In this document: piece by piece, positions 1-64,000 of the stretch
How the letters are laid out: every line of letters starts with the position of its first letter
Numbering within the stretch: position 1 is the first letter of the stretch
NCBI GenBank assembly: GCA_949746675.1
Contig: CATKDT010000043.1
Span: forward strand, 24,820-88,819
Reading direction: 5' to 3'
DNA length: 64,000 nt
Source: an uncultured Clostridia bacterium
GTDB lineage: Bacteria > Bacillota > Clostridia > TANB77 > CAG-508
The notes under the pieces: model-generated
What the model saw: the letters and a program-made list of their open reading frames with translations, nothing else
Told to the model about the DNA's origin: nothing
Databases searched by the model: none
Position numbers and translations under genes: made by a program

Positions 1-111
1 ATTTTAAGCAATTTAATAAGAAATAACAACGATCTTGCACAAGCATCATATATAATTGAAGATTTCTTAAAAAACAAAGAAGACTTAGATAATAAAACAC
101 TAATTTCATAA
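1..111 (+). CDS. 3' end of an unidentified CDS entering from upstream of the window
   Basis: Frame 1 is open from base 1 to TAA at 109-111 (...NLIRNNNDLAQASYIIEDFLKNKEDLDNKTLIS*). It is purine-rich like other + strand genes and is followed by a hairpin terminator. Confidence 0.4.
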   Translation: MLSNLIRNNNDLAQASYIIEDFLKNKEDLDNKTLIS

Positions 112-207
112 AGCATTAAAATTAATTCCATTTGAATTCGTTATAAAAAAAGAAAATACTAAAATTAACAAAAGATAAGTTAAGAAAATAAATCTTTAAG
201 AAAATAT

Positions 208-248
208 AAAACAGAATAGTTTCAAAAGCTGAAGCTATTCTGTTTTTA
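208..248 (+). terminator. Rho-independent terminator
   Basis: ACAGAATAG (211-219) pairs with CTATTCTGT (235-243) and is followed by TTTTT. Confidence 0.6.
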
Positions 249-263
249 TATAAATTTAAATTA

Positions 264-292
264 TTGCAAATAAAGCAAAAATATGTTAATAT
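264..292 (+). promoter_or_regulatory. Sigma-A type promoter for tadA
   Basis: TTGCAA (264-269), 17-nt spacer, TGtTAATAT extended -10 (TAATAT at 287-292). Confidence 0.5.
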
Positions 293-324
293 ATATAAGT
301 CAATAAAAATTAAAGGAAAGAAAA

Positions 325-816
325 ATGAACAAAAAAGAAGTATTTATGAAAAGAGCGATAAATCAAGCAAATAAAGCATATAATAAACTAGAAGTACCAG
401 TTGGAGCTATAATAGTAAAAGATGATAAAATAATTGCAAGAGCATACAATCAAAAAGAAGGAAAAAAAGACGCAACAAAACATGCTGAAATAATAGCAAT
501 ACAAAAAGCAAGCAAAAAACTACAATCATGGAGACTACTAGACTGTGAAATGTATGTAACACTGGAACCATGCAGTATGTGTGCAGGAGCGATTATACAA
601 TCAAGAATAAAAAAAGTATATATAGGAGCAATGGATGAAAAAACAGGAAGTTGTGGTTCAGTATTTAATTTATTTAAAGACTATAAATTTAATCATCATG
701 TAGAAGTAGAATATAATGTATGCCAAACTGAATGTGAAGAAATACTAAAAGAATTTTTTAAAATGATTAGAAAAAACAAGAAAGCTAAAAACAAACTTGA
801 CTCGTCTATTATATAA
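325..816 (+). CDS. tadA: tRNA-specific adenosine deaminase (CMP/dCMP deaminase zinc-binding fold)
   Basis: 163 aa with HAE (..KHAEIIAI..) and PCSMCAGA zinc-binding motifs. Conserved position upstream of ffs-dnaX-ybaB-recR. SD AAAGGAAAG precedes the start. Confidence 0.9.
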   Translation: MNKKEVFMKRAINQANKAYNKLEVPVGAIIVKDDKIIARAYNQKEGKKDATKHAEIIAIQKASKKLQSWRLLDCEMYVTLEPCSMCAGAIIQSRIKKVYIGAMDEKTGSCGSVFNLFKDYKFNHHVEVEYNVCQTECEEILKEFFKMIRKNKKAKNKLDSSII

Positions 817-909
817 GGAGAAATACCGAAGTGGTCATAACGGAACTGTCTCGAAAACAGATTGTGAGTGAAAACTTGCACGTGGGTTCAAATCCCACTT
901 TCTCCGCCA
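817..909 (+). tRNA. tRNA-Ser (anticodon CGA), type II with long variable arm, CCA encoded
   Basis: Acceptor GGAGAAA/TTTCTCC, anticodon loop CTCGAAA, long extra arm, T arm GTGGG-TTCAAAT-CCCAC, then G-CCA. Confidence 0.85.
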
Positions 910-982
910 AAATAAAAATAAATATAGAAAATACATAAATAACCAAGAGCACATAAAAGTATTCAAAAGAAGGGAAAAAATA

Positions 983-1723
983 ATGAATAAAATAATAAAA
1001 AATAAAATAAATAAAGGGATAGTATTAGCAATAATAGTATTATCATTTGGTTTATCATTATCAATAATGTTAAAATACAAAACAGAAGGTGAAACCAATA
1101 TGCCATTTACGCTAAAGAAGATACAAACAATAAGTAGTGCAGAAGCAACGACAAAATCAGAAAATCCTGAAAACTATAAATGGAATATAGACATAAATCA
1201 ATATAATGATATATACATAGAATTACAAAAGAATCCAGAAAGTGACTTAATATCATATATAGAACAAATAACACTAGAAAACTTTGAAATAAAAAGCAAA
1301 AATAGCGAAAACATAAAAATATATATGCCAAATAGTACAGAAGGAAAAAGATTTATATATGAAGATAACTTTAAAGTAGAAGGAGCACTAACATATAAGG
1401 GAGCAAGTGAAAGTAATGAAAAAACACTTAGCATAGCAAACCAAGGGGGTACAATACTTTTTAGAGTATTAAATCAAAATATATCAGAATATTATTCAAA
1501 CGAAGACGAAGAAATGATGTATGATGGAAGATTACTAGAAAAATCAAACGTTAATCTCGAAGACACTAAAATAATATTAAGTTTTGATATAATAATACAA
1601 ACAGATAAAATAAAATATAAAGGAAGAATAACACTAGAGCTACCAACAGGGGATATAAAAAAAGAGGGAGTAACAACGAAAACAATAGAAAACTTTGAAA
1701 ACATTGTATTTAAACGAATGTAG
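983..1723 (+). CDS. Hypothetical N-terminally membrane-anchored protein
   Basis: 246-aa ORF with SD AAGGGA. It has an N-terminal hydrophobic segment (GIVLAIIVLSFGLSLSIML) and no motif I recognise. Confidence 0.65.
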   Translation: MNKIIKNKINKGIVLAIIVLSFGLSLSIMLKYKTEGETNMPFTLKKIQTISSAEATTKSENPENYKWNIDINQYNDIYIELQKNPESDLISYIEQITLENFEIKSKNSENIKIYMPNSTEGKRFIYEDNFKVEGALTYKGASESNEKTLSIANQGGTILFRVLNQNISEYYSNEDEEMMYDGRLLEKSNVNLEDTKIILSFDIIIQTDKIKYKGRITLELPTGDIKKEGVTTKTIENFENIVFKRM

Positions 1724-1802
1724 CAAATTCAAATATACAAAAACAATAAAAAATGTCATATGAAGAAGAAATTTATAAATTAAAAGAATGTAATAAAAAT
1801 AC

Positions 1803-1831
1803 TTGATAAACCAAAAAAAATAGTATATAAT
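1803..1831 (+). promoter_or_regulatory. Sigma-A promoter for SRP RNA
   Basis: TTGATA (1803-1808), 17-nt spacer, TATAAT (1826-1831), ending about 5 nt before the RNA closing helix. Confidence 0.65.
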
Positions 1832-1835
1832 AGGC

Positions 1836-1977
1836 GTGGGTATGAGAATATTTCTTTAGTTTAGGGTATTTTCAATAGAAGACTATGAACCTTGTCAGGT
1901 CCGGAAGGAAGCAGCAATAAGTAGAACCTTTTATGTGGAGATATCCTAAACTAAAGGAATATAAAACATACCCACAT
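1836..1977 (+). ncRNA. ffs: Signal recognition particle RNA (4.5S/scRNA type)
   Basis: Contains the conserved helix-8 sequence GTCAGGTCCGGAAGGAAGCAGC (about 1894-1915). A long closing helix pairs GTGGGTATG (1836-1844) with CATACCCAC (1967-1975). It sits in the canonical tadA-ffs-dnaX position. Confidence 0.8.
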
Positions 1978-2036
1978 TTAACATTTAGAGAAATAAATTC
2001 ATTTTAATTTCTTAAGAAAAAGAAAGGACAATGAAA

Positions 2037-3644
2037 ATGGAATATACAGCATTATATAGAAGATTTAGACCAATATCATTTAAAGAAATACTGGGACAAG
2101 AACACATAACAACAACATTAAAAAACCAGGTAATATCAGATAGAGTTGGACATGCATATTTATTCACAGGAAGTAGAGGATGTGGGAAAACATCATCAGC
2201 AAAAGTGTTAGCTAGAGCAATAAATTGTTTAAATGTAAAAGACGGAGAACCATGTAATGAATGTAGTATATGTGAATCAGCATTAGATGGGTCATTAACA
2301 GATATAGTTGAAATGGATGCAGCCTCAAATAATGGTGTAGATGATATAAGGGCAATAAGAGACGAAGTAAACTTTTTACCAACAATAGCAAAATATAGGG
2401 TATATATCATAGATGAGGTACATATGTTATCAACAGGAGCATTTAACGCACTTTTAAAAACACTAGAAGAACCACCAAAACATGTTAAATTTATATTAGC
2501 GACAACAGAACCACAAAAGTTACCAGCGACAATACTTTCAAGGTGTCAAAGATTTGACTTCAAGAAAATATCAGAAAATAAAATAATAGAAAACTTAGAA
2601 AAAATTTGTGAGGAATGCAAAATAAAATATGCATCAAAAGCATTAGACTTAATTGCAGAACTTGCAGAGGGTGGAATGAGAGATGCATTATCAATATTAG
2701 AAAGATGCGCAGAAGATGGAGAAAATCAAATAACAGAGGACAAAATAAAAGACTTAGTAGGAATACCAGAAAAAAAATATATATCAAAAATAGTTGAAAC
2801 AATAATAAATTATAACACAGAAACAGCACTAGAAATTACTGAACAGGCCATAAAAGAAGGAAAAGATATAAATAATTTATTATGGGAAACTGTTAAATAT
2901 ATAAAAGACATATTGTTGTTAAAGACAACAAATTCAATATCAAACATCTATAATGAAGAAGACATAAGAATAATGCAAGATATAATAAATAATGTTGAAA
3001 AACAAAGATTGCTAAACATAATATATGATTTATCTAAATTGGAAAATGACATAAAATGGTCGTCACAAAAGAACATAGTATTTCAAGTAGGAATATTGAA
3101 ATTATGTACAGAAGAAACGTATACAATAATAGAACAAAATAAAAAAAATCAAACAAAAAATATAATAGAAAATAAAAAAATTAGTGATGAAAAAGAAAAT
3201 AACCAAAAAATAAAAACACTGAAAAATAACGAAGAAATAATACAAGAAAACAACCAAAAAATAGGAGAAAATGATAAAAAAAATAGTGAAAAAAATCAAA
3301 CACCACCAAAAGCAGTGTTTTGGAATAAAGTAATTGAAACACTAAGACAAGACAGAAATCAAATACTATGTTCAAACTTAGTAGGAACAAATGCAATAAT
3401 AATAGACGATATGACAGTGGGAATAGAATTTCAAGGTGGAATCAATAGTTTTAAAAAGAGCATAATAGAAAAAAGTGAAAATATGAATGAACTAAGAAGA
3501 TTAGTATCAATAGAATGTAAAAAAGACATGAGAATAAAGCTAATTGAAGGAGAGCATAAAACAATCACTGACATAGAACAAGTACAATCATCAGAAAATA
3601 ATAATTCATTAGGAATAGGAATAAATATAAATATAATTGATTAA
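2037..3644 (+). CDS. dnaX: DNA polymerase III subunit gamma/tau
   Basis: N-terminus MEYTALYRRFRP, Walker A GSRGCGKTS, zinc module CNECSIC, SRC motif (LSRCQRF). The ORF opens at 2031, but the ATG at 2037 has better SD spacing (GAAAGGA). Confidence 0.9.
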   Translation: MEYTALYRRFRPISFKEILGQEHITTTLKNQVISDRVGHAYLFTGSRGCGKTSSAKVLARAINCLNVKDGEPCNECSICESALDGSLTDIVEMDAASNNGVDDIRAIRDEVNFLPTIAKYRVYIIDEVHMLSTGAFNALLKTLEEPPKHVKFILATTEPQKLPATILSRCQRFDFKKISENKIIENLEKICEECKIKYASKALDLIAELAEGGMRDALSILERCAEDGENQITEDKIKDLVGIPEKKYISKIVETIINYNTETALEITEQAIKEGKDINNLLWETVKYIKDILLLKTTNSISNIYNEEDIRIMQDIINNVEKQRLLNIIYDLSKLENDIKWSSQKNIVFQVGILKLCTEETYTIIEQNKKNQTKNIIENKKISDEKENNQKIKTLKNNEEIIQENNQKIGENDKKNSEKNQTPPKAVFWNKVIETLRQDRNQILCSNLVGTNAIIIDDMTVGIEFQGGINSFKKSIIEKSENMNELRRLVSIECKKDMRIKLIEGEHKTITDIEQVQSSENNNSLGIGININIID

Positions 3645-3717
3645 ATAATTAATATTTTAGATAATAACAAGAAATTAAAGAATAAAAATAAAAAAATATG
3701 AAAAGGAGGAACAGGAA

Positions 3718-4047
3718 ATGTCAAGAGGAGGATTTCCAGGAGGGTTCGGTGGAATGAACATGAATCAATTAATGAAACAAGCAAGAAAAATGCAAGAGGA
3801 TATGGAAAAGTCACAAGCTAATTTAGCAAGCCAAATATTTGAAAGTACAGCAGGAGGTGGAGCAGTATATGTAAGAGTAAATGGAGCAAAAGAAGTACAA
3901 GAAATAAAAATAAAAAAAGAAATAGTAGATCCAGAGGACGTAGAAATGCTACAAGACATCATTTTAACTTGTGTAAATGATGCATTGAAAAAGGTAGATA
4001 CAGCAACATCACAAGAATTTGGAAAATATAATATACCAGGACTATAA
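3718..4047 (+). CDS. ybaB: YbaB/EbfC family nucleoid-associated protein
   Basis: 109 aa containing MNQLMKQARKMQEDMEKSQ, with the typical size and position between dnaX and recR. Confidence 0.9.
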   Translation: MSRGGFPGGFGGMNMNQLMKQARKMQEDMEKSQANLASQIFESTAGGGAVYVRVNGAKEVQEIKIKKEIVDPEDVEMLQDIILTCVNDALKKVDTATSQEFGKYNIPGL

Positions 4048-4130
4048 ACATTATAACTATACAATTCATAATATAAAAGGATTACAATAAAAATAGTTTT
4101 ATTAAAAAGACTATATAATAAGGAGCAAGA

Positions 4131-4730
4131 ATGTCATACTATTCACCATCAATAGAAAAGCTAATAGAAAATTTTGAAAAACTTCCAAGCATAGGAAATA
4201 AAACAGCGATAAGACTTGCATTTCATATATTAAATTCAAGCGAAGAAGAAACAAATGAATTTATAAAAAGTATACAAGAAGCAAAGAAAAACTTAAAATT
4301 CTGTTCAAAATGTTATAATATATCAGACACAGACCCATGCGAAATATGTAAAAATGCTACTAGAGATCAGAGTAAAATATGTGTTGTAGAAGATGTAAAA
4401 GATGTAGTAGCAATTGAAAAAATACACGAATATAAAGGCCTATACCATGTACTACATGGAACAATATCACCAATGGACGGAATAGGACCAGAAGATATAA
4501 AAATAAAAGAATTACTATCAAGACTAATGGAAGGAACAGTAAAAGAAGTAATACTTGCAACAAATCCGAAAGTAGAGGGAGAAGCAACAGCAATGTATAT
4601 ATCAAAGTTAATAAAGCCAATGGGAATAAAAGCAACAAGGCTAGCACATGGAATACCAGTAGGAGGAGACTTGGAATATACAGATGAATTTACTTTAGGA
4701 AAAGCATTTGAAGGAAGAGTAGAACTTTAA
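4131..4730 (+). CDS. recR: Recombination protein RecR
   Basis: 199 aa with [24 protein letters not shown], a C4 zinc finger ([16 protein letters not shown]) and a Toprim region. Confidence 0.95.
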
Positions 4731-4830
4731 AAAGTCATAAATAAGAATTAATAATAAATTAAAAAAACAATAAATTTATAATAAAAAGGATTGACAAGAA
4801 ATGACTTATTTGTAGGAGGGGCTATATAAA

Positions 4831-5970
4831 ATGAAAAAAATATTAATTTTTTATGCATCCTATGGTGGAGGACATTTGTCAGCAGCTAAATCAATAAAAC
4901 AATATATAGAACAAAATTACAAGAATTATAAAATAGAAATGATAGATTGTATGAAATACATAAATACAGGAATAGAAAAAATAACAACAGACTCCTATAA
5001 ACTAATGGCAAAAAATATGCCATGGGCATGGGGCGAAATATACAAGTTATCAAATAAAGGACCAGTTGCACATATAAGCAAAGTATCCAATAAAATTATG
5101 TCAGTAAAACTTATAAAGCTATTTAAAGAATATGAGCCAGACATAGTTATATCAACACACCCATTTAGTACACAGATGACAGCTGAACTAAAAAAATATA
5201 AAGTAACACAATGTGTATTAGCTACAATAATGACAGATTTTGCACCACATAACCAATGGTTAGTAGGACATAAATATATAGACTATATCTTTGTATCTCA
5301 TGAAGGGATGAAAAAAGAAATCTCAAAAAAGGACATCCCTGGTGAAAAAGTAAGAGCAACAGGAATTCCATTATCAAATAGATTTTTACAACATTATGAC
5401 AAAAGCGAAATAAAAAAAGCATTTAAATTAGATATAGACAAAAAAACAATTTTATTTTTTGGCGGTGGAGAATTTGGATTAGGAAAAGATAAAACAATAA
5501 ATATACTAAAATCATTTATAAAAAATATATCAAATAAATATCAAATAGTAGTCATTTCAGGGAAAAATAAAAAAATGCAAGAAAATTTCAACGCCATCGT
5601 AAAACAGGAACATGTTGGAAAAGATGTAAAAGTATTAGGTTACACTAATAAAGTTCCAGAACTAATGAGTATATCAGATTTAGTAGTAACAAAACCAGGA
5701 GGACTTACAATAACCGAAAGTTTAGCATCAGGACTTCCAATAATAGCAATAAGTCCAATACCTGGACAAGAAGAAGAAAATGCAGAATTTTTAGAAGACG
5801 CTGGAATAGCAGTATGGATTAGGAAAAAACAAGATCCAGAGGAAATTGTAAAAAAATTATTAGAAAATGAGGAAAAACTAAAACATATGAAAATACGAGC
5901 AAAATTAATGGCTAAGAAAAATTCGTGTAAAAATATATGTGAAACAATTTTAGGTAAAGCAACCAAGTAA
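4831..5970 (+). CDS. MGDG-synthase/UgtP-like diacylglycerol glycosyltransferase (GT28 family)
   Basis: 379 aa with N-terminal ASYGGGH and a C-terminal GT-B motif (TKPGGLTITESLASGLP). Confidence 0.75.
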   Translation: MKKILIFYASYGGGHLSAAKSIKQYIEQNYKNYKIEMIDCMKYINTGIEKITTDSYKLMAKNMPWAWGEIYKLSNKGPVAHISKVSNKIMSVKLIKLFKEYEPDIVISTHPFSTQMTAELKKYKVTQCVLATIMTDFAPHNQWLVGHKYIDYIFVSHEGMKKEISKKDIPGEKVRATGIPLSNRFLQHYDKSEIKKAFKLDIDKKTILFFGGGEFGLGKDKTINILKSFIKNISNKYQIVVISGKNKKMQENFNAIVKQEHVGKDVKVLGYTNKVPELMSISDLVVTKPGGLTITESLASGLPIIAISPIPGQEEENAEFLEDAGIAVWIRKKQDPEEIVKKLLENEEKLKHMKIRAKLMAKKNSCKNICETILGKATK

Positions 5971-6035
5971 AACCTTAAAAATTCAAGGCAATGAACAAAA
6001 ACAATGCAGTTAACATAATATAAAAATAGGGCAAT

Positions 6036-6064
6036 TTGACATTTATGAAAAAAAATGGTATAAT
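6036..6064 (+). promoter_or_regulatory. Consensus sigma-A promoter
   Basis: TTGACA (6036-6041), 17-nt spacer, TGgTATAAT (TATAAT at 6059-6064). Confidence 0.65.
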
Positions 6065-6093
6065 AAATCTGTTGTAATCTTAAAGGAGGTTTT

Positions 6094-7089
6094 ATGAGAA
6101 AACACATAAGTGTACAAGATAAACCAGAGAACACAATACTTTCATTAAAGAAAATATTAATCATTTCTTTAATATTCTTTTTAATAGCAAGTATGATGGG
6201 AGTTATGGCATCAAATGGTCAATTGAAAAATGTAAAAATAGTTTTATCAAGTGGCTATGAAATGAACATAATGACATCAAAATCAACAGTAGAAGAAATA
6301 TTAAAAGAAAACAATATAGTAGTTTTAGATGAAGAAAATGTTACACCAAACTTAAACGAAGAATTATCAGACAATAAAACTATTATAATACAAAAAGGCG
6401 AGAAAAAAGTAAAAGGAATAGCCTCATATTTCTCAGAAGAAGAAATATTAGAAAGCTATAAATCAATAGTAGAAAAAATAGTAACAGTGCAAGAAGATAT
6501 TCCATATGAAACAATAACAAAGGACGTATCGAATTCAGGAAGTCAAACACAAGAAAGAATTGTTCAAGTAGGATCAAATGGAATAAAAGAGATAACATAC
6601 AAAGTTAAGTACCAAAATGGCGAAGAAATTGAAAGAGAAGTAATATCAGAAAATATAATAAAAGAACCAGTAGCAAAAATTGTAGAAGTTAGAACAAGAG
6701 CTATTTCATCAAGAAGTGGAATTAGCACAGGTTCAGAACTAGAAACAATATGGGCGATAGTTAGACAAGAAGGTGGATCAAGCTACGAAAGTTCACTAGC
6801 AGTTGCATCATCAGCTGTAAATAGAATAAATAGTTCAAGATGGTCAAGAAATGGATCAACAATATATGCGCAATTAACGGCACCAGGACAATATTGTTAT
6901 TCAATAGACAGACATTGGGTAAAATACCTAGGAGGAAACGTACCAGAATATGTAAAACAGGCTGTAGCAGATGCAATGGGAGGAAAAACAAACCATCCAT
7001 ATACATCATTTAGATCATATAGAGCATCAACAGCGTCACAAAAGGCAAGTGGTGTAACTATTGGAGGAAACGTATATTTTGGAAATTAA
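6094..7089 (+). CDS. Membrane-anchored DUF348/G5 domain protein with C-terminal SleB-type cell wall hydrolase domain
   Basis: 331 aa with an N-terminal TM. The middle region resembles YabE-like DUF348+G5 (..ERIVQVGSNGIKEITYKVKYQNGEEIEREV..). The C-terminus (WAIVRQEGGSSYESSLAVASSAVNRI...APGQY) resembles the Hydrolase_2/SleB catalytic domain. Confidence 0.7.
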   Translation: MRKHISVQDKPENTILSLKKILIISLIFFLIASMMGVMASNGQLKNVKIVLSSGYEMNIMTSKSTVEEILKENNIVVLDEENVTPNLNEELSDNKTIIIQKGEKKVKGIASYFSEEEILESYKSIVEKIVTVQEDIPYETITKDVSNSGSQTQERIVQVGSNGIKEITYKVKYQNGEEIEREVISENIIKEPVAKIVEVRTRAISSRSGISTGSELETIWAIVRQEGGSSYESSLAVASSAVNRINSSRWSRNGSTIYAQLTAPGQYCYSIDRHWVKYLGGNVPEYVKQAVADAMGGKTNHPYTSFRSYRASTASQKASGVTIGGNVYFGN

Positions 7090-7096
7090 TATAAAA

Positions 7097-7128
7097 AATT
7101 AGAGAATCAATAAAGGTTCTCTAATTTT
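7097..7128 (+). terminator. Rho-independent terminator
   Basis: TTAGAGAA (7099-7106) pairs with TTCTCTAA (7117-7124), followed by TTTT. Confidence 0.6.
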
Positions 7129-7247
7129 ATATAATAGGTCCGATTTGTTCTATAAAAGAAAAATGTCGACAAATATATTTTAAAATTAAGAAGAAAGGAA
7201 TTAATTAAATAGATTAATATTTCTATATAATTGATTATATGAGAGAA

Positions 7248-8057
7248 ATGAAATTAATTTCGTGGAATGTAAATGGACTAAGAGCAGCAATAAAAAAGGG
7301 ATTTCTTGATTTTTATGAAGATACAAAAGCTGATATCTTTAGTATACAAGAAACAAAAATGCAAGAAGAGCAAATAGATGAAGAGATAAAGAAAATTAAA
7401 GGATGCCAATATTGGAACAGTGCTGAAAAGAAAGGATATTCAGGAACAGCAGTATTTACAAAGGAAAAACCATTATCAGTGATATATGGAATTACAGAAG
7501 AACAAGAAAAAATACTTCAACAAAAAATGTCAAAAGATAGATTACTATTAACAGAAAATAATGAAGGAAGACTAATAACTTGTGAATATGATAAATTTTA
7601 TTTAGTAAATTGCTATATACCAAACTCCAAAAGAGAACTGGAAAGACTAACATACCGTATGGAATGGGAAGATGAAATTAGACAATATCTTACAGAATTA
7701 GACAAAATAAAGCCCATAATTTATTGTGGAGATTTAAATGTTGCACACAAAGAAATAGACTTGAAAAATCCATCAAGTAATCACCATAATGCTGGATTTA
7801 CAGATGAAGAAAGAGGAAAAATGACAGAGTTATTGGATGCAGGATTTATCGACACATTCAGACATCTATATCCAGAAAAAACAGGAGAATATACTTGGTG
7901 GTCATACATGTTTCATGCAAGAGAAAACAATGCAGGATGGAGAATTGACTATTTTATAGTATCAGACAGAATTAAAAGCAAAATAAAAAACGTAAAAATA
8001 CATAGAGAAATTATGGGATCAGATCATTGTCCTGTTGAATTAGATATAAATATATAA
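7248..8057 (+). CDS. xth: Exodeoxyribonuclease III (AP endonuclease)
   Basis: MKLISWNVNGLRA, QETK, and a GSDHCPV C-terminal motif. The ORF opens at 7239, but MKLISWNVNG is the canonical N-terminus. Confidence 0.9.
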   Translation: MKLISWNVNGLRAAIKKGFLDFYEDTKADIFSIQETKMQEEQIDEEIKKIKGCQYWNSAEKKGYSGTAVFTKEKPLSVIYGITEEQEKILQQKMSKDRLLLTENNEGRLITCEYDKFYLVNCYIPNSKRELERLTYRMEWEDEIRQYLTELDKIKPIIYCGDLNVAHKEIDLKNPSSNHHNAGFTDEERGKMTELLDAGFIDTFRHLYPEKTGEYTWWSYMFHARENNAGWRIDYFIVSDRIKSKIKNVKIHREIMGSDHCPVELDINI

Positions 8058-8156
8058 TACACGAAATACTACGAAGATAACAATTTATAAAAAAAATAAA
8101 TTAAAATAAAACGGAAATAATTTAAACTATAAAGTGAAAAAGAAAGGAAAGATAGT

Positions 8157-9302
8157 ATGAAAGAAAAAATAATGGGAACCAAAAGATGGTTTTATTATGT
8201 ATCAATAGGTATAGTTTTAATAATAGTTTATAAATTTTTAGACAATTTCACAGGCATAGGAATGTGGTTAGGAAAATTATTAGGAATACTAGCACCATTT
8301 TTACTTGCAATTCTATTTGCATACATACTATATACACCCTGTAAAAAAGTAGAAAATCTCATAAAAACAAAAACGAAAAGCAAACATGCAAGAGGCATAA
8401 GTTTACTTATCGTATATATAATTACAGCAATGATAGTATATTTAATATTAAAATTTATAATACCAGCAATGTTTAATAGTATAATAGATTTAGTAAACAA
8501 TGCACAAAATTACTATAATGGAATAAAAAACCTAGAAATAGGAGATGAAACATTAACACCATTTATAAAAGACAATATATTAAAACCAATAGTAGAATTT
8601 ATCACGAAAATTGATTTCCAAGAAATGTTTACAATGGAAAAAATAATAAGTTATATAAGTTCAGTAATGGGAATAGTAAAATTTATTATAAATGGATTTA
8701 TATCAATAATTTGTTCAATATATATATTAGCAGAAAGAGAAGCAATAGTTGGGTTTTTAAATAGACTTGCAAAAGCACTATTATCAAAAAGAAAATATGA
8801 TTACGTACAAAAATATTTTAATAGTGGAAATCTTATATTTTTTAAATTTATATCAAGCCAATTGTTGGATGCATTTGTAGTAGCAGTAATAATGTCAGTG
8901 GCTTTATCAATAATGAAAGTAAAATATGGAATAGCACTAGGAGTAATGATAGGTGTATTTAATTTAATCCCATATTTTGGAGCAATAATAGCAGTAGTAG
9001 CAGCAGCTTTAATTACGATACTAACAGGTGGATGGGAACAAGCAATAATAATGGTAATAGTAACAACCGTATTACAACAAATTGATGCAAACATAATAAA
9101 TCCAAGGATAACTAGTAACAAACTAGACATAAGCCCACTACTCGTAATATTTGCAGTAACAGTTGGAGGTGCATATTTTGGGGTAATAGGAATGTTCCTA
9201 GGAGTACCGATAGCAGTACTAATAAAAACAGTTTTAGAAGATTATATAAAAAGCAATCAAAGAGTAGAAGAAAATATGTCTAAAAAAGAAAATATAGAAT
9301 AA
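8157..9302 (+). CDS. AI-2E family (PerM/YtvI-like) transporter
   Basis: 381-aa polytopic membrane protein with the family-typical NLIPYFGAIIA and IINPRI segments. Confidence 0.8.
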   Translation: MKEKIMGTKRWFYYVSIGIVLIIVYKFLDNFTGIGMWLGKLLGILAPFLLAILFAYILYTPCKKVENLIKTKTKSKHARGISLLIVYIITAMIVYLILKFIIPAMFNSIIDLVNNAQNYYNGIKNLEIGDETLTPFIKDNILKPIVEFITKIDFQEMFTMEKIISYISSVMGIVKFIINGFISIICSIYILAEREAIVGFLNRLAKALLSKRKYDYVQKYFNSGNLIFFKFISSQLLDAFVVAVIMSVALSIMKVKYGIALGVMIGVFNLIPYFGAIIAVVAAALITILTGGWEQAIIMVIVTTVLQQIDANIINPRITSNKLDISPLLVIFAVTVGGAYFGVIGMFLGVPIAVLIKTVLEDYIKSNQRVEENMSKKENIE

Positions 9303-9305
9303 TAA

Positions 9306-9343
9306 AAAATCATTGAATCTACATATGTATATTCAATGATTTT
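9306..9343. terminator. Bidirectional hairpin terminator between convergent genes
   Basis: AAAATCATTGAAT (9306-9318) pairs with ATTCAATGATTTT (9331-9343). Confidence 0.6.
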
Positions 9344-9391
9344 ATTAATTTAAAAATAAATCACCCAAGTTACAGAATAATTGTATAAAAA

Positions 9392-10084
9392 TTAGTTATT
9401 GAAATAATCCATAATTCCATTAAAAATCCCCCAAGCAAGTTTGTCTTGATAATCATCTTGAACAAGTTTATTTGCTTCATTCTTATTCGACAAAAAACCA
9501 CATTCAACAAGAGCAATAGGAATTTCTACGTTTTTCATAATATAAATATTGTCGATTTTTAATGGAACACGTTCATTATCGTTGGAAATAACTTTATTTA
9601 GATTATCCTGAATATCAATAGCTAACTTTTTAGAATTCTCATCACCTTCTCTAAAAAAAGTTTGCCATCCCCAATATTGTTCTTGGGGAATTTTATTTAA
9701 ATGAATAGAGACAAAAATATCAGCAGATGAAGAATTACCAATTTTGACTCTATTTTTAATATCAGAAACTTTTTTTTCAGCAATACTATCAGCACTAGCA
9801 TCGTAAATAGCACTGTCACTAGAGCGCGTAAGTATAACTGTTGCTCCACTACTTTCCAATAAATTTTGAAGTTTTAAAGCAATATTTAAATTAATTTTAG
9901 CCTCAGTTAAACCATCACTATTTTGTGCACCCTCATCAGGAGTACCATGTCCTGCATCAATAACCACTACCTTATTAGATACAGGAACAGACATAGTTTC
10001 AACAACTTTAAATTTAGGAGTACTAACATAAGACAAAAAAATTGAAAAAACAACAAAACAGCAAATAAAAGAAATACGTTTCAT
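9392..10084 (-). CDS. cwlD: N-acetylmuramoyl-L-alanine amidase, CwlD-like (Amidase_3)
   Basis: 230 aa with an N-terminal signal/anchor, then VVIDAGHG...E....N(L)..A..L...L...G..V.LTR...SIHLN. Size and layout match the germination-specific CwlD. Confidence 0.75.
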   Translation of the reverse strand: MKRISFICCFVVFSIFLSYVSTPKFKVVETMSVPVSNKVVVIDAGHGTPDEGAQNSDGLTEAKINLNIALKLQNLLESSGATVILTRSSDSAIYDASADSIAEKKVSDIKNRVKIGNSSSADIFVSIHLNKIPQEQYWGWQTFFREGDENSKKLAIDIQDNLNKVISNDNERVPLKIDNIYIMKNVEIPIALVECGFLSNKNEANKLVQDDYQDKLAWGIFNGIMDYFNN

Positions 10085-10381
10085 ATATTTAATAAATCCT
10101 TTCTTAACACTATAGAATACTAAATATAATTATTCTTAATTTGTAAATTATATTGTAAAATATAAAATTTATTACAGTTTTTAATTTATAAATTAAAAAA
10201 ATAAAAGGTAGTCAAAAATTAATAAAAGTAAAGTTAGTTAAGATGTAAAAAACAACATAAATATTGACAAATTAACTAAAAAATGGTATTTTATAAATGC
10301 AAATAATTAAAAATATATTTCAAAAAATTAGATAATAAAAAAATTATCTAAAACTTAAGGAATATAAGAAAAGGAGAAAAT

Positions 10382-10948
10382 ATGAAAAAATCAACTATAA
10401 TTATAATATGTGTTATAGCAGTAATTGCATTACTTGGGATTGCTATAGGAGGTAGCTATAATGGAATAGTAACAGAAGAAGAAAAGGTACAAAGTGCTTT
10501 GTCAAATTTAGATGTAATGTTACAAAGAAGAGCAGATCTAATACCAAACTTAGTAAGTACAGTAAAAGGATATGCATCACATGAAACAGAGGCAATTGAA
10601 AAAGTAACATCAGCAAGAGAAAGAATGACACAAGCAAACACTGTATCAGAAAAAGCAAGTGCCAATAATGAATTAGCAAGTTCACTAAGGTCATTAATGG
10701 TAGTAGTAGAAAATTACCCAGACCTAAAAGCATCAGCAAACTATACACAACTATCAGATGAATTAGCAGGAACAGAAAACCGTATTGCAGTTGCAAGAAA
10801 AGACTATAATGATGCAGTACAAAAATTTAATACATCAATAAAAAAGTTTCCTAAAAGTATAATAGCAGGAATGTTTAACTTTGAAGAAAAACAATATTTT
10901 GAGGCAAACCCAGCAAATTTGGAGGTGCCAAATGTTAGCTTCGAATAA
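10382..10948 (+). CDS. lemA: LemA family protein
   Basis: 188 aa with an N-terminal TM, YNGIVTEEEKVQSALSNLDVMLQRRADLIPNLV and ARKDYNDAVQKFNT. Confidence 0.9.
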   Translation: MKKSTIIIICVIAVIALLGIAIGGSYNGIVTEEEKVQSALSNLDVMLQRRADLIPNLVSTVKGYASHETEAIEKVTSARERMTQANTVSEKASANNELASSLRSLMVVVENYPDLKASANYTQLSDELAGTENRIAVARKDYNDAVQKFNTSIKKFPKSIIAGMFNFEEKQYFEANPANLEVPNVSFE

Positions 10949-11870
10949 AAAATTAAAATTTTTATTGAAGATATTTATAATTATTATAATAATTATAGGT
11001 ACATTTAACATAAAATCTTTGGCAATTGTAAAACCAACAAGCCAATTTTATGTGAATGACTATGCAAATTTATTAAGTGAAGAAACAAAGAATTATATAA
11101 TAAACACCAATGTAAGTTTAAACAATCAGACAGGGGCACAAATAGTAGTAGTAACTGTACCAAACTTAGAAGGAAGAGCACTAGAAGAATACGCAACACA
11201 ACTTTTTAGAGAATTTGGAATAGGAGACAAAAACAAAAATAATGGTGTACTTTTACTATTAGCATTAGAAGAAAGGCAATTTAGAGTAGAAGTAGGCTAT
11301 GGACTAGAAGGTACACTAACAGATGGAAAAACAGGGAGAATTCAGGATGAATACATAATACCATATTTAAAACAAAATAATTGGAATGATGGAATTAAGA
11401 ACGGATTTAGTGCAATATTACAAGAAGTTGAAAAAGAATATAATATAAATGTTGGATCAGAAAATGCAATAAAAAAAACAAGTGAAACTGACGACATGTA
11501 TATTCCCTTTTTTGGCCTATTTATGCCACCAATTTCTATTATTGTAGGTCTTATAGATAGAAAATTAAAAAAGAAAAAGAAGTTATTATGCTTTATAACA
11601 TATATGAGTGTTCTTGCAATATCCTATTATATAACCAGTAGTATAATGGGAAGAACAGAGATAACAGGAAAACTAATAGGAACATTAGTATTTACAATAT
11701 TTAATATATTTTGGTTCGTAGTAGGACTATGTGGAAGAATTGACAGTGGATATGGAGGCTTCTATGGTGGAGGGCGTTCTTCACACAGCAGTGGTGGAGG
11801 ATTTTCAGGAGGAGGTTTCTCTGGAGGTGGAGGTTCTTCAGGCGGAGGCGGAAGCTCAAGAAGTTTCTAA
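10932..11870 (+). CDS. TPM domain-containing membrane protein (YgcG-like) with Gly/Ser-rich tail
   Basis: TPM motifs YVNDYANLLS, GAQIVVVTV and VGYGLEG, followed by TM segments and a GGGFSGGGFSGGGGSSGGGGS tail. The ATG at 10932 follows GGAGGTG and overlaps the lemA end; the track ORF opens at 10881. Confidence 0.85.
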   Translation: MLASNKKLKFLLKIFIIIIIIIGTFNIKSLAIVKPTSQFYVNDYANLLSEETKNYIINTNVSLNNQTGAQIVVVTVPNLEGRALEEYATQLFREFGIGDKNKNNGVLLLLALEERQFRVEVGYGLEGTLTDGKTGRIQDEYIIPYLKQNNWNDGIKNGFSAILQEVEKEYNINVGSENAIKKTSETDDMYIPFFGLFMPPISIIVGLIDRKLKKKKKLLCFITYMSVLAISYYITSSIMGRTEITGKLIGTLVFTIFNIFWFVVGLCGRIDSGYGGFYGGGRSSHSSGGGFSGGGFSGGGGSSGGGGSSRSF

Positions 11871-11924
11871 AAACAAATTACTCAAAATGAATAGTTAAAT
11901 TGTTACTTTAATAAAAATAATATA

Positions 11925-11960
11925 AAAAATGAACTCAATTGTTAGAATGAGTTCATTTTT
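11925..11960 (+). terminator. Rho-independent terminator
   Basis: AAAAATGAACTC (11925-11936) pairs with GAGTTCATTTTT (11949-11960). Confidence 0.65.
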
Positions 11961-12013
11961 GAATTAAGCTATTTATCGATATATACAATAATACAAAAAA
12001 TACCAAAAAAATA

Positions 12014-12042
12014 TTTACAATTTTAATTAGTAATGATATAGT
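12014..12042 (+). promoter_or_regulatory. Sigma-A type promoter
   Basis: TTTACA (12014-12019), 17-nt spacer, TATAGT (12037-12042). Confidence 0.45.
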
Positions 12043-12092
12043 ATAAAAGATAATAAAAATTGATATTTATAATTAAACTAAGGAGGATAGTT

Positions 12093-13415
12093 ATGGGATT
12101 TATTAAAGCATTTGCAGGAGCATTAGGTGGAGCTTTTGCAGACCAATGGAAAGACTTTTATATGCCAATGCCAAATATTTCAGCAACAGCAGCAATCTTT
12201 CCAGCAGTACCACAAGGGACAAATGCAAATAGAGGAGAAAATACAAAAGGTTCAGAAAATATTATTACAAATGGAAGCAAAATTATAGTACCAGAAGGAA
12301 CAGCATTAATTACAATGCAAGATGGAGCAATAACAGGACTTATCACAGAACCAGGAGGATTTATATACACATCAGATGATCCAAACTCAAAATCAATGTT
12401 TGCGGGAAATGGGATAATAGCATCAACATTTTCACAATCTTGGGAGAGATTTAAATTTGGAGGACAACCAGGCTCACAACAACTAACACTTTATGTAAAT
12501 TTGAAAGAAATACCAAATAATAAATTTGGAACACAATCAGAGATATATTGGGATGATGCATATTTAAATGCACAAGTTGGTGCCGTAACAAGAGGAACAT
12601 ATTCACTAAAGATAGTAGATCCAATATTATTTGTAAAAAATTTTGTACCAGCAACATATTTACAAGCAGATGCAAGAGTATTTGATTTTGCAGATATGGA
12701 TAATGACGCAGGAGCACAATTATTCAATGAAGTAGTAAGTAGCTTATCAGGAGCATTTTCAAATTATACAAATGATCCAACAAAAGGAAATAGAATTACT
12801 AAAATTCAAGGAGACCAAGTAGGATTTGCCCAAAGCCTATCACAAGTAGTAGAAAGTGGATATAGATGGAAAACAGACCGTGGACTTGAAATTGTTAGTG
12901 TAGCAATTCAAGCAATAGAGTATGATGAAGATACACGTGCATTATTAAGTGATGTAAAGAAAGCAGATGCTTTATCAGGTGCACGTGGAAACTCATTTAT
13001 GCAACAATCAGTTGCTCGTGGAATACAGCAGATGGGTGAAAATGGCGGAGGATCAGGAATGGCATTTATGGGAATGGGTATGAATGCAGCAGGTGGAATG
13101 ATGGGAGGAATGCAACAACCAGCTCAAACATACACAAATCCAAGTCTACAATTTAACAACCAACAACCAGCCCCAGAACAACAATTTAGTAACCCACAGC
13201 CAACTCAAGAAGAACAACAAGTCCAAAATCAACAACCAATTCAGGAAATAACACAAACTGAAAACCAACAATCAAGCCAAATACAAAATGCCCAAACAGT
13301 CGAAACACCAGTAGACCCATATGAAAATTTAGCAAAACTTAAAAAATTAGCAGACCAAGGAGTAATTTCACAAGAAGAATTCGAAAAAGCAAAAGCAAAA
13401 CTTTTAGGAATATAA
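12093..13415 (+). CDS. SPFH-like (YdjI / virion-core-protein-like) protein with Q/N/P-rich linker and C-terminal SHOCT domain
   Basis: Start MGFIKAFAGALGGAFADQWKDFY after AAGGAGG. The C-terminus LAKLKKLADQGVISQEEFEKAKAKLLGI is a SHOCT-type motif. The track ORF opens at 12060. Confidence 0.75.
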   Translation: MGFIKAFAGALGGAFADQWKDFYMPMPNISATAAIFPAVPQGTNANRGENTKGSENIITNGSKIIVPEGTALITMQDGAITGLITEPGGFIYTSDDPNSKSMFAGNGIIASTFSQSWERFKFGGQPGSQQLTLYVNLKEIPNNKFGTQSEIYWDDAYLNAQVGAVTRGTYSLKIVDPILFVKNFVPATYLQADARVFDFADMDNDAGAQLFNEVVSSLSGAFSNYTNDPTKGNRITKIQGDQVGFAQSLSQVVESGYRWKTDRGLEIVSVAIQAIEYDEDTRALLSDVKKADALSGARGNSFMQQSVARGIQQMGENGGGSGMAFMGMGMNAAGGMMGGMQQPAQTYTNPSLQFNNQQPAPEQQFSNPQPTQEEQQVQNQQPIQEITQTENQQSSQIQNAQTVETPVDPYENLAKLKKLADQGVISQEEFEKAKAKLLGI

Positions 13416-13433
13416 TTAAAGTAAACAACTAAA

Positions 13434-13477
13434 ACATACAAATCGTTGTTAGCAATATAAATAACAACGATTTATGT
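13434..13477 (+). other. Intercistronic stem-loop between the SPFH and zinc-ribbon genes
   Basis: ACATAcAAATCGTTGTTA (13434-13451) pairs with TAACAACGATTTATGT (13462-13477). No clear U tract follows. Confidence 0.4.
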
Positions 13478-13496
13478 TATGTGAAAGGATAAAATT

Positions 13497-14987
13497 ATGC
13501 AAGAAACTAATGGACTAGGACCAACAATAATCCAGAAAGATGCAGAAGCGAAGAATGAACCAGTAGTAATTCAAACAGATGTAGGTGTAAAAGATGGACA
13601 AAATAAATGTCCAAAATGTGGTGCTACAGATATAGCTCTAAATGCAAGAACAGGACAACTTAGATGTAATTATTGTAGGTATGAATTCAACGAACAACAG
13701 TTACAAGGAATGGTTACAGACTTAACTAAACTTCAAGGAGAGATAATAGGCTCAGGAACACAGGATATTAACAATGACATACAAAATGTAGTAACACTAA
13801 AATGTGAAAGCTGTGGAGCAGAAGTTGTAATAGATACAAATGAAGTAACACAAGCAAGATGTCATTGGTGTAGAAATACATTATCAATAAATCAGCAGAT
13901 ACCAAATGGAAGTATACCTGATATAGTATTACCATTTAAATTAACAAGAGAAGAAGCACAAAAATTAATAGGAGATTTTGTTGGAAAAAGAAAATTTTTT
14001 GCACATCCTAAATTTCGACAAGAATTTACGACAAGTAACATTATGGGAGTTTATTTTCCATATATGGTAGTTGATGCTAATGCACATTCAAATTATATAG
14101 GAAAAGGAGAACATTTAATAAGGACATACACAATAGGTAGCAGAGATCATAGAGAAACACGCTATGATGCTGACCTTTATCAAGTTGCAAGAGACTTTGA
14201 TATAACAATTGAAGGATTGACCATAGAATCAAGTTTAGATAAACTAAACCAAAAAACAAAAGACAAAACAAATAACATTATAAATTCTATAATGCCATTT
14301 GATATAGAAAATAGCGTAAGATGGAATGCAAACTATTTAAAAGGATATACTTCAGAAAAACGTGATACTAATATAGAACAGCTACGACCACTAGTAGATG
14401 AACAGATAAAAGATGTATCGAGATTTACAGCAAATAAGACTTTGAAAAATTATGATAGGGGTGTGTGCTGGGAAAGTGAAAAACTTGCACTAAGAGGAAA
14501 GCAGTGGAAAGCAGCATACTTACCTGTATGGATATATAGTTACCAACAAAAAAAGGGAGATAAATCAATATTACATTATGTAGCAGTAAATGCAAGAACA
14601 AAAGAAACAATGGGAAGCGTACCAATACATATGCCAAAACTGATAATAATGTCGATTTTAGTAGAAATTTTAGGATTAATAGTAATGACACTAATTGACA
14701 TAGAAAAGATTAGTTGGCTATTTCTATTTTGGGGAATAATATACTATTTTATAATGTATAGTAGATACCGTAATAATGACGCAAGACATCATCATGAAAT
14801 AGAAACAAAATCTACAATGTATAACTTAAAAACAATAGACAATTTTATAAAAAGAGAAAATGGATTATCGAACTCAAAAATAAGAGGATGTAATAATGAG
14901 AAAATAAGTGAACAAAATATAGAAAACAATATAATAGATACAATTAAAAAAAATAGTAAGATAAAAATAAACATAAACAATAAGTAA
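13497..14987 (+). CDS. Double zinc-ribbon membrane protein (YdjG-like)
   Basis: 496 aa with two CxxC...CxxC ribbons (CPKCG...CNYC; CESCG...CHWC) and C-terminal TM helices (LIIMSILVEILGLIVMTL; WLFLFWGIIYYFIMY). Confidence 0.7.
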   Translation: MQETNGLGPTIIQKDAEAKNEPVVIQTDVGVKDGQNKCPKCGATDIALNARTGQLRCNYCRYEFNEQQLQGMVTDLTKLQGEIIGSGTQDINNDIQNVVTLKCESCGAEVVIDTNEVTQARCHWCRNTLSINQQIPNGSIPDIVLPFKLTREEAQKLIGDFVGKRKFFAHPKFRQEFTTSNIMGVYFPYMVVDANAHSNYIGKGEHLIRTYTIGSRDHRETRYDADLYQVARDFDITIEGLTIESSLDKLNQKTKDKTNNIINSIMPFDIENSVRWNANYLKGYTSEKRDTNIEQLRPLVDEQIKDVSRFTANKTLKNYDRGVCWESEKLALRGKQWKAAYLPVWIYSYQQKKGDKSILHYVAVNARTKETMGSVPIHMPKLIIMSILVEILGLIVMTLIDIEKISWLFLFWGIIYYFIMYSRYRNNDARHHHEIETKSTMYNLKTIDNFIKRENGLSNSKIRGCNNEKISEQNIENNIIDTIKKNSKIKININNK

Positions 14988-15062
14988 AGTTTAAATAATA
15001 CTTAAAATATAAGAATTTTATGCCTTTGAGAAAGGAATGAGATTAAAAAGAATAATACGATA

Positions 15063-15313
15063 ATGGATAATAATATAGTAAATACAATAATTGATAAACT
15101 AAAACATACTAGGCTACTTGCTGGAATAGGTCTTATATCAATGTTTTTGGAACAATGTTACCATATATAAAATCATATTCAATATTTGGAGTGTCATTTA
15201 ATACGCAACCAAATAACTATAACCCCAATATATACAATCCAATGCAAAACAACTATAATCAAAACGAAAACACAACAAACAAAACTATAAATAATCAAAA
15301 TAATAATATGTAA
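15063..15313 (+). pseudogene. Small N/Q-rich membrane protein ORF, apparently split at a T5 run (or two tiny ORFs)
   Basis: ATG at 15063 reads MDNNIVNTIIDKLKHTRLLAGIGLISMF, then stops at 15168-15170. The -1 frame continues FGTMLPYIKSYSIFGVSFNTQPNNYNPNIYNPMQNNYNQNENTTNKTINNQNNNM* to 15313. The junction is the TTTTT run at 15144-15148. Confidence 0.3.
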
Positions 15314-15317
15314 ATAA

Positions 15318-15371
15318 AAAGATACGTAAAGCTGAAAAACGGTAATTTCAGTAAAACGTATCTTTATTTTT
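15318..15371 (+). terminator. Rho-independent terminator
   Basis: AAAGATACGT (15318-15327) pairs with ACGTATCTTT (15356-15365), with an inner CTGAAA/TTTCAG pairing, then ATTTTT. Confidence 0.65.
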
Positions 15372-15400
15372 GAATAAATTTCCACACTTTGGAGAAAATA

Positions 15401-15423
15401 TGTGAAAAACAAGTCAAAAAACT
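15401..15423 (+). promoter_or_regulatory. Direct-repeat motif TGTGAAAAACAAGTCAAAAAACT upstream of the glucan synthase gene
   Basis: Matches 51691-51713 at 22 of 23 positions with one 1-nt indel. The GT(G/C)AAAAA half-sites are about one helical turn apart. Confidence 0.4.
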
Positions 15424-15463
15424 GGCAAAAATAGAAAGAGAAATATAAGAAAGTGGGATTTTT

Positions 15464-18400
15464 ATGTCAAGAATATTAAACATAAAGGAAAATGTACTTA
15501 ATAAAAATGAATTAAAAGAATATTTGGCAAAACTTGCGTCAGACAATGTAATAACAAGTTCACCAGAAAAAAACACATATCCAATTCCAAGGTTAAAAGA
15601 AAACTGTGAGTATATATCATTAGTATATACTTTATTAAACAAGCACATAAAAATAGGAATACGAATACACTCAGCAGGAGAATGGATATTAGATAACTAT
15701 TATATAATTGAAAGAGCATATAAGATAATATCAAAGAATCTAACATTAAATAAATACATGAAGCTTCCAGGACTACGAAATGAAGGATTTGCAAGAATAT
15801 ACATGTTAGCAAATGAAATAATATCAAATACAGACGGAAAGATAAATCAAGAAGACTTAATAGAGTATTTAGAAAGTTACCAAACACAAAAAGAACTAGA
15901 AATGGAAGAAATATATAATATAGGAATATTTTTACAAATATGTATAATTGAAAAAGTTAGACGTATAAGTGAAAAAGTCTTTATATCACAGATGCAAAAA
16001 TATAAAGTAGATAATATAGTAGAAAGACTAATAGAAAATAAGCCAAGTAAGGAAATAAAATTAAAAGTAGAAGGCACATATCCATTTATTGAATATATGT
16101 CATACAAGTTAAAAAAGTATGGAAAAATATCAATTCCATACTTACAAATATTTGAAGAGCAAGTAAGAAAAATGGGACTAAGCGTGACTGATGCAATAAA
16201 CAGAGAACATTTTGATATAGCAGTAAAAAATCTATCAATAAAAAATAGTATAACAAGCTTAAAAATAATAGAAAGAATGGATGTAACAACAATATTCAAT
16301 AAGATAAATGTAGTAGAAGGAATACTTAATCAAGACCCATTGAATATCTACGAAGAGATGGATCATACAACAAAAGACTACTACAGACAAAAAATACTAG
16401 AACTATCTAAAAAAACTAAAGTATCAGAAATATTTATAGCAGAACAAGTATTAAAGCTTGCTCAAAATTCAACAAAAAACGATAAAATAGATGATTTGAA
16501 TGAAGAAACATCATATAACACCAAAGAAGAAATATTATCTCAAAATAACGAAAATAAAAACATATTAAGACAAAAAAAATCTCATGTAGGATATTACTTA
16601 ATAGATGAAGGAATAAATGAATTACTAACAATATTAGAACGAAAGAAAGTAAGGATAAAAACAGAAAAAGAAAGATCAAAAATATATATTGGGGCAATAT
16701 ACATGGCAACTATATTAATAACACTATTTTTATCATTAAAAATGGGTTATCTTGCATTACTATTATTCATACCAATACAAAATTTTGTAACACAAATAAG
16801 TCAATATATATTAAACAAAAAAGTACAATCAAAATTAATTCCAAAAATGGAAATACATGAAATACCAGAAGAATGTGCAACAATGTGTATAATACCAAGT
16901 GTTTTAAAGGACAAAGAAGACATCAAAGAAATAATAAACAAAATGGAAGTATACTATTTAGCAAACAAATCAAAAAACTTATATTTTACATTATTAGGTG
17001 ATTGTACAAGCGAAATGCAAGAAGTAACAAAAAACGACAAGGACATAGAAATAGAAGGAAAAAAGCAAGTAAAAAGACTAAACGAGAAATATGGAGAAAT
17101 CTTCTTTTTTGCATATAGAAAGAGACAATGGTGTAATACAGAAAGATGCTATATGGGCTGGGAGCGTAAGAGAGGAATGATTTCTCAATTCAATGAATTT
17201 TTAAAAATAGGAAAGTCAGAATTTAAAGTAAATACTTGTAAAAAGAATTTAAAGATTAAATATATAATCACAATAGACGAAGATACTAATTTAATACTAA
17301 ATTCAGTATTTAAATTAGTTGGGGCAATGGAACATATATTAAATAAACCAGAAGTCGACAAAATAAAAAATATAGTTACAAAAGGATATGGAATTATATC
17401 ACCTAGAATAGGATTAGATATAAACAGTGGAAGACAAACTACATTTACAAGATTATTTGCTGGAAATGGAGGAATAGATTTATATACAAATTCTATATCA
17501 GATGTATATCAGGATAATTTTAATGAGGGAATCTTTACGGGGAAAGGGATTTATAACTTAGACGTTTTTTACAAGATATTAAAAGATGAGATTCCAGAAA
17601 ATACAGTTTTAAGTCATGACTTAATTGAAGGAAGCTATTTAAAATGTGGACTAGCGACTGATATTACATTAATAGATAATTTCCCATCAAACTATATATC
17701 ATATAAAAAAAGAAAAGACAGATGGATACGAGGAGATACCCAAATATTAAAATGGATCAAATCAGAATTAAATGACTTATCAAAATATAAAATATTAGAC
17801 AATATATCAAGAAATTTAAATGAAGCATTTATATTTTTAACACTACTAATTGCAATATTAACTCAAAAGAACATAATAAACATAATAATTCCAATAATTT
17901 TACTTGCAGTTCCAATGATACTAAGATTATTTGACAACTTTGTACATCAAAGATGTGGAACACTAAAACACAAATTATTTGTATCAAATTTTTCAAAATG
18001 GAATCATTCAATATATAAGTTCTTAGTAGATTTTATAACATTGCCAGATATAGCATTTTTAGAATTAAGTGCAACATCAAAAGCATTATATAGAATGCAC
18101 ATATCACACAGTTTTTTATTAGAATGGACAACTGCGAGCTCAGCAGAAAATAATACAAATAATGACATAATTAGTTATATAAAATCAATGCAAATGCAGA
18201 TTATAATATCAATAATATTACTATTAAGTATATTTTTAAATATAATAAAAAATTTCAATATAAGTAATTTAATAGCAGCAATCTTTACGATAAGCTGGAC
18301 TTTAGCATTTTATCTAATGTACAATTTAGGAAAAACTAAGAAGACAAAAATAAACTTGGAACAAAACGAAAAAGAATACTTAACAAAAATAGCAAAGAAA

Positions 18401-28025: not shown

Positions 28026-28601
28026 ATGAATATGGAAATAGAAGAACTAAAAGAAGAATTAAAAAAATACATCACCAATGAAAAGAGATATTTACACTCA
28101 TTAGGAACCATGAAAATGTGCAAAATACTTGCAAAGAAATACAATGTAGATATAGAAAAAGCAGAAAAAGTAGGACTAGTGCATGACATTGCAAAAGAAA
28201 TAATAGACGAAGAAGCTATTAAATATGTTAAAGAAAACAATATAGAAATAACTGAGGTAGAAAAATATAATACAAAACTTTTACATGGTAAGATAGGCGC
28301 AGATTTATGTAGAAAGATATATAATTTTGACGAAGACATGTGTAGTGCAATAAAATGGCATACAACAGGAAGAGCAAATATGAGTATATTAGAAAAAATA
28401 GTATTTTGTGCAGACAAAATTGAAGAGAATAGAAAATATGACAATGTAGAATATTACAGAAACCTTGTATTGAAAGACATTGACCAAGCAGTGTTAGAAA
28501 TAATTGACTATACAATAAAATCCAATATAGAAAAAGGAAAATTATTACTAGAAAAAAGTATAGAAACTCGCAATTACATATTGATAAATCAAAAAAAATA
28601 A
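28026..28601 (+). CDS. yqeK: HD-domain bis(5'-nucleosyl)-tetraphosphatase, YqeK family
   Basis: 191 aa with RYLHSLGT, VHDIAKE, HGKIGA, WHTTG and ADKIE. Confidence 0.75.
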   Translation: MNMEIEELKEELKKYITNEKRYLHSLGTMKMCKILAKKYNVDIEKAEKVGLVHDIAKEIIDEEAIKYVKENNIEITEVEKYNTKLLHGKIGADLCRKIYNFDEDMCSAIKWHTTGRANMSILEKIVFCADKIEENRKYDNVEYYRNLVLKDIDQAVLEIIDYTIKSNIEKGKLLLEKSIETRNYILINQKK

Positions 28602-28634
28602 TATATAATGTATCCAATATGGAGGGCGAGACAG

Positions 28635-29525
28635 ATGGTTTTTAAAGATTACTATAAAATACTAGGACTAGAAACAAACAAAGTTACAACAGATGAAATA
28701 AAAAATGCCTACCGAGAGAAGGCAAAAAAGTACCATCCAGATAAAAATGCAGGAAACGCCGAAATAGAGGAGATATTTAAAGACATAAACGAAGCATATA
28801 AAATATTATCAAATTCGAAATCAAAAAGGAAATATGATTACACCTGGAATAGATATGTTGGAAGGAAAACACAAAATACGACACAGAAACAAAAAAAGAC
28901 ATTAAAAGAGATAATAATTGAAATGCTATTTGGTGAAATTGGAAAGAAAAAAGTTCAAAAAACTGAAACACCAAAATATGGAGAAGACATAACTACAGCA
29001 GTAGATGTAAGTATAGAGCAAGCATTCTTTGGATCTAACAAAAAACTTAAATTCAGAACAATTCAAGGAAAAGAAACTACATTTAATTTTAAAGTGCCTG
29101 CAGGAGTTAGAAATCATGACAAAATAAGAATTCCAGGACAAGGACAACAAGGAAAAAATGGAGGAAAAAATGGTGATTTAGTAATAAGTATAAACATTAA
29201 AGATACTAATAATCTTAAGCTTATAGGCTCAGATTTATTTATGGAATTACCAATAAAAGTATGGGAAGCAGCTTTAGGAACCACTAAGAAAATAGCAATA
29301 TTAAAAGAGGAAATACAAATTATAATTCCTAAATGTACAAGCAGCGGAGACAAATTAACAATAAAGGGAAAAGGTTATAGCAACGGAAAAGGAGAAAGAG
29401 GAAATTTAAACATAATAACAAAAATAGTTCTATCTAAGGAAGAACTGGAAAAAGAAGTCAAAATATTTGAAATGCTAAAAAAAGCAGAAGATCAAACCAA
29501 AATTCTAAATAGCAAAATTAAATAA
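28635..29525 (+). CDS. J-domain co-chaperone, CbpA-like (no zinc-finger region)
   Basis: DYYKILGL...YHPDKN J domain plus a DnaJ C-terminal beta-sandwich region (GDLVISINI, KLTIKGKGY). The ATG at 28635 follows GGAGGG; the track ORF opens at 28608. Confidence 0.8.
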   Translation: MVFKDYYKILGLETNKVTTDEIKNAYREKAKKYHPDKNAGNAEIEEIFKDINEAYKILSNSKSKRKYDYTWNRYVGRKTQNTTQKQKKTLKEIIIEMLFGEIGKKKVQKTETPKYGEDITTAVDVSIEQAFFGSNKKLKFRTIQGKETTFNFKVPAGVRNHDKIRIPGQGQQGKNGGKNGDLVISINIKDTNNLKLIGSDLFMELPIKVWEAALGTTKKIAILKEEIQIIIPKCTSSGDKLTIKGKGYSNGKGERGNLNIITKIVLSKEELEKEVKIFEMLKKAEDQTKILNSKIK

Positions 29526-29568
29526 TACTTATTATTGTAATAAATATAAAATAAAATATAATATAAAG

Positions 29569-29597
29569 TTGACATATTTACATAATTATAGTATAAT
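29569..29597 (+). promoter_or_regulatory. Perfect-consensus sigma-A promoter ahead of the unknown/T4CP module
   Basis: TTGACA (29569-29574), 17-nt spacer, TATAAT (29592-29597). Confidence 0.65.
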
Positions 29598-29628
29598 AAA
29601 AAGAGCAGTCAGCTAATGAAAGAGGTGT

Positions 29629-30156
29629 ATGATGGCTAAGGGATTTAATGGAAAATATTTCAGTATAACAGATCCAAAAGACGTAAGCACTGTAATTTAC
29701 AGAATTAATAAAACAGCGAAAGAATACCTAAATGAATATCCAAAATATACATTAGAAAGATTAGTATCATCAGAAGAATTAAATGGCAATGCAAAGAAAA
29801 AAACTTTTTTTATTGACTATCCAGAGCCAGAAGGAGAAGATTTAGTAATACTGTCTTTTGGCGAGAATAAAGTAATAGTTAATATGGGAAAATTAAAAAA
29901 TGACAAGATTAGGATATCAAGACTACCTATTCCTGTGCAATTTGACACGCTTTATTTAGAAACTGCTACAGAATACAAAAATTTTAAATATACACCAAAT
30001 TTAAAAAGACCAATAACAATAATTGACCCTGAAACAACTGAGGAAATAAAACCAATGTTGTACATAGACCAAACAACAAATGAAGTAAAAGGAAAATGCA
30101 AACTAAAACCATATAAATCATATTTTGCATTTGAGATAAGAGATAAAAACGTTTAG
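29629..30156 (+). CDS. Hypothetical cytoplasmic protein (175 aa)
   Basis: ORF preceded by SD AGAGGTG, with purine-rich coding bias and no motif I recognise. Confidence 0.6.
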   Translation: MMAKGFNGKYFSITDPKDVSTVIYRINKTAKEYLNEYPKYTLERLVSSEELNGNAKKKTFFIDYPEPEGEDLVILSFGENKVIVNMGKLKNDKIRISRLPIPVQFDTLYLETATEYKNFKYTPNLKRPITIIDPETTEEIKPMLYIDQTTNEVKGKCKLKPYKSYFAFEIRDKNV

Positions 30157-30175
30157 TAGCAAGGAGGATTTGTGA

Positions 30176-30502
30176 ATGGGTAATTTAGATAACGAAAATA
30201 CAACATTTGAAGCTCATTTAATGTCACTTAGATTTAAAGACAAAGACAAATCATATGATAAAAATAGCCAAGGTTTGCAAGTAATTCAACCAGGGAAAAT
30301 TGAAGAAACAAATGGTAATGGACCTGTTCAACCAAATTTACAAACAGAAATTAGTGTATTTACAGCTGATGAAAATATGGACATACCAATGCTTTCAGAA
30401 GAGCAAGTAAATACAATGAGAGAAAACAGATCAAAATACAGAGCAAGAGTACATTATAAAGGAAGAGCACAAAGGACATTAGACGAAAATGATGATAGAT
30501 AA
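30176..30502 (+). CDS. Hypothetical protein (108 aa)
   Basis: ORF preceded by SD AAGGAGG, 19 nt after the previous stop. The C-terminus is basic (RENRSKYRARVHYKGRAQR). No motif recognised. Confidence 0.6.
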   Translation: MGNLDNENTTFEAHLMSLRFKDKDKSYDKNSQGLQVIQPGKIEETNGNGPVQPNLQTEISVFTADENMDIPMLSEEQVNTMRENRSKYRARVHYKGRAQRTLDENDDR

Positions 30503-30558
30503 CCAATTGTAATTTATTATAATTGGTTTGTTCTATCTATAAATGAAAAAGTATAAAG

Positions 30559-30584
30559 AATAATATATTTTTAAATATATTATT
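30559..30584. promoter_or_regulatory. 12-bp-arm A/T palindrome upstream of the T4CP gene
   Basis: AATAATATATTT (30559-30570), TT, AAATATATTATT (30573-30584). It is A/T-only, so the significance is uncertain. Confidence 0.25.
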
Positions 30585-30674
30585 ACTTTACGAACAAAAA
30601 TAGTGAAACAAATGATAAGGAAAGACGATTTCAATGTAAGGACTAATTATTCCTTAGAAAGAAGTGAGGCAAAG

Positions 30675-32876
30675 ATGATAACTTGGATTAAGAAAAATAT
30701 AAAAACACTAATTGTAGGAGTTGTAATATGGATACTAGGTATGCTATTTTTAGTAGCACCTCTAGCAGTATCTATTAGTGAAAGTACTACAAATAGTGTT
30801 TTTAATATTCAAACATTTTTAGGACAATTACCAAAAAACGTAACAAGTTTCTCATCAATAACAAAAACATTTAACAATGAAACAATTGGCATATTTGGAA
30901 AATGCACATTAGGTTATACTATTATAATAGCAATAGCTGTAGGAATTGGACTATATAAAGCACGTAGTAAAAGTGAATATGATAAAATAGAACATGGATC
31001 AAGTGATTGGTCACAAGGTGGAGAACAGTATAGGGTTTTAAGTAAAAATCAGGGATTAATACTTGCTGAAAATAATTACTTACCACTAAACAAAATAGGA
31101 AATGTAAACGTACTTATTGTCGGTGGATCTGGATCTGGTAAATCATCATCATATTCAATGCCAAATGCATATCAATGCTTAGGATCATATATATTTACAG
31201 ACCCAAAAGGAGAAATATATGATTCAACAGCTGGTTATTTGAAATCTAAGGGATATGAAATAAAAATATTAAACTTAGTAAATCCAACATGTAGTGACAG
31301 TTATAATCCAATCCAACATATCCAATCAGAAATAGATGTAGATATTATAGCAAATACAATTATTAAAGGACAAAAAACAGAAGCAACAAAATCATCAGAC
31401 CCATATTGGGACAACATGTCAGAATTATTATTAAAGGCATTAATATATTATTTATTAGCAAAAAGACCACCAGAAGAACAGAATTTAGCAAGTTGTGCAG
31501 AACTGGTAAGAGCGGCAAGCAAAAATGGAGACAGCAATCTATTATCAAACTTAATGAGTGAACTACCATATGATCACCCAGCAAGAATGAACTATAAATC
31601 AGTTGAACTAGCATCAGAAAAAACATATGGAACAATTTTAAGTTCACTTCAATCATCATTAGGAAAATTTGACTCAAAAGAAATAGCAGATGTTACATCA
31701 ACAAACACAATAGACTTTGACGATATAGCAAAAAAGAAAACAGCTTTATATGTTGTATCCTCAGACACACATGCAGCATATGACTTCTTATTAACAATAT
31801 TTTTCTCACAAATGATACAACAATTATATGACTTTGCAGACAGAAATGGTGGAAAGCTACCAGTGCCAGCATTCTTTATACTAGATGAGTTTGCCAATAT
31901 AGGTCAGGTACCAGACTTTGACAAGAAAATATCAACAAGTAGAAGTAGAGGAATATCATTTAGTGTAATATTACAAAATTTAGATCAATTAAAAGCAATA
32001 TATGATAAATCATATGAAACAATTATAGGAAACTGTGATACACACGTATTTTTAGGAAGTAACTCATATGAAACAGTAGAATACTTTTCAAAAGAATTAG
32101 GTGAAAAAACAATATCACATAATAGTAAAACCATGAATAGAAACAATGACTCAGTACGTACAGGGTATAGTGAATCAGATCAAATAATGGCAAGAGCACT
32201 TATGACACCAGATGAACTAAGAAGAATGGATAATAACGAATGTATTATATTTGAAAAAGGATTAAAGCCAATAAAAGCAAAGAAATTTTGGTATTACAAA
32301 AAGCCTAATATAGTTAGAGATTTTAATAATAATAGACTAAACCACAATGACTATAAAGTAGCAGATAGAGGAGAATGGAGAAAATTCAATCCAGCAAATC
32401 CATATACTGAAAAATCAGAGGATAACAAAGAATTAGAAATAGGAGCACTTGACAACTTATTTAGCGAAATTGAAACACCTACAAATAAACAAGGTGATAC
32501 TATAAATGAAATTAAATCTCAAGATGCTTCTACAATATCAAACACAAGTATAACTAAATCAAATTCTACAATGCAAATAAATGGAATAAATAATAACAAT
32601 AGTGATATAGCAAATACTATTAAACCAAGTGCAGAACCAATAATCAAGCAGGCACAGCAATCATCAGTAAACATTAATAATACAACACAAGAACAAATAG
32701 AAAATGTTGGAGCAATACCAAAAGAAACACCAACTAATACTGAACAATCTATAGTGCAATCACAAAATCAATTTAATAATTTAAAATCAGTAGACCAAAC
32801 TAACGAAGAAGAAGTAGATATACAAAAAGAATTAGAAGCAAAATTTGATGAGTTATTTGGAAACTTAAATGATTAA
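30675..32876 (+). CDS. VirD4/TraG-type type IV secretion coupling protein-like ATPase (orphan)
   Basis: Two N-terminal TM helices, Walker A VLIVGGSGSGKSSS, TDPKGE, Walker B FFILDEFANIG, then SRGISFSVILQNLDQL. A long N/Q/S/T-rich acidic C-terminal tail follows. The ATG at 30675 follows GTGAGG; the track ORF opens at GTG 30603. Confidence 0.85.
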   Translation: MITWIKKNIKTLIVGVVIWILGMLFLVAPLAVSISESTTNSVFNIQTFLGQLPKNVTSFSSITKTFNNETIGIFGKCTLGYTIIIAIAVGIGLYKARSKSEYDKIEHGSSDWSQGGEQYRVLSKNQGLILAENNYLPLNKIGNVNVLIVGGSGSGKSSSYSMPNAYQCLGSYIFTDPKGEIYDSTAGYLKSKGYEIKILNLVNPTCSDSYNPIQHIQSEIDVDIIANTIIKGQKTEATKSSDPYWDNMSELLLKALIYYLLAKRPPEEQNLASCAELVRAASKNGDSNLLSNLMSELPYDHPARMNYKSVELASEKTYGTILSSLQSSLGKFDSKEIADVTSTNTIDFDDIAKKKTALYVVSSDTHAAYDFLLTIFFSQMIQQLYDFADRNGGKLPVPAFFILDEFANIGQVPDFDKKISTSRSRGISFSVILQNLDQLKAIYDKSYETIIGNCDTHVFLGSNSYETVEYFSKELGEKTISHNSKTMNRNNDSVRTGYSESDQIMARALMTPDELRRMDNNECIIFEKGLKPIKAKKFWYYKKPNIVRDFNNNRLNHNDYKVADRGEWRKFNPANPYTEKSEDNKELEIGALDNLFSEIETPTNKQGDTINEIKSQDASTISNTSITKSNSTMQINGINNNNSDIANTIKPSAEPIIKQAQQSSVNINNTTQEQIENVGAIPKETPTNTEQSIVQSQNQFNNLKSVDQTNEEEVDIQKELEAKFDELFGNLND

Positions 32877-32886
32877 AAATAAAAAT

Positions 32887-32928
32887 AAACCAAATTATAA
32901 AATAAAAATATATTTGGCTTATTTTTTT
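32887..32928 (+). terminator. Probable Rho-independent terminator
   Basis: CCAAAT pairs with ATTTGG (imperfectly extended), followed by TTATTTTTTT. Confidence 0.4.
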
Positions 32929-32974
32929 AAAATAATATTATTAAAAATTTAATTAAAATAAGGAGAAAATATAA

Positions 32975-34006
32975 ATGAAATTTGTGCATATAGCAGATGT
33001 TCATTTTGATATACCATTTAGAACACTTGCTGAGAGAGCTAATTTAGGACAGAAAAGGAGAATGGAACAAAGAGAAGCATTTAAAAAAGTAATAGACTTT
33101 ATAAAAGATGAAAAAGTAGATTATTTATTTATTAGTGGAGATCTTTATGAAGAAGAAAATATAAGAAAAACAACAATAGATTATATTAATAATTTATTTA
33201 AAGAAATAAAAAATACAAAAATATTTATAGCACCAGGAAACCATGATCCATATTTAAAAAACTCATATTATTCAATATATAATTGGTCAGAAAATGTAAA
33301 GATATTTACAAACAAGGTTGAAGTAATAAAATATGAAGATATAGATATATATGGATATGGATTTAATGATTTTGAAATGAGTGAAAACCAATTAGAAAAT
33401 ATAAAAGTAGAAAATATTGAAAAAATGAATATACTAATAACCCATGGAGATCTATATACAGAATCTAGATATAATAAAATGGATAAAAATAAATTAAAAA
33501 AATTTAATTATACTGCAATAGGGCATATACATAAAAGAGATGAATATTATCCAGGTTCATTAATAGCATTAGGATTTGATGAACCAGGTGAACATGGATT
33601 TTATTTTGGAGAAACAATAAAATTAAATGGAAAAGAATTTTTAAATAAAAAATTTATAAAAATAGATGAAAAACAATTTATAAAAGAAGAAATAAATATA
33701 ACAAATATTTCATCACAAGAAGAATTAATAGAAAAATTAAATTTAATAGAAACAAAAAATAATTATTATGAAATTTATTTAACAGGAACACGAAATTTTC
33801 AAACCAATATTAATATGAAATTAATCCAAACTAATATTATAAAAATAAAAGACAAAACAAATTACAAAAATTCAATAATAGAAAATGACAAAACATTGTC
33901 AGGGATTTTCCTTAAAAAACTAAATTTAAAACTTCAAAATGGAGAAATAGATGATGAAACATATCAGAAGGTATTAGAATTAGAAAATCGAATAATGGAA
34001 AGCTAA
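32975..34006 (+). CDS. Metallophosphoesterase DNA-repair exonuclease, SbcD-like (YhaO/SbcF type)
   Basis: MKFVHIADVHFD, SGDLYE, APGNHD, ITHGD and GHIH calcineurin-like phosphoesterase motifs. Confidence 0.8.
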   Translation: MKFVHIADVHFDIPFRTLAERANLGQKRRMEQREAFKKVIDFIKDEKVDYLFISGDLYEEENIRKTTIDYINNLFKEIKNTKIFIAPGNHDPYLKNSYYSIYNWSENVKIFTNKVEVIKYEDIDIYGYGFNDFEMSENQLENIKVENIEKMNILITHGDLYTESRYNKMDKNKLKKFNYTAIGHIHKRDEYYPGSLIALGFDEPGEHGFYFGETIKLNGKEFLNKKFIKIDEKQFIKEEINITNISSQEELIEKLNLIETKNNYYEIYLTGTRNFQTNINMKLIQTNIIKIKDKTNYKNSIIENDKTLSGIFLKKLNLKLQNGEIDDETYQKVLELENRIMES

Positions 34007-34303
34007 AAAAAGCATAATTGTTAATTTGACAACATGAAAACAAATGGAGCATAAAAACTACTAGACAGCGTAAAGCGCTGGGAAATAGGGATTACACAAA
34101 AATGAAAAAGTAAAAAAACTCAATTAATAAGTAAGAGAAAAATATATTCAAAAGAAAAATAAAAACAAACAAAAGAGCGCAAAAATAACAATAAAATGCA
34201 AAAATTGTCTCAAAAACAAAAAAGAGAATAAAAACTAGTAAAATTTAAATCTAAAAAATGGAAATAAAAATATAAAACTTATACTAAAAATGAAAGGTAT
34301 AAA

Positions 34304-36097
34304 ATGGAAATAGAAAAAATAAAGATAAATCAATATGGAAAATTAGATAATAAAGAAATTAATTTCAAAAAAATAAATTTAATATATGGAAAAAACGAAA
34401 CTGGAAAATCTACATTATTAAATTTTATAACAAGTATGTTTTATGGAATATCAAAAAATAAAAATGGAAAAAAATATTCAGACTATGATAAATATTATCC
34501 ATGGAATAAAAATGAGTTTTCAGGAATAATAAATTATAAATTAGATAATCAAAAAAAATATTATGTATATAGAAACTTTGAAAAAAAGAATCCAAAAATA
34601 TATGATGAAAATAATAATGATATAACAGAAAAATATAATATTGATAAAAAAATAGGAAATCAATTTTTTATAGAGCAAACAGGTATAGAAAAAGAAATAT
34701 TAGAATCTACTGTAATAACAAATCAAAAAGAAATTGAAATAAATTCTAATACACAAAATAATTTATTACAGAAAATTGCAAACTTAGCTGAAAGTGGTAG
34801 CGAAGAAACATCATATAAAACAGTAATAACTAAATTGGATAAACTATTATTAAATGAAGTGGGTACAGAACGCAGTCAAGAAAAACCAATAAATATAGTA
34901 AAAGAAAATATAAACGATTATGAAGAAAGAATAAATGAAATAAAAAAATATAAAGATTATAAATATGAATGTGAAAGTAAGAGTAATGAAATAAAAGAAC
35001 AATTAGAAGAAGAAAAAAGCAACAAAATAATTTATGACAAAATAAAAATATTAATCAATAATGATAAAAAAGAACAAGAAAAAATAAATATAAAAAAAGA
35101 TATAATAGAAGAAAATAATAAAAAAATAGAGAAAAATAATAAAGAAAAAATACAAAAAGATAAAAATAAAAAGAAAAAAATTATAATTTTTATTTTAATG
35201 TTTTTAATTTTAATGAACATAATTAATTTTATTTTACTGAAAAACAAAATACTAAATTATATTTTATTTTCATTAATTTTAATTTTTTTAATTTATATAA
35301 TAATAAAATATAAATTAAATAACTCAAAATTATTAGAAAAAGACACAAAATTAATAGAAGAAAACAATTTGAAATTAAAAAAAGAAACAGAAAAACTACA
35401 AGAACAATTATTAAAAAATAATAAAATAGAAAAAGAAAAATTAATAAAAGAATATGGCAATAATATAAATGATTTATTTAATTCTGGAATAGAAGAAATA
35501 GCAGAACAAAATAAAGAAGAAATAAATAAATTAGAATTAGAACTTCATAAAACAGAATTAGACAGAGAAAATATTGAACCAAAATTAGATGAATTAATAG
35601 AATATGAAGAACTACTATCAGTAGAACGAGAAAAATTAGAAGAACTAAATGAACAAACTAAGGTGTTTAAAATAACAAAAGAACTAATGCAAGAATCATA
35701 TCAAGAAATGAAAAAAAATGTTATGCCAAAGTTTAGTGAAACATTATCTAAAAATATAGAAAAAATATCTGATAAAAGTTACAATAAAATAATCATTGGA
35801 GATGAAATAAATGTTGAACTTGAAAACGGAGATTACTTACCAATAGAAAAGTTAAGTATAGGAACAATAGAACAAATATACTTATCATTGAGGCTATCAG
35901 TAATAAAAGAACTATCAAAAGAAACAATACCAATAATACTTGATGAAGCATTTGCTTATTTTGATGACGATAGATTAAAAGAAACATTACAATATTTAAA
36001 TAAAACAGAGAATCAAGTTATAATATTAACATGTACAAATAGAGAAAAAGACTTATTAGAAAAAATGAAAATGGAATTTAATTATGTGGAGCTTTAG
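34304..36097 (+). CDS. SMC/SbcC-like ATPase (YhaN/SbcE type) with two central hydrophobic helices
   Basis: N-terminal Walker A GKNETGKST, a K/E/N-rich coiled coil, signature-like LSIGTIEQIYLSLRL and Walker B PIILDEAFAYFD. The central segments IIIFILMFLILMNIINFILL and YILFSLILIFLIYIII fall at about nt 35170-35310. Confidence 0.75.
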   Translation: MEIEKIKINQYGKLDNKEINFKKINLIYGKNETGKSTLLNFITSMFYGISKNKNGKKYSDYDKYYPWNKNEFSGIINYKLDNQKKYYVYRNFEKKNPKIYDENNNDITEKYNIDKKIGNQFFIEQTGIEKEILESTVITNQKEIEINSNTQNNLLQKIANLAESGSEETSYKTVITKLDKLLLNEVGTERSQEKPINIVKENINDYEERINEIKKYKDYKYECESKSNEIKEQLEEEKSNKIIYDKIKILINNDKKEQEKINIKKDIIEENNKKIEKNNKEKIQKDKNKKKKIIIFILMFLILMNIINFILLKNKILNYILFSLILIFLIYIIIKYKLNNSKLLEKDTKLIEENNLKLKKETEKLQEQLLKNNKIEKEKLIKEYGNNINDLFNSGIEEIAEQNKEEINKLELELHKTELDRENIEPKLDELIEYEELLSVEREKLEELNEQTKVFKITKELMQESYQEMKKNVMPKFSETLSKNIEKISDKSYNKIIIGDEINVELENGDYLPIEKLSIGTIEQIYLSLRLSVIKELSKETIPIILDEAFAYFDDDRLKETLQYLNKTENQVIILTCTNREKDLLEKMKMEFNYVEL

Positions 36098-36184
36098 AAA
36101 AACATTAAAAAAAATAAGATAGACATATTAAGTTAATAGAAAAATTAAATAAAAAACAATTTTAAAATAAAACAATAGTAAAAA

Positions 36185-36214
36185 TTGACTTTTACCCATA
36201 AATGAGTGTATAAT
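36185..36214 (+). promoter_or_regulatory. Sigma-A type promoter for the prfA leader
   Basis: TTGACT (36185-36190), 18-nt spacer, TATAAT (36209-36214). Confidence 0.5.
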
Positions 36215-36243
36215 AAAAAATATTATAAAAGAGAGGAGAAAAT

Positions 36244-36285
36244 ATGAATGTAAAACGTACATTCATACAAAATATTTATGTTTGA
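36244..36285 (+). CDS. 13-codon leader ORF ([13 protein letters not shown]) overlapping the prfA start
   Basis: Strong SD GAGAGGAG lies 6 nt upstream. Its TGA stop (36283-36285) overlaps prfA codons 2-3 (ATGTTTGA). Its ATG lies inside a 9-bp hairpin. Confidence 0.4.
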
Positions 36286-37333
36286 AAATTTAGAAGACAT
36301 TGAAAAGAAATATGAAGAACTAACAAAGATGATTAGTGATCCAGAAGTAATTGCAAACCAAGAAGAATGGCGAAAAATGATGAAAGAGCAAGCTAGCATT
36401 GAGCCAATAGTCGAAAAATATAGAGAATATAAAAAAGTAAAACAAGCCTATGAAGAATCAAAAGAATTATTAAAAGATCCAGAAATGAAAGAATTAGCAG
36501 AAGAGGAAATGTTAACATCAAAAGAAAAACTACCTATATTAGAAGACGAACTAAAAATATTATTAATTCCAAAAGATCCAGACGATGATAAAAACGTAAT
36601 ATGTGAAATAAGAGCAGGAGCTGGTGGAGATGAAGCAGCACTTTTTGCAGGAACACTATTTAGAATGTATTCAATGTACTGTGATAAAAAACACTGGAAA
36701 ATAGATATATTAAATGAAAATGCAACAGAACTAGGTGGATATAAAGAAATATCATTTATGATAAAAGGAGATGGAGCATATAGTAGACTAAAATTTGAAA
36801 GTGGAGTTCATAGAGTTCAAAGAGTACCAGAAACAGAAGCAAGTGGAAGAATACACACTTCGACAGCATCAGTATCAGTATTACCAGAAGTTGGAGATGT
36901 TGAGATAAATATAAATCCAGCAGATATAAAAATGGAGGTATTTAGAGCATCAGGAGCAGGAGGACAACATATAAATAAAACTTCATCTGCAGTTAGACTA
37001 ATACATGTACCAACAGGTATGGTAGTAGAATGCCAGACAGAAAGATCACAATTTCAAAATAGAGAATATGCTATGAAAATGTTACAATCACGTCTATATG
37101 AACAAGAGAAGAGAGAACGTGATAGTAAAATTGAAAGTGAAAGAAGAAGCCAAATAGGAAATGCGGAAAGAAGTGAAAAAATAAGAACATACAACTACCC
37201 ACAAGGAAGAATTACAGACCATAGAATTGGAATGAGTGTATATCAAATGGAAAACTTCTTAAATGGAGACATTGATACAATGATAGATAGCTTAATTGCT
37301 GCTGATACAGCAGAAAAATTAAAGGGAGAATAA
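36278..37333 (+). CDS. prfA: Peptide chain release factor 1
   Basis: 351 aa with [14 protein letters not shown] (the RF1 PxT region) and [16 protein letters not shown] (GGQ). The N-terminus aligns with typical RF1 starts. Confidence 0.9.
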
Positions 37334-37492
37334 AGATATCCACAAAAAGAAAACAAAAAGTGGATAAAGACACCAAAGAATATAAAAATTAAACAAATAA
37401 AATAAAAGAAACAAATAGTTTGAAAAAATTTTTTATTATAATTTGTATCATTGAACTTTAAAGGAAATAATAAAAGAAAGGAGATATATAAT

Positions 37493-38701
37493 ATGGAAAA
37501 TGTATTAGATATATTAGAAAATAGAGGATATGTTGAACAAGTAACTGATAAAGAAGAACTTAGAAAATTATTAAACAACAAAGGAGTTCCATTTTATATA
37601 GGAATAGACCCAACAGCAGACAGCTTACATGTAGGTCATTTTGTATCACTAATGGTAGCCTCATATATGCAAAAAGAAGGACATAAGCCAATACTATTAA
37701 TGGGTGGAGGAACTGCTACAATAGGAGACCCATCAGGAAAAACAGACATGAGAAAAATGCTAACAAGAGAAGAATTAGATCACAATGTAGAATGTATAAA
37801 AAAACAAGTAAGCAAATTTTTAAGCTTTGAAGGTGAAAATTCAGCAATAATAGTAAACAATGCAGATTGGTTATTAGACTTAAATTACATAAACTTTATG
37901 AAAGAAATAGGAACACAATTCACAGTAACAAGAATGTTATCAGCAGAATGCTACAAAAATAGACTAAATTCTGGATTAACATTTTTCGAAATGGGATACA
38001 TGTTAATGCAATCATATGACTTTTGGTTTTTATATAACAAATATGGATGCAAACTTCAAATGGGTGGGAATGACCAATGGTCTAATATAATAGGAGGAGT
38101 AGACTTAATTAGAAAATTCAACAAAAACGACTCATTTGGATTAACATTTAGACTTCTTACAACAAAAGAAGGAAAGAAAATGGGAAAAACAGAAAAAGGA
38201 GCACTATGGCTTGACGAGACAAAGACATCACCATATGAATTCTATCAATACTGGAGAAATATAGCAGATGCAGATGTAAAAACAGTAATGAGTATGTTGA
38301 CATTCCTAACAATGGAAGAAATAGAAAAATTGGCAGACGTTGAGGGAGAAGAAATTAACAAAGCAAAGAAAAGAGCAGCATTTGAAATAACAAAATTAGT
38401 ACATGGAGAAAAAGCAGCAAAAGAAGCAGAGGAAGCAGCAGAAAACTTATTTTCAGGAAAAGGCAATGCAGAAAATATGCCTACAGCAAAGATAGAGCCA
38501 AATGCAACGATATTAGACGCAATAATTGCAGCAGGATTTGCACAATCAAAAGGACAAGCAAAAACACTAATAGCACAAGGCGGAATAACACTAAACGATG
38601 AAAAAATAACAGACATAACATATACAATAAAAGAAGAAGAATTAAATCAAAATCCAATATTAAAAAAAGGAAAAAAGGGATTTTGTAAATTAATAAAATA
38701 G
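37493..38701 (+). CDS. tyrS: Tyrosine--tRNA ligase
   Basis: DPTADSLHVGH (HIGH), KMGKT (KMSKS) and a C-terminal S4-like domain. The ATG at 37493 follows AAGGAGA; the track ORF opens at 37451. Confidence 0.9.
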   Translation: MENVLDILENRGYVEQVTDKEELRKLLNNKGVPFYIGIDPTADSLHVGHFVSLMVASYMQKEGHKPILLMGGGTATIGDPSGKTDMRKMLTREELDHNVECIKKQVSKFLSFEGENSAIIVNNADWLLDLNYINFMKEIGTQFTVTRMLSAECYKNRLNSGLTFFEMGYMLMQSYDFWFLYNKYGCKLQMGGNDQWSNIIGGVDLIRKFNKNDSFGLTFRLLTTKEGKKMGKTEKGALWLDETKTSPYEFYQYWRNIADADVKTVMSMLTFLTMEEIEKLADVEGEEINKAKKRAAFEITKLVHGEKAAKEAEEAAENLFSGKGNAENMPTAKIEPNATILDAIIAAGFAQSKGQAKTLIAQGGITLNDEKITDITYTIKEEELNQNPILKKGKKGFCKLIK

Positions 38702-38711
38702 ACATAAAAAG

Positions 38712-38750
38712 AAGAGAAAACGAAAACACATAATTCGAATTCTCTTTTTT
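38712..38750. terminator. Bidirectional terminator between tyrS and the L,D-transpeptidase gene
   Basis: AAGAGAA (38712-38718) pairs with TTCTCTT (38740-38746), with an inner CGAA/TTCG pairing, then TTTT. Confidence 0.55.
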
Positions 38751-38765
38751 ATTATATGATTGTAA

Positions 38766-39768
38766 CTAATCTATATTATTTATAATATTATCAGTACTAT
38801 TAGAAGACACATTATTATCATCAATAATATTATCAACAGTATTAGTACTTGGAGGTAGTGGAGTTAATGTTGGGGTAGGCGTTGATGTAGGTACTGGTGT
38901 ATCAGTAGGTGTAGGTGTTAACAAAGGTGTAGGAGTAGGAGTAGATGTAGGAACCTTATAATTTTTCCATGGATTATTTGAATGAGGATCAGTAGGATCC
39001 CAATTTCTAAGATAATCCTCATAAGAAGAGATTTTCTTTGCAGAAGGTTTACCAAGAGGACCAACATCAGAGCTACTAAAAAACTCAACTAGAGTACCAT
39101 TTCTACAATTATCAAAAATCCATTTTGCATCTTCGACTGTCAAACGTACACAACCCGCCGATGCGTAAGTCCCAAGCTTATCATATTCCCAATACTCCAA
39201 GCTATCGAGTTCACCTTTTCTCAAATAAGGAACAGAATGAAACAATATATTTCCTACAATTTGAGTACTATAATGTCCCCAAACATTACCTTGAAGATGA
39301 AGCCACTCCCATCTTGCAGGAATCTTATACACTCCAGAAGTTGGAGTAGCAACACCAGTTGAACACACCATAGCCTTAAACGGAATAGAATAATCACCAT
39401 TATTATCTTTTGTATAAATAGTAACAACTTGAGCGCCATAATTTACTTTTATATAATATGGAGGAGTATTATTTTTATCAGCTATTTTATTATTAGAAGT
39501 AATATTCTCATTAACTTTATTATTCTCAATAATATCATTTTGTGGCAAATCCTCAATATTAATAGTATCACCGAACAGAATTTATAATATCATTATCAAT
39601 TAGATCATTATATTCAAAACTTTCAGGAAAGCTTTCTATTGGATCTATTGCAATTTGTTGCTTTTTACTATAAAGCATATAAAAAATTCCTATGATACAA
39701 AGTAAAACCAAGAATATTGCAACAAAAATTCTTGTGTTTTTTTTCTTTTCAGAATGATTAGAAATCAT
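38766..39768 (-). pseudogene. L,D-transpeptidase (YkuD domain) with Thr/Pro-rich C-terminal linker; reading frame split from its N-terminal membrane anchor
   Basis: The catalytic part (38766-39548, TTG start in the track) has HSVP...SAGCVRL. A 66-aa ORF (39568-39768) encodes only a TM anchor (IFVAIFLVLLCIIGIFYML). The two frames overlap openly at 39570-39581, and a 1-nt change would fuse them. Confidence 0.6.
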
Positions 39769-39914
39769 ATAAAAATCTCCTTTTAATCTTATGTTTTAAA
39801 TAGTATAACACAACAATATATTTTTACCATAATAAATAAAAAAAATATACATGTCTTTTTTTATAAATAAGATAATATAATACTATAAAGGAAAAAACAA
39901 AAAAGGAGGGAACA

Positions 39915-40668
39915 ATGTTACAAACATCATTATTAGGACTATTCTTTGGAACCGTAGGCACAACAATAGGAGGACTTATAGGAATAATATCAAAAAGAAA
40001 CTCAAACAAATTTATAAGTTTTATATTATCATTTGCATCAGGACTAATGTTATCAATAGTATGTTTCAACCTAATTCCAGAAGCAATGGAAACATCAAAC
40101 ATATACACAACAATACTAGGAATATCACTAGGAGTAGTAATTATGATACTATGCGACATAGTAGTAAAAAATATATTTAATCAAAAGACGAATGAATTAC
40201 AGCAAAATACAGTTCAACAAAAAAACAATAATAGTCTATTAAAAACAGGAATAATAATAACACTAGGAATAGCATTACACAATATACCAGAAGGTTTAGC
40301 AATAGGATCAGGCTTCGAAACATCTGCAAAACTAGGACTATCACTTGCAATAGCAATATGCATGCATGATGTTCCAGAACGGAATAGCAATGGCAATACC
40401 ACTAAAAAATGGAGGAATGAATAAAATAAAGATAATAATATACATAATATTATCAGGAATAGCAACAGGAATAGGAGCAACTATAGGAGCATTAATAGGA
40501 GAAATATCAACACAAATAATAGCAATTTCGTTAGCATTTGCAGGAGGAGCAATGCTATATGTAGTATCAGGAGAACTAATTCCAGAATACAACAAACTAT
40601 ATAGTGGAAGAACAAGTTCATTAGGAATAATATTAGGATTTTTATTAGGAATATTATTTAGAAGCTAA
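39915..40668 (+). pseudogene. zupT: ZIP family (ZupT-like) metal transporter interrupted by a 1-nt frameshift
   Basis: The first ORF ends ...AIAICMHDVPERNSNGN*. The second frame continues GIAMAIPLKNGG.... Deleting C40380 restores the conserved HDVPEGIAMA motif, which parallels the upstream HNIPEGLAIG. Confidence 0.75.
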
Positions 40669-40715
40669 AAATTAAAAACAGATAAAACTATAAAAAAGGA
40701 TTAAAGTTAAAAACT

Positions 40716-40757
40716 AAACGTGAAAGTGTACCTCACTTGAGGTACGCTTTCGTTTTA
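40716..40757. terminator. Long bidirectional hairpin terminator
   Basis: AAACGtgAAAGTGTACCTC (40716-40734) pairs with GAGGTACGCTTTCGTTT (40739-40755). T runs flank it on both strands. Confidence 0.6.
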
Positions 40758-40931
40758 GGATTTACACGCCCAAGCACACCTGATGCCAGTAGCCATTTCC
40801 CAAAAATTTTTCTTCATAAAAGCACGATAGGTGTCAGCCTCATCCAAAATCAGGTTGCCAACCTTTCCATAAGGTAAAAAAGAATACTTAGAAAACCTCT
40901 TACCACAAATTGGTACATAAGTCAAATTCAT
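40755..40931 (-). CDS. Possible 58-aa ORF in a compositionally atypical patch (unknown; may be a gene remnant)
   Basis: MNLTYVPICGKRFSKYSFLPYGKVGNLILDEADTYRAFMKKNFWEMATGIRCAWACKS*. The patch is locally GC-richer, and the purine-rich sense is on the minus strand. There is no clear SD. The ORF ends at the bidirectional hairpin. Confidence 0.3.
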   Translation of the reverse strand: MNLTYVPICGKRFSKYSFLPYGKVGNLILDEADTYRAFMKKNFWEMATGIRCAWACKS

Positions 40932-40981
40932 GGCTAGGTAACAACACTATAATCAAAATTTACAAAAAAATAATAATATCC

Positions 40982-41010
40982 TTGACTTTTAAATATATAA
41001 ATAGTACAAT
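40982..41010 (+). promoter_or_regulatory. Sigma-A type promoter for pcrA with a ~180-nt leader
   Basis: TTGACT (40982-40987), 17-nt spacer, TACAAT (41005-41010). Confidence 0.55.
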
Positions 41011-41075
41011 AACAAAGCAAACATAAGTTTAATAAAACTATAAAAAGTAACATAAATATAAGAACTTCTCTCCGT

Positions 41076-41190
41076 ATTTGTCAACGAAAATCATGGACGA
41101 CGATGAACGAACCACAAAAAAGAAATATCAGATGAGATTTCCAAAGAAAATCACGAATGATGATGAACGAAGCGAAGTGTAGCGAAAGGA
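41076..41190 (+). repeat. Leader repeat family, locus A (two tandem ~60-nt units ending in the pcrA Shine-Dalgarno)
   Basis: The cores TCATGGACGACGATGAACGAAC (41091-41112) and TCACGAATGATGATGAACGAAG (41151-41172) are exactly 60 nt apart. Related units occur at 47433-47559 and 56786-56854. Confidence 0.7.
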
Positions 41191-41199
41191 TAAAATAAA

Positions 41200-43494
41200 A
41201 TGCTAAATTTAATTGAAGAACTAAACCCAAAACAAAAAGAAGCCGTAGAACAAACAGAAGGACCATGTCTAGTAATAGCAGGGGCAGGCTCAGGAAAAAC
41301 AAAAGTATTAACCTACAAAATAGCATACTTAATGCAAGAAAAAGGAATAAAACCATGGAACATACTAGCAATAACATTTACAAACAAAGCAGCAAGTGAA
41401 ATGAGAGAAAGAGTAGAGAAGCTAGTAGGAAACGCAACACAAGACATGTGGCTAGGAACATTTCACTCAATATGTGTTAGGATACTTAGAAAACACATAG
41501 ACAGAATAGGATTTGAAAACTCATTCACAATATTTGACACATCAGATCAAAAAACACTAGTAAAAAACTGCTTAAAAGACCTAGAAATAGACACAAAACT
41601 ATTTACTGAAAAATCAATACTAACAGAAATAAGTAATGCCAAAAACGAAATGAAAACACCAGAAGAATACTTATTAAAAAATGAAGCAGACTATAGAAAA
41701 TCAATAATGGGAAAAGTCTATCAACTATATCAAAAAAGACTAAAAGAAAACAATGCAATAGACTTTGATGACATAATAAACTTCACAATCGAAATACTGA
41801 AAAACAATCAAGACATAAGAGAATACTATAGTGACAAATTTAAGTACATACTAGTAGACGAATATCAAGACACAAACAAATCACAATTCACACTAATATC
41901 ACTACTAGCAAAAACAAATGGAAACATTACGGCAGTAGGAGACAACGACCAATCAATATATAGTTTTAGAGGAGCAAACATAGAAAACATACTAAACTTT
42001 GAAAATGACTTCAAAGGAACAAAAATAATAAAACTAGAACAAAACTATAGATGCACATCAAATATACTAAGAACAGCAAACGCAGTAATAAAACACAATG
42101 AAGCGAAATACAAAAAAGAACTATGGACAGAAAACGAAGAAGGGGCAATTCCAGAGATATACTGTGGAGACGATGAATATCATGAAGGAAGCTACATAGT
42201 AGAAAAAATAAACCATTTAAAAAGAGAAGAATACTTTAAAAACTCAGACTTTGCAATACTCTATAGAATGAACACACAATCAAGAGCAATAGAAGACATC
42301 CTAAGAAGAGAAAACATACCATACAAAATTATAGGAGGGTTAAAATTCTACGAACGCAAGGAAATAAAAGATACAATAGCATATTTAAGATTAATTGAAA
42401 ACTCAGCAGACAATTTATCATTTTTACGAGTAATAAATGAACCAAAGCGAGGGATAGGAAAAACAAGCATAGAAAAAATACAAGCAATAGCACAAGAAAA
42501 CAACATATCAATGTATGAAACCATAAAGAATGCAGAAAAATACTTTCCAAAAATAGTAGGAAATGTACAACAATTTATAAGCACAATAGAAGAATTAAAA
42601 GCACAAGAAATATCAGTATCAGAGTTAATAAAAGAAGTATTAAACAAGACAGGATATATGCAAAGTCTAAAAGACGAAAAAACAATAGAAGCAGAAACAA
42701 GAATAGACAACATAGAAGAATTCCTTACGGTAGCAATAGAATTTGAAAAAGAATCAGCAGACAAATCACTAAACGAATTTTTAAATAGTATATCATTATC
42801 AAGTGACACAGACAACATAGAAGAACAAGACGATCAAGTAACATTAATGACATTACATAGTGCAAAAGGGCTAGAATATCCATGTGTATTTTTAGTAGGA
42901 CTAGAAGAAGGAATATTCCCAAGTCAAAGGTCAACAGAAACACCAAAAGAAATAGAAGAAGAAAGGCGACTATTCTATGTAGGGATAACAAGAGCAAAAC
43001 AATATCTGTACTTATCATTAGCAAAGAAAAGAACGATATTTGGATCGACAAGCTATAATCAACCATCACGCTTTTTAAAAGAAATACCAGAAGATGCACT
43101 AGATGGTTATGCAGAAGCAATAAACCAAAATAGGGAAAACAACAACTTTGAAGATAGTACATTCACATGGAGCTACGGTACCAGGGCAAACAGTAGCTTA
43201 AATGGAAGAATAAATACATATAAAGTAGAAAGCAATACACCAATAGTAAAAGAGCCAGTATTCAGAAGAACAGCAGAAAGCTTCTTAGCAAATCTAGATA
43301 CTAAGAAAACCTCTATAAATGCAAGAACAACACAATATAAAGTAGGACAGAAAATCTATCACAAAAAATTCGGAGAAGGAATAATAACAAAGTTAGAACC
43401 AGAAGGAGATGACTACAAAGTAGACATTGACTTTGAGAAATCAGGACACAAGAGACTAATGGCGCAATTTGCAGGACTAGAAATAATAGAATAA
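41200..43494 (+). CDS. pcrA: ATP-dependent DNA helicase PcrA (UvrD/Rep superfamily 1)
   Basis: 764 aa with LNPKQKEAV, AGAGSGKTKVLT, VDEYQDTN, YRCTSNIL and TLHSAKGLEY. Confidence 0.9.
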   Translation: MLNLIEELNPKQKEAVEQTEGPCLVIAGAGSGKTKVLTYKIAYLMQEKGIKPWNILAITFTNKAASEMRERVEKLVGNATQDMWLGTFHSICVRILRKHIDRIGFENSFTIFDTSDQKTLVKNCLKDLEIDTKLFTEKSILTEISNAKNEMKTPEEYLLKNEADYRKSIMGKVYQLYQKRLKENNAIDFDDIINFTIEILKNNQDIREYYSDKFKYILVDEYQDTNKSQFTLISLLAKTNGNITAVGDNDQSIYSFRGANIENILNFENDFKGTKIIKLEQNYRCTSNILRTANAVIKHNEAKYKKELWTENEEGAIPEIYCGDDEYHEGSYIVEKINHLKREEYFKNSDFAILYRMNTQSRAIEDILRRENIPYKIIGGLKFYERKEIKDTIAYLRLIENSADNLSFLRVINEPKRGIGKTSIEKIQAIAQENNISMYETIKNAEKYFPKIVGNVQQFISTIEELKAQEISVSELIKEVLNKTGYMQSLKDEKTIEAETRIDNIEEFLTVAIEFEKESADKSLNEFLNSISLSSDTDNIEEQDDQVTLMTLHSAKGLEYPCVFLVGLEEGIFPSQRSTETPKEIEEERRLFYVGITRAKQYLYLSLAKKRTIFGSTSYNQPSRFLKEIPEDALDGYAEAINQNRENNNFEDSTFTWSYGTRANSSLNGRINTYKVESNTPIVKEPVFRRTAESFLANLDTKKTSINARTTQYKVGQKIYHKKFGEGIITKLEPEGDDYKVDIDFEKSGHKRLMAQFAGLEIIE

Positions 43495-43530
43495 AACAAT
43501 AAAATAGAAAATAATAAATTAATAAAAATA

Positions 43531-43564
43531 AAAAGCTCGAAGTAGTTTATACTTCAAGCTTTTT
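43531..43564. terminator. Bidirectional terminator between pcrA and mecA
   Basis: AAAAGCTCGAAGTA (43531-43544) pairs with TACTTCAAGCTTTT (43550-43563) with one mismatch. Confidence 0.65.
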
Positions 43565-43598
43565 ATAGTATGACATAAAAATAGTTCCACTTTGTTTT

Positions 43599-44213
43599 CT
43601 AACAAAACTTCTGACCCGTAATCAAAGCGTTATTATCAAAAACAAGCTCTCCATGTTCCTTCAAAGTAAAATAAAGCAAATCCTTATTTGTAGCAAACTC
43701 CGAAAACTCAGTAATAAGCGAATAAAACAATCCAATTTGTTTATGCCTTTCATTAATACTACTTAAAACCAAAAAATAAGAATTAGAATAATCATACAAA
43801 TAGCAAAACTTCACAAATCTATTTAAATACAAAAATTTATTATTCTTTAAACACGAGCAAAAACTAAGAAAATCATCAAAACAATAAAACCTATAAATAA
43901 TAAAATTAGAACTAACTTGAGCATCTTTATGGACTCTTTTAGGAGTAACAACTTTCCTTTTACCATTAATCTCCATAAGTTTAGTAATCGTAATAACAAA
44001 ATTTCCATTATGTAAAGACTGAGCCTGAATTTTAACTTTATAATCAGTAGTATCAAAACCAACCATAGAACCAGCCTTATCTAAAATATGTAAGAAAGAA
44101 CTTTTAGCAAGCTCTGTATTAGACATAAGATCTGCAAGACTATTGCAATCAGGAAGTTCATCAAAAGATAAAACAATTCTCAAAATATTATCATTAATTT
44201 TTTCAAATTTCAT
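43599..44213 (-). CDS. mecA: Adaptor protein MecA (ClpC adaptor)
   Basis: MKFEKINDNILRIVLSFDEL... has the typical MecA N-terminus and size. The ATG at 44213 follows AAAGGA; the track ORF opens at 44246. Confidence 0.75.
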   Translation of the reverse strand: MKFEKINDNILRIVLSFDELPDCNSLADLMSNTELAKSSFLHILDKAGSMVGFDTTDYKVKIQAQSLHNGNFVITITKLMEINGKRKVVTPKRVHKDAQVSSNFIIYRFYCFDDFLSFCSCLKNNKFLYLNRFVKFCYLYDYSNSYFLVLSSINERHKQIGLFYSLITEFSEFATNKDLLYFTLKEHGELVFDNNALITGQKFC

Positions 44214-44284
44214 AAAAAGTAATTCCTTTCTATAATATAATATCATAGAAGTAAAAAAAAAGAAACAGTTTTTATAAAAATAAC

Positions 44285-44313
44285 TTGAAAAAAAATGGAA
44301 ATCAATATATAAT
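44285..44313 (+). promoter_or_regulatory. Sigma-A type promoter ahead of the DUF4321-radC-mreBCD block
   Basis: TTGAAA (44285-44290), 17-nt spacer, TATAAT (44308-44313). Confidence 0.55.
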
Positions 44314-44387
44314 ACACTAGAACTGAAATAACTTAAAACCGTAGAAAAGAAACAAGCTTTAAAAGCAAAGAGAGGAGAACAAGAGAA

Positions 44388-44648
44388 ATGGCAAGGGGAA
44401 CTGGAGAAAAAAATATAATAGTACTACTATTATTTGTACTTTGTGGAATAGTAGTAGGAGGGCTAATAGGAGAATTAACAAAAAATACAGGGTTAAGTTG
44501 GCTATCATATGGACAATCATTTGGATTAACAAATCCAGTAACACTTGACATAGGCATACTACAATTAACATTTGGAATAATGTTCAAAATAAACATATCA
44601 TCAATACTAGGACTTATTGTTGGAGTTTTCCTATACAGAAAATTCTAA
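44388..44648 (+). CDS. DUF4321-like small membrane protein
   Basis: 86 aa (LLLFVLCGIVVGGLIGEL...GLTNPVTLDIGILQLTFG). The size and position upstream of radC-mreB are typical of Clostridia. Confidence 0.7.
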   Translation: MARGTGEKNIIVLLLFVLCGIVVGGLIGELTKNTGLSWLSYGQSFGLTNPVTLDIGILQLTFGIMFKINISSILGLIVGVFLYRKF

Positions 44649-44737
44649 AGTTGAAACATAATTACAAATTTAACACAACTTACATATCCAAAATTTAAAT
44701 CCATTCCAACTAAAATCGGGGGCAGAAAGGAAATAAA

Positions 44738-45427
44738 ATGCCACTAAAAATAAAAGAATTACCCGAAGCGGAAAGACCCTACGAAAAATTGAAAATGAAT
44801 GGAGAGGGAGCACTCACAAATGCCGAATTATTATCAATAATAATAAAAACAGGAACGAAAAACGAAAACTCTTTGCAAATAGCAAATAGAGTATTATTGC
44901 TAACAAACACACTAAAAGACATAATGGACTTAACACTAAATGACTTAATGAATATAAAAGGAATAGGAGAAATAAAAGCAATACAGATAAAAGCAATGTG
45001 TGAACTAACAAAAAGAATAGAACAATCAAGCACTAAAATAAAAAAACAAGTAAAATGTCCAGAAGACATAGCGACAAAGTTAATAAAAGAAATGAAATAT
45101 GAAAAACAAGAAATTATAAAAGTAATAATACTAAACACAAAACTAGAAATAATAAAAGAAGTAAATATAGCAAAAGGACAATCAATGAGAGCAAATACAT
45201 CCATAAAAGATATACTATCAGAAGCAGTAAAAGCACAAGCTCCAAACTTAATAATAGCACATAATCATCCAAGTGGAAACCCAGAACCAAGCAATATAGA
45301 CATAGAATTCACAAAAAAAATATCAGAAGCAAGCAAAATATTAGGAATAACACTTTTAGATCATCTAATAATTGGAAATAATAGTTATGTAAGTATATTA
45401 CAAAGAATGCAATCAAAAAGGTTATAG
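44738..45427 (+). CDS. radC: RadC-like JAB domain protein (UPF0758)
   Basis: 229 aa with an HhH region (LMNIKGIGEIKAIQI) and the JAMM motif IIAHNHPSGNPEPSNID. Confidence 0.85.
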   Translation: MPLKIKELPEAERPYEKLKMNGEGALTNAELLSIIIKTGTKNENSLQIANRVLLLTNTLKDIMDLTLNDLMNIKGIGEIKAIQIKAMCELTKRIEQSSTKIKKQVKCPEDIATKLIKEMKYEKQEIIKVIILNTKLEIIKEVNIAKGQSMRANTSIKDILSEAVKAQAPNLIIAHNHPSGNPEPSNIDIEFTKKISEASKILGITLLDHLIIGNNSYVSILQRMQSKRL

Positions 45428-45478
45428 GAAAACCTGAGAAAAACACAATAAAACCTAAATAAAAATAAGGAAAAAAAT

Positions 45479-46510
45479 ATGAAAATACTAAACTTTAGCA
45501 CAAAAGATATTGGAGTAGACTTAGGAACAGCCAATATCTTAATAACATTAAAAGGAAAAGGAATAGTATTAACTGAACCAGCAGTAGTAGCAATAGACTG
45601 TGTAACGTCAGAAATAGTAGCAACAGGATTTGAAGCAAAAGAAATGTTAGGACGTACACCAGAAAAAATAAGAGCAGTAAGACCAATGCAAGATGGAGCA
45701 ATAGCAGACTTAACAGCAACAAGTTTAATGTTAAAAAACATGGTAAAAAAAGTATTAAGAAAATACAATGTGGGAAAACCAAAAGCAGTAATAGGGGTAC
45801 CAACCTGTATAACAGAAGTAGAAGAAAAAGCAGTAATAGAAGCAATATTTCAATGTGGAGCAAAAGAAGTATACCTAGTAGATGAGCCAATGGCATCAGC
45901 AATAGGAGCAGGAATAAACGTATCCGAACCCAAAGGAAATATGATAGTTGACATAGGAGGAGGAACAACAGAAGTAGCAGTAATATCATTAGGAGGGATT
46001 GTAGCAAGTACGTCAATAAAAACAGCAGGAAATGCAATAGATGAAAGTATAATAGCATACCTAAAAAAATATGAAAAAATAGCAATAGGACAGGCCACAG
46101 CCGAAAAATTAAAAATAGAATTAGGAAGTGCAGAAAAGCCAGTAACAGACATAAAAAAGGAAGTACGTGGACGAGACATAGACACAGGACTTCCTAAAAA
46201 CGCAAAAATAACCTCTAAACAAATAGAAAGAGCAATGCAAAAACCAGTAAATGACATAATAGAAGCCATAACAAGTACACTAGCAAAAACAGAACCAGAA
46301 CTAGTATCGGACATAATGGAAAATGGAATTTATTTAGCAGGAGGAGGAGCACAAATAAAAAGTCTAGACAATTTAATAGCACAGAAAATAGGAATACAAA
46401 CTTATATAGCAGACTCTCCGTTAAAATGTGTAGCAATAGGAACAGGAAGAATACTAGAAAACACAGAAAAATACAGTAGAGTAATAGAATCAAGAAAAGC
46501 GGCAAAATAA
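45479..46510 (+). CDS. mreB: Rod shape-determining protein MreB
   Basis: 343 aa with DIGVDLGTANILI, EPMASAIGAG, VDIGGGTTEVAVISLGG and an actin-like ATPase fold. Confidence 0.95.
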   Translation: MKILNFSTKDIGVDLGTANILITLKGKGIVLTEPAVVAIDCVTSEIVATGFEAKEMLGRTPEKIRAVRPMQDGAIADLTATSLMLKNMVKKVLRKYNVGKPKAVIGVPTCITEVEEKAVIEAIFQCGAKEVYLVDEPMASAIGAGINVSEPKGNMIVDIGGGTTEVAVISLGGIVASTSIKTAGNAIDESIIAYLKKYEKIAIGQATAEKLKIELGSAEKPVTDIKKEVRGRDIDTGLPKNAKITSKQIERAMQKPVNDIIEAITSTLAKTEPELVSDIMENGIYLAGGGAQIKSLDNLIAQKIGIQTYIADSPLKCVAIGTGRILENTEKYSRVIESRKAAK

Positions 46511-46607
46511 TAGAAATAAGTAAAAAATTAATTAACAAATTATAATAAAAAAAAGCTAAAAATGCAATAAGTAAACTAAGTTAGTGAAAGGGACGGTAAC
46601 TGAATAA

Positions 46608-47432
46608 ATGAAAAATAGCAAAACAGGAACAGTAGGAATAACTATAACTGTTATAGTATTAATAATAATTATAATACTATCAAACATAGGAACAGAACGA
46701 ATGGACGTAATGAAAAATGGAATATCAAAAATATTCATGCCAGTCCAAAATGCATTTGTATTTGTAAAAAACAAAATAACAGGAAATGAACAAGAAATAA
46801 GTGACATAGCACAATTAAAAGAAGAAAACAAAAAACTTAGAGAAGAAAACACAAAACTAAAACAAGAAGAAAGAGAATTAGAGATACTAAAATCTGAAAA
46901 CAACACATTAAAGGAATATTTAAACCTAAAAAATAAATATGGAAACTACAATACAATACCAGCATACTTAATAGAAAAAACATATAGTAACTATGAAAAA
47001 GTAATAGTAATAAATGTAGGAAAAAAAGATGGTATAAAAGTAAACATGCCAGTAATATCAGAAGCTGGACTAGTAGGACATATAATATCAGTAACAGACA
47101 GTACAGCAAAAGTACAAACAATACTTGACACAGCAAGCAATGTAAGTTCTGAGATATCAACATCAAATCAAAGCATATTAATAAAAGGAGTACAAGGCAA
47201 CAACAAGCAAGTAAGAGCAACAAATATACCAGCAGAATCTACCCTAATGCCAGGTGACACAGTAGTCACATCAGGACTTGGAGGAATATATCCAAAAGGA
47301 ATATTAATAGGAACAATAAAAGAAGTAATAAACACAAAAAATGAAATGGATAGATATGCATATATAGATGCTGTGACAAATTTCGACAAATTGTCAACAG
47401 TACTAGTTATAGCAGGAAATCAAGACTCATAA
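46608..47432 (+). CDS. mreC: Rod shape-determining protein MreC
   Basis: 274 aa with an N-terminal TM, a coiled coil (LKEENKKLREENTKLKQEE), and the beta-domain motifs GLVGHI and VVTSGLGGIYPKGILIG. Confidence 0.9.
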   Translation: MKNSKTGTVGITITVIVLIIIIILSNIGTERMDVMKNGISKIFMPVQNAFVFVKNKITGNEQEISDIAQLKEENKKLREENTKLKQEERELEILKSENNTLKEYLNLKNKYGNYNTIPAYLIEKTYSNYEKVIVINVGKKDGIKVNMPVISEAGLVGHIISVTDSTAKVQTILDTASNVSSEISTSNQSILIKGVQGNNKQVRATNIPAESTLMPGDTVVTSGLGGIYPKGILIGTIKEVINTKNEMDRYAYIDAVTNFDKLSTVLVIAGNQDS

Positions 47433-47559
47433 GAATTGTCAGACGTTATTTTCGAAAAAAATAATGGATGAAGATGAACGAGCAAAGCCAAAAAGAATTG
47501 CCAAACAGTTTTTTAAGAAAAAACTGGATGGCGATGAGCTAACTTCAGTGAGTGAAAGG
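47433..47559 (+). repeat. Leader repeat family, locus B (two tandem ~62-nt units filling the mreC-mreD spacer)
   Basis: The units start GAATTGTCAGACG (47433) and GAATTGCCAAACA (47495). The hairpins are TTATTTT/AAAATAA (47446-47464) and CAGTTTTTT/AAAAAACTG (47506-47526). The cores are TAATGGATGAAGATGAACGAGC and AACTGGATGGCGATGAGCTAAC. Confidence 0.7.
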
Positions 47560-47567
47560 AAGATACT

Positions 47568-48101
47568 ATGAAAAAAGTAAAAGCAAGTTTAGCACTAATA
47601 CTAATATTCATAATAATATACTTTATACAAATAAACATATTTACATGGTTTAACATAGCAGGAATAATGCCAAACCTATTCATAGTATTTGCACTATTCA
47701 TGGGACTATTCCTAGGAAAAAAACTAGGAGTAGTAATAAGTCTAATAATGGGAATAATACTAGACATTTTAGTAGGAAAAACAATAGGAATATCAGGAAT
47801 AGTACTAGCAGCCGTCAGTTTAATGGGGGAATACTTCGACAAAAACTTCTCAAAAAACAATAGAATAATGATAATATTTATGACAATAGGTTCAACGATA
47901 TTCTATGAACTAGTAATGTATATAATAAACATAGCAGCATTTCAAATAGAAGCGGACATACCAAACACATTATTAATACTAGGAATAGAAACAATATACA
48001 ACATATTTTTAGTAATAATCTTTTATCCAATAATAGAAAAAGTAGGATACTATTTAGAAGACATATTTAAAGGAAAAAAATACTTAACAGGCTACTTTTA
48101 A
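47568..48101 (+). CDS. mreD: Rod shape-determining protein MreD
   Basis: 177-aa polytopic membrane protein in the canonical position after mreC. Confidence 0.8.
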   Translation: MKKVKASLALILIFIIIYFIQINIFTWFNIAGIMPNLFIVFALFMGLFLGKKLGVVISLIMGIILDILVGKTIGISGIVLAAVSLMGEYFDKNFSKNNRIMIIFMTIGSTIFYELVMYIINIAAFQIEADIPNTLLILGIETIYNIFLVIIFYPIIEKVGYYLEDIFKGKKYLTGYF

Positions 48102-48120
48102 AAACAAATAAGGAGATTGA

Positions 48121-50220
48121 ATGAAACCCAAAAAAGTAAAAAAACAAAAAACGCCCAAAAAAGAAACAAAGATAAGATATAATATAGTAATAGCAGTTGT
48201 ATACATAATAGGAATAGTATTATTACTTCGCCTATTCGAATTGCAAATAGTAAAAGGAGAAGAATATAGAGAACAATCAAACACAAGACTTACACGAGAA
48301 ACAGTATTAAAAGCCGCAAGAGGAAACCTACTAGACGCAAGTGGAAACAAACTAGTATCCACAAAAATAATACACAATGTAGAAATCCATAAGACAAAAA
48401 TTGACACAGACACACTAAACAATACACTATTACTATTTGCAAAAACACTAGAAGAAAATCAAGACAAATACATTGACACATTTCCAATAAAAATAGACCC
48501 ATTTCAAGTAAAAGAAAATACAGACTTTGAAAAATGGAAAACAAATCACAAAATAGACAGCACATATAATGAAGAACAATGCTTCAACTATTACAAAAAA
48601 AGATACGAAATAGATGACGAAAAAACAGTAGAAGAAGCAAGAAAAATAATAACACTAAGGTATGCACTAGAAGAAAATGGATACTCAAACACAAAGCCAT
48701 TAAAATTAGCAACAAACATAAGCAATGCAAGCTTCGCAAAAATAAACGAAATGAGCTCATCATTTCCAGGAGTAGACACATACAGTGAACCAACAGTAGC
48801 ATATCCATATGGTGAAGTAGCATCACACATACTAGGATATATAGGACCAGTAACACAAGATGATCTAAGCAAAAATCCAGAATATGACCAAAACGATGTA
48901 ATAGGAAGAACAGGAATAGAAAAAGTATTTGAAAAATACCTAAAAGGAAAAGACGGAATAAAGCAAATAGACATGTCAGTAGAAGGAATAGTAACAGACG
49001 AATATATATCAAAAGAAGCAGAAGCAGGATCAGACGTAGTATTAACAATAGATGCAGATTTGCAAAGAAAAACAGAAGAAGCATTAGCAAAAAACATAGA
49101 AGACATGCAAAACAGTAGAAATGGACTAACAGGAGCAACAACAGCAAACCAAGGCTCAGCAGTTGTAGTAAATATAAAAACAGGCGAAGTACTTGCAATG
49201 GCAAGTTATCCAAACTATAATCCAACACTATTTATAGACGGAATAAGTACAGAAAACTGGAACAATTACCTATCAGACACAAGACACCCATTAGTAAACA
49301 AAGCAATAGGAGACAAATCAGCACCAGGGTCAACCTACAAAATGGTAACAGCAATAGCAGGACTAGAAAGCAATGCCATAAACCTAAAAACAAAAATAAA
49401 TGATGTAGGAAGATACACATTCTTTAGAGACTATCAGCCATACTGCTGGAACACAAGAGGACATGGCTGGCTAAACGTAACACAAGCAGTAGAACGTTCA
49501 TGTAATTACTTCTTCTATGAAACAGGAAGACTTACAGGAATAAACGAACTAACAAGAGTAGCAAAAGCATTTGGACTAGGGCAAAAAACAGGAATAGAAC
49601 TACCAGATGAAATAGCAGGAAATCTGGCATCGCCAGAAACTCAGGGAGAATGGACAGAAGGAAAAACAATACAAAGTGCAATAGGACAACTAACACACGA
49701 CTTCACACCTCTACAAATGGCAAAATACACAGCAATGATAGCAAATGGCGGAAAAAATATAGAAATATCAATAATAAAAACAATAAAAAACTCAGATGGA
49801 ACAGAAGTATCAAGAAACGAAATAGAAAGCTATGTAAATGAAAAACTAGGAATATCAGGAAATAGTGGAGAAGACTTGCATATAAGTGAACAAAATTTAT
49901 TAGCAGTTAGAGAAGGTATGAAAGGAGTTACAACAGATGGAGCAGGAACAGCACATTCATACTTTAGAGATTTTAATATAACAGTAGGAGGAAAAACAGG
50001 TTCAGCATCAACAGGAGGAGGAAATGCAAATGCATGGTTTGTTGGCTTCGCACCATTTGAAGACCCAGAAATAGCAGTAGCAGTATATATAAAAGATGGA
50101 CAACATGGAACATACTCAGCACCAACAGCAAGGGAAATATTTGCACAATATTTAGGAATGAACTCATCAACAATCACAGAAGACATGCAAGCAATACCAG
50201 AAAACATATCAGTATATTAA
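48121..50220 (+). CDS. mrdA: Penicillin-binding protein 2 (class B transpeptidase)
   Basis: 699 aa with an N-terminal TM, a dimerisation domain, and SxxK (GSTYK), SxN (RSCN) and KTG (GKTGS) motifs. Confidence 0.9.
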   Translation: MKPKKVKKQKTPKKETKIRYNIVIAVVYIIGIVLLLRLFELQIVKGEEYREQSNTRLTRETVLKAARGNLLDASGNKLVSTKIIHNVEIHKTKIDTDTLNNTLLLFAKTLEENQDKYIDTFPIKIDPFQVKENTDFEKWKTNHKIDSTYNEEQCFNYYKKRYEIDDEKTVEEARKIITLRYALEENGYSNTKPLKLATNISNASFAKINEMSSSFPGVDTYSEPTVAYPYGEVASHILGYIGPVTQDDLSKNPEYDQNDVIGRTGIEKVFEKYLKGKDGIKQIDMSVEGIVTDEYISKEAEAGSDVVLTIDADLQRKTEEALAKNIEDMQNSRNGLTGATTANQGSAVVVNIKTGEVLAMASYPNYNPTLFIDGISTENWNNYLSDTRHPLVNKAIGDKSAPGSTYKMVTAIAGLESNAINLKTKINDVGRYTFFRDYQPYCWNTRGHGWLNVTQAVERSCNYFFYETGRLTGINELTRVAKAFGLGQKTGIELPDEIAGNLASPETQGEWTEGKTIQSAIGQLTHDFTPLQMAKYTAMIANGGKNIEISIIKTIKNSDGTEVSRNEIESYVNEKLGISGNSGEDLHISEQNLLAVREGMKGVTTDGAGTAHSYFRDFNITVGGKTGSASTGGGNANAWFVGFAPFEDPEIAVAVYIKDGQHGTYSAPTAREIFAQYLGMNSSTITEDMQAIPENISVY

Positions 50221-50234
50221 CAGGGAGAAATAAC

Positions 50235-50306
50235 ATGGATGGACAAATACAAATAAACAAAGAAACAAAAATGGATGGACAATTAGAAATAAACGAAAAA
50301 ACAGAA
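50235..50306 (+). repeat. Tandem 36-nt duplication at the 5' end of minC
   Basis: ATGGATGGACAAATACAAATAAACAAAGAAACAAAA (50235-50270) and ATGGATGGACAATTAGAAATAAACGAAAAAACAGAA (50271-50306) are identical at 31 of 36 positions. They encode MDGQIQINKETK and MDGQLEINEKTE. Confidence 0.8.
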
Positions 50307-50717
50307 ATAATAGAAAAAGTAAAATCAAAAGAAGAACAAAGCAAAGAAAAAATGCTAGGGCTATCAGAGATAAAGAAAACATTCAGGAAAGAAATAGCAA
50401 GTTCTGAAACAAAATTTTACAAAACTTCATTACGATCAGGACAAAAAATAGAATTTCCAGGAAGCATAGTAATAATAGGAAATGTAAATGATGGAGCAGA
50501 GATAATAGCCGAAGAAAACATAATAGTATTAGGAACTTTAAGAGGAATGGCACATGCAGGAGCAAGAGGAAACGAGAAAGCCATAATAGCAGCACAGACA
50601 ATAAGTTCAAACCAACTTAGAATAGCATCAAAAATAAAAGAAATGAACAAAGAAGAAATGGAAATAACTCATACTTATGCCTATGTAAATGAAGAAGGAA
50701 AAATAGAACTAGAATAG
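50235..50717 (+). CDS. minC: Septum site-determining protein MinC, short form (C-terminal beta-helix domain only)
   Basis: 160 aa. The region LRSGQKIEFPGSIVIIGNVNDGAEIIAEENIIVLGTLRGMAHAGARGNEKAIIAA is the MinC C-terminal domain. Only about 55 residues precede it. Confidence 0.7.
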   Translation: MDGQIQINKETKMDGQLEINEKTEIIEKVKSKEEQSKEKMLGLSEIKKTFRKEIASSETKFYKTSLRSGQKIEFPGSIVIIGNVNDGAEIIAEENIIVLGTLRGMAHAGARGNEKAIIAAQTISSNQLRIASKIKEMNKEEMEITHTYAYVNEEGKIELE

Positions 50718-50782
50718 AAAATAAATAAAGCAAAAATTAAAACTATAAAAACTAAGATAAATATAACAAAGAAAAAACAAAC

Positions 50783-50810
50783 AAGCGAACCATTTGGCTC
50801 GCTTTATTTT
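50783..50810 (+). terminator. Rho-independent terminator after minC
   Basis: AAGCGAAC (50783-50790) pairs with GGCTCGCTT (50796-50804) with one mismatch, then TATTTT. Confidence 0.5.
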
Positions 50811-51003
50811 AATTTATTAACAACAACAAAAGGACAATGTACAAAAATTTATCATCTACCTTTTCCATATACAAGAAGAAAAGGATCGCAATGATAAGCA
50901 AATCATCCATATAAAAAGAATATCCCAAAATATTAATACAACCATTTTCATCTAAAGGAAACAAACTAGAAAATAAATTCAAACACAATCACCTCTTCAA
51001 AGA

Positions 51004-51450
51004 CTATTTAAGCAGATCAAAAAGTTCAGTCATTTTTCCCATTCTAACAAGTTTAATATATTCATCAACCTTTTCCTTCTTCTCATTACGCAAATAAGGT
51101 TTTAGAGCAAAAAGAAGTTTAGTCATATCATCATCACTAGCAGAATTAAGTTTAGAAAGCATACCTTGAACCTTCATTAGAGTTCCAATATCAATATTTG
51201 AAAAATCAAACTTAGAATCACTGCTAGAACCACTACCAGAACTATTATTAGAAATTTCACTAGAAATGTTAATAGTAGAATTAGAAGCTACACCAGTATT
51301 ACTACCAGCAAGATTAGAAGAATCATCAGCACTTTCAGAACTGCCAGGCTTAAACTTAGAAGCCAAATCCCTAATTTCATCAGGAACTTGGTTATTATTA
51401 ATCATCTCTTGAGCCTTCTTTAACATATCATTCAAATCATTATTATTCAT
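51004..51450 (-). CDS. Hypothetical protein with S/N-rich centre and conserved-looking C-terminal helix
   Basis: MNNNDLNDMLKKAQEMI...LLFALKPYLRNEKKEKVDEYIKLVRMGKM. The ATG at 51450 follows GGAGAGGA; the track ORF opens at 51495. Confidence 0.6.
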   Translation of the reverse strand: MNNNDLNDMLKKAQEMINNNQVPDEIRDLASKFKPGSSESADDSSNLAGSNTGVASNSTINISSEISNNSSGSGSSSDSKFDFSNIDIGTLMKVQGMLSKLNSASDDDMTKLLFALKPYLRNEKKEKVDEYIKLVRMGKMTELFDLLK

Positions 51451-51688
51451 AAAATCAATCCTCTCCACAAATATTACACGAAAAAACCTACGCAAACTTT
51501 AAATCTAACTATATTATTATATGAACTACAAATAAAAAAGTTACAAAAATGTAATAAAAATGTAATAAAAACACCCTCAAAACCACATCCGTAAAGGAAA
51601 AAAAGAAAAAACTCAAAAATAAAAATTACCAAAACTTGCATTAAAAGCAATATACATATAATATCGTATATGTAAAAATACCGAAAAA

Positions 51689-51713
51689 GTGTGAAAAAAC
51701 AAGTGAAAAAACT
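51689..51713 (+). promoter_or_regulatory. Direct-repeat motif GTGTGAAAAAACAAGTGAAAAAACT just upstream of the adhesin promoter
   Basis: Near-identical to 15401-15423. It ends 9 nt before the -35 hexamer at 51723. Confidence 0.45.
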
Positions 51714-51722
51714 AAAAAAAGC

Positions 51723-51751
51723 TTGAAAAATCAGCCCAATCGGTGTATAAT
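51723..51751 (+). promoter_or_regulatory. Sigma-A type promoter for the surface-protein operon
   Basis: TTGAAA (51723-51728), 17-nt spacer, TATAAT (51746-51751). Confidence 0.6.
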
Positions 51752-51793
51752 GAATTACGGCAATTATGTAAATAACAAATAAGGAGGATTGTT

Positions 51794-54700
51794 ATGCAAA
51801 AATACACACTAAAAATCGTGGCAATATTAACCACACTATTACTAGTTGGAACAATGTTCATTCCAACACTTGTATACGCCAGTGAGGAAATACAAGACCA
51901 AAAAACAAGTCAAGAAAACGTATTATTTAATGCTACTGTACAAAACAAATATGAGGCAAAACTAAATTTATTGGCAGAATCAACACTTGAACTAAATTTA
52001 TCAGTAAAAAACACAGGATATCTAAAAGACATAAACGTAACACTAGAAGGAAATAACTATGACCTAGTAACAACAAAGGAACCAGAACAAAGTTTAGATA
52101 TACTAACAGTTGATGAGCAAACAACATTAGAACAACAAATATCAAGTCAAATGCCAACAGGAGCATTAGACACAATACAAGGAAATACGAATAACGTAAA
52201 TGAGGATGCATTAAAAAATGCAACTATGGGTGGAAGTATTATAAATCAAACAGAAAATAAGCAACCAGTAGAAGGAAATACACTAACAGAAGAAATAAAA
52301 AACAATATTACAGAAACAAATGACAATCAAAACAAAATAAAAGCAATAAAAGAAAATGTAATAGAACTAAACGAAATAAAATTTGGTGAAACAGCAAACA
52401 TAAAACTTCCAATAAAATTTAAAGAAAATGATAAAATATCTGTAGACGAATATAACAAAGAATCTACAGTAACTTTGAGTGCAATTTACGTAAATGAAAA
52501 AGGAAAAGAAAAGAAAGTAACAAAAACAATAACACACAAAATAGAATGGACACTTGACGTAACAGAAAAAATTGAACAAAAACTAACAAGATACTTAAAA
52601 TACAATAACAACACGATGATAGGTGTAGAAATTAATGATGAGATAGAACCCAATAACTTACCTATAACAAAAAAAGAAATAAGCATAATCACTCCAAAAG
52701 TAAATAATATAAATCCAGAAAAAATAATAGCACTAACAGAAAATGCAGAATACAAATATGAAAATGGAATAGTAACAATAATACAAGAAAGCAAACCTGA
52801 CAATGAGGGCAAAATTTCTATAAACTCTAAGGGAACATACAGACTAATATATATATATAATACACAAGTAGAAGAAATAAAAACTATTGAAACATCAGCA
52901 ACAGCTCAAATAACAACAATAAAAGAAGACACTGTTACAGGAACAACAACACAAAACACATTTGATGTAACAGAACAAATAGGAAGCTTAGTAGACTTAG
53001 AAACAATAAAACCAGAAAGCATAAGTAAAGGGTATATGTATACAAATTTAAATAAAAGCGAAAACAAACTAACAACAAGCTATGAAGAAAAATACAATGT
53101 AAATATTGGACTAGCAGAACTAGTAGACAGAATAACAATAGAACAAAAAACAAACTCATTTACAACAGAACAAGGATATTATGATATAACAGACAAAATA
53201 ACAACAAAGAAAATAAAAGTAGAAAACCTTGAAAAAATACTTGGAGTTGATGGAAAAATAACAATAAAAAATCAAGCAGGAGAAGAAATAGCAGCACTAA
53301 GTAAAGAAAAGCAAGAAGCAGAAATCACAGAATCAATATTAACAATTGAAACAACAAAACCAATAGCAGAAGGAAATCTACAATTTACACTATTAAAAGA
53401 AATATCAGGAGATGTAGGCTTAAATATAGAAGAATTAAAAACAATAAACAAATTAACAACACAAATAAATGTAAAAGGCTACAAAGGTGAAATAGAAATA
53501 TCAAATCAAGAAAAAACAGACGAGATAGCACTAGAAAGTCCAAAATCAACAGCAACACTAGAAGTAAGTCAAAGCACACTATCAACAGTAACAGAAAACA
53601 AAGACATAATATTCAATGTAGTACTTAACAAAAGTAGCATTGAAAACGCACTATACAAAAATCCATCAATAAAAATAACACTACCAGACCAAGTAAAAGA
53701 AATAAAAGTAAAAGACGCACGTGTTTTATATGAAAACGAAATATCAGCAGGCTCAATAAATACTGACAACAACACAATACAAGTAAACTTACAGGGAACA
53801 CAAACAGAATACTCAAGTTCAGCAACAGAAAAAGGATCATTAGTAAGAATAGTAGCAGACATAAAACTTGACAACTTAGCAACATCTGATAATGGAAATA
53901 TAAAATTAAACTATGCAAACGAAGCAACAGGAGAAAATAATACAATAGAAGGAACAATGAAGGTAGAAGCACCAACAGGATTTGTAACAACAAACACAAT
54001 AAAAATAGATGATAAAGAAGCAACAGCAGTAGAAAGCAACAATGATGATATAGAAATAGCAAGAACAGCAGAAGAAAGAAAAATGCAAATAAAAGGTGTA
54101 ATAATAAACAATCTAGGAAATAATGCAGAAGGACTAACAATAATAGGAAGAATACCATTCCAAGGAAACAAAACATTAGAAGGAAAAGACTTAGGAACAA
54201 CAGTTGATACAACACTAAGCACAGCAATAGCAGTAACAGGACTAGAAAACGCATTAGTATATTACAGTGATGACAAAGAAGCAGGAATAACTACACAAAA
54301 CTGGAGTACAGAACCAACTACAAGCTCAAAAACATACAAAATAGTAGCAAATACACCATTAAACGACAAAACAAAAGCAGAATTTAACTATGAAGTAACA
54401 GTTCCAGCAAATTTACCAGCTTCAAGTGCAATAAAAGAAAACTATGGAGTATATTACAACAACAACTCAGTAGATGGAATAAAAACAAACCTAGTAGAAG
54501 CAAAAACAGTAGGAGCATCAACATCTGGAATAGCAGATATTGAAACAGGACTAGAAATATTTGACACAAACACTGGAGTACAAATTCAAAATGAGGGACA
54601 AGTAACAGAAGGAGAATACATCACATACAGAATACGTATACGTAATAAAGGAAGCAAAAATGCTGAAAATGTAAAAGTAAAAGCAACATTAGCAAATGGG

Positions 54701-56776
54701 TTAAAACCAATAAAACTATCATTAGGAACAGACATTGACCCAATAAGATCATACATAATAGACAATTCAGACGACTTAACAAGAACAATTCCATTAATAA
54801 AACCAGGAGAAAGCTACTTTGCATACTATGACGTATTATCAGGAAAAACACTAAACGCAGAAAATGCAGAAGAAAACCAATATATATCAAAATTTAGAAC
54901 AACAATAAACAATGATGACACAAATGGAGACGAAATAGAAAGCAAAGTAAATTTAACAGAAGGATATTTAAACTTAAAATTAACATCAGATTTACAATCA
55001 ATACTAGAATCAAATCTAGTACTAGAAAATAGAGAATTTAATTATGTAGTAGACTTATATAATGTAAATCGAAAAGAAAAAAATAATGTAACATTAAAAC
55101 TACAACTACCACAAGGAATAGAATTTGTAAGTTCAGAAACAAAAGCAAGCTATGATAAAGGAACAAACACAGTAACTTATAGCATCGGACAAATGCAAGG
55201 AGGAGACAGCAAGAGAATACTAACAAAAGTAAAAATAACAACAAAAGACACAAGCAAGCTAGAAGCAGTTGCAACAGTAAAATGTGCTGAAAACAATGCA
55301 GAAATTAAATCAAATCCATTATCAGTAGGAACCAGTTCGTTAGAAAAAGACGTAGAAGTAATACAACGTTTAAGTGTTGAAAGTGGAAAAATAATGGACA
55401 CAGATACAGTAGAAATATATGTAGATGTAAAAAACAACACAAATGGCAAACTAGAACTAGTATATAACAATTCAATGCCAAAAGAACTAGACGCACAAAA
55501 ATCACAAGTAATAATAGACAATAAAGTACAATATGAAACAACAGCAAACTATATAAACATGCCAATGACACTTGAAAAAGGACAATCAGGAAGATTCTTA
55601 ATACAAGCAAAAGCACGTACACAAGCAAAAGACAGTACAATAACAGTTGAAAGCGCACCAACACTAAAAACAATAAATGGGCAAGAATTAACAGTAAATA
55701 CAGTAAAACTACAAATCCAAGGAACAGGAAACTTCTCATCAGGAAATAATACAAATGGAACATACAACATCCAAGGAACAGCATGGTTAGACACAAACAA
55801 CAATGGTAAAAAAGAACCAGAAGAAGAACGACTATCAGGAGTAGAATTACAGTTATATGATGGAAAGAAAGGCGAACTAGTAAAAGACTCAGATGGAAAT
55901 ACAATAACAGTTACAACAGGAAATGAGGGAATCTACACATTCAAAAGTCTAAAACCAGGAAAATATAATATAGTAGCAAATTATGATACTAGAAAATACG
56001 ATCTAGGACAATACAAAGTAGAAGGAGTAGCAGAAGGAGAAAACTCAGACTTCGTACTAGCAACACTACAAGGAAAAGAAGTTGCATCAACAGACGCAAT
56101 AACAATACAAAATGCAAACATCTATAATATAGACCTAGCACTAGTTGATAAAAATACATTTGACTTAAAACTAGACAAAACAATAACAAAAATAGTAGTA
56201 ACAAACTCAAAAACTAATAAAACAAACAACTATGACTTCAACTCAAATGTAGCAAAGGTAGAATTAGGTGGAAGCAATGTAGAATACAACACAATATTAG
56301 TAGAATACAAAATAACAGTAAGTAATATTGGACATGTTGCAGGATATGCAAAATCAATAGTAGACTATTTACCAAAAGACATGACATTTAGTTCAGAACT
56401 AAACAGCTCATGGTATACAGAAAGAGATGGAAACGCATACAACACAAGTTTAGCAAACACACTAATAAATCCAGGAGAAACAAAAGAAGTAACACTAGTA
56501 TTAAGCAAAAAAATAACAGGTGAAAACCTAGGAACAATCAGAAATACAGCAGAAATTGCAGAAAGCTACAATGAATATAGTATAAAAGACATAAACTCAA
56601 CAGCAGGAAACAAACAAGATGGAGAAAATGATATGTCCTCAGCAGATGCAATTATAGGAATGAGCACAGGTAGAGAAATAATAAAAGTAACAGGAATATC
56701 AATAGGACTACTTGCATTAATTGCATTAGCAGTATTCTCAATGAAAAAAATAATAATGCCAAAATTTACACTATAA
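51794..56776 (+). CDS. Giant secreted surface protein / putative adhesin (DUF11-type and SdrD-B/Cna-B-like repeats, C-terminal membrane anchor)
   Basis: 1660 aa with signal peptide ...PTLVYA|SEE. DUF11-like segments include GEYITYRIRIRNKGSKNAENVKV. An SdrD B-like segment reads GTAWLDTNNNGKKEPEEERLSGVELQLYDG...GIYTFKSLKPGKYNI. The C-terminal tail is GMSTGRE, then a hydrophobic helix, then MKKIIMPKFTL. Confidence 0.8.
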   Translation: MQKYTLKIVAILTTLLLVGTMFIPTLVYASEEIQDQKTSQENVLFNATVQNKYEAKLNLLAESTLELNLSVKNTGYLKDINVTLEGNNYDLVTTKEPEQSLDILTVDEQTTLEQQISSQMPTGALDTIQGNTNNVNEDALKNATMGGSIINQTENKQPVEGNTLTEEIKNNITETNDNQNKIKAIKENVIELNEIKFGETANIKLPIKFKENDKISVDEYNKESTVTLSAIYVNEKGKEKKVTKTITHKIEWTLDVTEKIEQKLTRYLKYNNNTMIGVEINDEIEPNNLPITKKEISIITPKVNNINPEKIIALTENAEYKYENGIVTIIQESKPDNEGKISINSKGTYRLIYIYNTQVEEIKTIETSATAQITTIKEDTVTGTTTQNTFDVTEQIGSLVDLETIKPESISKGYMYTNLNKSENKLTTSYEEKYNVNIGLAELVDRITIEQKTNSFTTEQGYYDITDKITTKKIKVENLEKILGVDGKITIKNQAGEEIAALSKEKQEAEITESILTIETTKPIAEGNLQFTLLKEISGDVGLNIEELKTINKLTTQINVKGYKGEIEISNQEKTDEIALESPKSTATLEVSQSTLSTVTENKDIIFNVVLNKSSIENALYKNPSIKITLPDQVKEIKVKDARVLYENEISAGSINTDNNTIQVNLQGTQTEYSSSATEKGSLVRIVADIKLDNLATSDNGNIKLNYANEATGENNTIEGTMKVEAPTGFVTTNTIKIDDKEATAVESNNDDIEIARTAEERKMQIKGVIINNLGNNAEGLTIIGRIPFQGNKTLEGKDLGTTVDTTLSTAIAVTGLENALVYYSDDKEAGITTQNWSTEPTTSSKTYKIVANTPLNDKTKAEFNYEVTVPANLPASSAIKENYGVYYNNNSVDGIKTNLVEAKTVGASTSGIADIETGLEIFDTNTGVQIQNEGQVTEGEYITYRIRIRNKGSKNAENVKVKATLANGLKPIKLSLGTDIDPIRSYIIDNSDDLTRTIPLIKPGESYFAYYDVLSGKTLNAENAEENQYISKFRTTINNDDTNGDEIESKVNLTEGYLNLKLTSDLQSILESNLVLENREFNYVVDLYNVNRKEKNNVTLKLQLPQGIEFVSSETKASYDKGTNTVTYSIGQMQGGDSKRILTKVKITTKDTSKLEAVATVKCAENNAEIKSNPLSVGTSSLEKDVEVIQRLSVESGKIMDTDTVEIYVDVKNNTNGKLELVYNNSMPKELDAQKSQVIIDNKVQYETTANYINMPMTLEKGQSGRFLIQAKARTQAKDSTITVESAPTLKTINGQELTVNTVKLQIQGTGNFSSGNNTNGTYNIQGTAWLDTNNNGKKEPEEERLSGVELQLYDGKKGELVKDSDGNTITVTTGNEGIYTFKSLKPGKYNIVANYDTRKYDLGQYKVEGVAEGENSDFVLATLQGKEVASTDAITIQNANIYNIDLALVDKNTFDLKLDKTITKIVVTNSKTNKTNNYDFNSNVAKVELGGSNVEYNTILVEYKITVSNIGHVAGYAKSIVDYLPKDMTFSSELNSSWYTERDGNAYNTSLANTLINPGETKEVTLVLSKKITGENLGTIRNTAEIAESYNEYSIKDINSTAGNKQDGENDMSSADAIIGMSTGREIIKVTGISIGLLALIALAVFSMKKIIMPKFTL

Positions 56777-56785
56777 TTTAATTAT

Positions 56786-56854
56786 AATTGTCAAACGTGA
56801 TTTTCAAAAGAAAATCACAGAAGGCAATGAGCAAAATAAAATGAAGCGAAAGGG
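56786..56854 (+). repeat. Leader repeat family, locus C (single unit between the two surface-protein genes)
   Basis: AATTGTCAAACG box, then a perfect 9-bp hairpin GTGATTTTC-AAAA-GAAAATCAC (56797-56818), ending ATGAAGCGAAAGGGAGG, which supplies the SD of the next gene. Confidence 0.65.
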
Positions 56855-56862
56855 AGGAAAAT

Positions 56863-59800
56863 ATGAGAACAAAGATAAAATGTAGCAACATACTAAAAAT
56901 AATAATACTAACATTATTCGTAGGTATTGCGCTATCATTTTCTAAATCTTGGGCTATGCCAAGTAAAATGGAACTAGACGTAAGAAGCAACTCAATCAAA
57001 GGAACAAATGCTGATAATCCTGGATATGCACCATTCTATTGTATGTTCCATGGACGAGCATTAACATACTTTAACAAGCCAAATGGTGGAGGCTCAAGCT
57101 CAAGTGTTTCAACAAGTACGTCAGGAGCTGTAAGTAGCCAAACTGGAACATCACAAATGTCAGTTGCAGGCACACTAAACAATTTCTTATCAATGATGCA
57201 ACAAATGCCATATAATGAAAACGTTAGAGCAGCTATGGCAGCAGATCCAGGAGCAGGTGGAGGAGGATATACTCCAACAGTTGGAGCTGACGAAGCAACA
57301 GGAGACCAAGATATAGATAACTTCACAAAAAGTGAAACAGCACTAACATGGAGTGAATATATATTACAATATGAACTACATAATGCAGAAATAGAACCAT
57401 CAGTTGGATATGCACTATACTATTCAATGAATATAATGGGAATAAATCCATCACAAACATTCTATATGGATTTCCAATATGTAGTATGGTCATCTAGAAA
57501 CTGGGGAAATGACTCAAACATGTTAGACGCAGGATCAGCAAGAGCATCATCAGCACCTACAATGGCTAGTAACACACGTGCAAGAGCGCACCAATATGGA
57601 CAAGTATATTATCATATATTAAGATATGATATACAAAATCCAGACTCAATGTTTAAAATAACACCAGATGACCCAGACACACCAGATGACAAACTAAAAG
57701 TAATGGTAGACAAAACAACAGGGCTATATACAGTAGGACCATATAAAATGGAATGTGTCTATGGAGACAAAGCAGATTGGGAAATACTATATAACGAGAT
57801 AACAGGAATAGGAAATCAAGGCTTTGATAAAAAAGTAAGATTTGCAGAATACCGTAGAATAACAAATTTAAACTTTGATGGACAACCAGAAGAAATAGAA
57901 AAAGTAGAATTTTTAAGAGAAGACGGAACTAAATTTATAGATGACCCAGATGGAACAAACTTCCCAGATTTCGTAAATCAAGAAAACTTCTACATTAGAT
58001 TTAAACCAACAGAAGAAGGGGCAATAAATAGATTATCACAAGACTTAAATGACTTAAATCCAGTAATACACGTAGGATATATTAGCGGATTTACAACATC
58101 AATAAGAGCAAGATATGACAGTACACAATTACAAGCACATGAAGTACATGGAGGATTTACAGCAGGAGAAAGCTTAAGCTCTGGAATGATAAGCTGGTTT
58201 ATAGTAAAAGCAGACGCATCAGTACCACCAGAATGTAAATACAAAGCAGATAGCGTATCATGGACAGATCCTGAATATACAATGCAATATCATATCGGCG
58301 CTAGCACTCAAACAGTATATGGAACAACAGACATAACATTTAAGTTAACTTATACAACAAGTGGAGGAGGAGATCCACATACAGTAGAAGTAAAATTTGA
58401 GGGTGTGCGAATATACCAAATAATATCAGGCCATACTTGTCATTGTCCTTGTGATCATGCTAATGGAAGCTGTTCGCCAGACTATAGATATTATGACTCA
58501 GACTTATCACCAAGTGGATGGAAATTTGTTGGAGAGGACAAAACATCAGATGATATAAAAGTAGATGGTGTATCAGTACAACCACTAGCAAAACTTGTAA
58601 GTGAAATAGACAGATTTAAGAGTGTTCAAAAATTAGACTTAGGTATATATGGAGACGTAAAAGTAAACGAAACAGCAGTAAAAGTTGGTGGAAAAAGAAT
58701 TAATATGATGCTAGGCGGATATGTGTGGGTAGACTCAGGAGACGCAAAAACAGCAAGTTTTGATAACTTAAGAGACACACGTTCACAACAAGAATACAAC
58801 AACGGAGCAGGAGACGAATACTTCAAAGACTACAGCTATAGAGGTTTCTGGGATACACCAAATGACAAAGACAAAAACTTCTGTGGAATACTAGTAGAAC
58901 TATATGACACACAAAAAGACCCAACAACACCAATAGCATATACAACAACCGATAAATTTGGTAGATACAGATTCTATGGACTAGCTGAAGATCCAGGAAC
59001 AAACCAAGTACGCTCATTAGTAAACCCACTACATGACTACTTTATAAAATTCAAATTTAATGGACAACTATACACACAAGTAGAAAGTAACAATGATGGA
59101 AAATATGCTAAATGGACAAATGGAGGAGAAGGCAAGAACTCTAGTGCAGACGAGATAACTGGACAAGGAGGAGAAGCTGCAGAAGACACTCCATTTAGCA
59201 GAAAAACAATAAACGACAGATTCGAAACAATAAAATCATTATATGATGGAGGAACACCAGCATCAGGAGCAGACAACAATAGTTATGAAGGAACAGAAGG
59301 CAAAAACAAAGCATATGCAATGTATCAAAAGATAGAAACATCATATGGAGAATTCAGTGACCAGAATAGACTAGACGGAGAAGAGCCAAAATATGTCCAT
59401 GGATATGGAAGTTTCCTTGACAAGTGGGCATATGCATATGGTGATGCATGGGATGACTTCATATATAAAGCAACAAACACAACAAACTTCGAAAATCCAG
59501 ACTATATGGACTGTACAAAAACATGGTTTGACGGTGACTATAAAGCCTCAGACGATGTATATGTAAGAAAACTAGAAGAAGTAAAAGCATTATGGGGATA
59601 TGATGGAGAAAATGCTGCAAAATTCCTAAATGACTGCTTAATGAAAGCAAAAACAATATCACCAACATATACAATACCAGGAGACTATGACCAATTTGTA
59701 ATCAACAACGTAAATGAACAACTAGTAGAACAAGCACCACTATATGACCCAGACTTAGCAGCAACATACTGGGCAACATTCAAAAATCTATATACACAAC

Positions 59801-62800
59801 AATCAGATCAAAGTAGATATATAAATTATGGTGTACATGAACGTCAAAGAGCAGACTTAGCAATACAAAAAGACGTATTTAATGCAAAAGTAATAGTAGA
59901 TGGTGAGCTTGAAACATATGACTACAGATCAAAAAATATGGAAGAACAAGCTCAAGACGAAGCATATGATCCAACAAAAGACGAAACAACATGGAATATC
60001 TACAAAAGAAGAGAAGACATTCTATATAAATTACACCAAGAAAACGGAACAGACAGACAATCAGGAGAAACAGGCTTTGTACATCCATTAGAGATACGTC
60101 GTTCAGACTACTTAAAAACATGGACAGAAGCAAATGAATTAGACAAAAACTTAAAGATATTAATCACATATAGAATAGCAGTCAAAAACCAAGGATCAGT
60201 ACCAGTAAAAATAAATGACTTAATAGACTACTATGACAGCGATGAAATGGAATTTGATGGTGTACTTAATGGAGACACATATACACCAACAAAATACAAA
60301 AAATATAGTGATGATGGAACAGGTTCTGTAACAGAAGAATACATTAATACATTTATAAGCTCAGGAATGGACGGAGAAAACGAAGGAGACTTAACAGTAA
60401 AAACAACAGGATATGACGGAAGAGCAGCAAGAACCTTAGCAGGAGAGCAAATAGACTCAGGACTATCAAACGAATACAAATACTATTATGACACATTATT
60501 CTTAAGCAATATAAATGGTGGACAAGAATTAGAACCAGGAAAAATCACATTTGCCTACATATCATTTAGAGTAAAGAATCCAGAAGTAACAAGATTTAAA
60601 TACTCAAAAATAAAAGACAAGCCGATACTAGATATCACATTTGACAGTGAGGAAAACCTTGTTGGAAAACGTAATATAATTGAAGTAAACTCTTACTCGA
60701 CACCAAAACAAAATGACGATATAAACTACGGATTTGTAGACATTGACTCATGTGCAGGAAGCTTAGATGACAATGACTTAAACAAAGAAACTGGTAACAT
60801 CAAGATAAACAATGATCCACTAAAAGACCACCAAGAAGATGATACTGACGAAGCTCCGAACCTAAGAATACGTATATCTACAAACGACGACACTAGAATA
60901 TACTCAGGATATGCATATGAAGACAACAGAAATGAGGTAAAAGACAAAGCCGTAGTAGGAGATGGTGATTACTCAGACGACGAAACAAAAATAGATGGTA
61001 TAACAATGCAAATATATCAATTACAAAGAGAAGTAGATAGTGAAGGAATATTTACAGGAAAATACAATGCAAGTGCAAAGAGACTACAACAATATAGATT
61101 TACAGCACAAGACGAATCAAACACAGGATTAGTAGAAACAATCACAGACCCTAGATACAAAACAGGTACAGGAGAAGCAAACATACTATTTGACTCAGAC
61201 ATACCAGCATTAAAAATAGGTGACCTACCATATGTTGAAAGTGGAAAAGGTGGATACACATACGCATCAATTCCATCAGGAGACTACTTCATAAGATTTA
61301 TATATGGTGATACCTATGAAACAGTATTAACAAACGATGAGACAACAGTCGGAAAAGAAGTAAAAGATCTAGGATTATCAGCAATGACATATACACAAGA
61401 CCAAGAAGGAGTTGTAAACAAACCATCAAATGCAGTAGACAATACAGGCGGTTCAGAAAGCATACAAGCAAAAGGTCTAAACGCAAGATCATATAATGGA
61501 CAAGACTATAAATCAACAGTATATCAAGGACTTGACACAGGAAAAGCAATAGACCAAGGTGACATATTCTATAATGGAATCAATGGATACCAAGATTATA
61601 ACAAACAAAACTACTCAAAACTATCAGGAGGAAACTACGATGTAGTAGATGACTCAGATACAAGCGCATCATATAAAGACTATGTAAAAGTAAATGATGA
61701 TGGAAACGAAAAAGACTTAATGTATGCATATGACTTCAAAAAAGGTGATGCAGGATCAGCAGGACTTTCAGATGCAAAAGACGTTTACTATTATAGATGG
61801 AAAGCAAACAACTATGGTAGAGGAACACAATTTGAAGGAAATCCACAAAAAACACAAAGAAATACTCTAATGGAAATACTAGACTCTTGGGAAAAAGTTC
61901 AAACATACCAAGAAGGCGATGTAAAAGCAAGACAAGAAAGTATGTTAAAAGAACTTATGTCTCAAACACAAATGGTATCACAAACAGGTATTTTAAGCAC
62001 AAAAGGAGAATATAACACAACATATACGGGAGAACAAGGATTTGAATCAGGCGTAAACAATATTGACTCAGACACACACGAACACGGATATATCTTAAAA
62101 AATCTAAACCTTGGACTAGTAGAAAGACCAGAAGCTCAAATGAAATTAACAAAGAAAATAACAAACTTCCAAGTAACATTAGCAAATGGTAGAGTATTAT
62201 TTGACGCAAGTAAATCAGTTAGAAACTTATATATGGCAGAACATAAAGGACATATGGCATTCTTTGTAAACAATGATGCAGAAAAATATCCAACATGGCC
62301 TGCAAAAACAGTAGAAGAACTACGTGCAGAAAAAGAAAACTTATATAAAAATCTTGGAAATGAGACAGCGTTAAGAAGACTTGCAGCAGTTGTAACCTCA
62401 GCAAACTCAAAAGAAACGCCAGAATTACTACAAGTATACATGGATGATGAATTAATGGAAGGCGCAATGATGAAAGTTAGATATGACTTCTTAATTGAAA
62501 ACGCTAGTGAAGTTGATTACCTAGACAAACAATTCTACTACACAGGAAGAACAGCACACGCAGGAGACGACAATTATGTATCAAGAACAAACGCATACAC
62601 AGTAGTAGACTATGTAACAAACATGATAAGATATGATCAACAATATCAAGACCAAAAGAATGGAAACCCAATAGTATGGTCTGCAAAAAATCTAAATGAC
62701 TTAATGAACTCATCAACAGTAGACGCAAGTGGAAACGTAACAATTGGAAATGATGGAACAGGTGAAGACCTAGGAGATGGAAACATCACAGCAAATAATG

Positions 62801-63354
62801 CAAGCTCATATAGAAGAGACTTAGTAAACAGAAAATATGCACCTATTATAAAAACATACAATCAAATTCTAACAACTGACTCTTTAAGAGATAATACAAT
62901 TGAAACATCATTATTACCAATAAAATACTTTAGCAGTGATAATGAAGCCAAAACAGAAGGAAGAGGCGTTCATACAACAACACTAGTTCTATCAACAGAA
63001 TTATCAACAAACAACACAGGAGACAACTTAGTATACAACAACTTAACAGAATTAGTCGAAACACAAAACACAGTCGGTAGAAGAATGCAGTTCTCAATTA
63101 TAGGTAACCAATCAATGTCAGACCAAAGTCTAAGAAACGATGCAAGCATTACTGAAGACTCAAGCGAAGACTTAGTAACACCTACCGAAATTGACGCCGA
63201 CAGTGCTCAAAAGATAGTAATCACAAAACCTACTGGTGAATTCAGAAACTACACACCATGGATAATCACAGCAATTGCAGCATTTGCAATCATTGCAATA
63301 TCAGCAGTAGTAATAAGTGTAAAAGTATTAGGCGGAAATAAAGCTAAAAAATAA
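56863..63354 (+). CDS. Giant secreted surface protein / putative adhesin (possible N-terminal thioester domain, SdrD-B/Cna-B-like repeats, C-terminal sorting-signal-like tail)
   Basis: 2163 aa with signal peptide ...SFSKSWA|MPS. SdrD B-like segments include GGYVWVDSGD...GILVELYD...DKFGRYRFYGL and YAYEDNRNEV...DGITMQIYQL. The tail is ITKPTGE, then a hydrophobic helix, then GGNKAKK. Confidence 0.8.
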   Translation: MRTKIKCSNILKIIILTLFVGIALSFSKSWAMPSKMELDVRSNSIKGTNADNPGYAPFYCMFHGRALTYFNKPNGGGSSSSVSTSTSGAVSSQTGTSQMSVAGTLNNFLSMMQQMPYNENVRAAMAADPGAGGGGYTPTVGADEATGDQDIDNFTKSETALTWSEYILQYELHNAEIEPSVGYALYYSMNIMGINPSQTFYMDFQYVVWSSRNWGNDSNMLDAGSARASSAPTMASNTRARAHQYGQVYYHILRYDIQNPDSMFKITPDDPDTPDDKLKVMVDKTTGLYTVGPYKMECVYGDKADWEILYNEITGIGNQGFDKKVRFAEYRRITNLNFDGQPEEIEKVEFLREDGTKFIDDPDGTNFPDFVNQENFYIRFKPTEEGAINRLSQDLNDLNPVIHVGYISGFTTSIRARYDSTQLQAHEVHGGFTAGESLSSGMISWFIVKADASVPPECKYKADSVSWTDPEYTMQYHIGASTQTVYGTTDITFKLTYTTSGGGDPHTVEVKFEGVRIYQIISGHTCHCPCDHANGSCSPDYRYYDSDLSPSGWKFVGEDKTSDDIKVDGVSVQPLAKLVSEIDRFKSVQKLDLGIYGDVKVNETAVKVGGKRINMMLGGYVWVDSGDAKTASFDNLRDTRSQQEYNNGAGDEYFKDYSYRGFWDTPNDKDKNFCGILVELYDTQKDPTTPIAYTTTDKFGRYRFYGLAEDPGTNQVRSLVNPLHDYFIKFKFNGQLYTQVESNNDGKYAKWTNGGEGKNSSADEITGQGGEAAEDTPFSRKTINDRFETIKSLYDGGTPASGADNNSYEGTEGKNKAYAMYQKIETSYGEFSDQNRLDGEEPKYVHGYGSFLDKWAYAYGDAWDDFIYKATNTTNFENPDYMDCTKTWFDGDYKASDDVYVRKLEEVKALWGYDGENAAKFLNDCLMKAKTISPTYTIPGDYDQFVINNVNEQLVEQAPLYDPDLAATYWATFKNLYTQQSDQSRYINYGVHERQRADLAIQKDVFNAKVIVDGELETYDYRSKNMEEQAQDEAYDPTKDETTWNIYKRREDILYKLHQENGTDRQSGETGFVHPLEIRRSDYLKTWTEANELDKNLKILITYRIAVKNQGSVPVKINDLIDYYDSDEMEFDGVLNGDTYTPTKYKKYSDDGTGSVTEEYINTFISSGMDGENEGDLTVKTTGYDGRAARTLAGEQIDSGLSNEYKYYYDTLFLSNINGGQELEPGKITFAYISFRVKNPEVTRFKYSKIKDKPILDITFDSEENLVGKRNIIEVNSYSTPKQNDDINYGFVDIDSCAGSLDDNDLNKETGNIKINNDPLKDHQEDDTDEAPNLRIRISTNDDTRIYSGYAYEDNRNEVKDKAVVGDGDYSDDETKIDGITMQIYQLQREVDSEGIFTGKYNASAKRLQQYRFTAQDESNTGLVETITDPRYKTGTGEANILFDSDIPALKIGDLPYVESGKGGYTYASIPSGDYFIRFIYGDTYETVLTNDETTVGKEVKDLGLSAMTYTQDQEGVVNKPSNAVDNTGGSESIQAKGLNARSYNGQDYKSTVYQGLDTGKAIDQGDIFYNGINGYQDYNKQNYSKLSGGNYDVVDDSDTSASYKDYVKVNDDGNEKDLMYAYDFKKGDAGSAGLSDAKDVYYYRWKANNYGRGTQFEGNPQKTQRNTLMEILDSWEKVQTYQEGDVKARQESMLKELMSQTQMVSQTGILSTKGEYNTTYTGEQGFESGVNNIDSDTHEHGYILKNLNLGLVERPEAQMKLTKKITNFQVTLANGRVLFDASKSVRNLYMAEHKGHMAFFVNNDAEKYPTWPAKTVEELRAEKENLYKNLGNETALRRLAAVVTSANSKETPELLQVYMDDELMEGAMMKVRYDFLIENASEVDYLDKQFYYTGRTAHAGDDNYVSRTNAYTVVDYVTNMIRYDQQYQDQKNGNPIVWSAKNLNDLMNSSTVDASGNVTIGNDGTGEDLGDGNITANNASSYRRDLVNRKYAPIIKTYNQILTTDSLRDNTIETSLLPIKYFSSDNEAKTEGRGVHTTTLVLSTELSTNNTGDNLVYNNLTELVETQNTVGRRMQFSIIGNQSMSDQSLRNDASITEDSSEDLVTPTEIDADSAQKIVITKPTGEFRNYTPWIITAIAAFAIIAISAVVISVKVLGGNKAKK

Positions 63355-63378
63355 TTCTAATATAATTAGAATATAAAG

Positions 63379-63403
63379 AGAACCTCGCAAGAGGTTCTTT
63401 TTG
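63379..63403 (+). terminator. Rho-independent terminator after the surface-protein operon
   Basis: AGAACCTC (63379-63386), GCAA loop, GAGGTTCT (63391-63398), then TTTT. Confidence 0.75.
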
Positions 63404-63618
63404 TGTATTTAAATGAAAACTCTTGTAATTTAAACAAAAATAATGTAGAATAAACACGATGAAAAAAATAAGATAGCCTACCAAATTTGACACAAAACTA
63501 CAAAGGACAAGCACTATAATAGTGTAGATAAAAAAGAAAATAAAAGCTAATCAAGGCTAAACGCATAAAAATATACAATCAAAGTAATGCCAAAAGACTA
63601 GCAAAAGAGGTGGGAAAA

Positions 63619-64000: not shown

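Follow-up and report, generated by a model that had tools for sequence, protein, structure and literature searches.

In hundreds of uncultured gut Clostridia species, a conjugation-type motor appears to have settled in the chromosome as a fixed gene that is passed on vertically. In the 64,000-nt stretch of contig CATKDT010000043.1 that was analyzed here (the window), this motor, a VirD4/TraG-type coupling protein (T4CP), is preceded by two small genes, ORF175 and ORF108. The explanation that we prefer, with a probability of roughly 0.55, is that these genes form a coupling-protein module that was domesticated and is inherited vertically in a large low-GC clade of uncultured gut Clostridia, outside conjugative elements; ORF175 would dock on the T4CP tail, and the machine might act on DNA at the membrane. 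The locus contains the following features:

28608..29525, + strand: CbpA-like class B J-domain protein (Pfam DnaJ, 9.8e-23; DnaJ_C, 4.6e-36)
29569..29597, + strand: consensus sigma-70/sigma-A promoter TTGACA-17-TATAAT, the sole 12/12 match in 28000-37500
29632..30156, + strand: ORF175, predicted soluble all-beta protein, 174 aa from the second ATG
30176..30502, + strand: ORF108, fast-evolving small protein, acidic in its N-terminal part and ending in a basic helix
30501..30528, + strand: A/T-rich hairpin followed by TTTGTTC, directly 3' of the ORF108 stop codon
30559..30584, no strand assigned: perfect A/T palindrome (arms 12 nt, 100% complementary), 5' of the T4CP start
30675..32876, + strand: VirD4/TraG-type coupling protein, 733 aa, with two TM helices, Walker A/B and an all-alpha domain
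32817..32861, + strand: invariant C-terminal peptide DIQKELEAKFDELFG of the T4CP, behind a variable linker
32975..34006, + strand: SbcD/Mre11-type metallophosphoesterase, SbcF/YhaO-like (Pfam Metallophos, 5.5e-17)
34304..36097, + strand: SMC-like ATPase, SbcE/YhaN-like, nuclease partner (Pfam AAA_27, 8.1e-12)

The T4CP has TM segments at aa 7-38 and 70-96 (733-aa form), an HGS-x-W motif (30987-31013), Walker A GGSGSGKS (31122-31145), Walker B FILDEFANIG (31875-31904) and a low-complexity linker of ~170 aa before its C-terminal peptide. Pfam matches were obtained to T4SS-DNA_transf (2.2e-81), TraG-D_C (3.5e-38) and TrwB_AAD_bind (1.2e-26), and among solved structures, H. pylori Cag5 (8dol) is the closest in sequence. 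By its sequence, it is a VirD4-like ATPase of the hexamer type that is anchored in the membrane and has kept its catalytic motifs intact. A previous reading of the DNA letters (hereafter the sequence-only reading) had described the TM helices, Walker motifs and tail, all of which stand, and had left the length at 733-757 aa; the start is most likely ATG 30675 (733 aa), because the related locus L008 keeps this ATG and its RBS but not GTG 30603, and alignments with relatives begin at residue 1-5 of the 733-aa form.

The protein resembles Firmicutes conjugative T4CPs (NCBIfam VirD4-like, CD1115 family) in its two-helix anchor, HGS-x-W motif, Walker A/B domain and all-alpha domain, and it scores above the cut-offs (446.7 bits against 250 for NF045973). 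In contrast to these proteins, it lies at a core chromosomal locus, near which neither relaxase, VirB4/VirB6 or integrase genes nor att repeats were found, shares ~35% identity with its best plasmid relatives, and possesses its own invariant C-terminal peptide and its own partners, neither of which was found on plasmids. One could suppose that the T4CP is still conjugative, fixed in the chromosome and working in trans with a T4SS or relaxase encoded elsewhere, such as on mobilisable elements or resident ICEs, while ORF175 would be an adaptor of the relaxosome type. The passed CD1115-family model and a domain set typical of conjugative T4CPs agree with this, and the searches covered the loci rather than whole genomes, but we consider it improbable given the distance from any plasmid T4CP, the absence of the tail peptide and ORF175 from plasmids, and the occurrence of one core locus with an invariant perfect promoter in hundreds of species, which is unlike accessory conjugation genes; moreover, no conjugation gene is present in the Pfam-called related loci, and housekeeping synteny is unbroken in the others.

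In all 79 related species loci that were examined, ORF175, the small ORF and the T4CP occupy one and the same place in the chromosome, flanked by housekeeping genes. By tblastn, the T4CP lies 3' in 74/75 loci, and the one exception (L023) shows an intact P-loop ORF. The module is kept where ORF175 is only 26-43% identical (L088, L090, L096 and L099), and the GC content of the trio is 28-31%, compared with a window mean of 28.8%. To judge from these sequences, all parts of the module are under purifying selection. Assembly chimeras are an unlikely source of these loci, since many independent studies yielded them. As the sequence-only reading had stated, neither relaxase, VirB4, VirB6 nor integrase domains were detected by Pfam in the window ORFs scanned (the trio, its neighbours and ten other ORFs, including the largest unassigned), and the window locus has no meaningful flanking direct repeats and no adjacent tRNA. 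Likewise, T4SS, relaxase and integrase domains are absent from the Pfam-called genes of L001-L007, L088, L090 and L096-L099; for L008-L087, the comparison of the flanks was made against the genes of the window alone, and it showed no break in housekeeping synteny.

In ~30 related species, one extra C is located inside the T4CP Walker A; the window gene is contiguous. Past the break, the ATPase frame remains open for 430-540 codons in A/T-rich DNA, lacks its own start codon and is 59-81% identical to the window T4CP (mostly 67-73% over residues 151 to ~600). The P-loop codons of these loci differ from one another solely by changes that are synonymous in the +1 frame. At the conserved shift site, CGG, the rarest sense codon, occupies the A site in the 0 frame, and this frame ends soon after. 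Programmed +1 frameshifting at a slowly decoded codon occurs in prfB and, as the 'hungry codon' type, in yeast Ty3. The related loci share with these cases the conserved site, the rarest codon, the early end of the 0 frame and the essential downstream frame, but the candidate site lies within a T4CP Walker A, and nothing resembling a Shine-Dalgarno stimulator was detected at prfB-like spacing from it. Because of the open frame and the synonymous variation, recoding is favored over decay, and the break is consistent with a conserved programmed +1 frameshift. Inactivating changes in relatives, which the sequence-only reading had regarded as evidence against its proposal, are seemingly present as the Walker A break, but their pattern argues for recoding.

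The sequence-only reading had proposed either a decayed mobile-element remnant or a domesticated translocase working with two small proteins and possibly with the nuclease/SMC pair. For a decayed integrated conjugative element with an ATPase inactivated in relatives, one can cite the lack of T4SS genes nearby and the frame break itself. This candidate is contradicted, however, by the position, promoter and sequences conserved across hundreds of species and by the long, well-conserved open frame past the break with its purely synonymous P-loop changes; we rejected it as very improbable, given also the purifying selection, the native composition, the absence of ORF175 from plasmids, phages and viral contigs, and the low identity to plasmid T4CPs. 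The domesticated translocase is supported as far as sequence evidence reaches. Across the survey of the three-gene and five-gene arrangements, the trio was never separated, and its distribution is fixed and syntenic rather than patchy.

The promoter reported upstream of the small genes was confirmed, with TTGACA at 29569-29574, a 17-nt spacer and TATAAT at 29592-29597. Promoter-like sites in 28000-37500 do not exceed shuffle counts in total, and the 12/12 match is unique there. A 12/12 promoter is also found in 71/79 related species loci, with 11/12 in the remaining 8; the hexamers are invariant across related loci, and the spacers and flanks are variable. This recurrence in spite of varying surroundings places the promoter beyond chance, and sequence evidence puts ORF175 and the small ORF under a strong constitutive promoter. 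Both of the tightly linked ORFs without known family (175 aa and 108 aa) are present. The former was originally listed at 29629-30156; its true start is most likely 29632 (174 aa), because relatives open with MA(E/K)GF. A total of 3898 ORF175 homologues were collected, the best 120 of which are all at least 71% identical, and the protein occurs in at least 562 species genomes. Compared with the window, ORF175 has a median identity of 72%, T4CP 65%, MurF 53% and PrfA 78%; by this measure, the conservation of ORF175 is close to that of release factor 1 and at housekeeping level. No match to ORF175 was found in Pfam, NCBIfam, PADLOC or PHROG, and no relatives were found on plasmids, phages or viral contigs. 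To judge by these searches, it is a family outside all libraries searched. The structure and profile check advised by the sequence-only reading yielded an all-beta AF2 model with two beta-sandwich-like halves (pLDDT 79, pTM 0.74), but no relative by Foldseek (TM-scores ≤0.36) or by PDB sequence search.

The acidic helix noted earlier at the T4CP end is present and is, in addition, an invariant docking-type peptide that had been overlooked. Sequence evidence defines a long variable tether ending in an invariant amphipathic acidic helix with the consensus D[IV]QKELEAKFDELFG. This peptide is identical or nearly so in ~70 species loci, with hypervariable sequence before it, and is kept in the distant lineages L088, L090 and L096. 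Within 1.2 Mb of related loci, it occurs in T4CP tails only, and it was not found in plasmid T4CPs.

The same peptide was also observed 55-100 aa upstream of an ORF175-like domain in otherwise unrelated TIR-, kinase- and Sel1-containing proteins, an association absent from the sequence-only reading. An HMM of T4CP tails gave 11/28 fusion proteins a score beyond the 99th percentile of 5600 shuffles, in each case at the 55-100 aa position; judged by eye, ~22/28 carry a tail-like peptide. The co-occurrence of peptide and domain in one protein suggests that ORF175 is the receptor on which the T4CP tail peptide docks, although the peptide in the fusion proteins could bind Sel1 repeats instead. In F plasmid, the TraD C-terminus pairs with TraM, and in Legionella, the DotL C-terminal extension pairs with DotM/DotN/IcmS-IcmW/LvgA. 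Docking of ORF175 would be comparable to these pairs, in that a T4CP C-terminal extension docks a dedicated partner encoded alongside, which is proposed here to select or present substrate. Unlike TraM and the Dot/Icm adaptors, the partner here is a predicted all-beta protein of ~174 aa with no detectable relation to them, and the interaction is deduced from domain fusions. In the preferred explanation, ORF175 would plausibly act as a receptor or adaptor on the tail peptide, so that the T4CP ring would be decorated with ORF175.

The gene upstream of the promoter, previously called dnaJ-like, indeed encodes a J-protein, here refined to a CbpA-like class B protein. The protein (pI 9.7) combines a J domain, whose HPD lies at aa 43, with a DnaJ_C region and lacks a zinc finger. 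It resembles CbpA in the J domain with HPD, two C-terminal domains, lack of a zinc finger, basic character and full-length alignment to the NCBIfam curved-DNA-binding-protein model; it differs in scoring below the equivalog cut-off (170 vs 403 bits) and in having ORF175 and the T4CP, instead of cbpM, as linked genes. In 76/76 loci, as well as in the distant lineages L088 and L090, ORF175 is directly preceded by the gene of the J-protein, which on this synteny belongs to the module; it does not adjoin the module in L096 and L099. Its membership had escaped the sequence-only reading. As for ORF108, no Pfam, PDB or PADLOC match was found. Nearly all of 76 TANB77-like loci checked have an ORF of 74-137 aa at this position, and distant lineages have one of 50-83 aa. 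The family alignment has a mean identity of 19% and shares the C-terminal helix motif N-R-x-x-R-x-T-x-x-A-[LI]. The basic C-terminus reported for this protein was borne out (pI 10 over the last 33 residues, pI 4.4 for the remainder). We consider it plausible that the basic-tailed small protein and the J-protein serve as accessory or substrate-handling factors.

These partners would also fit a minimal protein export system, in which the T4CP, the ORF175 adaptor and the J-protein (which would keep substrates unfolded via DnaK) export the small protein or others across the single membrane, the basic tail being the signal. The small ORF always lies between ORF175 and the T4CP, its product evolves fast and yet keeps the basic C-terminal helix, and the J-protein linkage is complete in the 76 loci. 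Positively charged C-termini of Agrobacterium and Bartonella VirB/D4 substrates are T4CP-recognised signals, and adaptors bound to the Legionella DotL tail recruit effectors. However, no channel component is known for such a system, to our knowledge T4CPs do not translocate proteins alone, a regulatory role of the small protein, or one as a DNA-binding accessory factor, would fit equally well, and the SbcE/SbcF linkage would be left unexplained. We therefore regard protein export as rather unlikely.

In 39/50 loci, the T4CP is followed by the SbcE/SbcF-like pair, and the same holds for the distant lineage L096, whose other neighbours differ; in 11/50 loci the linkage is lost, with fab genes or prfA in place of the pair, and L088 and L090 lack it too. 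The SbcD/Mre11-type gene is thus a frequent, non-obligatory downstream neighbour; it scored 47.9 bits, below the cut-off, against the NCBIfam sbcd model. The gene described earlier as sbcC-like is SMC-like, but of SbcE/YhaN type by its central hydrophobic, TM-like segments (aa 289-339) and AAA_27 match; the L096 homologue has a central hydrophobic stretch too. In B. subtilis, SbcEF presumably does not adjoin a T4CP. The window pair resembles B. subtilis SbcE/SbcF (YhaN/YhaO) in combining an SMC-like ATPase with a hydrophobic centre and an SbcD/Mre11-like phosphoesterase (AAA_27 and Metallophos matches), but the window SbcE-like protein is shorter (597 aa), and the likeness is one of domains. 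The central domain of B. subtilis SbcE is hydrophobic, and SbcE/SbcF have roles in double-strand break repair and transformation (PMC2811018). Based on these roles, the T4CP family with its all-alpha domain, the SbcE/SbcF-like neighbours and the CbpA-like J-protein, the domesticated module might act at the membrane on DNA or nucleoprotein, together with the often-linked membrane nuclease. DNA uptake, export or clearance are conceivable settings, and a dedicated, linked type IV secretion channel might not be needed.

ORF175-like domains with TIR or Ser/Thr-kinase heads are situated inside TIR-TPR/TIR-LRR gene clusters, the T4CP has a weak PADLOC match to mad8 (31 bits), and the SMC-like and nuclease neighbours resemble several defence systems. 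These observations would agree with an anti-mobile-element or stress-sensing system, with the ORF175 domain as sensor and the T4CP module detecting or excluding incoming DNA. We deem this quite improbable, as the distribution is fixed and syntenic instead of patchy, ORF175 is conserved like a housekeeping protein, neither ORF175 nor ORF108 has a PADLOC match, and the SbcE/SbcF type is a general Firmicute repair pair (PMC2811018).

Finally, the hairpin and the palindrome described between ORF108 and the T4CP are both present. The hairpin has 13-nt arms with 92% complementarity and an MFE of -13.7 kcal/mol (z = -4.3), beating all 200 shuffles; it was not called by the terminator scan because of its A/T-rich stem. 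The stem is kept in L008 with a different loop, and the hairpin is missing from most other relatives, in which the gap between ORF108 and the T4CP is 30-60 nt. Placed between the small genes and the T4CP gene, it may serve as an attenuator or a terminator. The palindrome, whose 12-nt arms are conserved in L008, is a possible operator.

The module lies between a J-protein gene and an SbcE/F-like gene pair, and comprises two small genes (ORF175 and ORF108) followed by the gene for a VirD4/TraG-type coupling protein (T4CP).

Features of the module and its immediate flanks (window coordinates)
28608-29525, gene for a CbpA-like J-protein
29569-29597, consensus promoter (12/12 match), the only perfect match within 28000-37500
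29629/29632-30156, ORF175, with a good ribosome-binding site
30176-30502, ORF108, with a good ribosome-binding site
30501-30528, A/T-rich hairpin (z = -4.3 against shuffles)
30559-30584, perfect A/T palindrome with 12-nt arms, between the hairpin and the T4CP start
30675-32876, VirD4/TraG-type T4CP of 733 aa, most likely starting at ATG 30675
32817-32861, C-terminal (tail) peptide of the T4CP
32975-34006 and 34304-36097, SbcE/F-like pair (SbcD-like nuclease and SMC-like ATPase)

The T4CP contains two transmembrane segments (aa 7-38 and 70-96 of the 733-aa form), Walker A GGSGSGKS (aa 150-157), Walker B FILDEFANIG (aa 401-410) and a tail of low complexity, about 170 aa long; by sequence it is an intact, membrane-anchored ATPase. 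An exact look-up of the 757-aa form in the protein collection gave no match, the start probably being called otherwise there. The protein matched Pfam T4SS-DNA_transf (2.2e-81, 274 bits, cut-off 20) as well as TrwB_AAD_bind (94 bits) and TraG-D_C (130.8 bits); the latter two scores exceed their cut-offs, so that the all-alpha domain and the TraG-D_C region are both present. It also matched the NCBIfam equivalog NF045973, 'VirD4-like conjugal transfer protein, CD1115 family' (446.7 bits, cut-off 250), and it shares only about 35% identity with the nearest T4CPs on plasmids. Every sequence criterion places the T4CP in a known family, whereas linkage to a relaxase and a type IV secretion system (T4SS) was not seen among the ORFs scanned, and the conjugal function implied by NF045973 is doubtful because of this genomic context.

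The upstream neighbours of the module are murF, ddl, a yqeK-like HD gene and the J-protein gene, and the downstream ones are the SbcD-like nuclease, the SMC-like ATPase, prfA and tyrS. No relaxase, T4SS part or integrase domain was detected among the window ORFs scanned. No direct repeats flank the trio, no tRNA adjoins it (the only tRNA in the window is at 817-909), and its GC content equals the window average, a native composition. The sequence-only reading had described this housekeeping neighbourhood and the absence of conjugation genes, integrase and flanking direct repeats, together with the promoter, the two small ORFs, the hairpin, the palindrome and the T4CP motifs and tail; all of them were recovered here. 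Coupling proteins are understood almost wholly as parts of conjugation and effector-secretion systems, and a T4SS elsewhere in the genome might use this T4CP in trans, which we regard as improbable; in related loci with Pfam calls, no relaxase or VirB4-type T4SS domains occurred in the called genes, the flanks of L008-L087 being compared with the window's own genes only.

A total of 3898 database homologues of ORF175 were found, the best 120 of which are all at least 71% identical, and a scan with one genome per species detected relatives in at least 562 species genomes. The listed ORF175-bearing genomes are all metagenome-assembled genomes of uncultured gut Clostridia, recovered in numerous separate studies whose hosts were mouse, human, rabbit, sheep and chicken. 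When the window proteins were mapped onto 79 related species loci, the J-protein gene was directly upstream of ORF175 in 76 of 76 loci and the T4CP gene downstream in 74 of 75 (tblastn), the exception being L023, where a separate search found an intact P-loop ORF; nearly every locus has an ORF of 74-137 aa in the interval from ORF175 to the T4CP gene. Median identities to the window proteins were 78% for PrfA, 72% for ORF175, 65% for the T4CP, 61% for Ddl, 53% for MurF and 48.5% for the J-protein, so that ORF175 is conserved to the degree of a translation factor. ORF175 relatives were absent from 72,556 plasmids and 50,697 phages (tblastn) and from IMG/VR contigs (scan). Moreover, other low-GC lineages carry the module with an ORF175 that is only 26-43% identical.

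Gene order in four distant lineages
L088: J-protein, ORF175, 58-aa ORF, T4CP
L090: divergent J-protein, ORF175, 83-aa ORF, T4CP
L096: rpmB, ORF175, 82-aa ORF, T4CP, SbcD-like, SMC-like
L099: ORF175, 50-aa ORF, T4CP

An integrative conjugative element or its remnant was therefore rejected: no integrase was present in the ORFs scanned and no att repeats were found, GC is native, and all related species loci share the same location. The first of two earlier proposals, a decayed remnant of a mobile element, does not survive the fixed synteny, the degree of conservation, the retained promoter, the lack of plasmid and phage relatives and the presence in distant lineages. The second, a domesticated translocase, gains support from the survey, in which the arrangement proved conserved and its context fixed.

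The promoter is 12/12 in 71 of the 79 loci and 11/12 in the remainder, while its spacer and flanks vary freely, so that the perfect promoter is a feature under selection. The arms of the palindrome are kept in a sister species (L008:8930-8960) and its centre is different; as an operator, it might allow the T4CP to be controlled separately. An Rfam scan of 28000-37500 gave no match. In a second subclade (for example L005, L032, L040, L057, L061, L082, L087, L044, L058 and L075), the 5' UTR of ORF175 contains a conserved inverted repeat, CTATGA(A)...TTCATAG, located just 5' of the ribosome-binding site and 60-90 nt 3' of the perfect promoter. This repeat is missing from the window's own 35-nt leader and may be an mRNA-stabilising or regulatory stem-loop.

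The tails of the T4CPs are hypervariable in length and composition over about 70 species, yet they have a constant end, D[IV]QKELEAKFDELFG. Distant lineages keep this peptide as YDIQVELEKRFDELFG, FDIQKQLEEKFDELFG and FDIQKQLEAKFDELFG. It would form an amphipathic helix with an I, L, F, L, F face. Within 1.2 Mb of related loci it is confined to T4CP tails, and it has no plasmid match. Its reading as an FtsZ C-terminal peptide, an SSB tail, a sliding-clamp-binding motif or a membrane-targeting helix was considered and rejected, since the sequence seems to fit none of these. A degenerate second copy of the motif, ELEIGALDNLFSE, is located in the middle of the linker of the window T4CP (32445-32468), and the linkers of relatives contain other short conserved islands; one of them, EAPILPQ(E/D), precedes the terminal peptide by about 25 residues.

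An exhaustive representative search revealed ORF175-like domains (31-41% identity, E down to 1e-18) within large proteins, in which Sel1 repeats directly follow the domain and a TIR or Ser/Thr-kinase domain occupies one end. These fusion proteins also contain a tail-type peptide 55-100 residues upstream of the ORF175-like domain (for example ELEAKFEELFG, ELESKFEELFG, ELDAKFEEIFG, ELVAKFEELFG and LLECFDELFG). With an HMM built from T4CP tails only, 11 of 28 fusion proteins scored above the 99th percentile of 5600 shuffles, where about 0.3 would be expected by chance; all 11 matches sit at that same place, and about 11 further fusion proteins show weaker variants visible by eye. The peptide and the domain thus occur together both in cis, in the fusion proteins, and in trans, in the operon, which is classical fusion-type evidence for an interaction. 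It suggests that ORF175 is probably the receptor or adaptor of the T4CP tail, and its docking there would be the most economical model; we take this arrangement to resemble TraM on the TraD C-terminus and the adaptors on the DotL tail. The peptide of the fusion proteins may instead bind the Sel1 repeats, which also adjoin the ORF175-like domain. ORF108 was considered as a part of the fused unit and rejected, as its HMM has no match to the fusion proteins.

The fusion architecture was seen in P0225 (L091:8001-10313), P0231, P0244, P0226, P0183, P0212 and some 20 more proteins encoded on unrelated contigs, in the order TIR, Ser/Thr kinase or unassigned region, ELxAKF[DE]ELFG, acidic linker, ORF175-like domain and Sel1 repeats. 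In L091 the fusion gene belongs to a cluster of TIR-TPR, kinase and TIR-LRR genes that resembles a signalling or immune-type island.

The partners and the tail peptide match none of the libraries searched. For ORF175 there was no match in Pfam, NCBIfam, PADLOC or PHROGs, and a profile search of PDB sequences found no relative. Its residues F10, L44, F59, R126, D132, Y164 and E168 do not vary across the family. Its AF2 model (33-sequence alignment) is all-beta with two sandwich-like halves (pLDDT 79, pTM 0.74), and Foldseek against PDB and BFVD returned generic Ig-like noise only (TM-scores ≤0.36). The ORF108 family evolves very fast (19% mean column identity); its N-terminal part stays acidic, and its C-terminus retains a basic helix in which the motif N-R-x-x-R-x-T-x-x-A-[LI] recurs. 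Its sole match among Pfam, NCBIfam, PADLOC and PHROGs was a non-significant one in NCBIfam (E 0.016, 15 bits against a cut-off of 280), and a profile search of PDB sequences gave no meaningful match. The profile and structure predictions proposed earlier for the two small proteins therefore yielded a fold for ORF175 and a known relative for neither. The main rival to a DNA-handling role for the module is a minimal protein-export route for such a small basic-tailed protein, which we consider rather unlikely.

By sequence, the module has a strong constitutive promoter, a membrane-anchored motor, co-inherited partners and an invariant tethered peptide; in the DNA-handling scheme, ORF175 would dock on this tethered peptide as an adaptor or receptor. 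The substrate could then be DNA or nucleoprotein, on which the motor would act along with the SbcE/F-like nuclease of the membrane and the CbpA-like, basic J-protein, an assignment that we put forward tentatively.

The J-protein has HPD at aa 43 and only the Pfam domains DnaJ and DnaJ_C, without a zinc finger. It covers positions 1-295 of 306 of the CbpA model at 170 bits, below the cut-off of 403, and is hence called CbpA-like by sequence rather than a confirmed equivalog. The SMC-like ATPase (AAA_27, 8.1e-12) has central hydrophobic segments at aa 289-339, and the adjoining phosphoesterase matches Metallophos (5.5e-17). The gene of the SMC-like ATPase (34304-36097) falls to 16-20% GC in a window of 28.8%, and the two or three hydrophobic segments interrupt the centre of its coiled coil, which would place the 'hinge' in the membrane. 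In B. subtilis, SbcE and SbcF function in the repair of double-strand breaks and in transformation (PMC2811018), and the window pair has the same architecture. The pair is 3' of the T4CP gene in 39 of 50 loci, with fab genes or prfA there in the others, and again in the distant L096, whose upstream neighbour differs; this constitutes moderate evidence that the pair is functionally linked to the module.

With PADLOC, ORF108 and ORF175 had no match, the T4CP had a weak mad8 match (31 bits), and the SMC-like protein had weak generic SMC-head matches. A known anti-phage defence system was rejected on these absent or weak matches and on a genomic context that is fixed rather than a variable island. 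A defence role in a wider sense is unlikely as well, because the distribution is fixed and syntenic.

About 30 species have two ORFs in place of one T4CP gene, the first with the TM segments (about 160 aa) and the second with the ATPase (about 500 aa). What breaks the frame is in every case a single additional C within Walker A (...GTA GGA C GGT TCA GGT TCT GGT AAA...), at the site GG[AT]-C-GG[TA] and at the same position in these species (for example L005:11260-11330, L029:9340-9400 and L053:9330-9390). The 0 frame reads G-R-F-R-F-W-stop (in general G-R-x-x-x-W-stop) and ends five codons on. GSGSGKS is encoded in the +1 frame, which has stop codons immediately before it and, in most loci, no start codon. 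Variation in the P-loop codons is found only at synonymous positions of the +1 frame. The ATPase frame remains open for 430-540 codons in DNA of 28% GC, and its identity to the window protein is 59-81% (for the most part 67-73% across residues 151 to about 600). At the site the 0 frame has CGG, which is the rarest codon for Arg and accounts for about 0.02% of codons elsewhere. Two independent trees both show split genes scattered among contiguous ones of close relatives, and the window's own gene is contiguous at the site (31110-31145). In most contiguous genes the Val codon right ahead of the P-loop is GTC, which is rare otherwise.

Two separate polypeptides were considered and rejected, because the break falls inside the P-loop and, in most loci, the sequence just ahead of the ATPase frame contains stops in that frame and no start codon. 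The split loci combine a conserved site, a slow 0-frame codon, an early stop and a conserved startless downstream frame, a pattern in keeping with conserved, programmed +1 frameshifting where a codon is decoded slowly, and not with pseudogenisation. Lack of the trio in other genomes together with inactivating changes in the ATPases of relatives had been named as a refuting observation; the Walker A frame is indeed broken in about 30 species, but in a pattern that fits candidate frameshifting.

Taken together, we propose with a probability of about 0.35 a housekeeping, T4SS-independent T4CP machine, with a near-invariant, hitherto undescribed beta-sandwich adaptor on its tail peptide, that works at the membrane, on DNA or on protein, throughout an order-level clade of gut Clostridia. 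TIR/kinase signalling or immune proteins would have adopted the same peptide-domain pair for latching or assembly, and in part of the clade the dose of the motor would be set by the +1 frameshift in Walker A at the near-unassigned CGG. The combination had not been recognised as a described system, and literature searches on the motif, on orphan or domesticated T4CPs and on the taxon yielded no description of it.

If this is true, a T4CP that hundreds of species carry in the core genome, accompanied by conserved partners of its own but by no linked channel, would represent a motor family recruited for a cellular function, a recruitment that would parallel FtsK and SpoIIIE. The module opens three matters to test: the cargo of the motor, a peptide-domain interaction that also occurs in TIR/kinase proteins, and a candidate bacterial +1 recoding. 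The label 'conjugal transfer protein', which thousands of database entries take from the NCBIfam equivalog, is probably a misnomer for them, and software that looks for ICEs may register these T4CP genes as conjugation remnants.

Elsewhere in the window, three giant ORFs are located at 15464-23620, 51794-56776 and 56863-63354. One of 2718 aa is of GH94/glucoamylase type and resembles cyclic beta-1,2-glucan synthase, one of 1660 aa is a surface protein with DUF11 and SdrD_B domains, and one of 2163 aa is without any Pfam match. A ZIP-family metal transporter gene at 39915-40668 apparently consists of two overlapping ORFs (39915-40424 and 40366-40668), for which a frameshift, pseudogene formation or a sequencing error may be the cause. 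A similar region of L005 contains one Zip gene of 247 aa.

Follow-up and report, generated by a model that had tools for sequence, protein, structure and literature searches.

Hairpin-forming repeat modules directly 5' of Shine-Dalgarno sequences in gut Clostridia

What are the tandem repeat units that occupy the leader of pcrA in an uncultured Clostridia bacterium, and why do they end at the Shine-Dalgarno (SD) sequence? The DNA in question, a stretch of 64,000 nt referred to here as the window, carries several such units, which an initial annotation had read as a conserved cis-acting RNA structure or a protein-binding site. Dispersed hairpin repeats, among them REP, BOX and Correia elements, are well known. 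Here, using profile and covariance-model searches, fold predictions, alignments of many copies and comparisons with orthologous sites, we ask what kind of repeat this is. Taken as a whole, the data are best explained by lineage-restricted, copy-number-variable structured repeat modules that are inserted 5' of SDs and act in mRNA, a reading to which we give a probability of about 0.6 and in which the function at the RNA level is putative.

Five units at three loci

The window has a GC content of about 28% and its + strand is strongly A-rich. The window holds many A-rich repeats that match by chance at 70-79% identity across some 50 nt, and the family was therefore tested explicitly. An nhmmer profile trained without a locus recovers the held-out locus directly after the training copies (E = 8e-6 to 3e-3), with noise starting from E ~1. 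Applied to the window with its filters off, a covariance model picks out precisely five units, four at 51-72 bits and the degenerate unit A1 at 21 bits, before falling to 17 bits at the next match. The hairpin-repeat family is real and stands above the chance repeats: the + strand carries all five related units, which are spread over three loci (Table 1). The two cores before pcrA, starting at 41091 and 41151 and 60 nt apart, had been given with correct coordinates and sequences, and the two units reported at 47433-47559, like the single one at 56786-56854, are recovered both by the leave-one-locus-out profile and by the covariance model. In contrast, the region 25353-25424, put forward as a weak relative, is matched by neither model when the window is searched with both. 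It has just the tail in common with B2 (AGTGAAGTGAAAGGAAGATAyTAtg, AGTGAAGTGAAAGGAAGATA), and the tail-like stretch there may be the relic of a unit, or simply an extended SD.

Table 1. Units and adjoining features in the window (CM, covariance model; z, fold z-score)
Feature	Position	Strand	Evidence and content
pcrA promoter-like site	40982..41010	+	TTGACT, 17 nt, TACAAT; 10/12 in consensus scan, pattern match alone
Unit A1, degenerate	41071..41116	+	CM R1 21 bits, E = 0.004; nhmmer leave-one-out E = 8e-6 to 0.015
Unit A2	41118..41176	+	CM R1 54.4 bits; hairpin ~41126-41162
Terminal tail on pcrA side	41177..41190	+	GTGTAGC + SD GAAAGGA (41184-41190); sequence
Unit B1	47429..47487	+	CM R1 72 bits; MFE -10 kcal/mol, z = -2.7; extended hairpin 47435-47475
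Unit B2	47491..47547	+	CM R1 65.4 bits; MFE -20.5 kcal/mol, z = -4.6; extended hairpin 47497-47535
Terminal tail on mreD side	47548..47560	+	GTGAGT + SD GAAAGGA (47554-47560); sequence; mreD ATG 47568
Unit C	56781..56840	+	CM R1 51.2 bits; MFE -15.2 kcal/mol, z = -4.4; extended hairpin 56787-56828
Terminal tail of unit C	56841..56857	+	ATGAAGC + SD GAAAGGGAGG (56848-56857); sequence; ATG 56863
Tail-like sequence, not a unit	25395..25424	+	cACAGTGAAGTGAAAGGAAGATAT; tail pattern match; 5' of gene starting 25430

The promoter-like site upstream of pcrA places A1 and A2 in the 5' UTR of this gene. The array ends, as had been proposed, in the pcrA SD: GCGAAAGGA occupies 41182-41190, 9 nt 5' of the ATG at 41200. 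The start of B1 coincides with the stop codon of mreC (47430-47432), and B1 and B2 together fill the mreC-mreD spacer. Unit C lies between two surface-protein genes, one of 1660 aa (51794-56776) and one of 2163 aa (56863-63354). The description of the units as lying downstream of a promoter or between co-directional genes thus agrees with the promoter-like site and with the positions inside operons, and modules so placed should be transcribed, as judged from position.

A promoter inside the unit was considered separately. The arrangement TTGTCA-N16-18-AATAAT, present in B1 and C, is as frequent in shuffled sequence, and the consensus of the human-gut units has no -10 element; judging from sequence, the units are probably not promoters.

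A long helix supported by covariation

One module is 57-60 nt long, and its sense strand folds as a single extended hairpin. A conserved AAGA precedes a 6-bp outer stem (UUGNCA/UGNCGA) with a conserved U-G wobble, followed by a 2x2 internal loop in which GA usually faces GA, then a C-G pair that closes it, and an 8-9-bp A/U inner stem capped by a GAA(A) loop. The 3' tail, AUGARCGAA, is purine-rich and essentially invariant, and AAG stands at both ends of the unit (columns 3-5) in an A-rich context. After the last unit, nearly all arrays continue with a tail of the form GTGA(A)GYGAAAGG. The layout of boxes around a hairpin that had been read from the window is real, except that its 5' box (TTGYCA) does not stand apart from the TGGATGnnGATG box, base pairing between the two making the outer helix.

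In the window, the fold is good in B1, B2 and C, and B2 forms a 7-bp outer stem, a 2x2 internal loop and a 9-bp inner stem. In the pcrA leader the hairpin is less well formed. Unit A1 retains both strands of the outer stem (UUUGUC...GACGA) as well as the 3' tail GAUGAACGAAC, its inner hairpin being reduced to 16 nt with half missing, and the hairpin of A2 is weakly paired in the window strain, with a fold z-score of -0.05 that is no better than shuffled sequence. The SD is unpaired in the window folds that include tail and SD (A2, B2 and C).

The arms of individual units differ in a compensatory manner (GTGATTTTC/GAAAATCAC, CAGTTTTTT/AAAAAACTG and GTTATTTT/AAAATAAT), and this observation, already made in the window, is borne out by two larger alignments. 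Among 45 diverse copies, 93.1% of cells are paired, against 40-64% when the partner is slid, and two-sided changes occur in 9 pairs, a result reached by 0 of 500 shuffles. With 110 distinct copies aligned to the model, the corresponding values are 92.4% against 39-62%, with two-sided changes in 11 of 15 pairs and again 0 of 500 shuffles. Contigs of the same species (L001-L005), being 99.8-99.9% identical to the window, are of no use for covariation. The inner helix is 98% paired in the 110-copy alignment, the outer-stem U-G wobble is present in 103 of 109 copies, and GA faces GA in the internal loop in 77 of 110. At position 11-47 of the outer helix, most copies carry a mismatch of two purines (G-A or the swapped A-G), and the others have U-A, C-G or G-C. 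In a divergent subfamily upstream of rplR, continuous A-U pairs replace the internal loop, so the common feature is a long helix and not the GA loop. The 110-copy alignment also contains 148 G-U cells against 6 A-C cells, which indicates that the structure can form on the sense strand only. The units hold a covariation-supported secondary structure on the transcribed strand.

This asymmetry bears on the idea that the units are operators in double-stranded DNA, bound by CodY or another regulator at the A/T inverted repeat. The units do contain an A/T-rich inverted repeat, and those from the human gut come within 2-4 mismatches of the CodY consensus. The units of the window, however, differ from AATTTTCWGAAAATT at 5-7 positions where the background mode is 6, so the resemblance to a CodY box noted earlier is that of background sequence. 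The arms vary freely while their complementarity is kept, the conserved parts are the asymmetric flanks, and many copies lie within operons, far from promoters. An excess of G-U over A-C cells is not expected of a site in duplex DNA, and points to a fold of one strand instead of a symmetric duplex. We regard an operator as very improbable.

A second alternative concerns coding, namely that the short acidic peptides readable from the units (MDDDER.../MDEDER...) are leader peptides or small proteins. Open reading frames of 29 and 35 codons do span the two tandem pairs of the window, the second ending in an ATGA that overlaps the mreD start, and the 60-nt unit spacing is divisible by 3. Against this, no SD precedes these frames, the start position reads ATG in 3 of 110 units and TTG in 95 of 110, and a stop interrupts the proposed frame in 47 of 110 units, with no frame open throughout. 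The frame also changes from copy to copy through 1-2-nt indels located in the stem, the loop and the tail, including one of 1 nt in L034, and direct reading of A2 and B2 puts the halves of the unit in different frames. There is accordingly hardly any room left for the short-ORF alternative.

Known RNA families do not account for the fold. A search of the window against Rfam 15 at the gathering threshold returned SRP RNA and one tRNA alone, and in ten loci with canonical units no unit was matched at E <= 1, in line with the earlier failure to assign the units to a named riboswitch, T-box or leader. Two motifs were set aside by inspection: neither the CUGAUGA core nor the stem II of a hammerhead is present with the tail GAUGAGCGAA, and the internal loop is symmetric, without the 3-nt bulge of a K-turn.

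Gain beside existing Shine-Dalgarno sequences and spread among gut Clostridia

An identical PcrA protein is encoded on contigs of the MAGs GCA_949279975.1 and GCA_948915975.1, as well as in ENA and Logan assemblies, and contigs of syntenic relatives were reached through MreD homologues. In the mreC-mreD spacer, unit number is 0, 1 and 2 at MreD identities of 90% (L041; 15 nt, SD alone, TAAaGAAAGGGaaaaacaATG), 93% (L040; 75 nt, one unit) and 100% (the window; 135 nt, two units), and at identities of 62%, 74% and 83% (L036, L035 and L038) the spacer holds the SD alone within 13, 14 and 22 nt. All four unit-free sites read TAA..GAAAGGA..ATG, with spacers of 13-22 nt. The spacer between the two surface-protein genes likewise measures 86 nt in the window versus 13-17 nt in relatives, and the covariance model, applied to 80 kb of the relatives' synteny, finds no unit but the one in L040. 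At filled sites the insertion lies between the stop codon and GAAAGG. Because the GAAAGG SD is present in relatives that have no unit, at the same positions, the SD is host sequence next to which the module was inserted, and not a part of the unit as had been supposed. The modules are lineage-specific insertions gained beside a pre-existing SD.

Empty orthologous spacers and varying copy number argue for an inserted, expanding repeat and not for a conserved leader of pcrA or mreD. Of the view that the units are a conserved cis-acting structure 5' of start codons, the structure and the SD adjacency stand, whereas the conservation of a pcrA/mreD leader does not. A gene-specific regulatory leader of the riboswitch, attenuator or ribosomal-protein type, serving pcrA, mreD and the surface-protein gene, would fit units that are structured and located in 5' UTRs and intercistronic spacers. 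It is already contradicted by the orthologous leaders of syntenic relatives that lack units. The variation in copy number between strains and the presence of one module type 5' of at least about 50 unrelated genes among the matches listed also speak against it; Rfam holds no match, and none of the predicted folds sequesters the SD. Such a leader is a most unlikely identity for these units.

How far does the family extend? Our scan of genome contigs used a pattern fitted to the window subfamily (ATTGYCARAY...) and gave 19 matches, with true copies solely in the mouse-gut MAG MGBC129337, where one unit lies between rpsF and ssb and two precede a gene for a 523-aa protein; a human-gut subfamily (TTTGGCAGAC) was missed by this pattern. 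A metagenome scan with a terminal-unit pattern yielded at least 120 loci, to which a profile built from eight mouse-lineage units was then applied, and units were recognised in 88 of 120 among the matches listed. The consensus of the human-gut units is CCAAGAUUUGGCAGAC-AAAAUUUU-GAA-AAAAUUUUG-GAUGACGAUGAGCGAAAC(G). Exact-sequence look-up names Clostridium sp. CAG:389, CAG:470 and 28_17 as carriers, the look-up of one sequence cluster (S17) being contaminated with unrelated 173-aa membrane proteins.

Among the metagenome loci in the matches listed, arrays comprise 1-4 units arranged head-to-tail and stand before at least about 50 distinct, functionally unrelated genes, counts of copy number and context that are weakened by chimeric-looking contigs. 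These genes include rpsQ, rplR, adk, murI, pheT, obg, jag, a DNA polymerase III alpha gene, hsp33 and genes for ABC ATPases and membrane proteins, and arrays are found inside ribosomal-protein operons (S10/spc/alpha genes). Identical upstream flanks are joined to differing downstream genes in L047, L113 and L148, which we attribute to assembly chimeras across the arrays. An array mostly starts 0-50 nt from the upstream stop codon, which at some loci lies inside the first unit, and it ends with the last unit followed by GAAGUGA(A)GCGAAAGGA and a start codon 6-10 nt later. Among the matches listed, all metagenome copies are in sense and are followed by an SD and a start codon, an SD adjacency that is partly ascertained in those 88 loci, as the pattern demanded the SD-proximal tail; the roughly 13 arrays found without a tail requirement (in the window, L019, L034 and L040, and as secondary arrays in the same loci) are nevertheless all SD-adjacent and in sense. 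At about 10 of about 50 distinct loci, the tail contains a GTG in the reading frame of the ORF that follows, so that a gene caller could take this GTG for the start codon.

Upstream of jag, rpsQ, adk, murI and other genes, arrays are retained across human-gut species whose third-codon-position identity is 0.64-0.84. Leader identity in these pairs is 0.82-0.90 in most cases, with stems that differ yet stay complementary; the leaders exceed third codon positions in conservation by a modest margin only, and in one rpsQ pair they fall below them. Unit number differs between strains. Private variants are common to the units of one array, such as GACUAAAUUUUU in both units before one gene, and this indicates array growth by local duplication. 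In the same-species contigs L004 and L005, the 5' strand of A2 differs from the window by 5 SNPs within 12 nt that yield the canonical AATTGTCAGAT, a cluster that suggests conversion from another copy.

Presence/absence polymorphism at orthologous sites, as in MITEs, is thus found in the mreC-mreD and surface-protein gene spacers, and raises the question of whether the units are selfish DNA without any RNA function. The hairpin would then form in single-stranded DNA of the lagging-strand template and serve as substrate for a trans-acting enzyme (a HUH/Y1 transposase of the IS200/IS605 or RAYT kind), and the orientation and position of the units would reflect the strand and target preference of that enzyme; most units are both preceded and ended by AAG. 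REP sequences and the ends of IS608 are hairpins with conserved flanks in which G-T pairs are tolerated, and the flanks and G-T tolerance of our units are alike. Close relatives gain and lose units, no particular gene class evidently benefits, AAG marks the unit junctions and the A2 SNP cluster suggests copy-to-copy conversion. All arrays lie on the lagging-strand template of co-oriented genes, where the fold could equally form; in 67 of 67 loci the array is on the G-rich (coding/leading) strand, so GC skew cannot separate the orientation of transcription from that of replication.

Other observations speak against purely selfish DNA. Comparisons of empty and filled sites (L041 versus L040 versus the window, and L038 versus the window) reveal, apart from the hairpin, nothing like terminal inverted repeats, and no clear duplication of the target site. 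The outer stem could itself be read as such repeats, but tolerance of G-U (148 cells) and not of A-C (6 cells) points to one folded strand and away from a symmetric duplex site. REP and MITE families usually lie after genes and in both orientations, unlike the present copies, every one of which is directly 5' of an SD. Arrays are also kept at the same sites in diverged species with compensatory changes in their stems, and they sit inside ribosomal-protein operons. Mobile collections gave no relative either: the first pattern found 10 random matches in viral contigs, none with the hairpin, the human-gut consensus found 0 there, and blastn of a two-unit array against phage and plasmid collections found no match. 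The possibility, raised at the outset, of a known IS or MITE terminus thus gained nothing from any collection searched. On balance, an element that is selfish and nothing more seems to us a credible but unlikely explanation.

A possible role in mRNA and the nearest known systems

What would the modules do if, as we favour, they act in mRNA? The module would be co-transcribed, and its hairpin, with a sequence-specific base and tail, would be a recognition site for a protein or endoribonuclease. In its helix of about 16-18 pairs, whose wobble and base are conserved, and in its invariant single-stranded tail, the module resembles the targets of sequence- and structure-specific proteins or endoribonucleases. 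By analogy with the RNase III sites of phage T7, recognition could lead to intercistronic processing, to stabilisation of the 5' end or to the docking of a factor. A GTGA(A)GC tail links the last module to the host SD of GAAAGG type, and the structure-free purine tail may keep the SD accessible.

A bolder and somewhat more doubtful proposal than purely selfish DNA is that the modules represent a new class of element that targets ribosome-binding sites. In this proposal, a structured 57-nt module would insert in sense and exactly in front of the SD, which the insertion mechanism would itself read (for instance via an ssDNA or RNA intermediate), amplify in place and serve in the mRNA as docking or processing site for a dedicated host factor. 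If so, gut Clostridia with reduced genomes would possess a portable module of translation or stability, tunable by copy number, even inside ribosomal-protein operons.

The hairpin-module family is apparently undescribed; keyword and sequence-string searches of the literature turned up no account of it. We found no described counterpart for strictly sense, ribosome-binding-site (RBS)-adjacent, variable arrays in essential operons (S10/spc/alpha, adk, murI, pheT, mreD). The carriers are abundant uncultured, low-GC Clostridia of the human and mouse gut (CAG:389/CAG:470-like), in which post-transcriptional control is scarcely known. If the modules act in mRNA, they would be natural portable elements of RBS context with tunable copy number, and would help in finding a novel RNA-binding protein or nuclease. 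For purely selfish modules, targeting next to the SD would be a new insertion specificity. In practical terms, the arrays cause chimeric joins in short-read metagenome assemblies.

Several known systems share part of these features. REP/BIME sequences, associated with RAYT in Enterobacteria and Pseudomonas, are imperfect palindromes of about 35-60 nt with conserved flanking bases, present in tens to hundreds of copies, often intercistronic and transcribed, with compensatory hairpins, and mobilisation through ssDNA is conceivable for both. However, REPs are GC-rich, lie 3' of genes, commonly as inverted pairs (REPINs), and are tied to RAYT, whereas the units described here are A/U-rich and form direct, sense arrays immediately 5' of the SD.

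In phage T7, the early genes are separated by RNase III hairpins of about two helical turns with an internal loop, just 5' of the next RBS. They are alike in intercistronic place and internal loop and provide the model for the processing or stabilisation idea, but the T7 sites are unique and do not form a repeat family, and our helix of about 16-18 pairs is A/U-rich, its cleavage putative. ToxI, of type III toxin-antitoxin systems, consists of head-to-tail structured RNA units, each with a sequence-specific processing or recognition site. ToxI is confined to a single locus 5' of the toxin gene, with a terminator between them; the modules occur at dozens of loci before housekeeping genes and are accompanied by no toxin.

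BOX elements of Streptococcus pneumoniae are, like the modules, short dispersed intergenic repeats of a low-GC Gram-positive bacterium, with a variable number of tandem modules, co-transcription with neighbours, RNA structure and no encoded protein (PMC3049150). They differ in having three modules in a boxA-boxB(n)-boxC architecture, in either orientation and with no fixed relation to the SD, whereas each array here is built from a single type of module and closes with a tail of about 14-16 nt, in sense and abutting the SD. We know of no sequence relationship between the two.

The SAS/ESAS of Cluster K mycobacteriophages are repeated asymmetric sequences in one orientation, a few bases 5' of many unrelated starts, which overlap the SD and in some copies have an upstream inverted repeat (PMC3203893). 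They have been suggested to act in translation initiation or to bind a factor, and according to the authors the inverted repeats of ESAS do not support RNA pairing (PMC3203893). Unlike the modules, SAS is 13 bp long, is itself the RBS region, belongs to phage genomes and shows neither tandem arrays nor evidence of insertion polymorphism (PMC3203893). The TAACTGA direct repeats of Beggiatoaceae and cyanobacteria also form many tandem sets, all pointing the same way and placed ahead of start codons, downstream of a gene or a promoter, and a post-transcriptional network has been suggested for them, but their units are 7 nt long, without a hairpin, and occur in another phylum (PMC4679880). None of the BOX, REP, SAS and TAACTGA repeats brings together the four traits of the modules of gut Clostridia: a hairpin that covaries, arrays of direct repeats, and strictness both in sense orientation and in SD adjacency.

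Variation within a unit and at array junctions

The second unit of the pcrA leader (A2), which is weakly paired in the window strain, varies among strains that share 99.8% identity elsewhere. Its 5' strand carries five SNPs within 12 nt when the same-species contigs L004 (4420-4440) and L005 are compared with window positions 41112-41126, and the bases found in both contigs restore the canonical AATTGTCAGAT. The cluster looks like the product of gene conversion from another copy of the unit.

At a larger scale, within each of three groups of metagenome-contig loci (L047, L070, L120, L113 and L148; L054, L138, L139 and L099; L057 and L131) the loci have the same upstream flank leading into the array but differ in the gene that follows it; murI, rpsQ, adk and a gene for 575 aa all occur in that place. 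Such junctions are likely to be chimeric joins made at the arrays during short-read assembly, or else to reflect real recombination. The 5' strand of a unit can also be replaced by the last codons of a gene, as is seen in L057, L111, L082, L096 and L118 (first unit) and in L054, L138 and L139. Among the products encoded downstream, the 87-aa S17 protein falls into a 90%-identity cluster that also includes unrelated membrane proteins of 159-196 aa, apparently an artefact of how the collection was clustered.

Gene content of the window and its relatives

Other features of the window are collected in the table below; Rfam and ARAGORN returned nothing in the window beyond the two RNAs listed there. 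The Zip-family gene is split in the window, as it is in every same-species contig, and is a single intact gene of 247 aa in the unit-free relative L036; the split may represent a fixed frameshift or a pseudogene. The coupling protein gene, which adjoins housekeeping genes, may be the remnant of a conjugative element. Relatives keep the adjacency of the 1660-aa and 2163-aa genes. In L035, a syntenic relative without units (74% for MreD), pcrA is inverted with respect to the window (L035 4051-6317) and called as two ORFs of 663 aa and 100 aa, and a sortase gene takes the place of the tyrS, YkuD and Zip genes.

Features of the window and their positions
Feature	Position	Details
Zip-family transporter gene	39915-40668	split into ORFs of 169 aa and 92-100 aa that overlap
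TraG/TrwB-type coupling protein gene	30603-32876	T4SS-DNA_transf, TraG-D_C domains
Very large ORF	15464-23620	2718 aa
Very large ORF	51794-56776	1660 aa; SdrD_B and CLIPPER matches
Very large ORF	56863-63354	2163 aa
tRNA-Ser (CGA) and small SRP RNA	817-909 and 1859-1954	Rfam / ARAGORN
(G)TGAAAGGA/GAAAGGG-type SD sites	13470-13496, 46580-46607, 8130-8156, 25407-25419

Terminal tail and Shine-Dalgarno sequence

The terminal tail GTGAGCGAAAGGA, which joins the last unit to the SD, contains a GTG that, at some 10 of about 50 distinct loci, shares its reading frame with the downstream ORF, uninterrupted by a stop, for example at L019 and L057 (MSERK...), so that gene finders could call N-terminally extended proteins. 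The usual SD type of this genome is (G)TGAAAGGA/GAAAGGG, which also precedes unit-free genes and matches 16S rRNA at its very 3' terminus.
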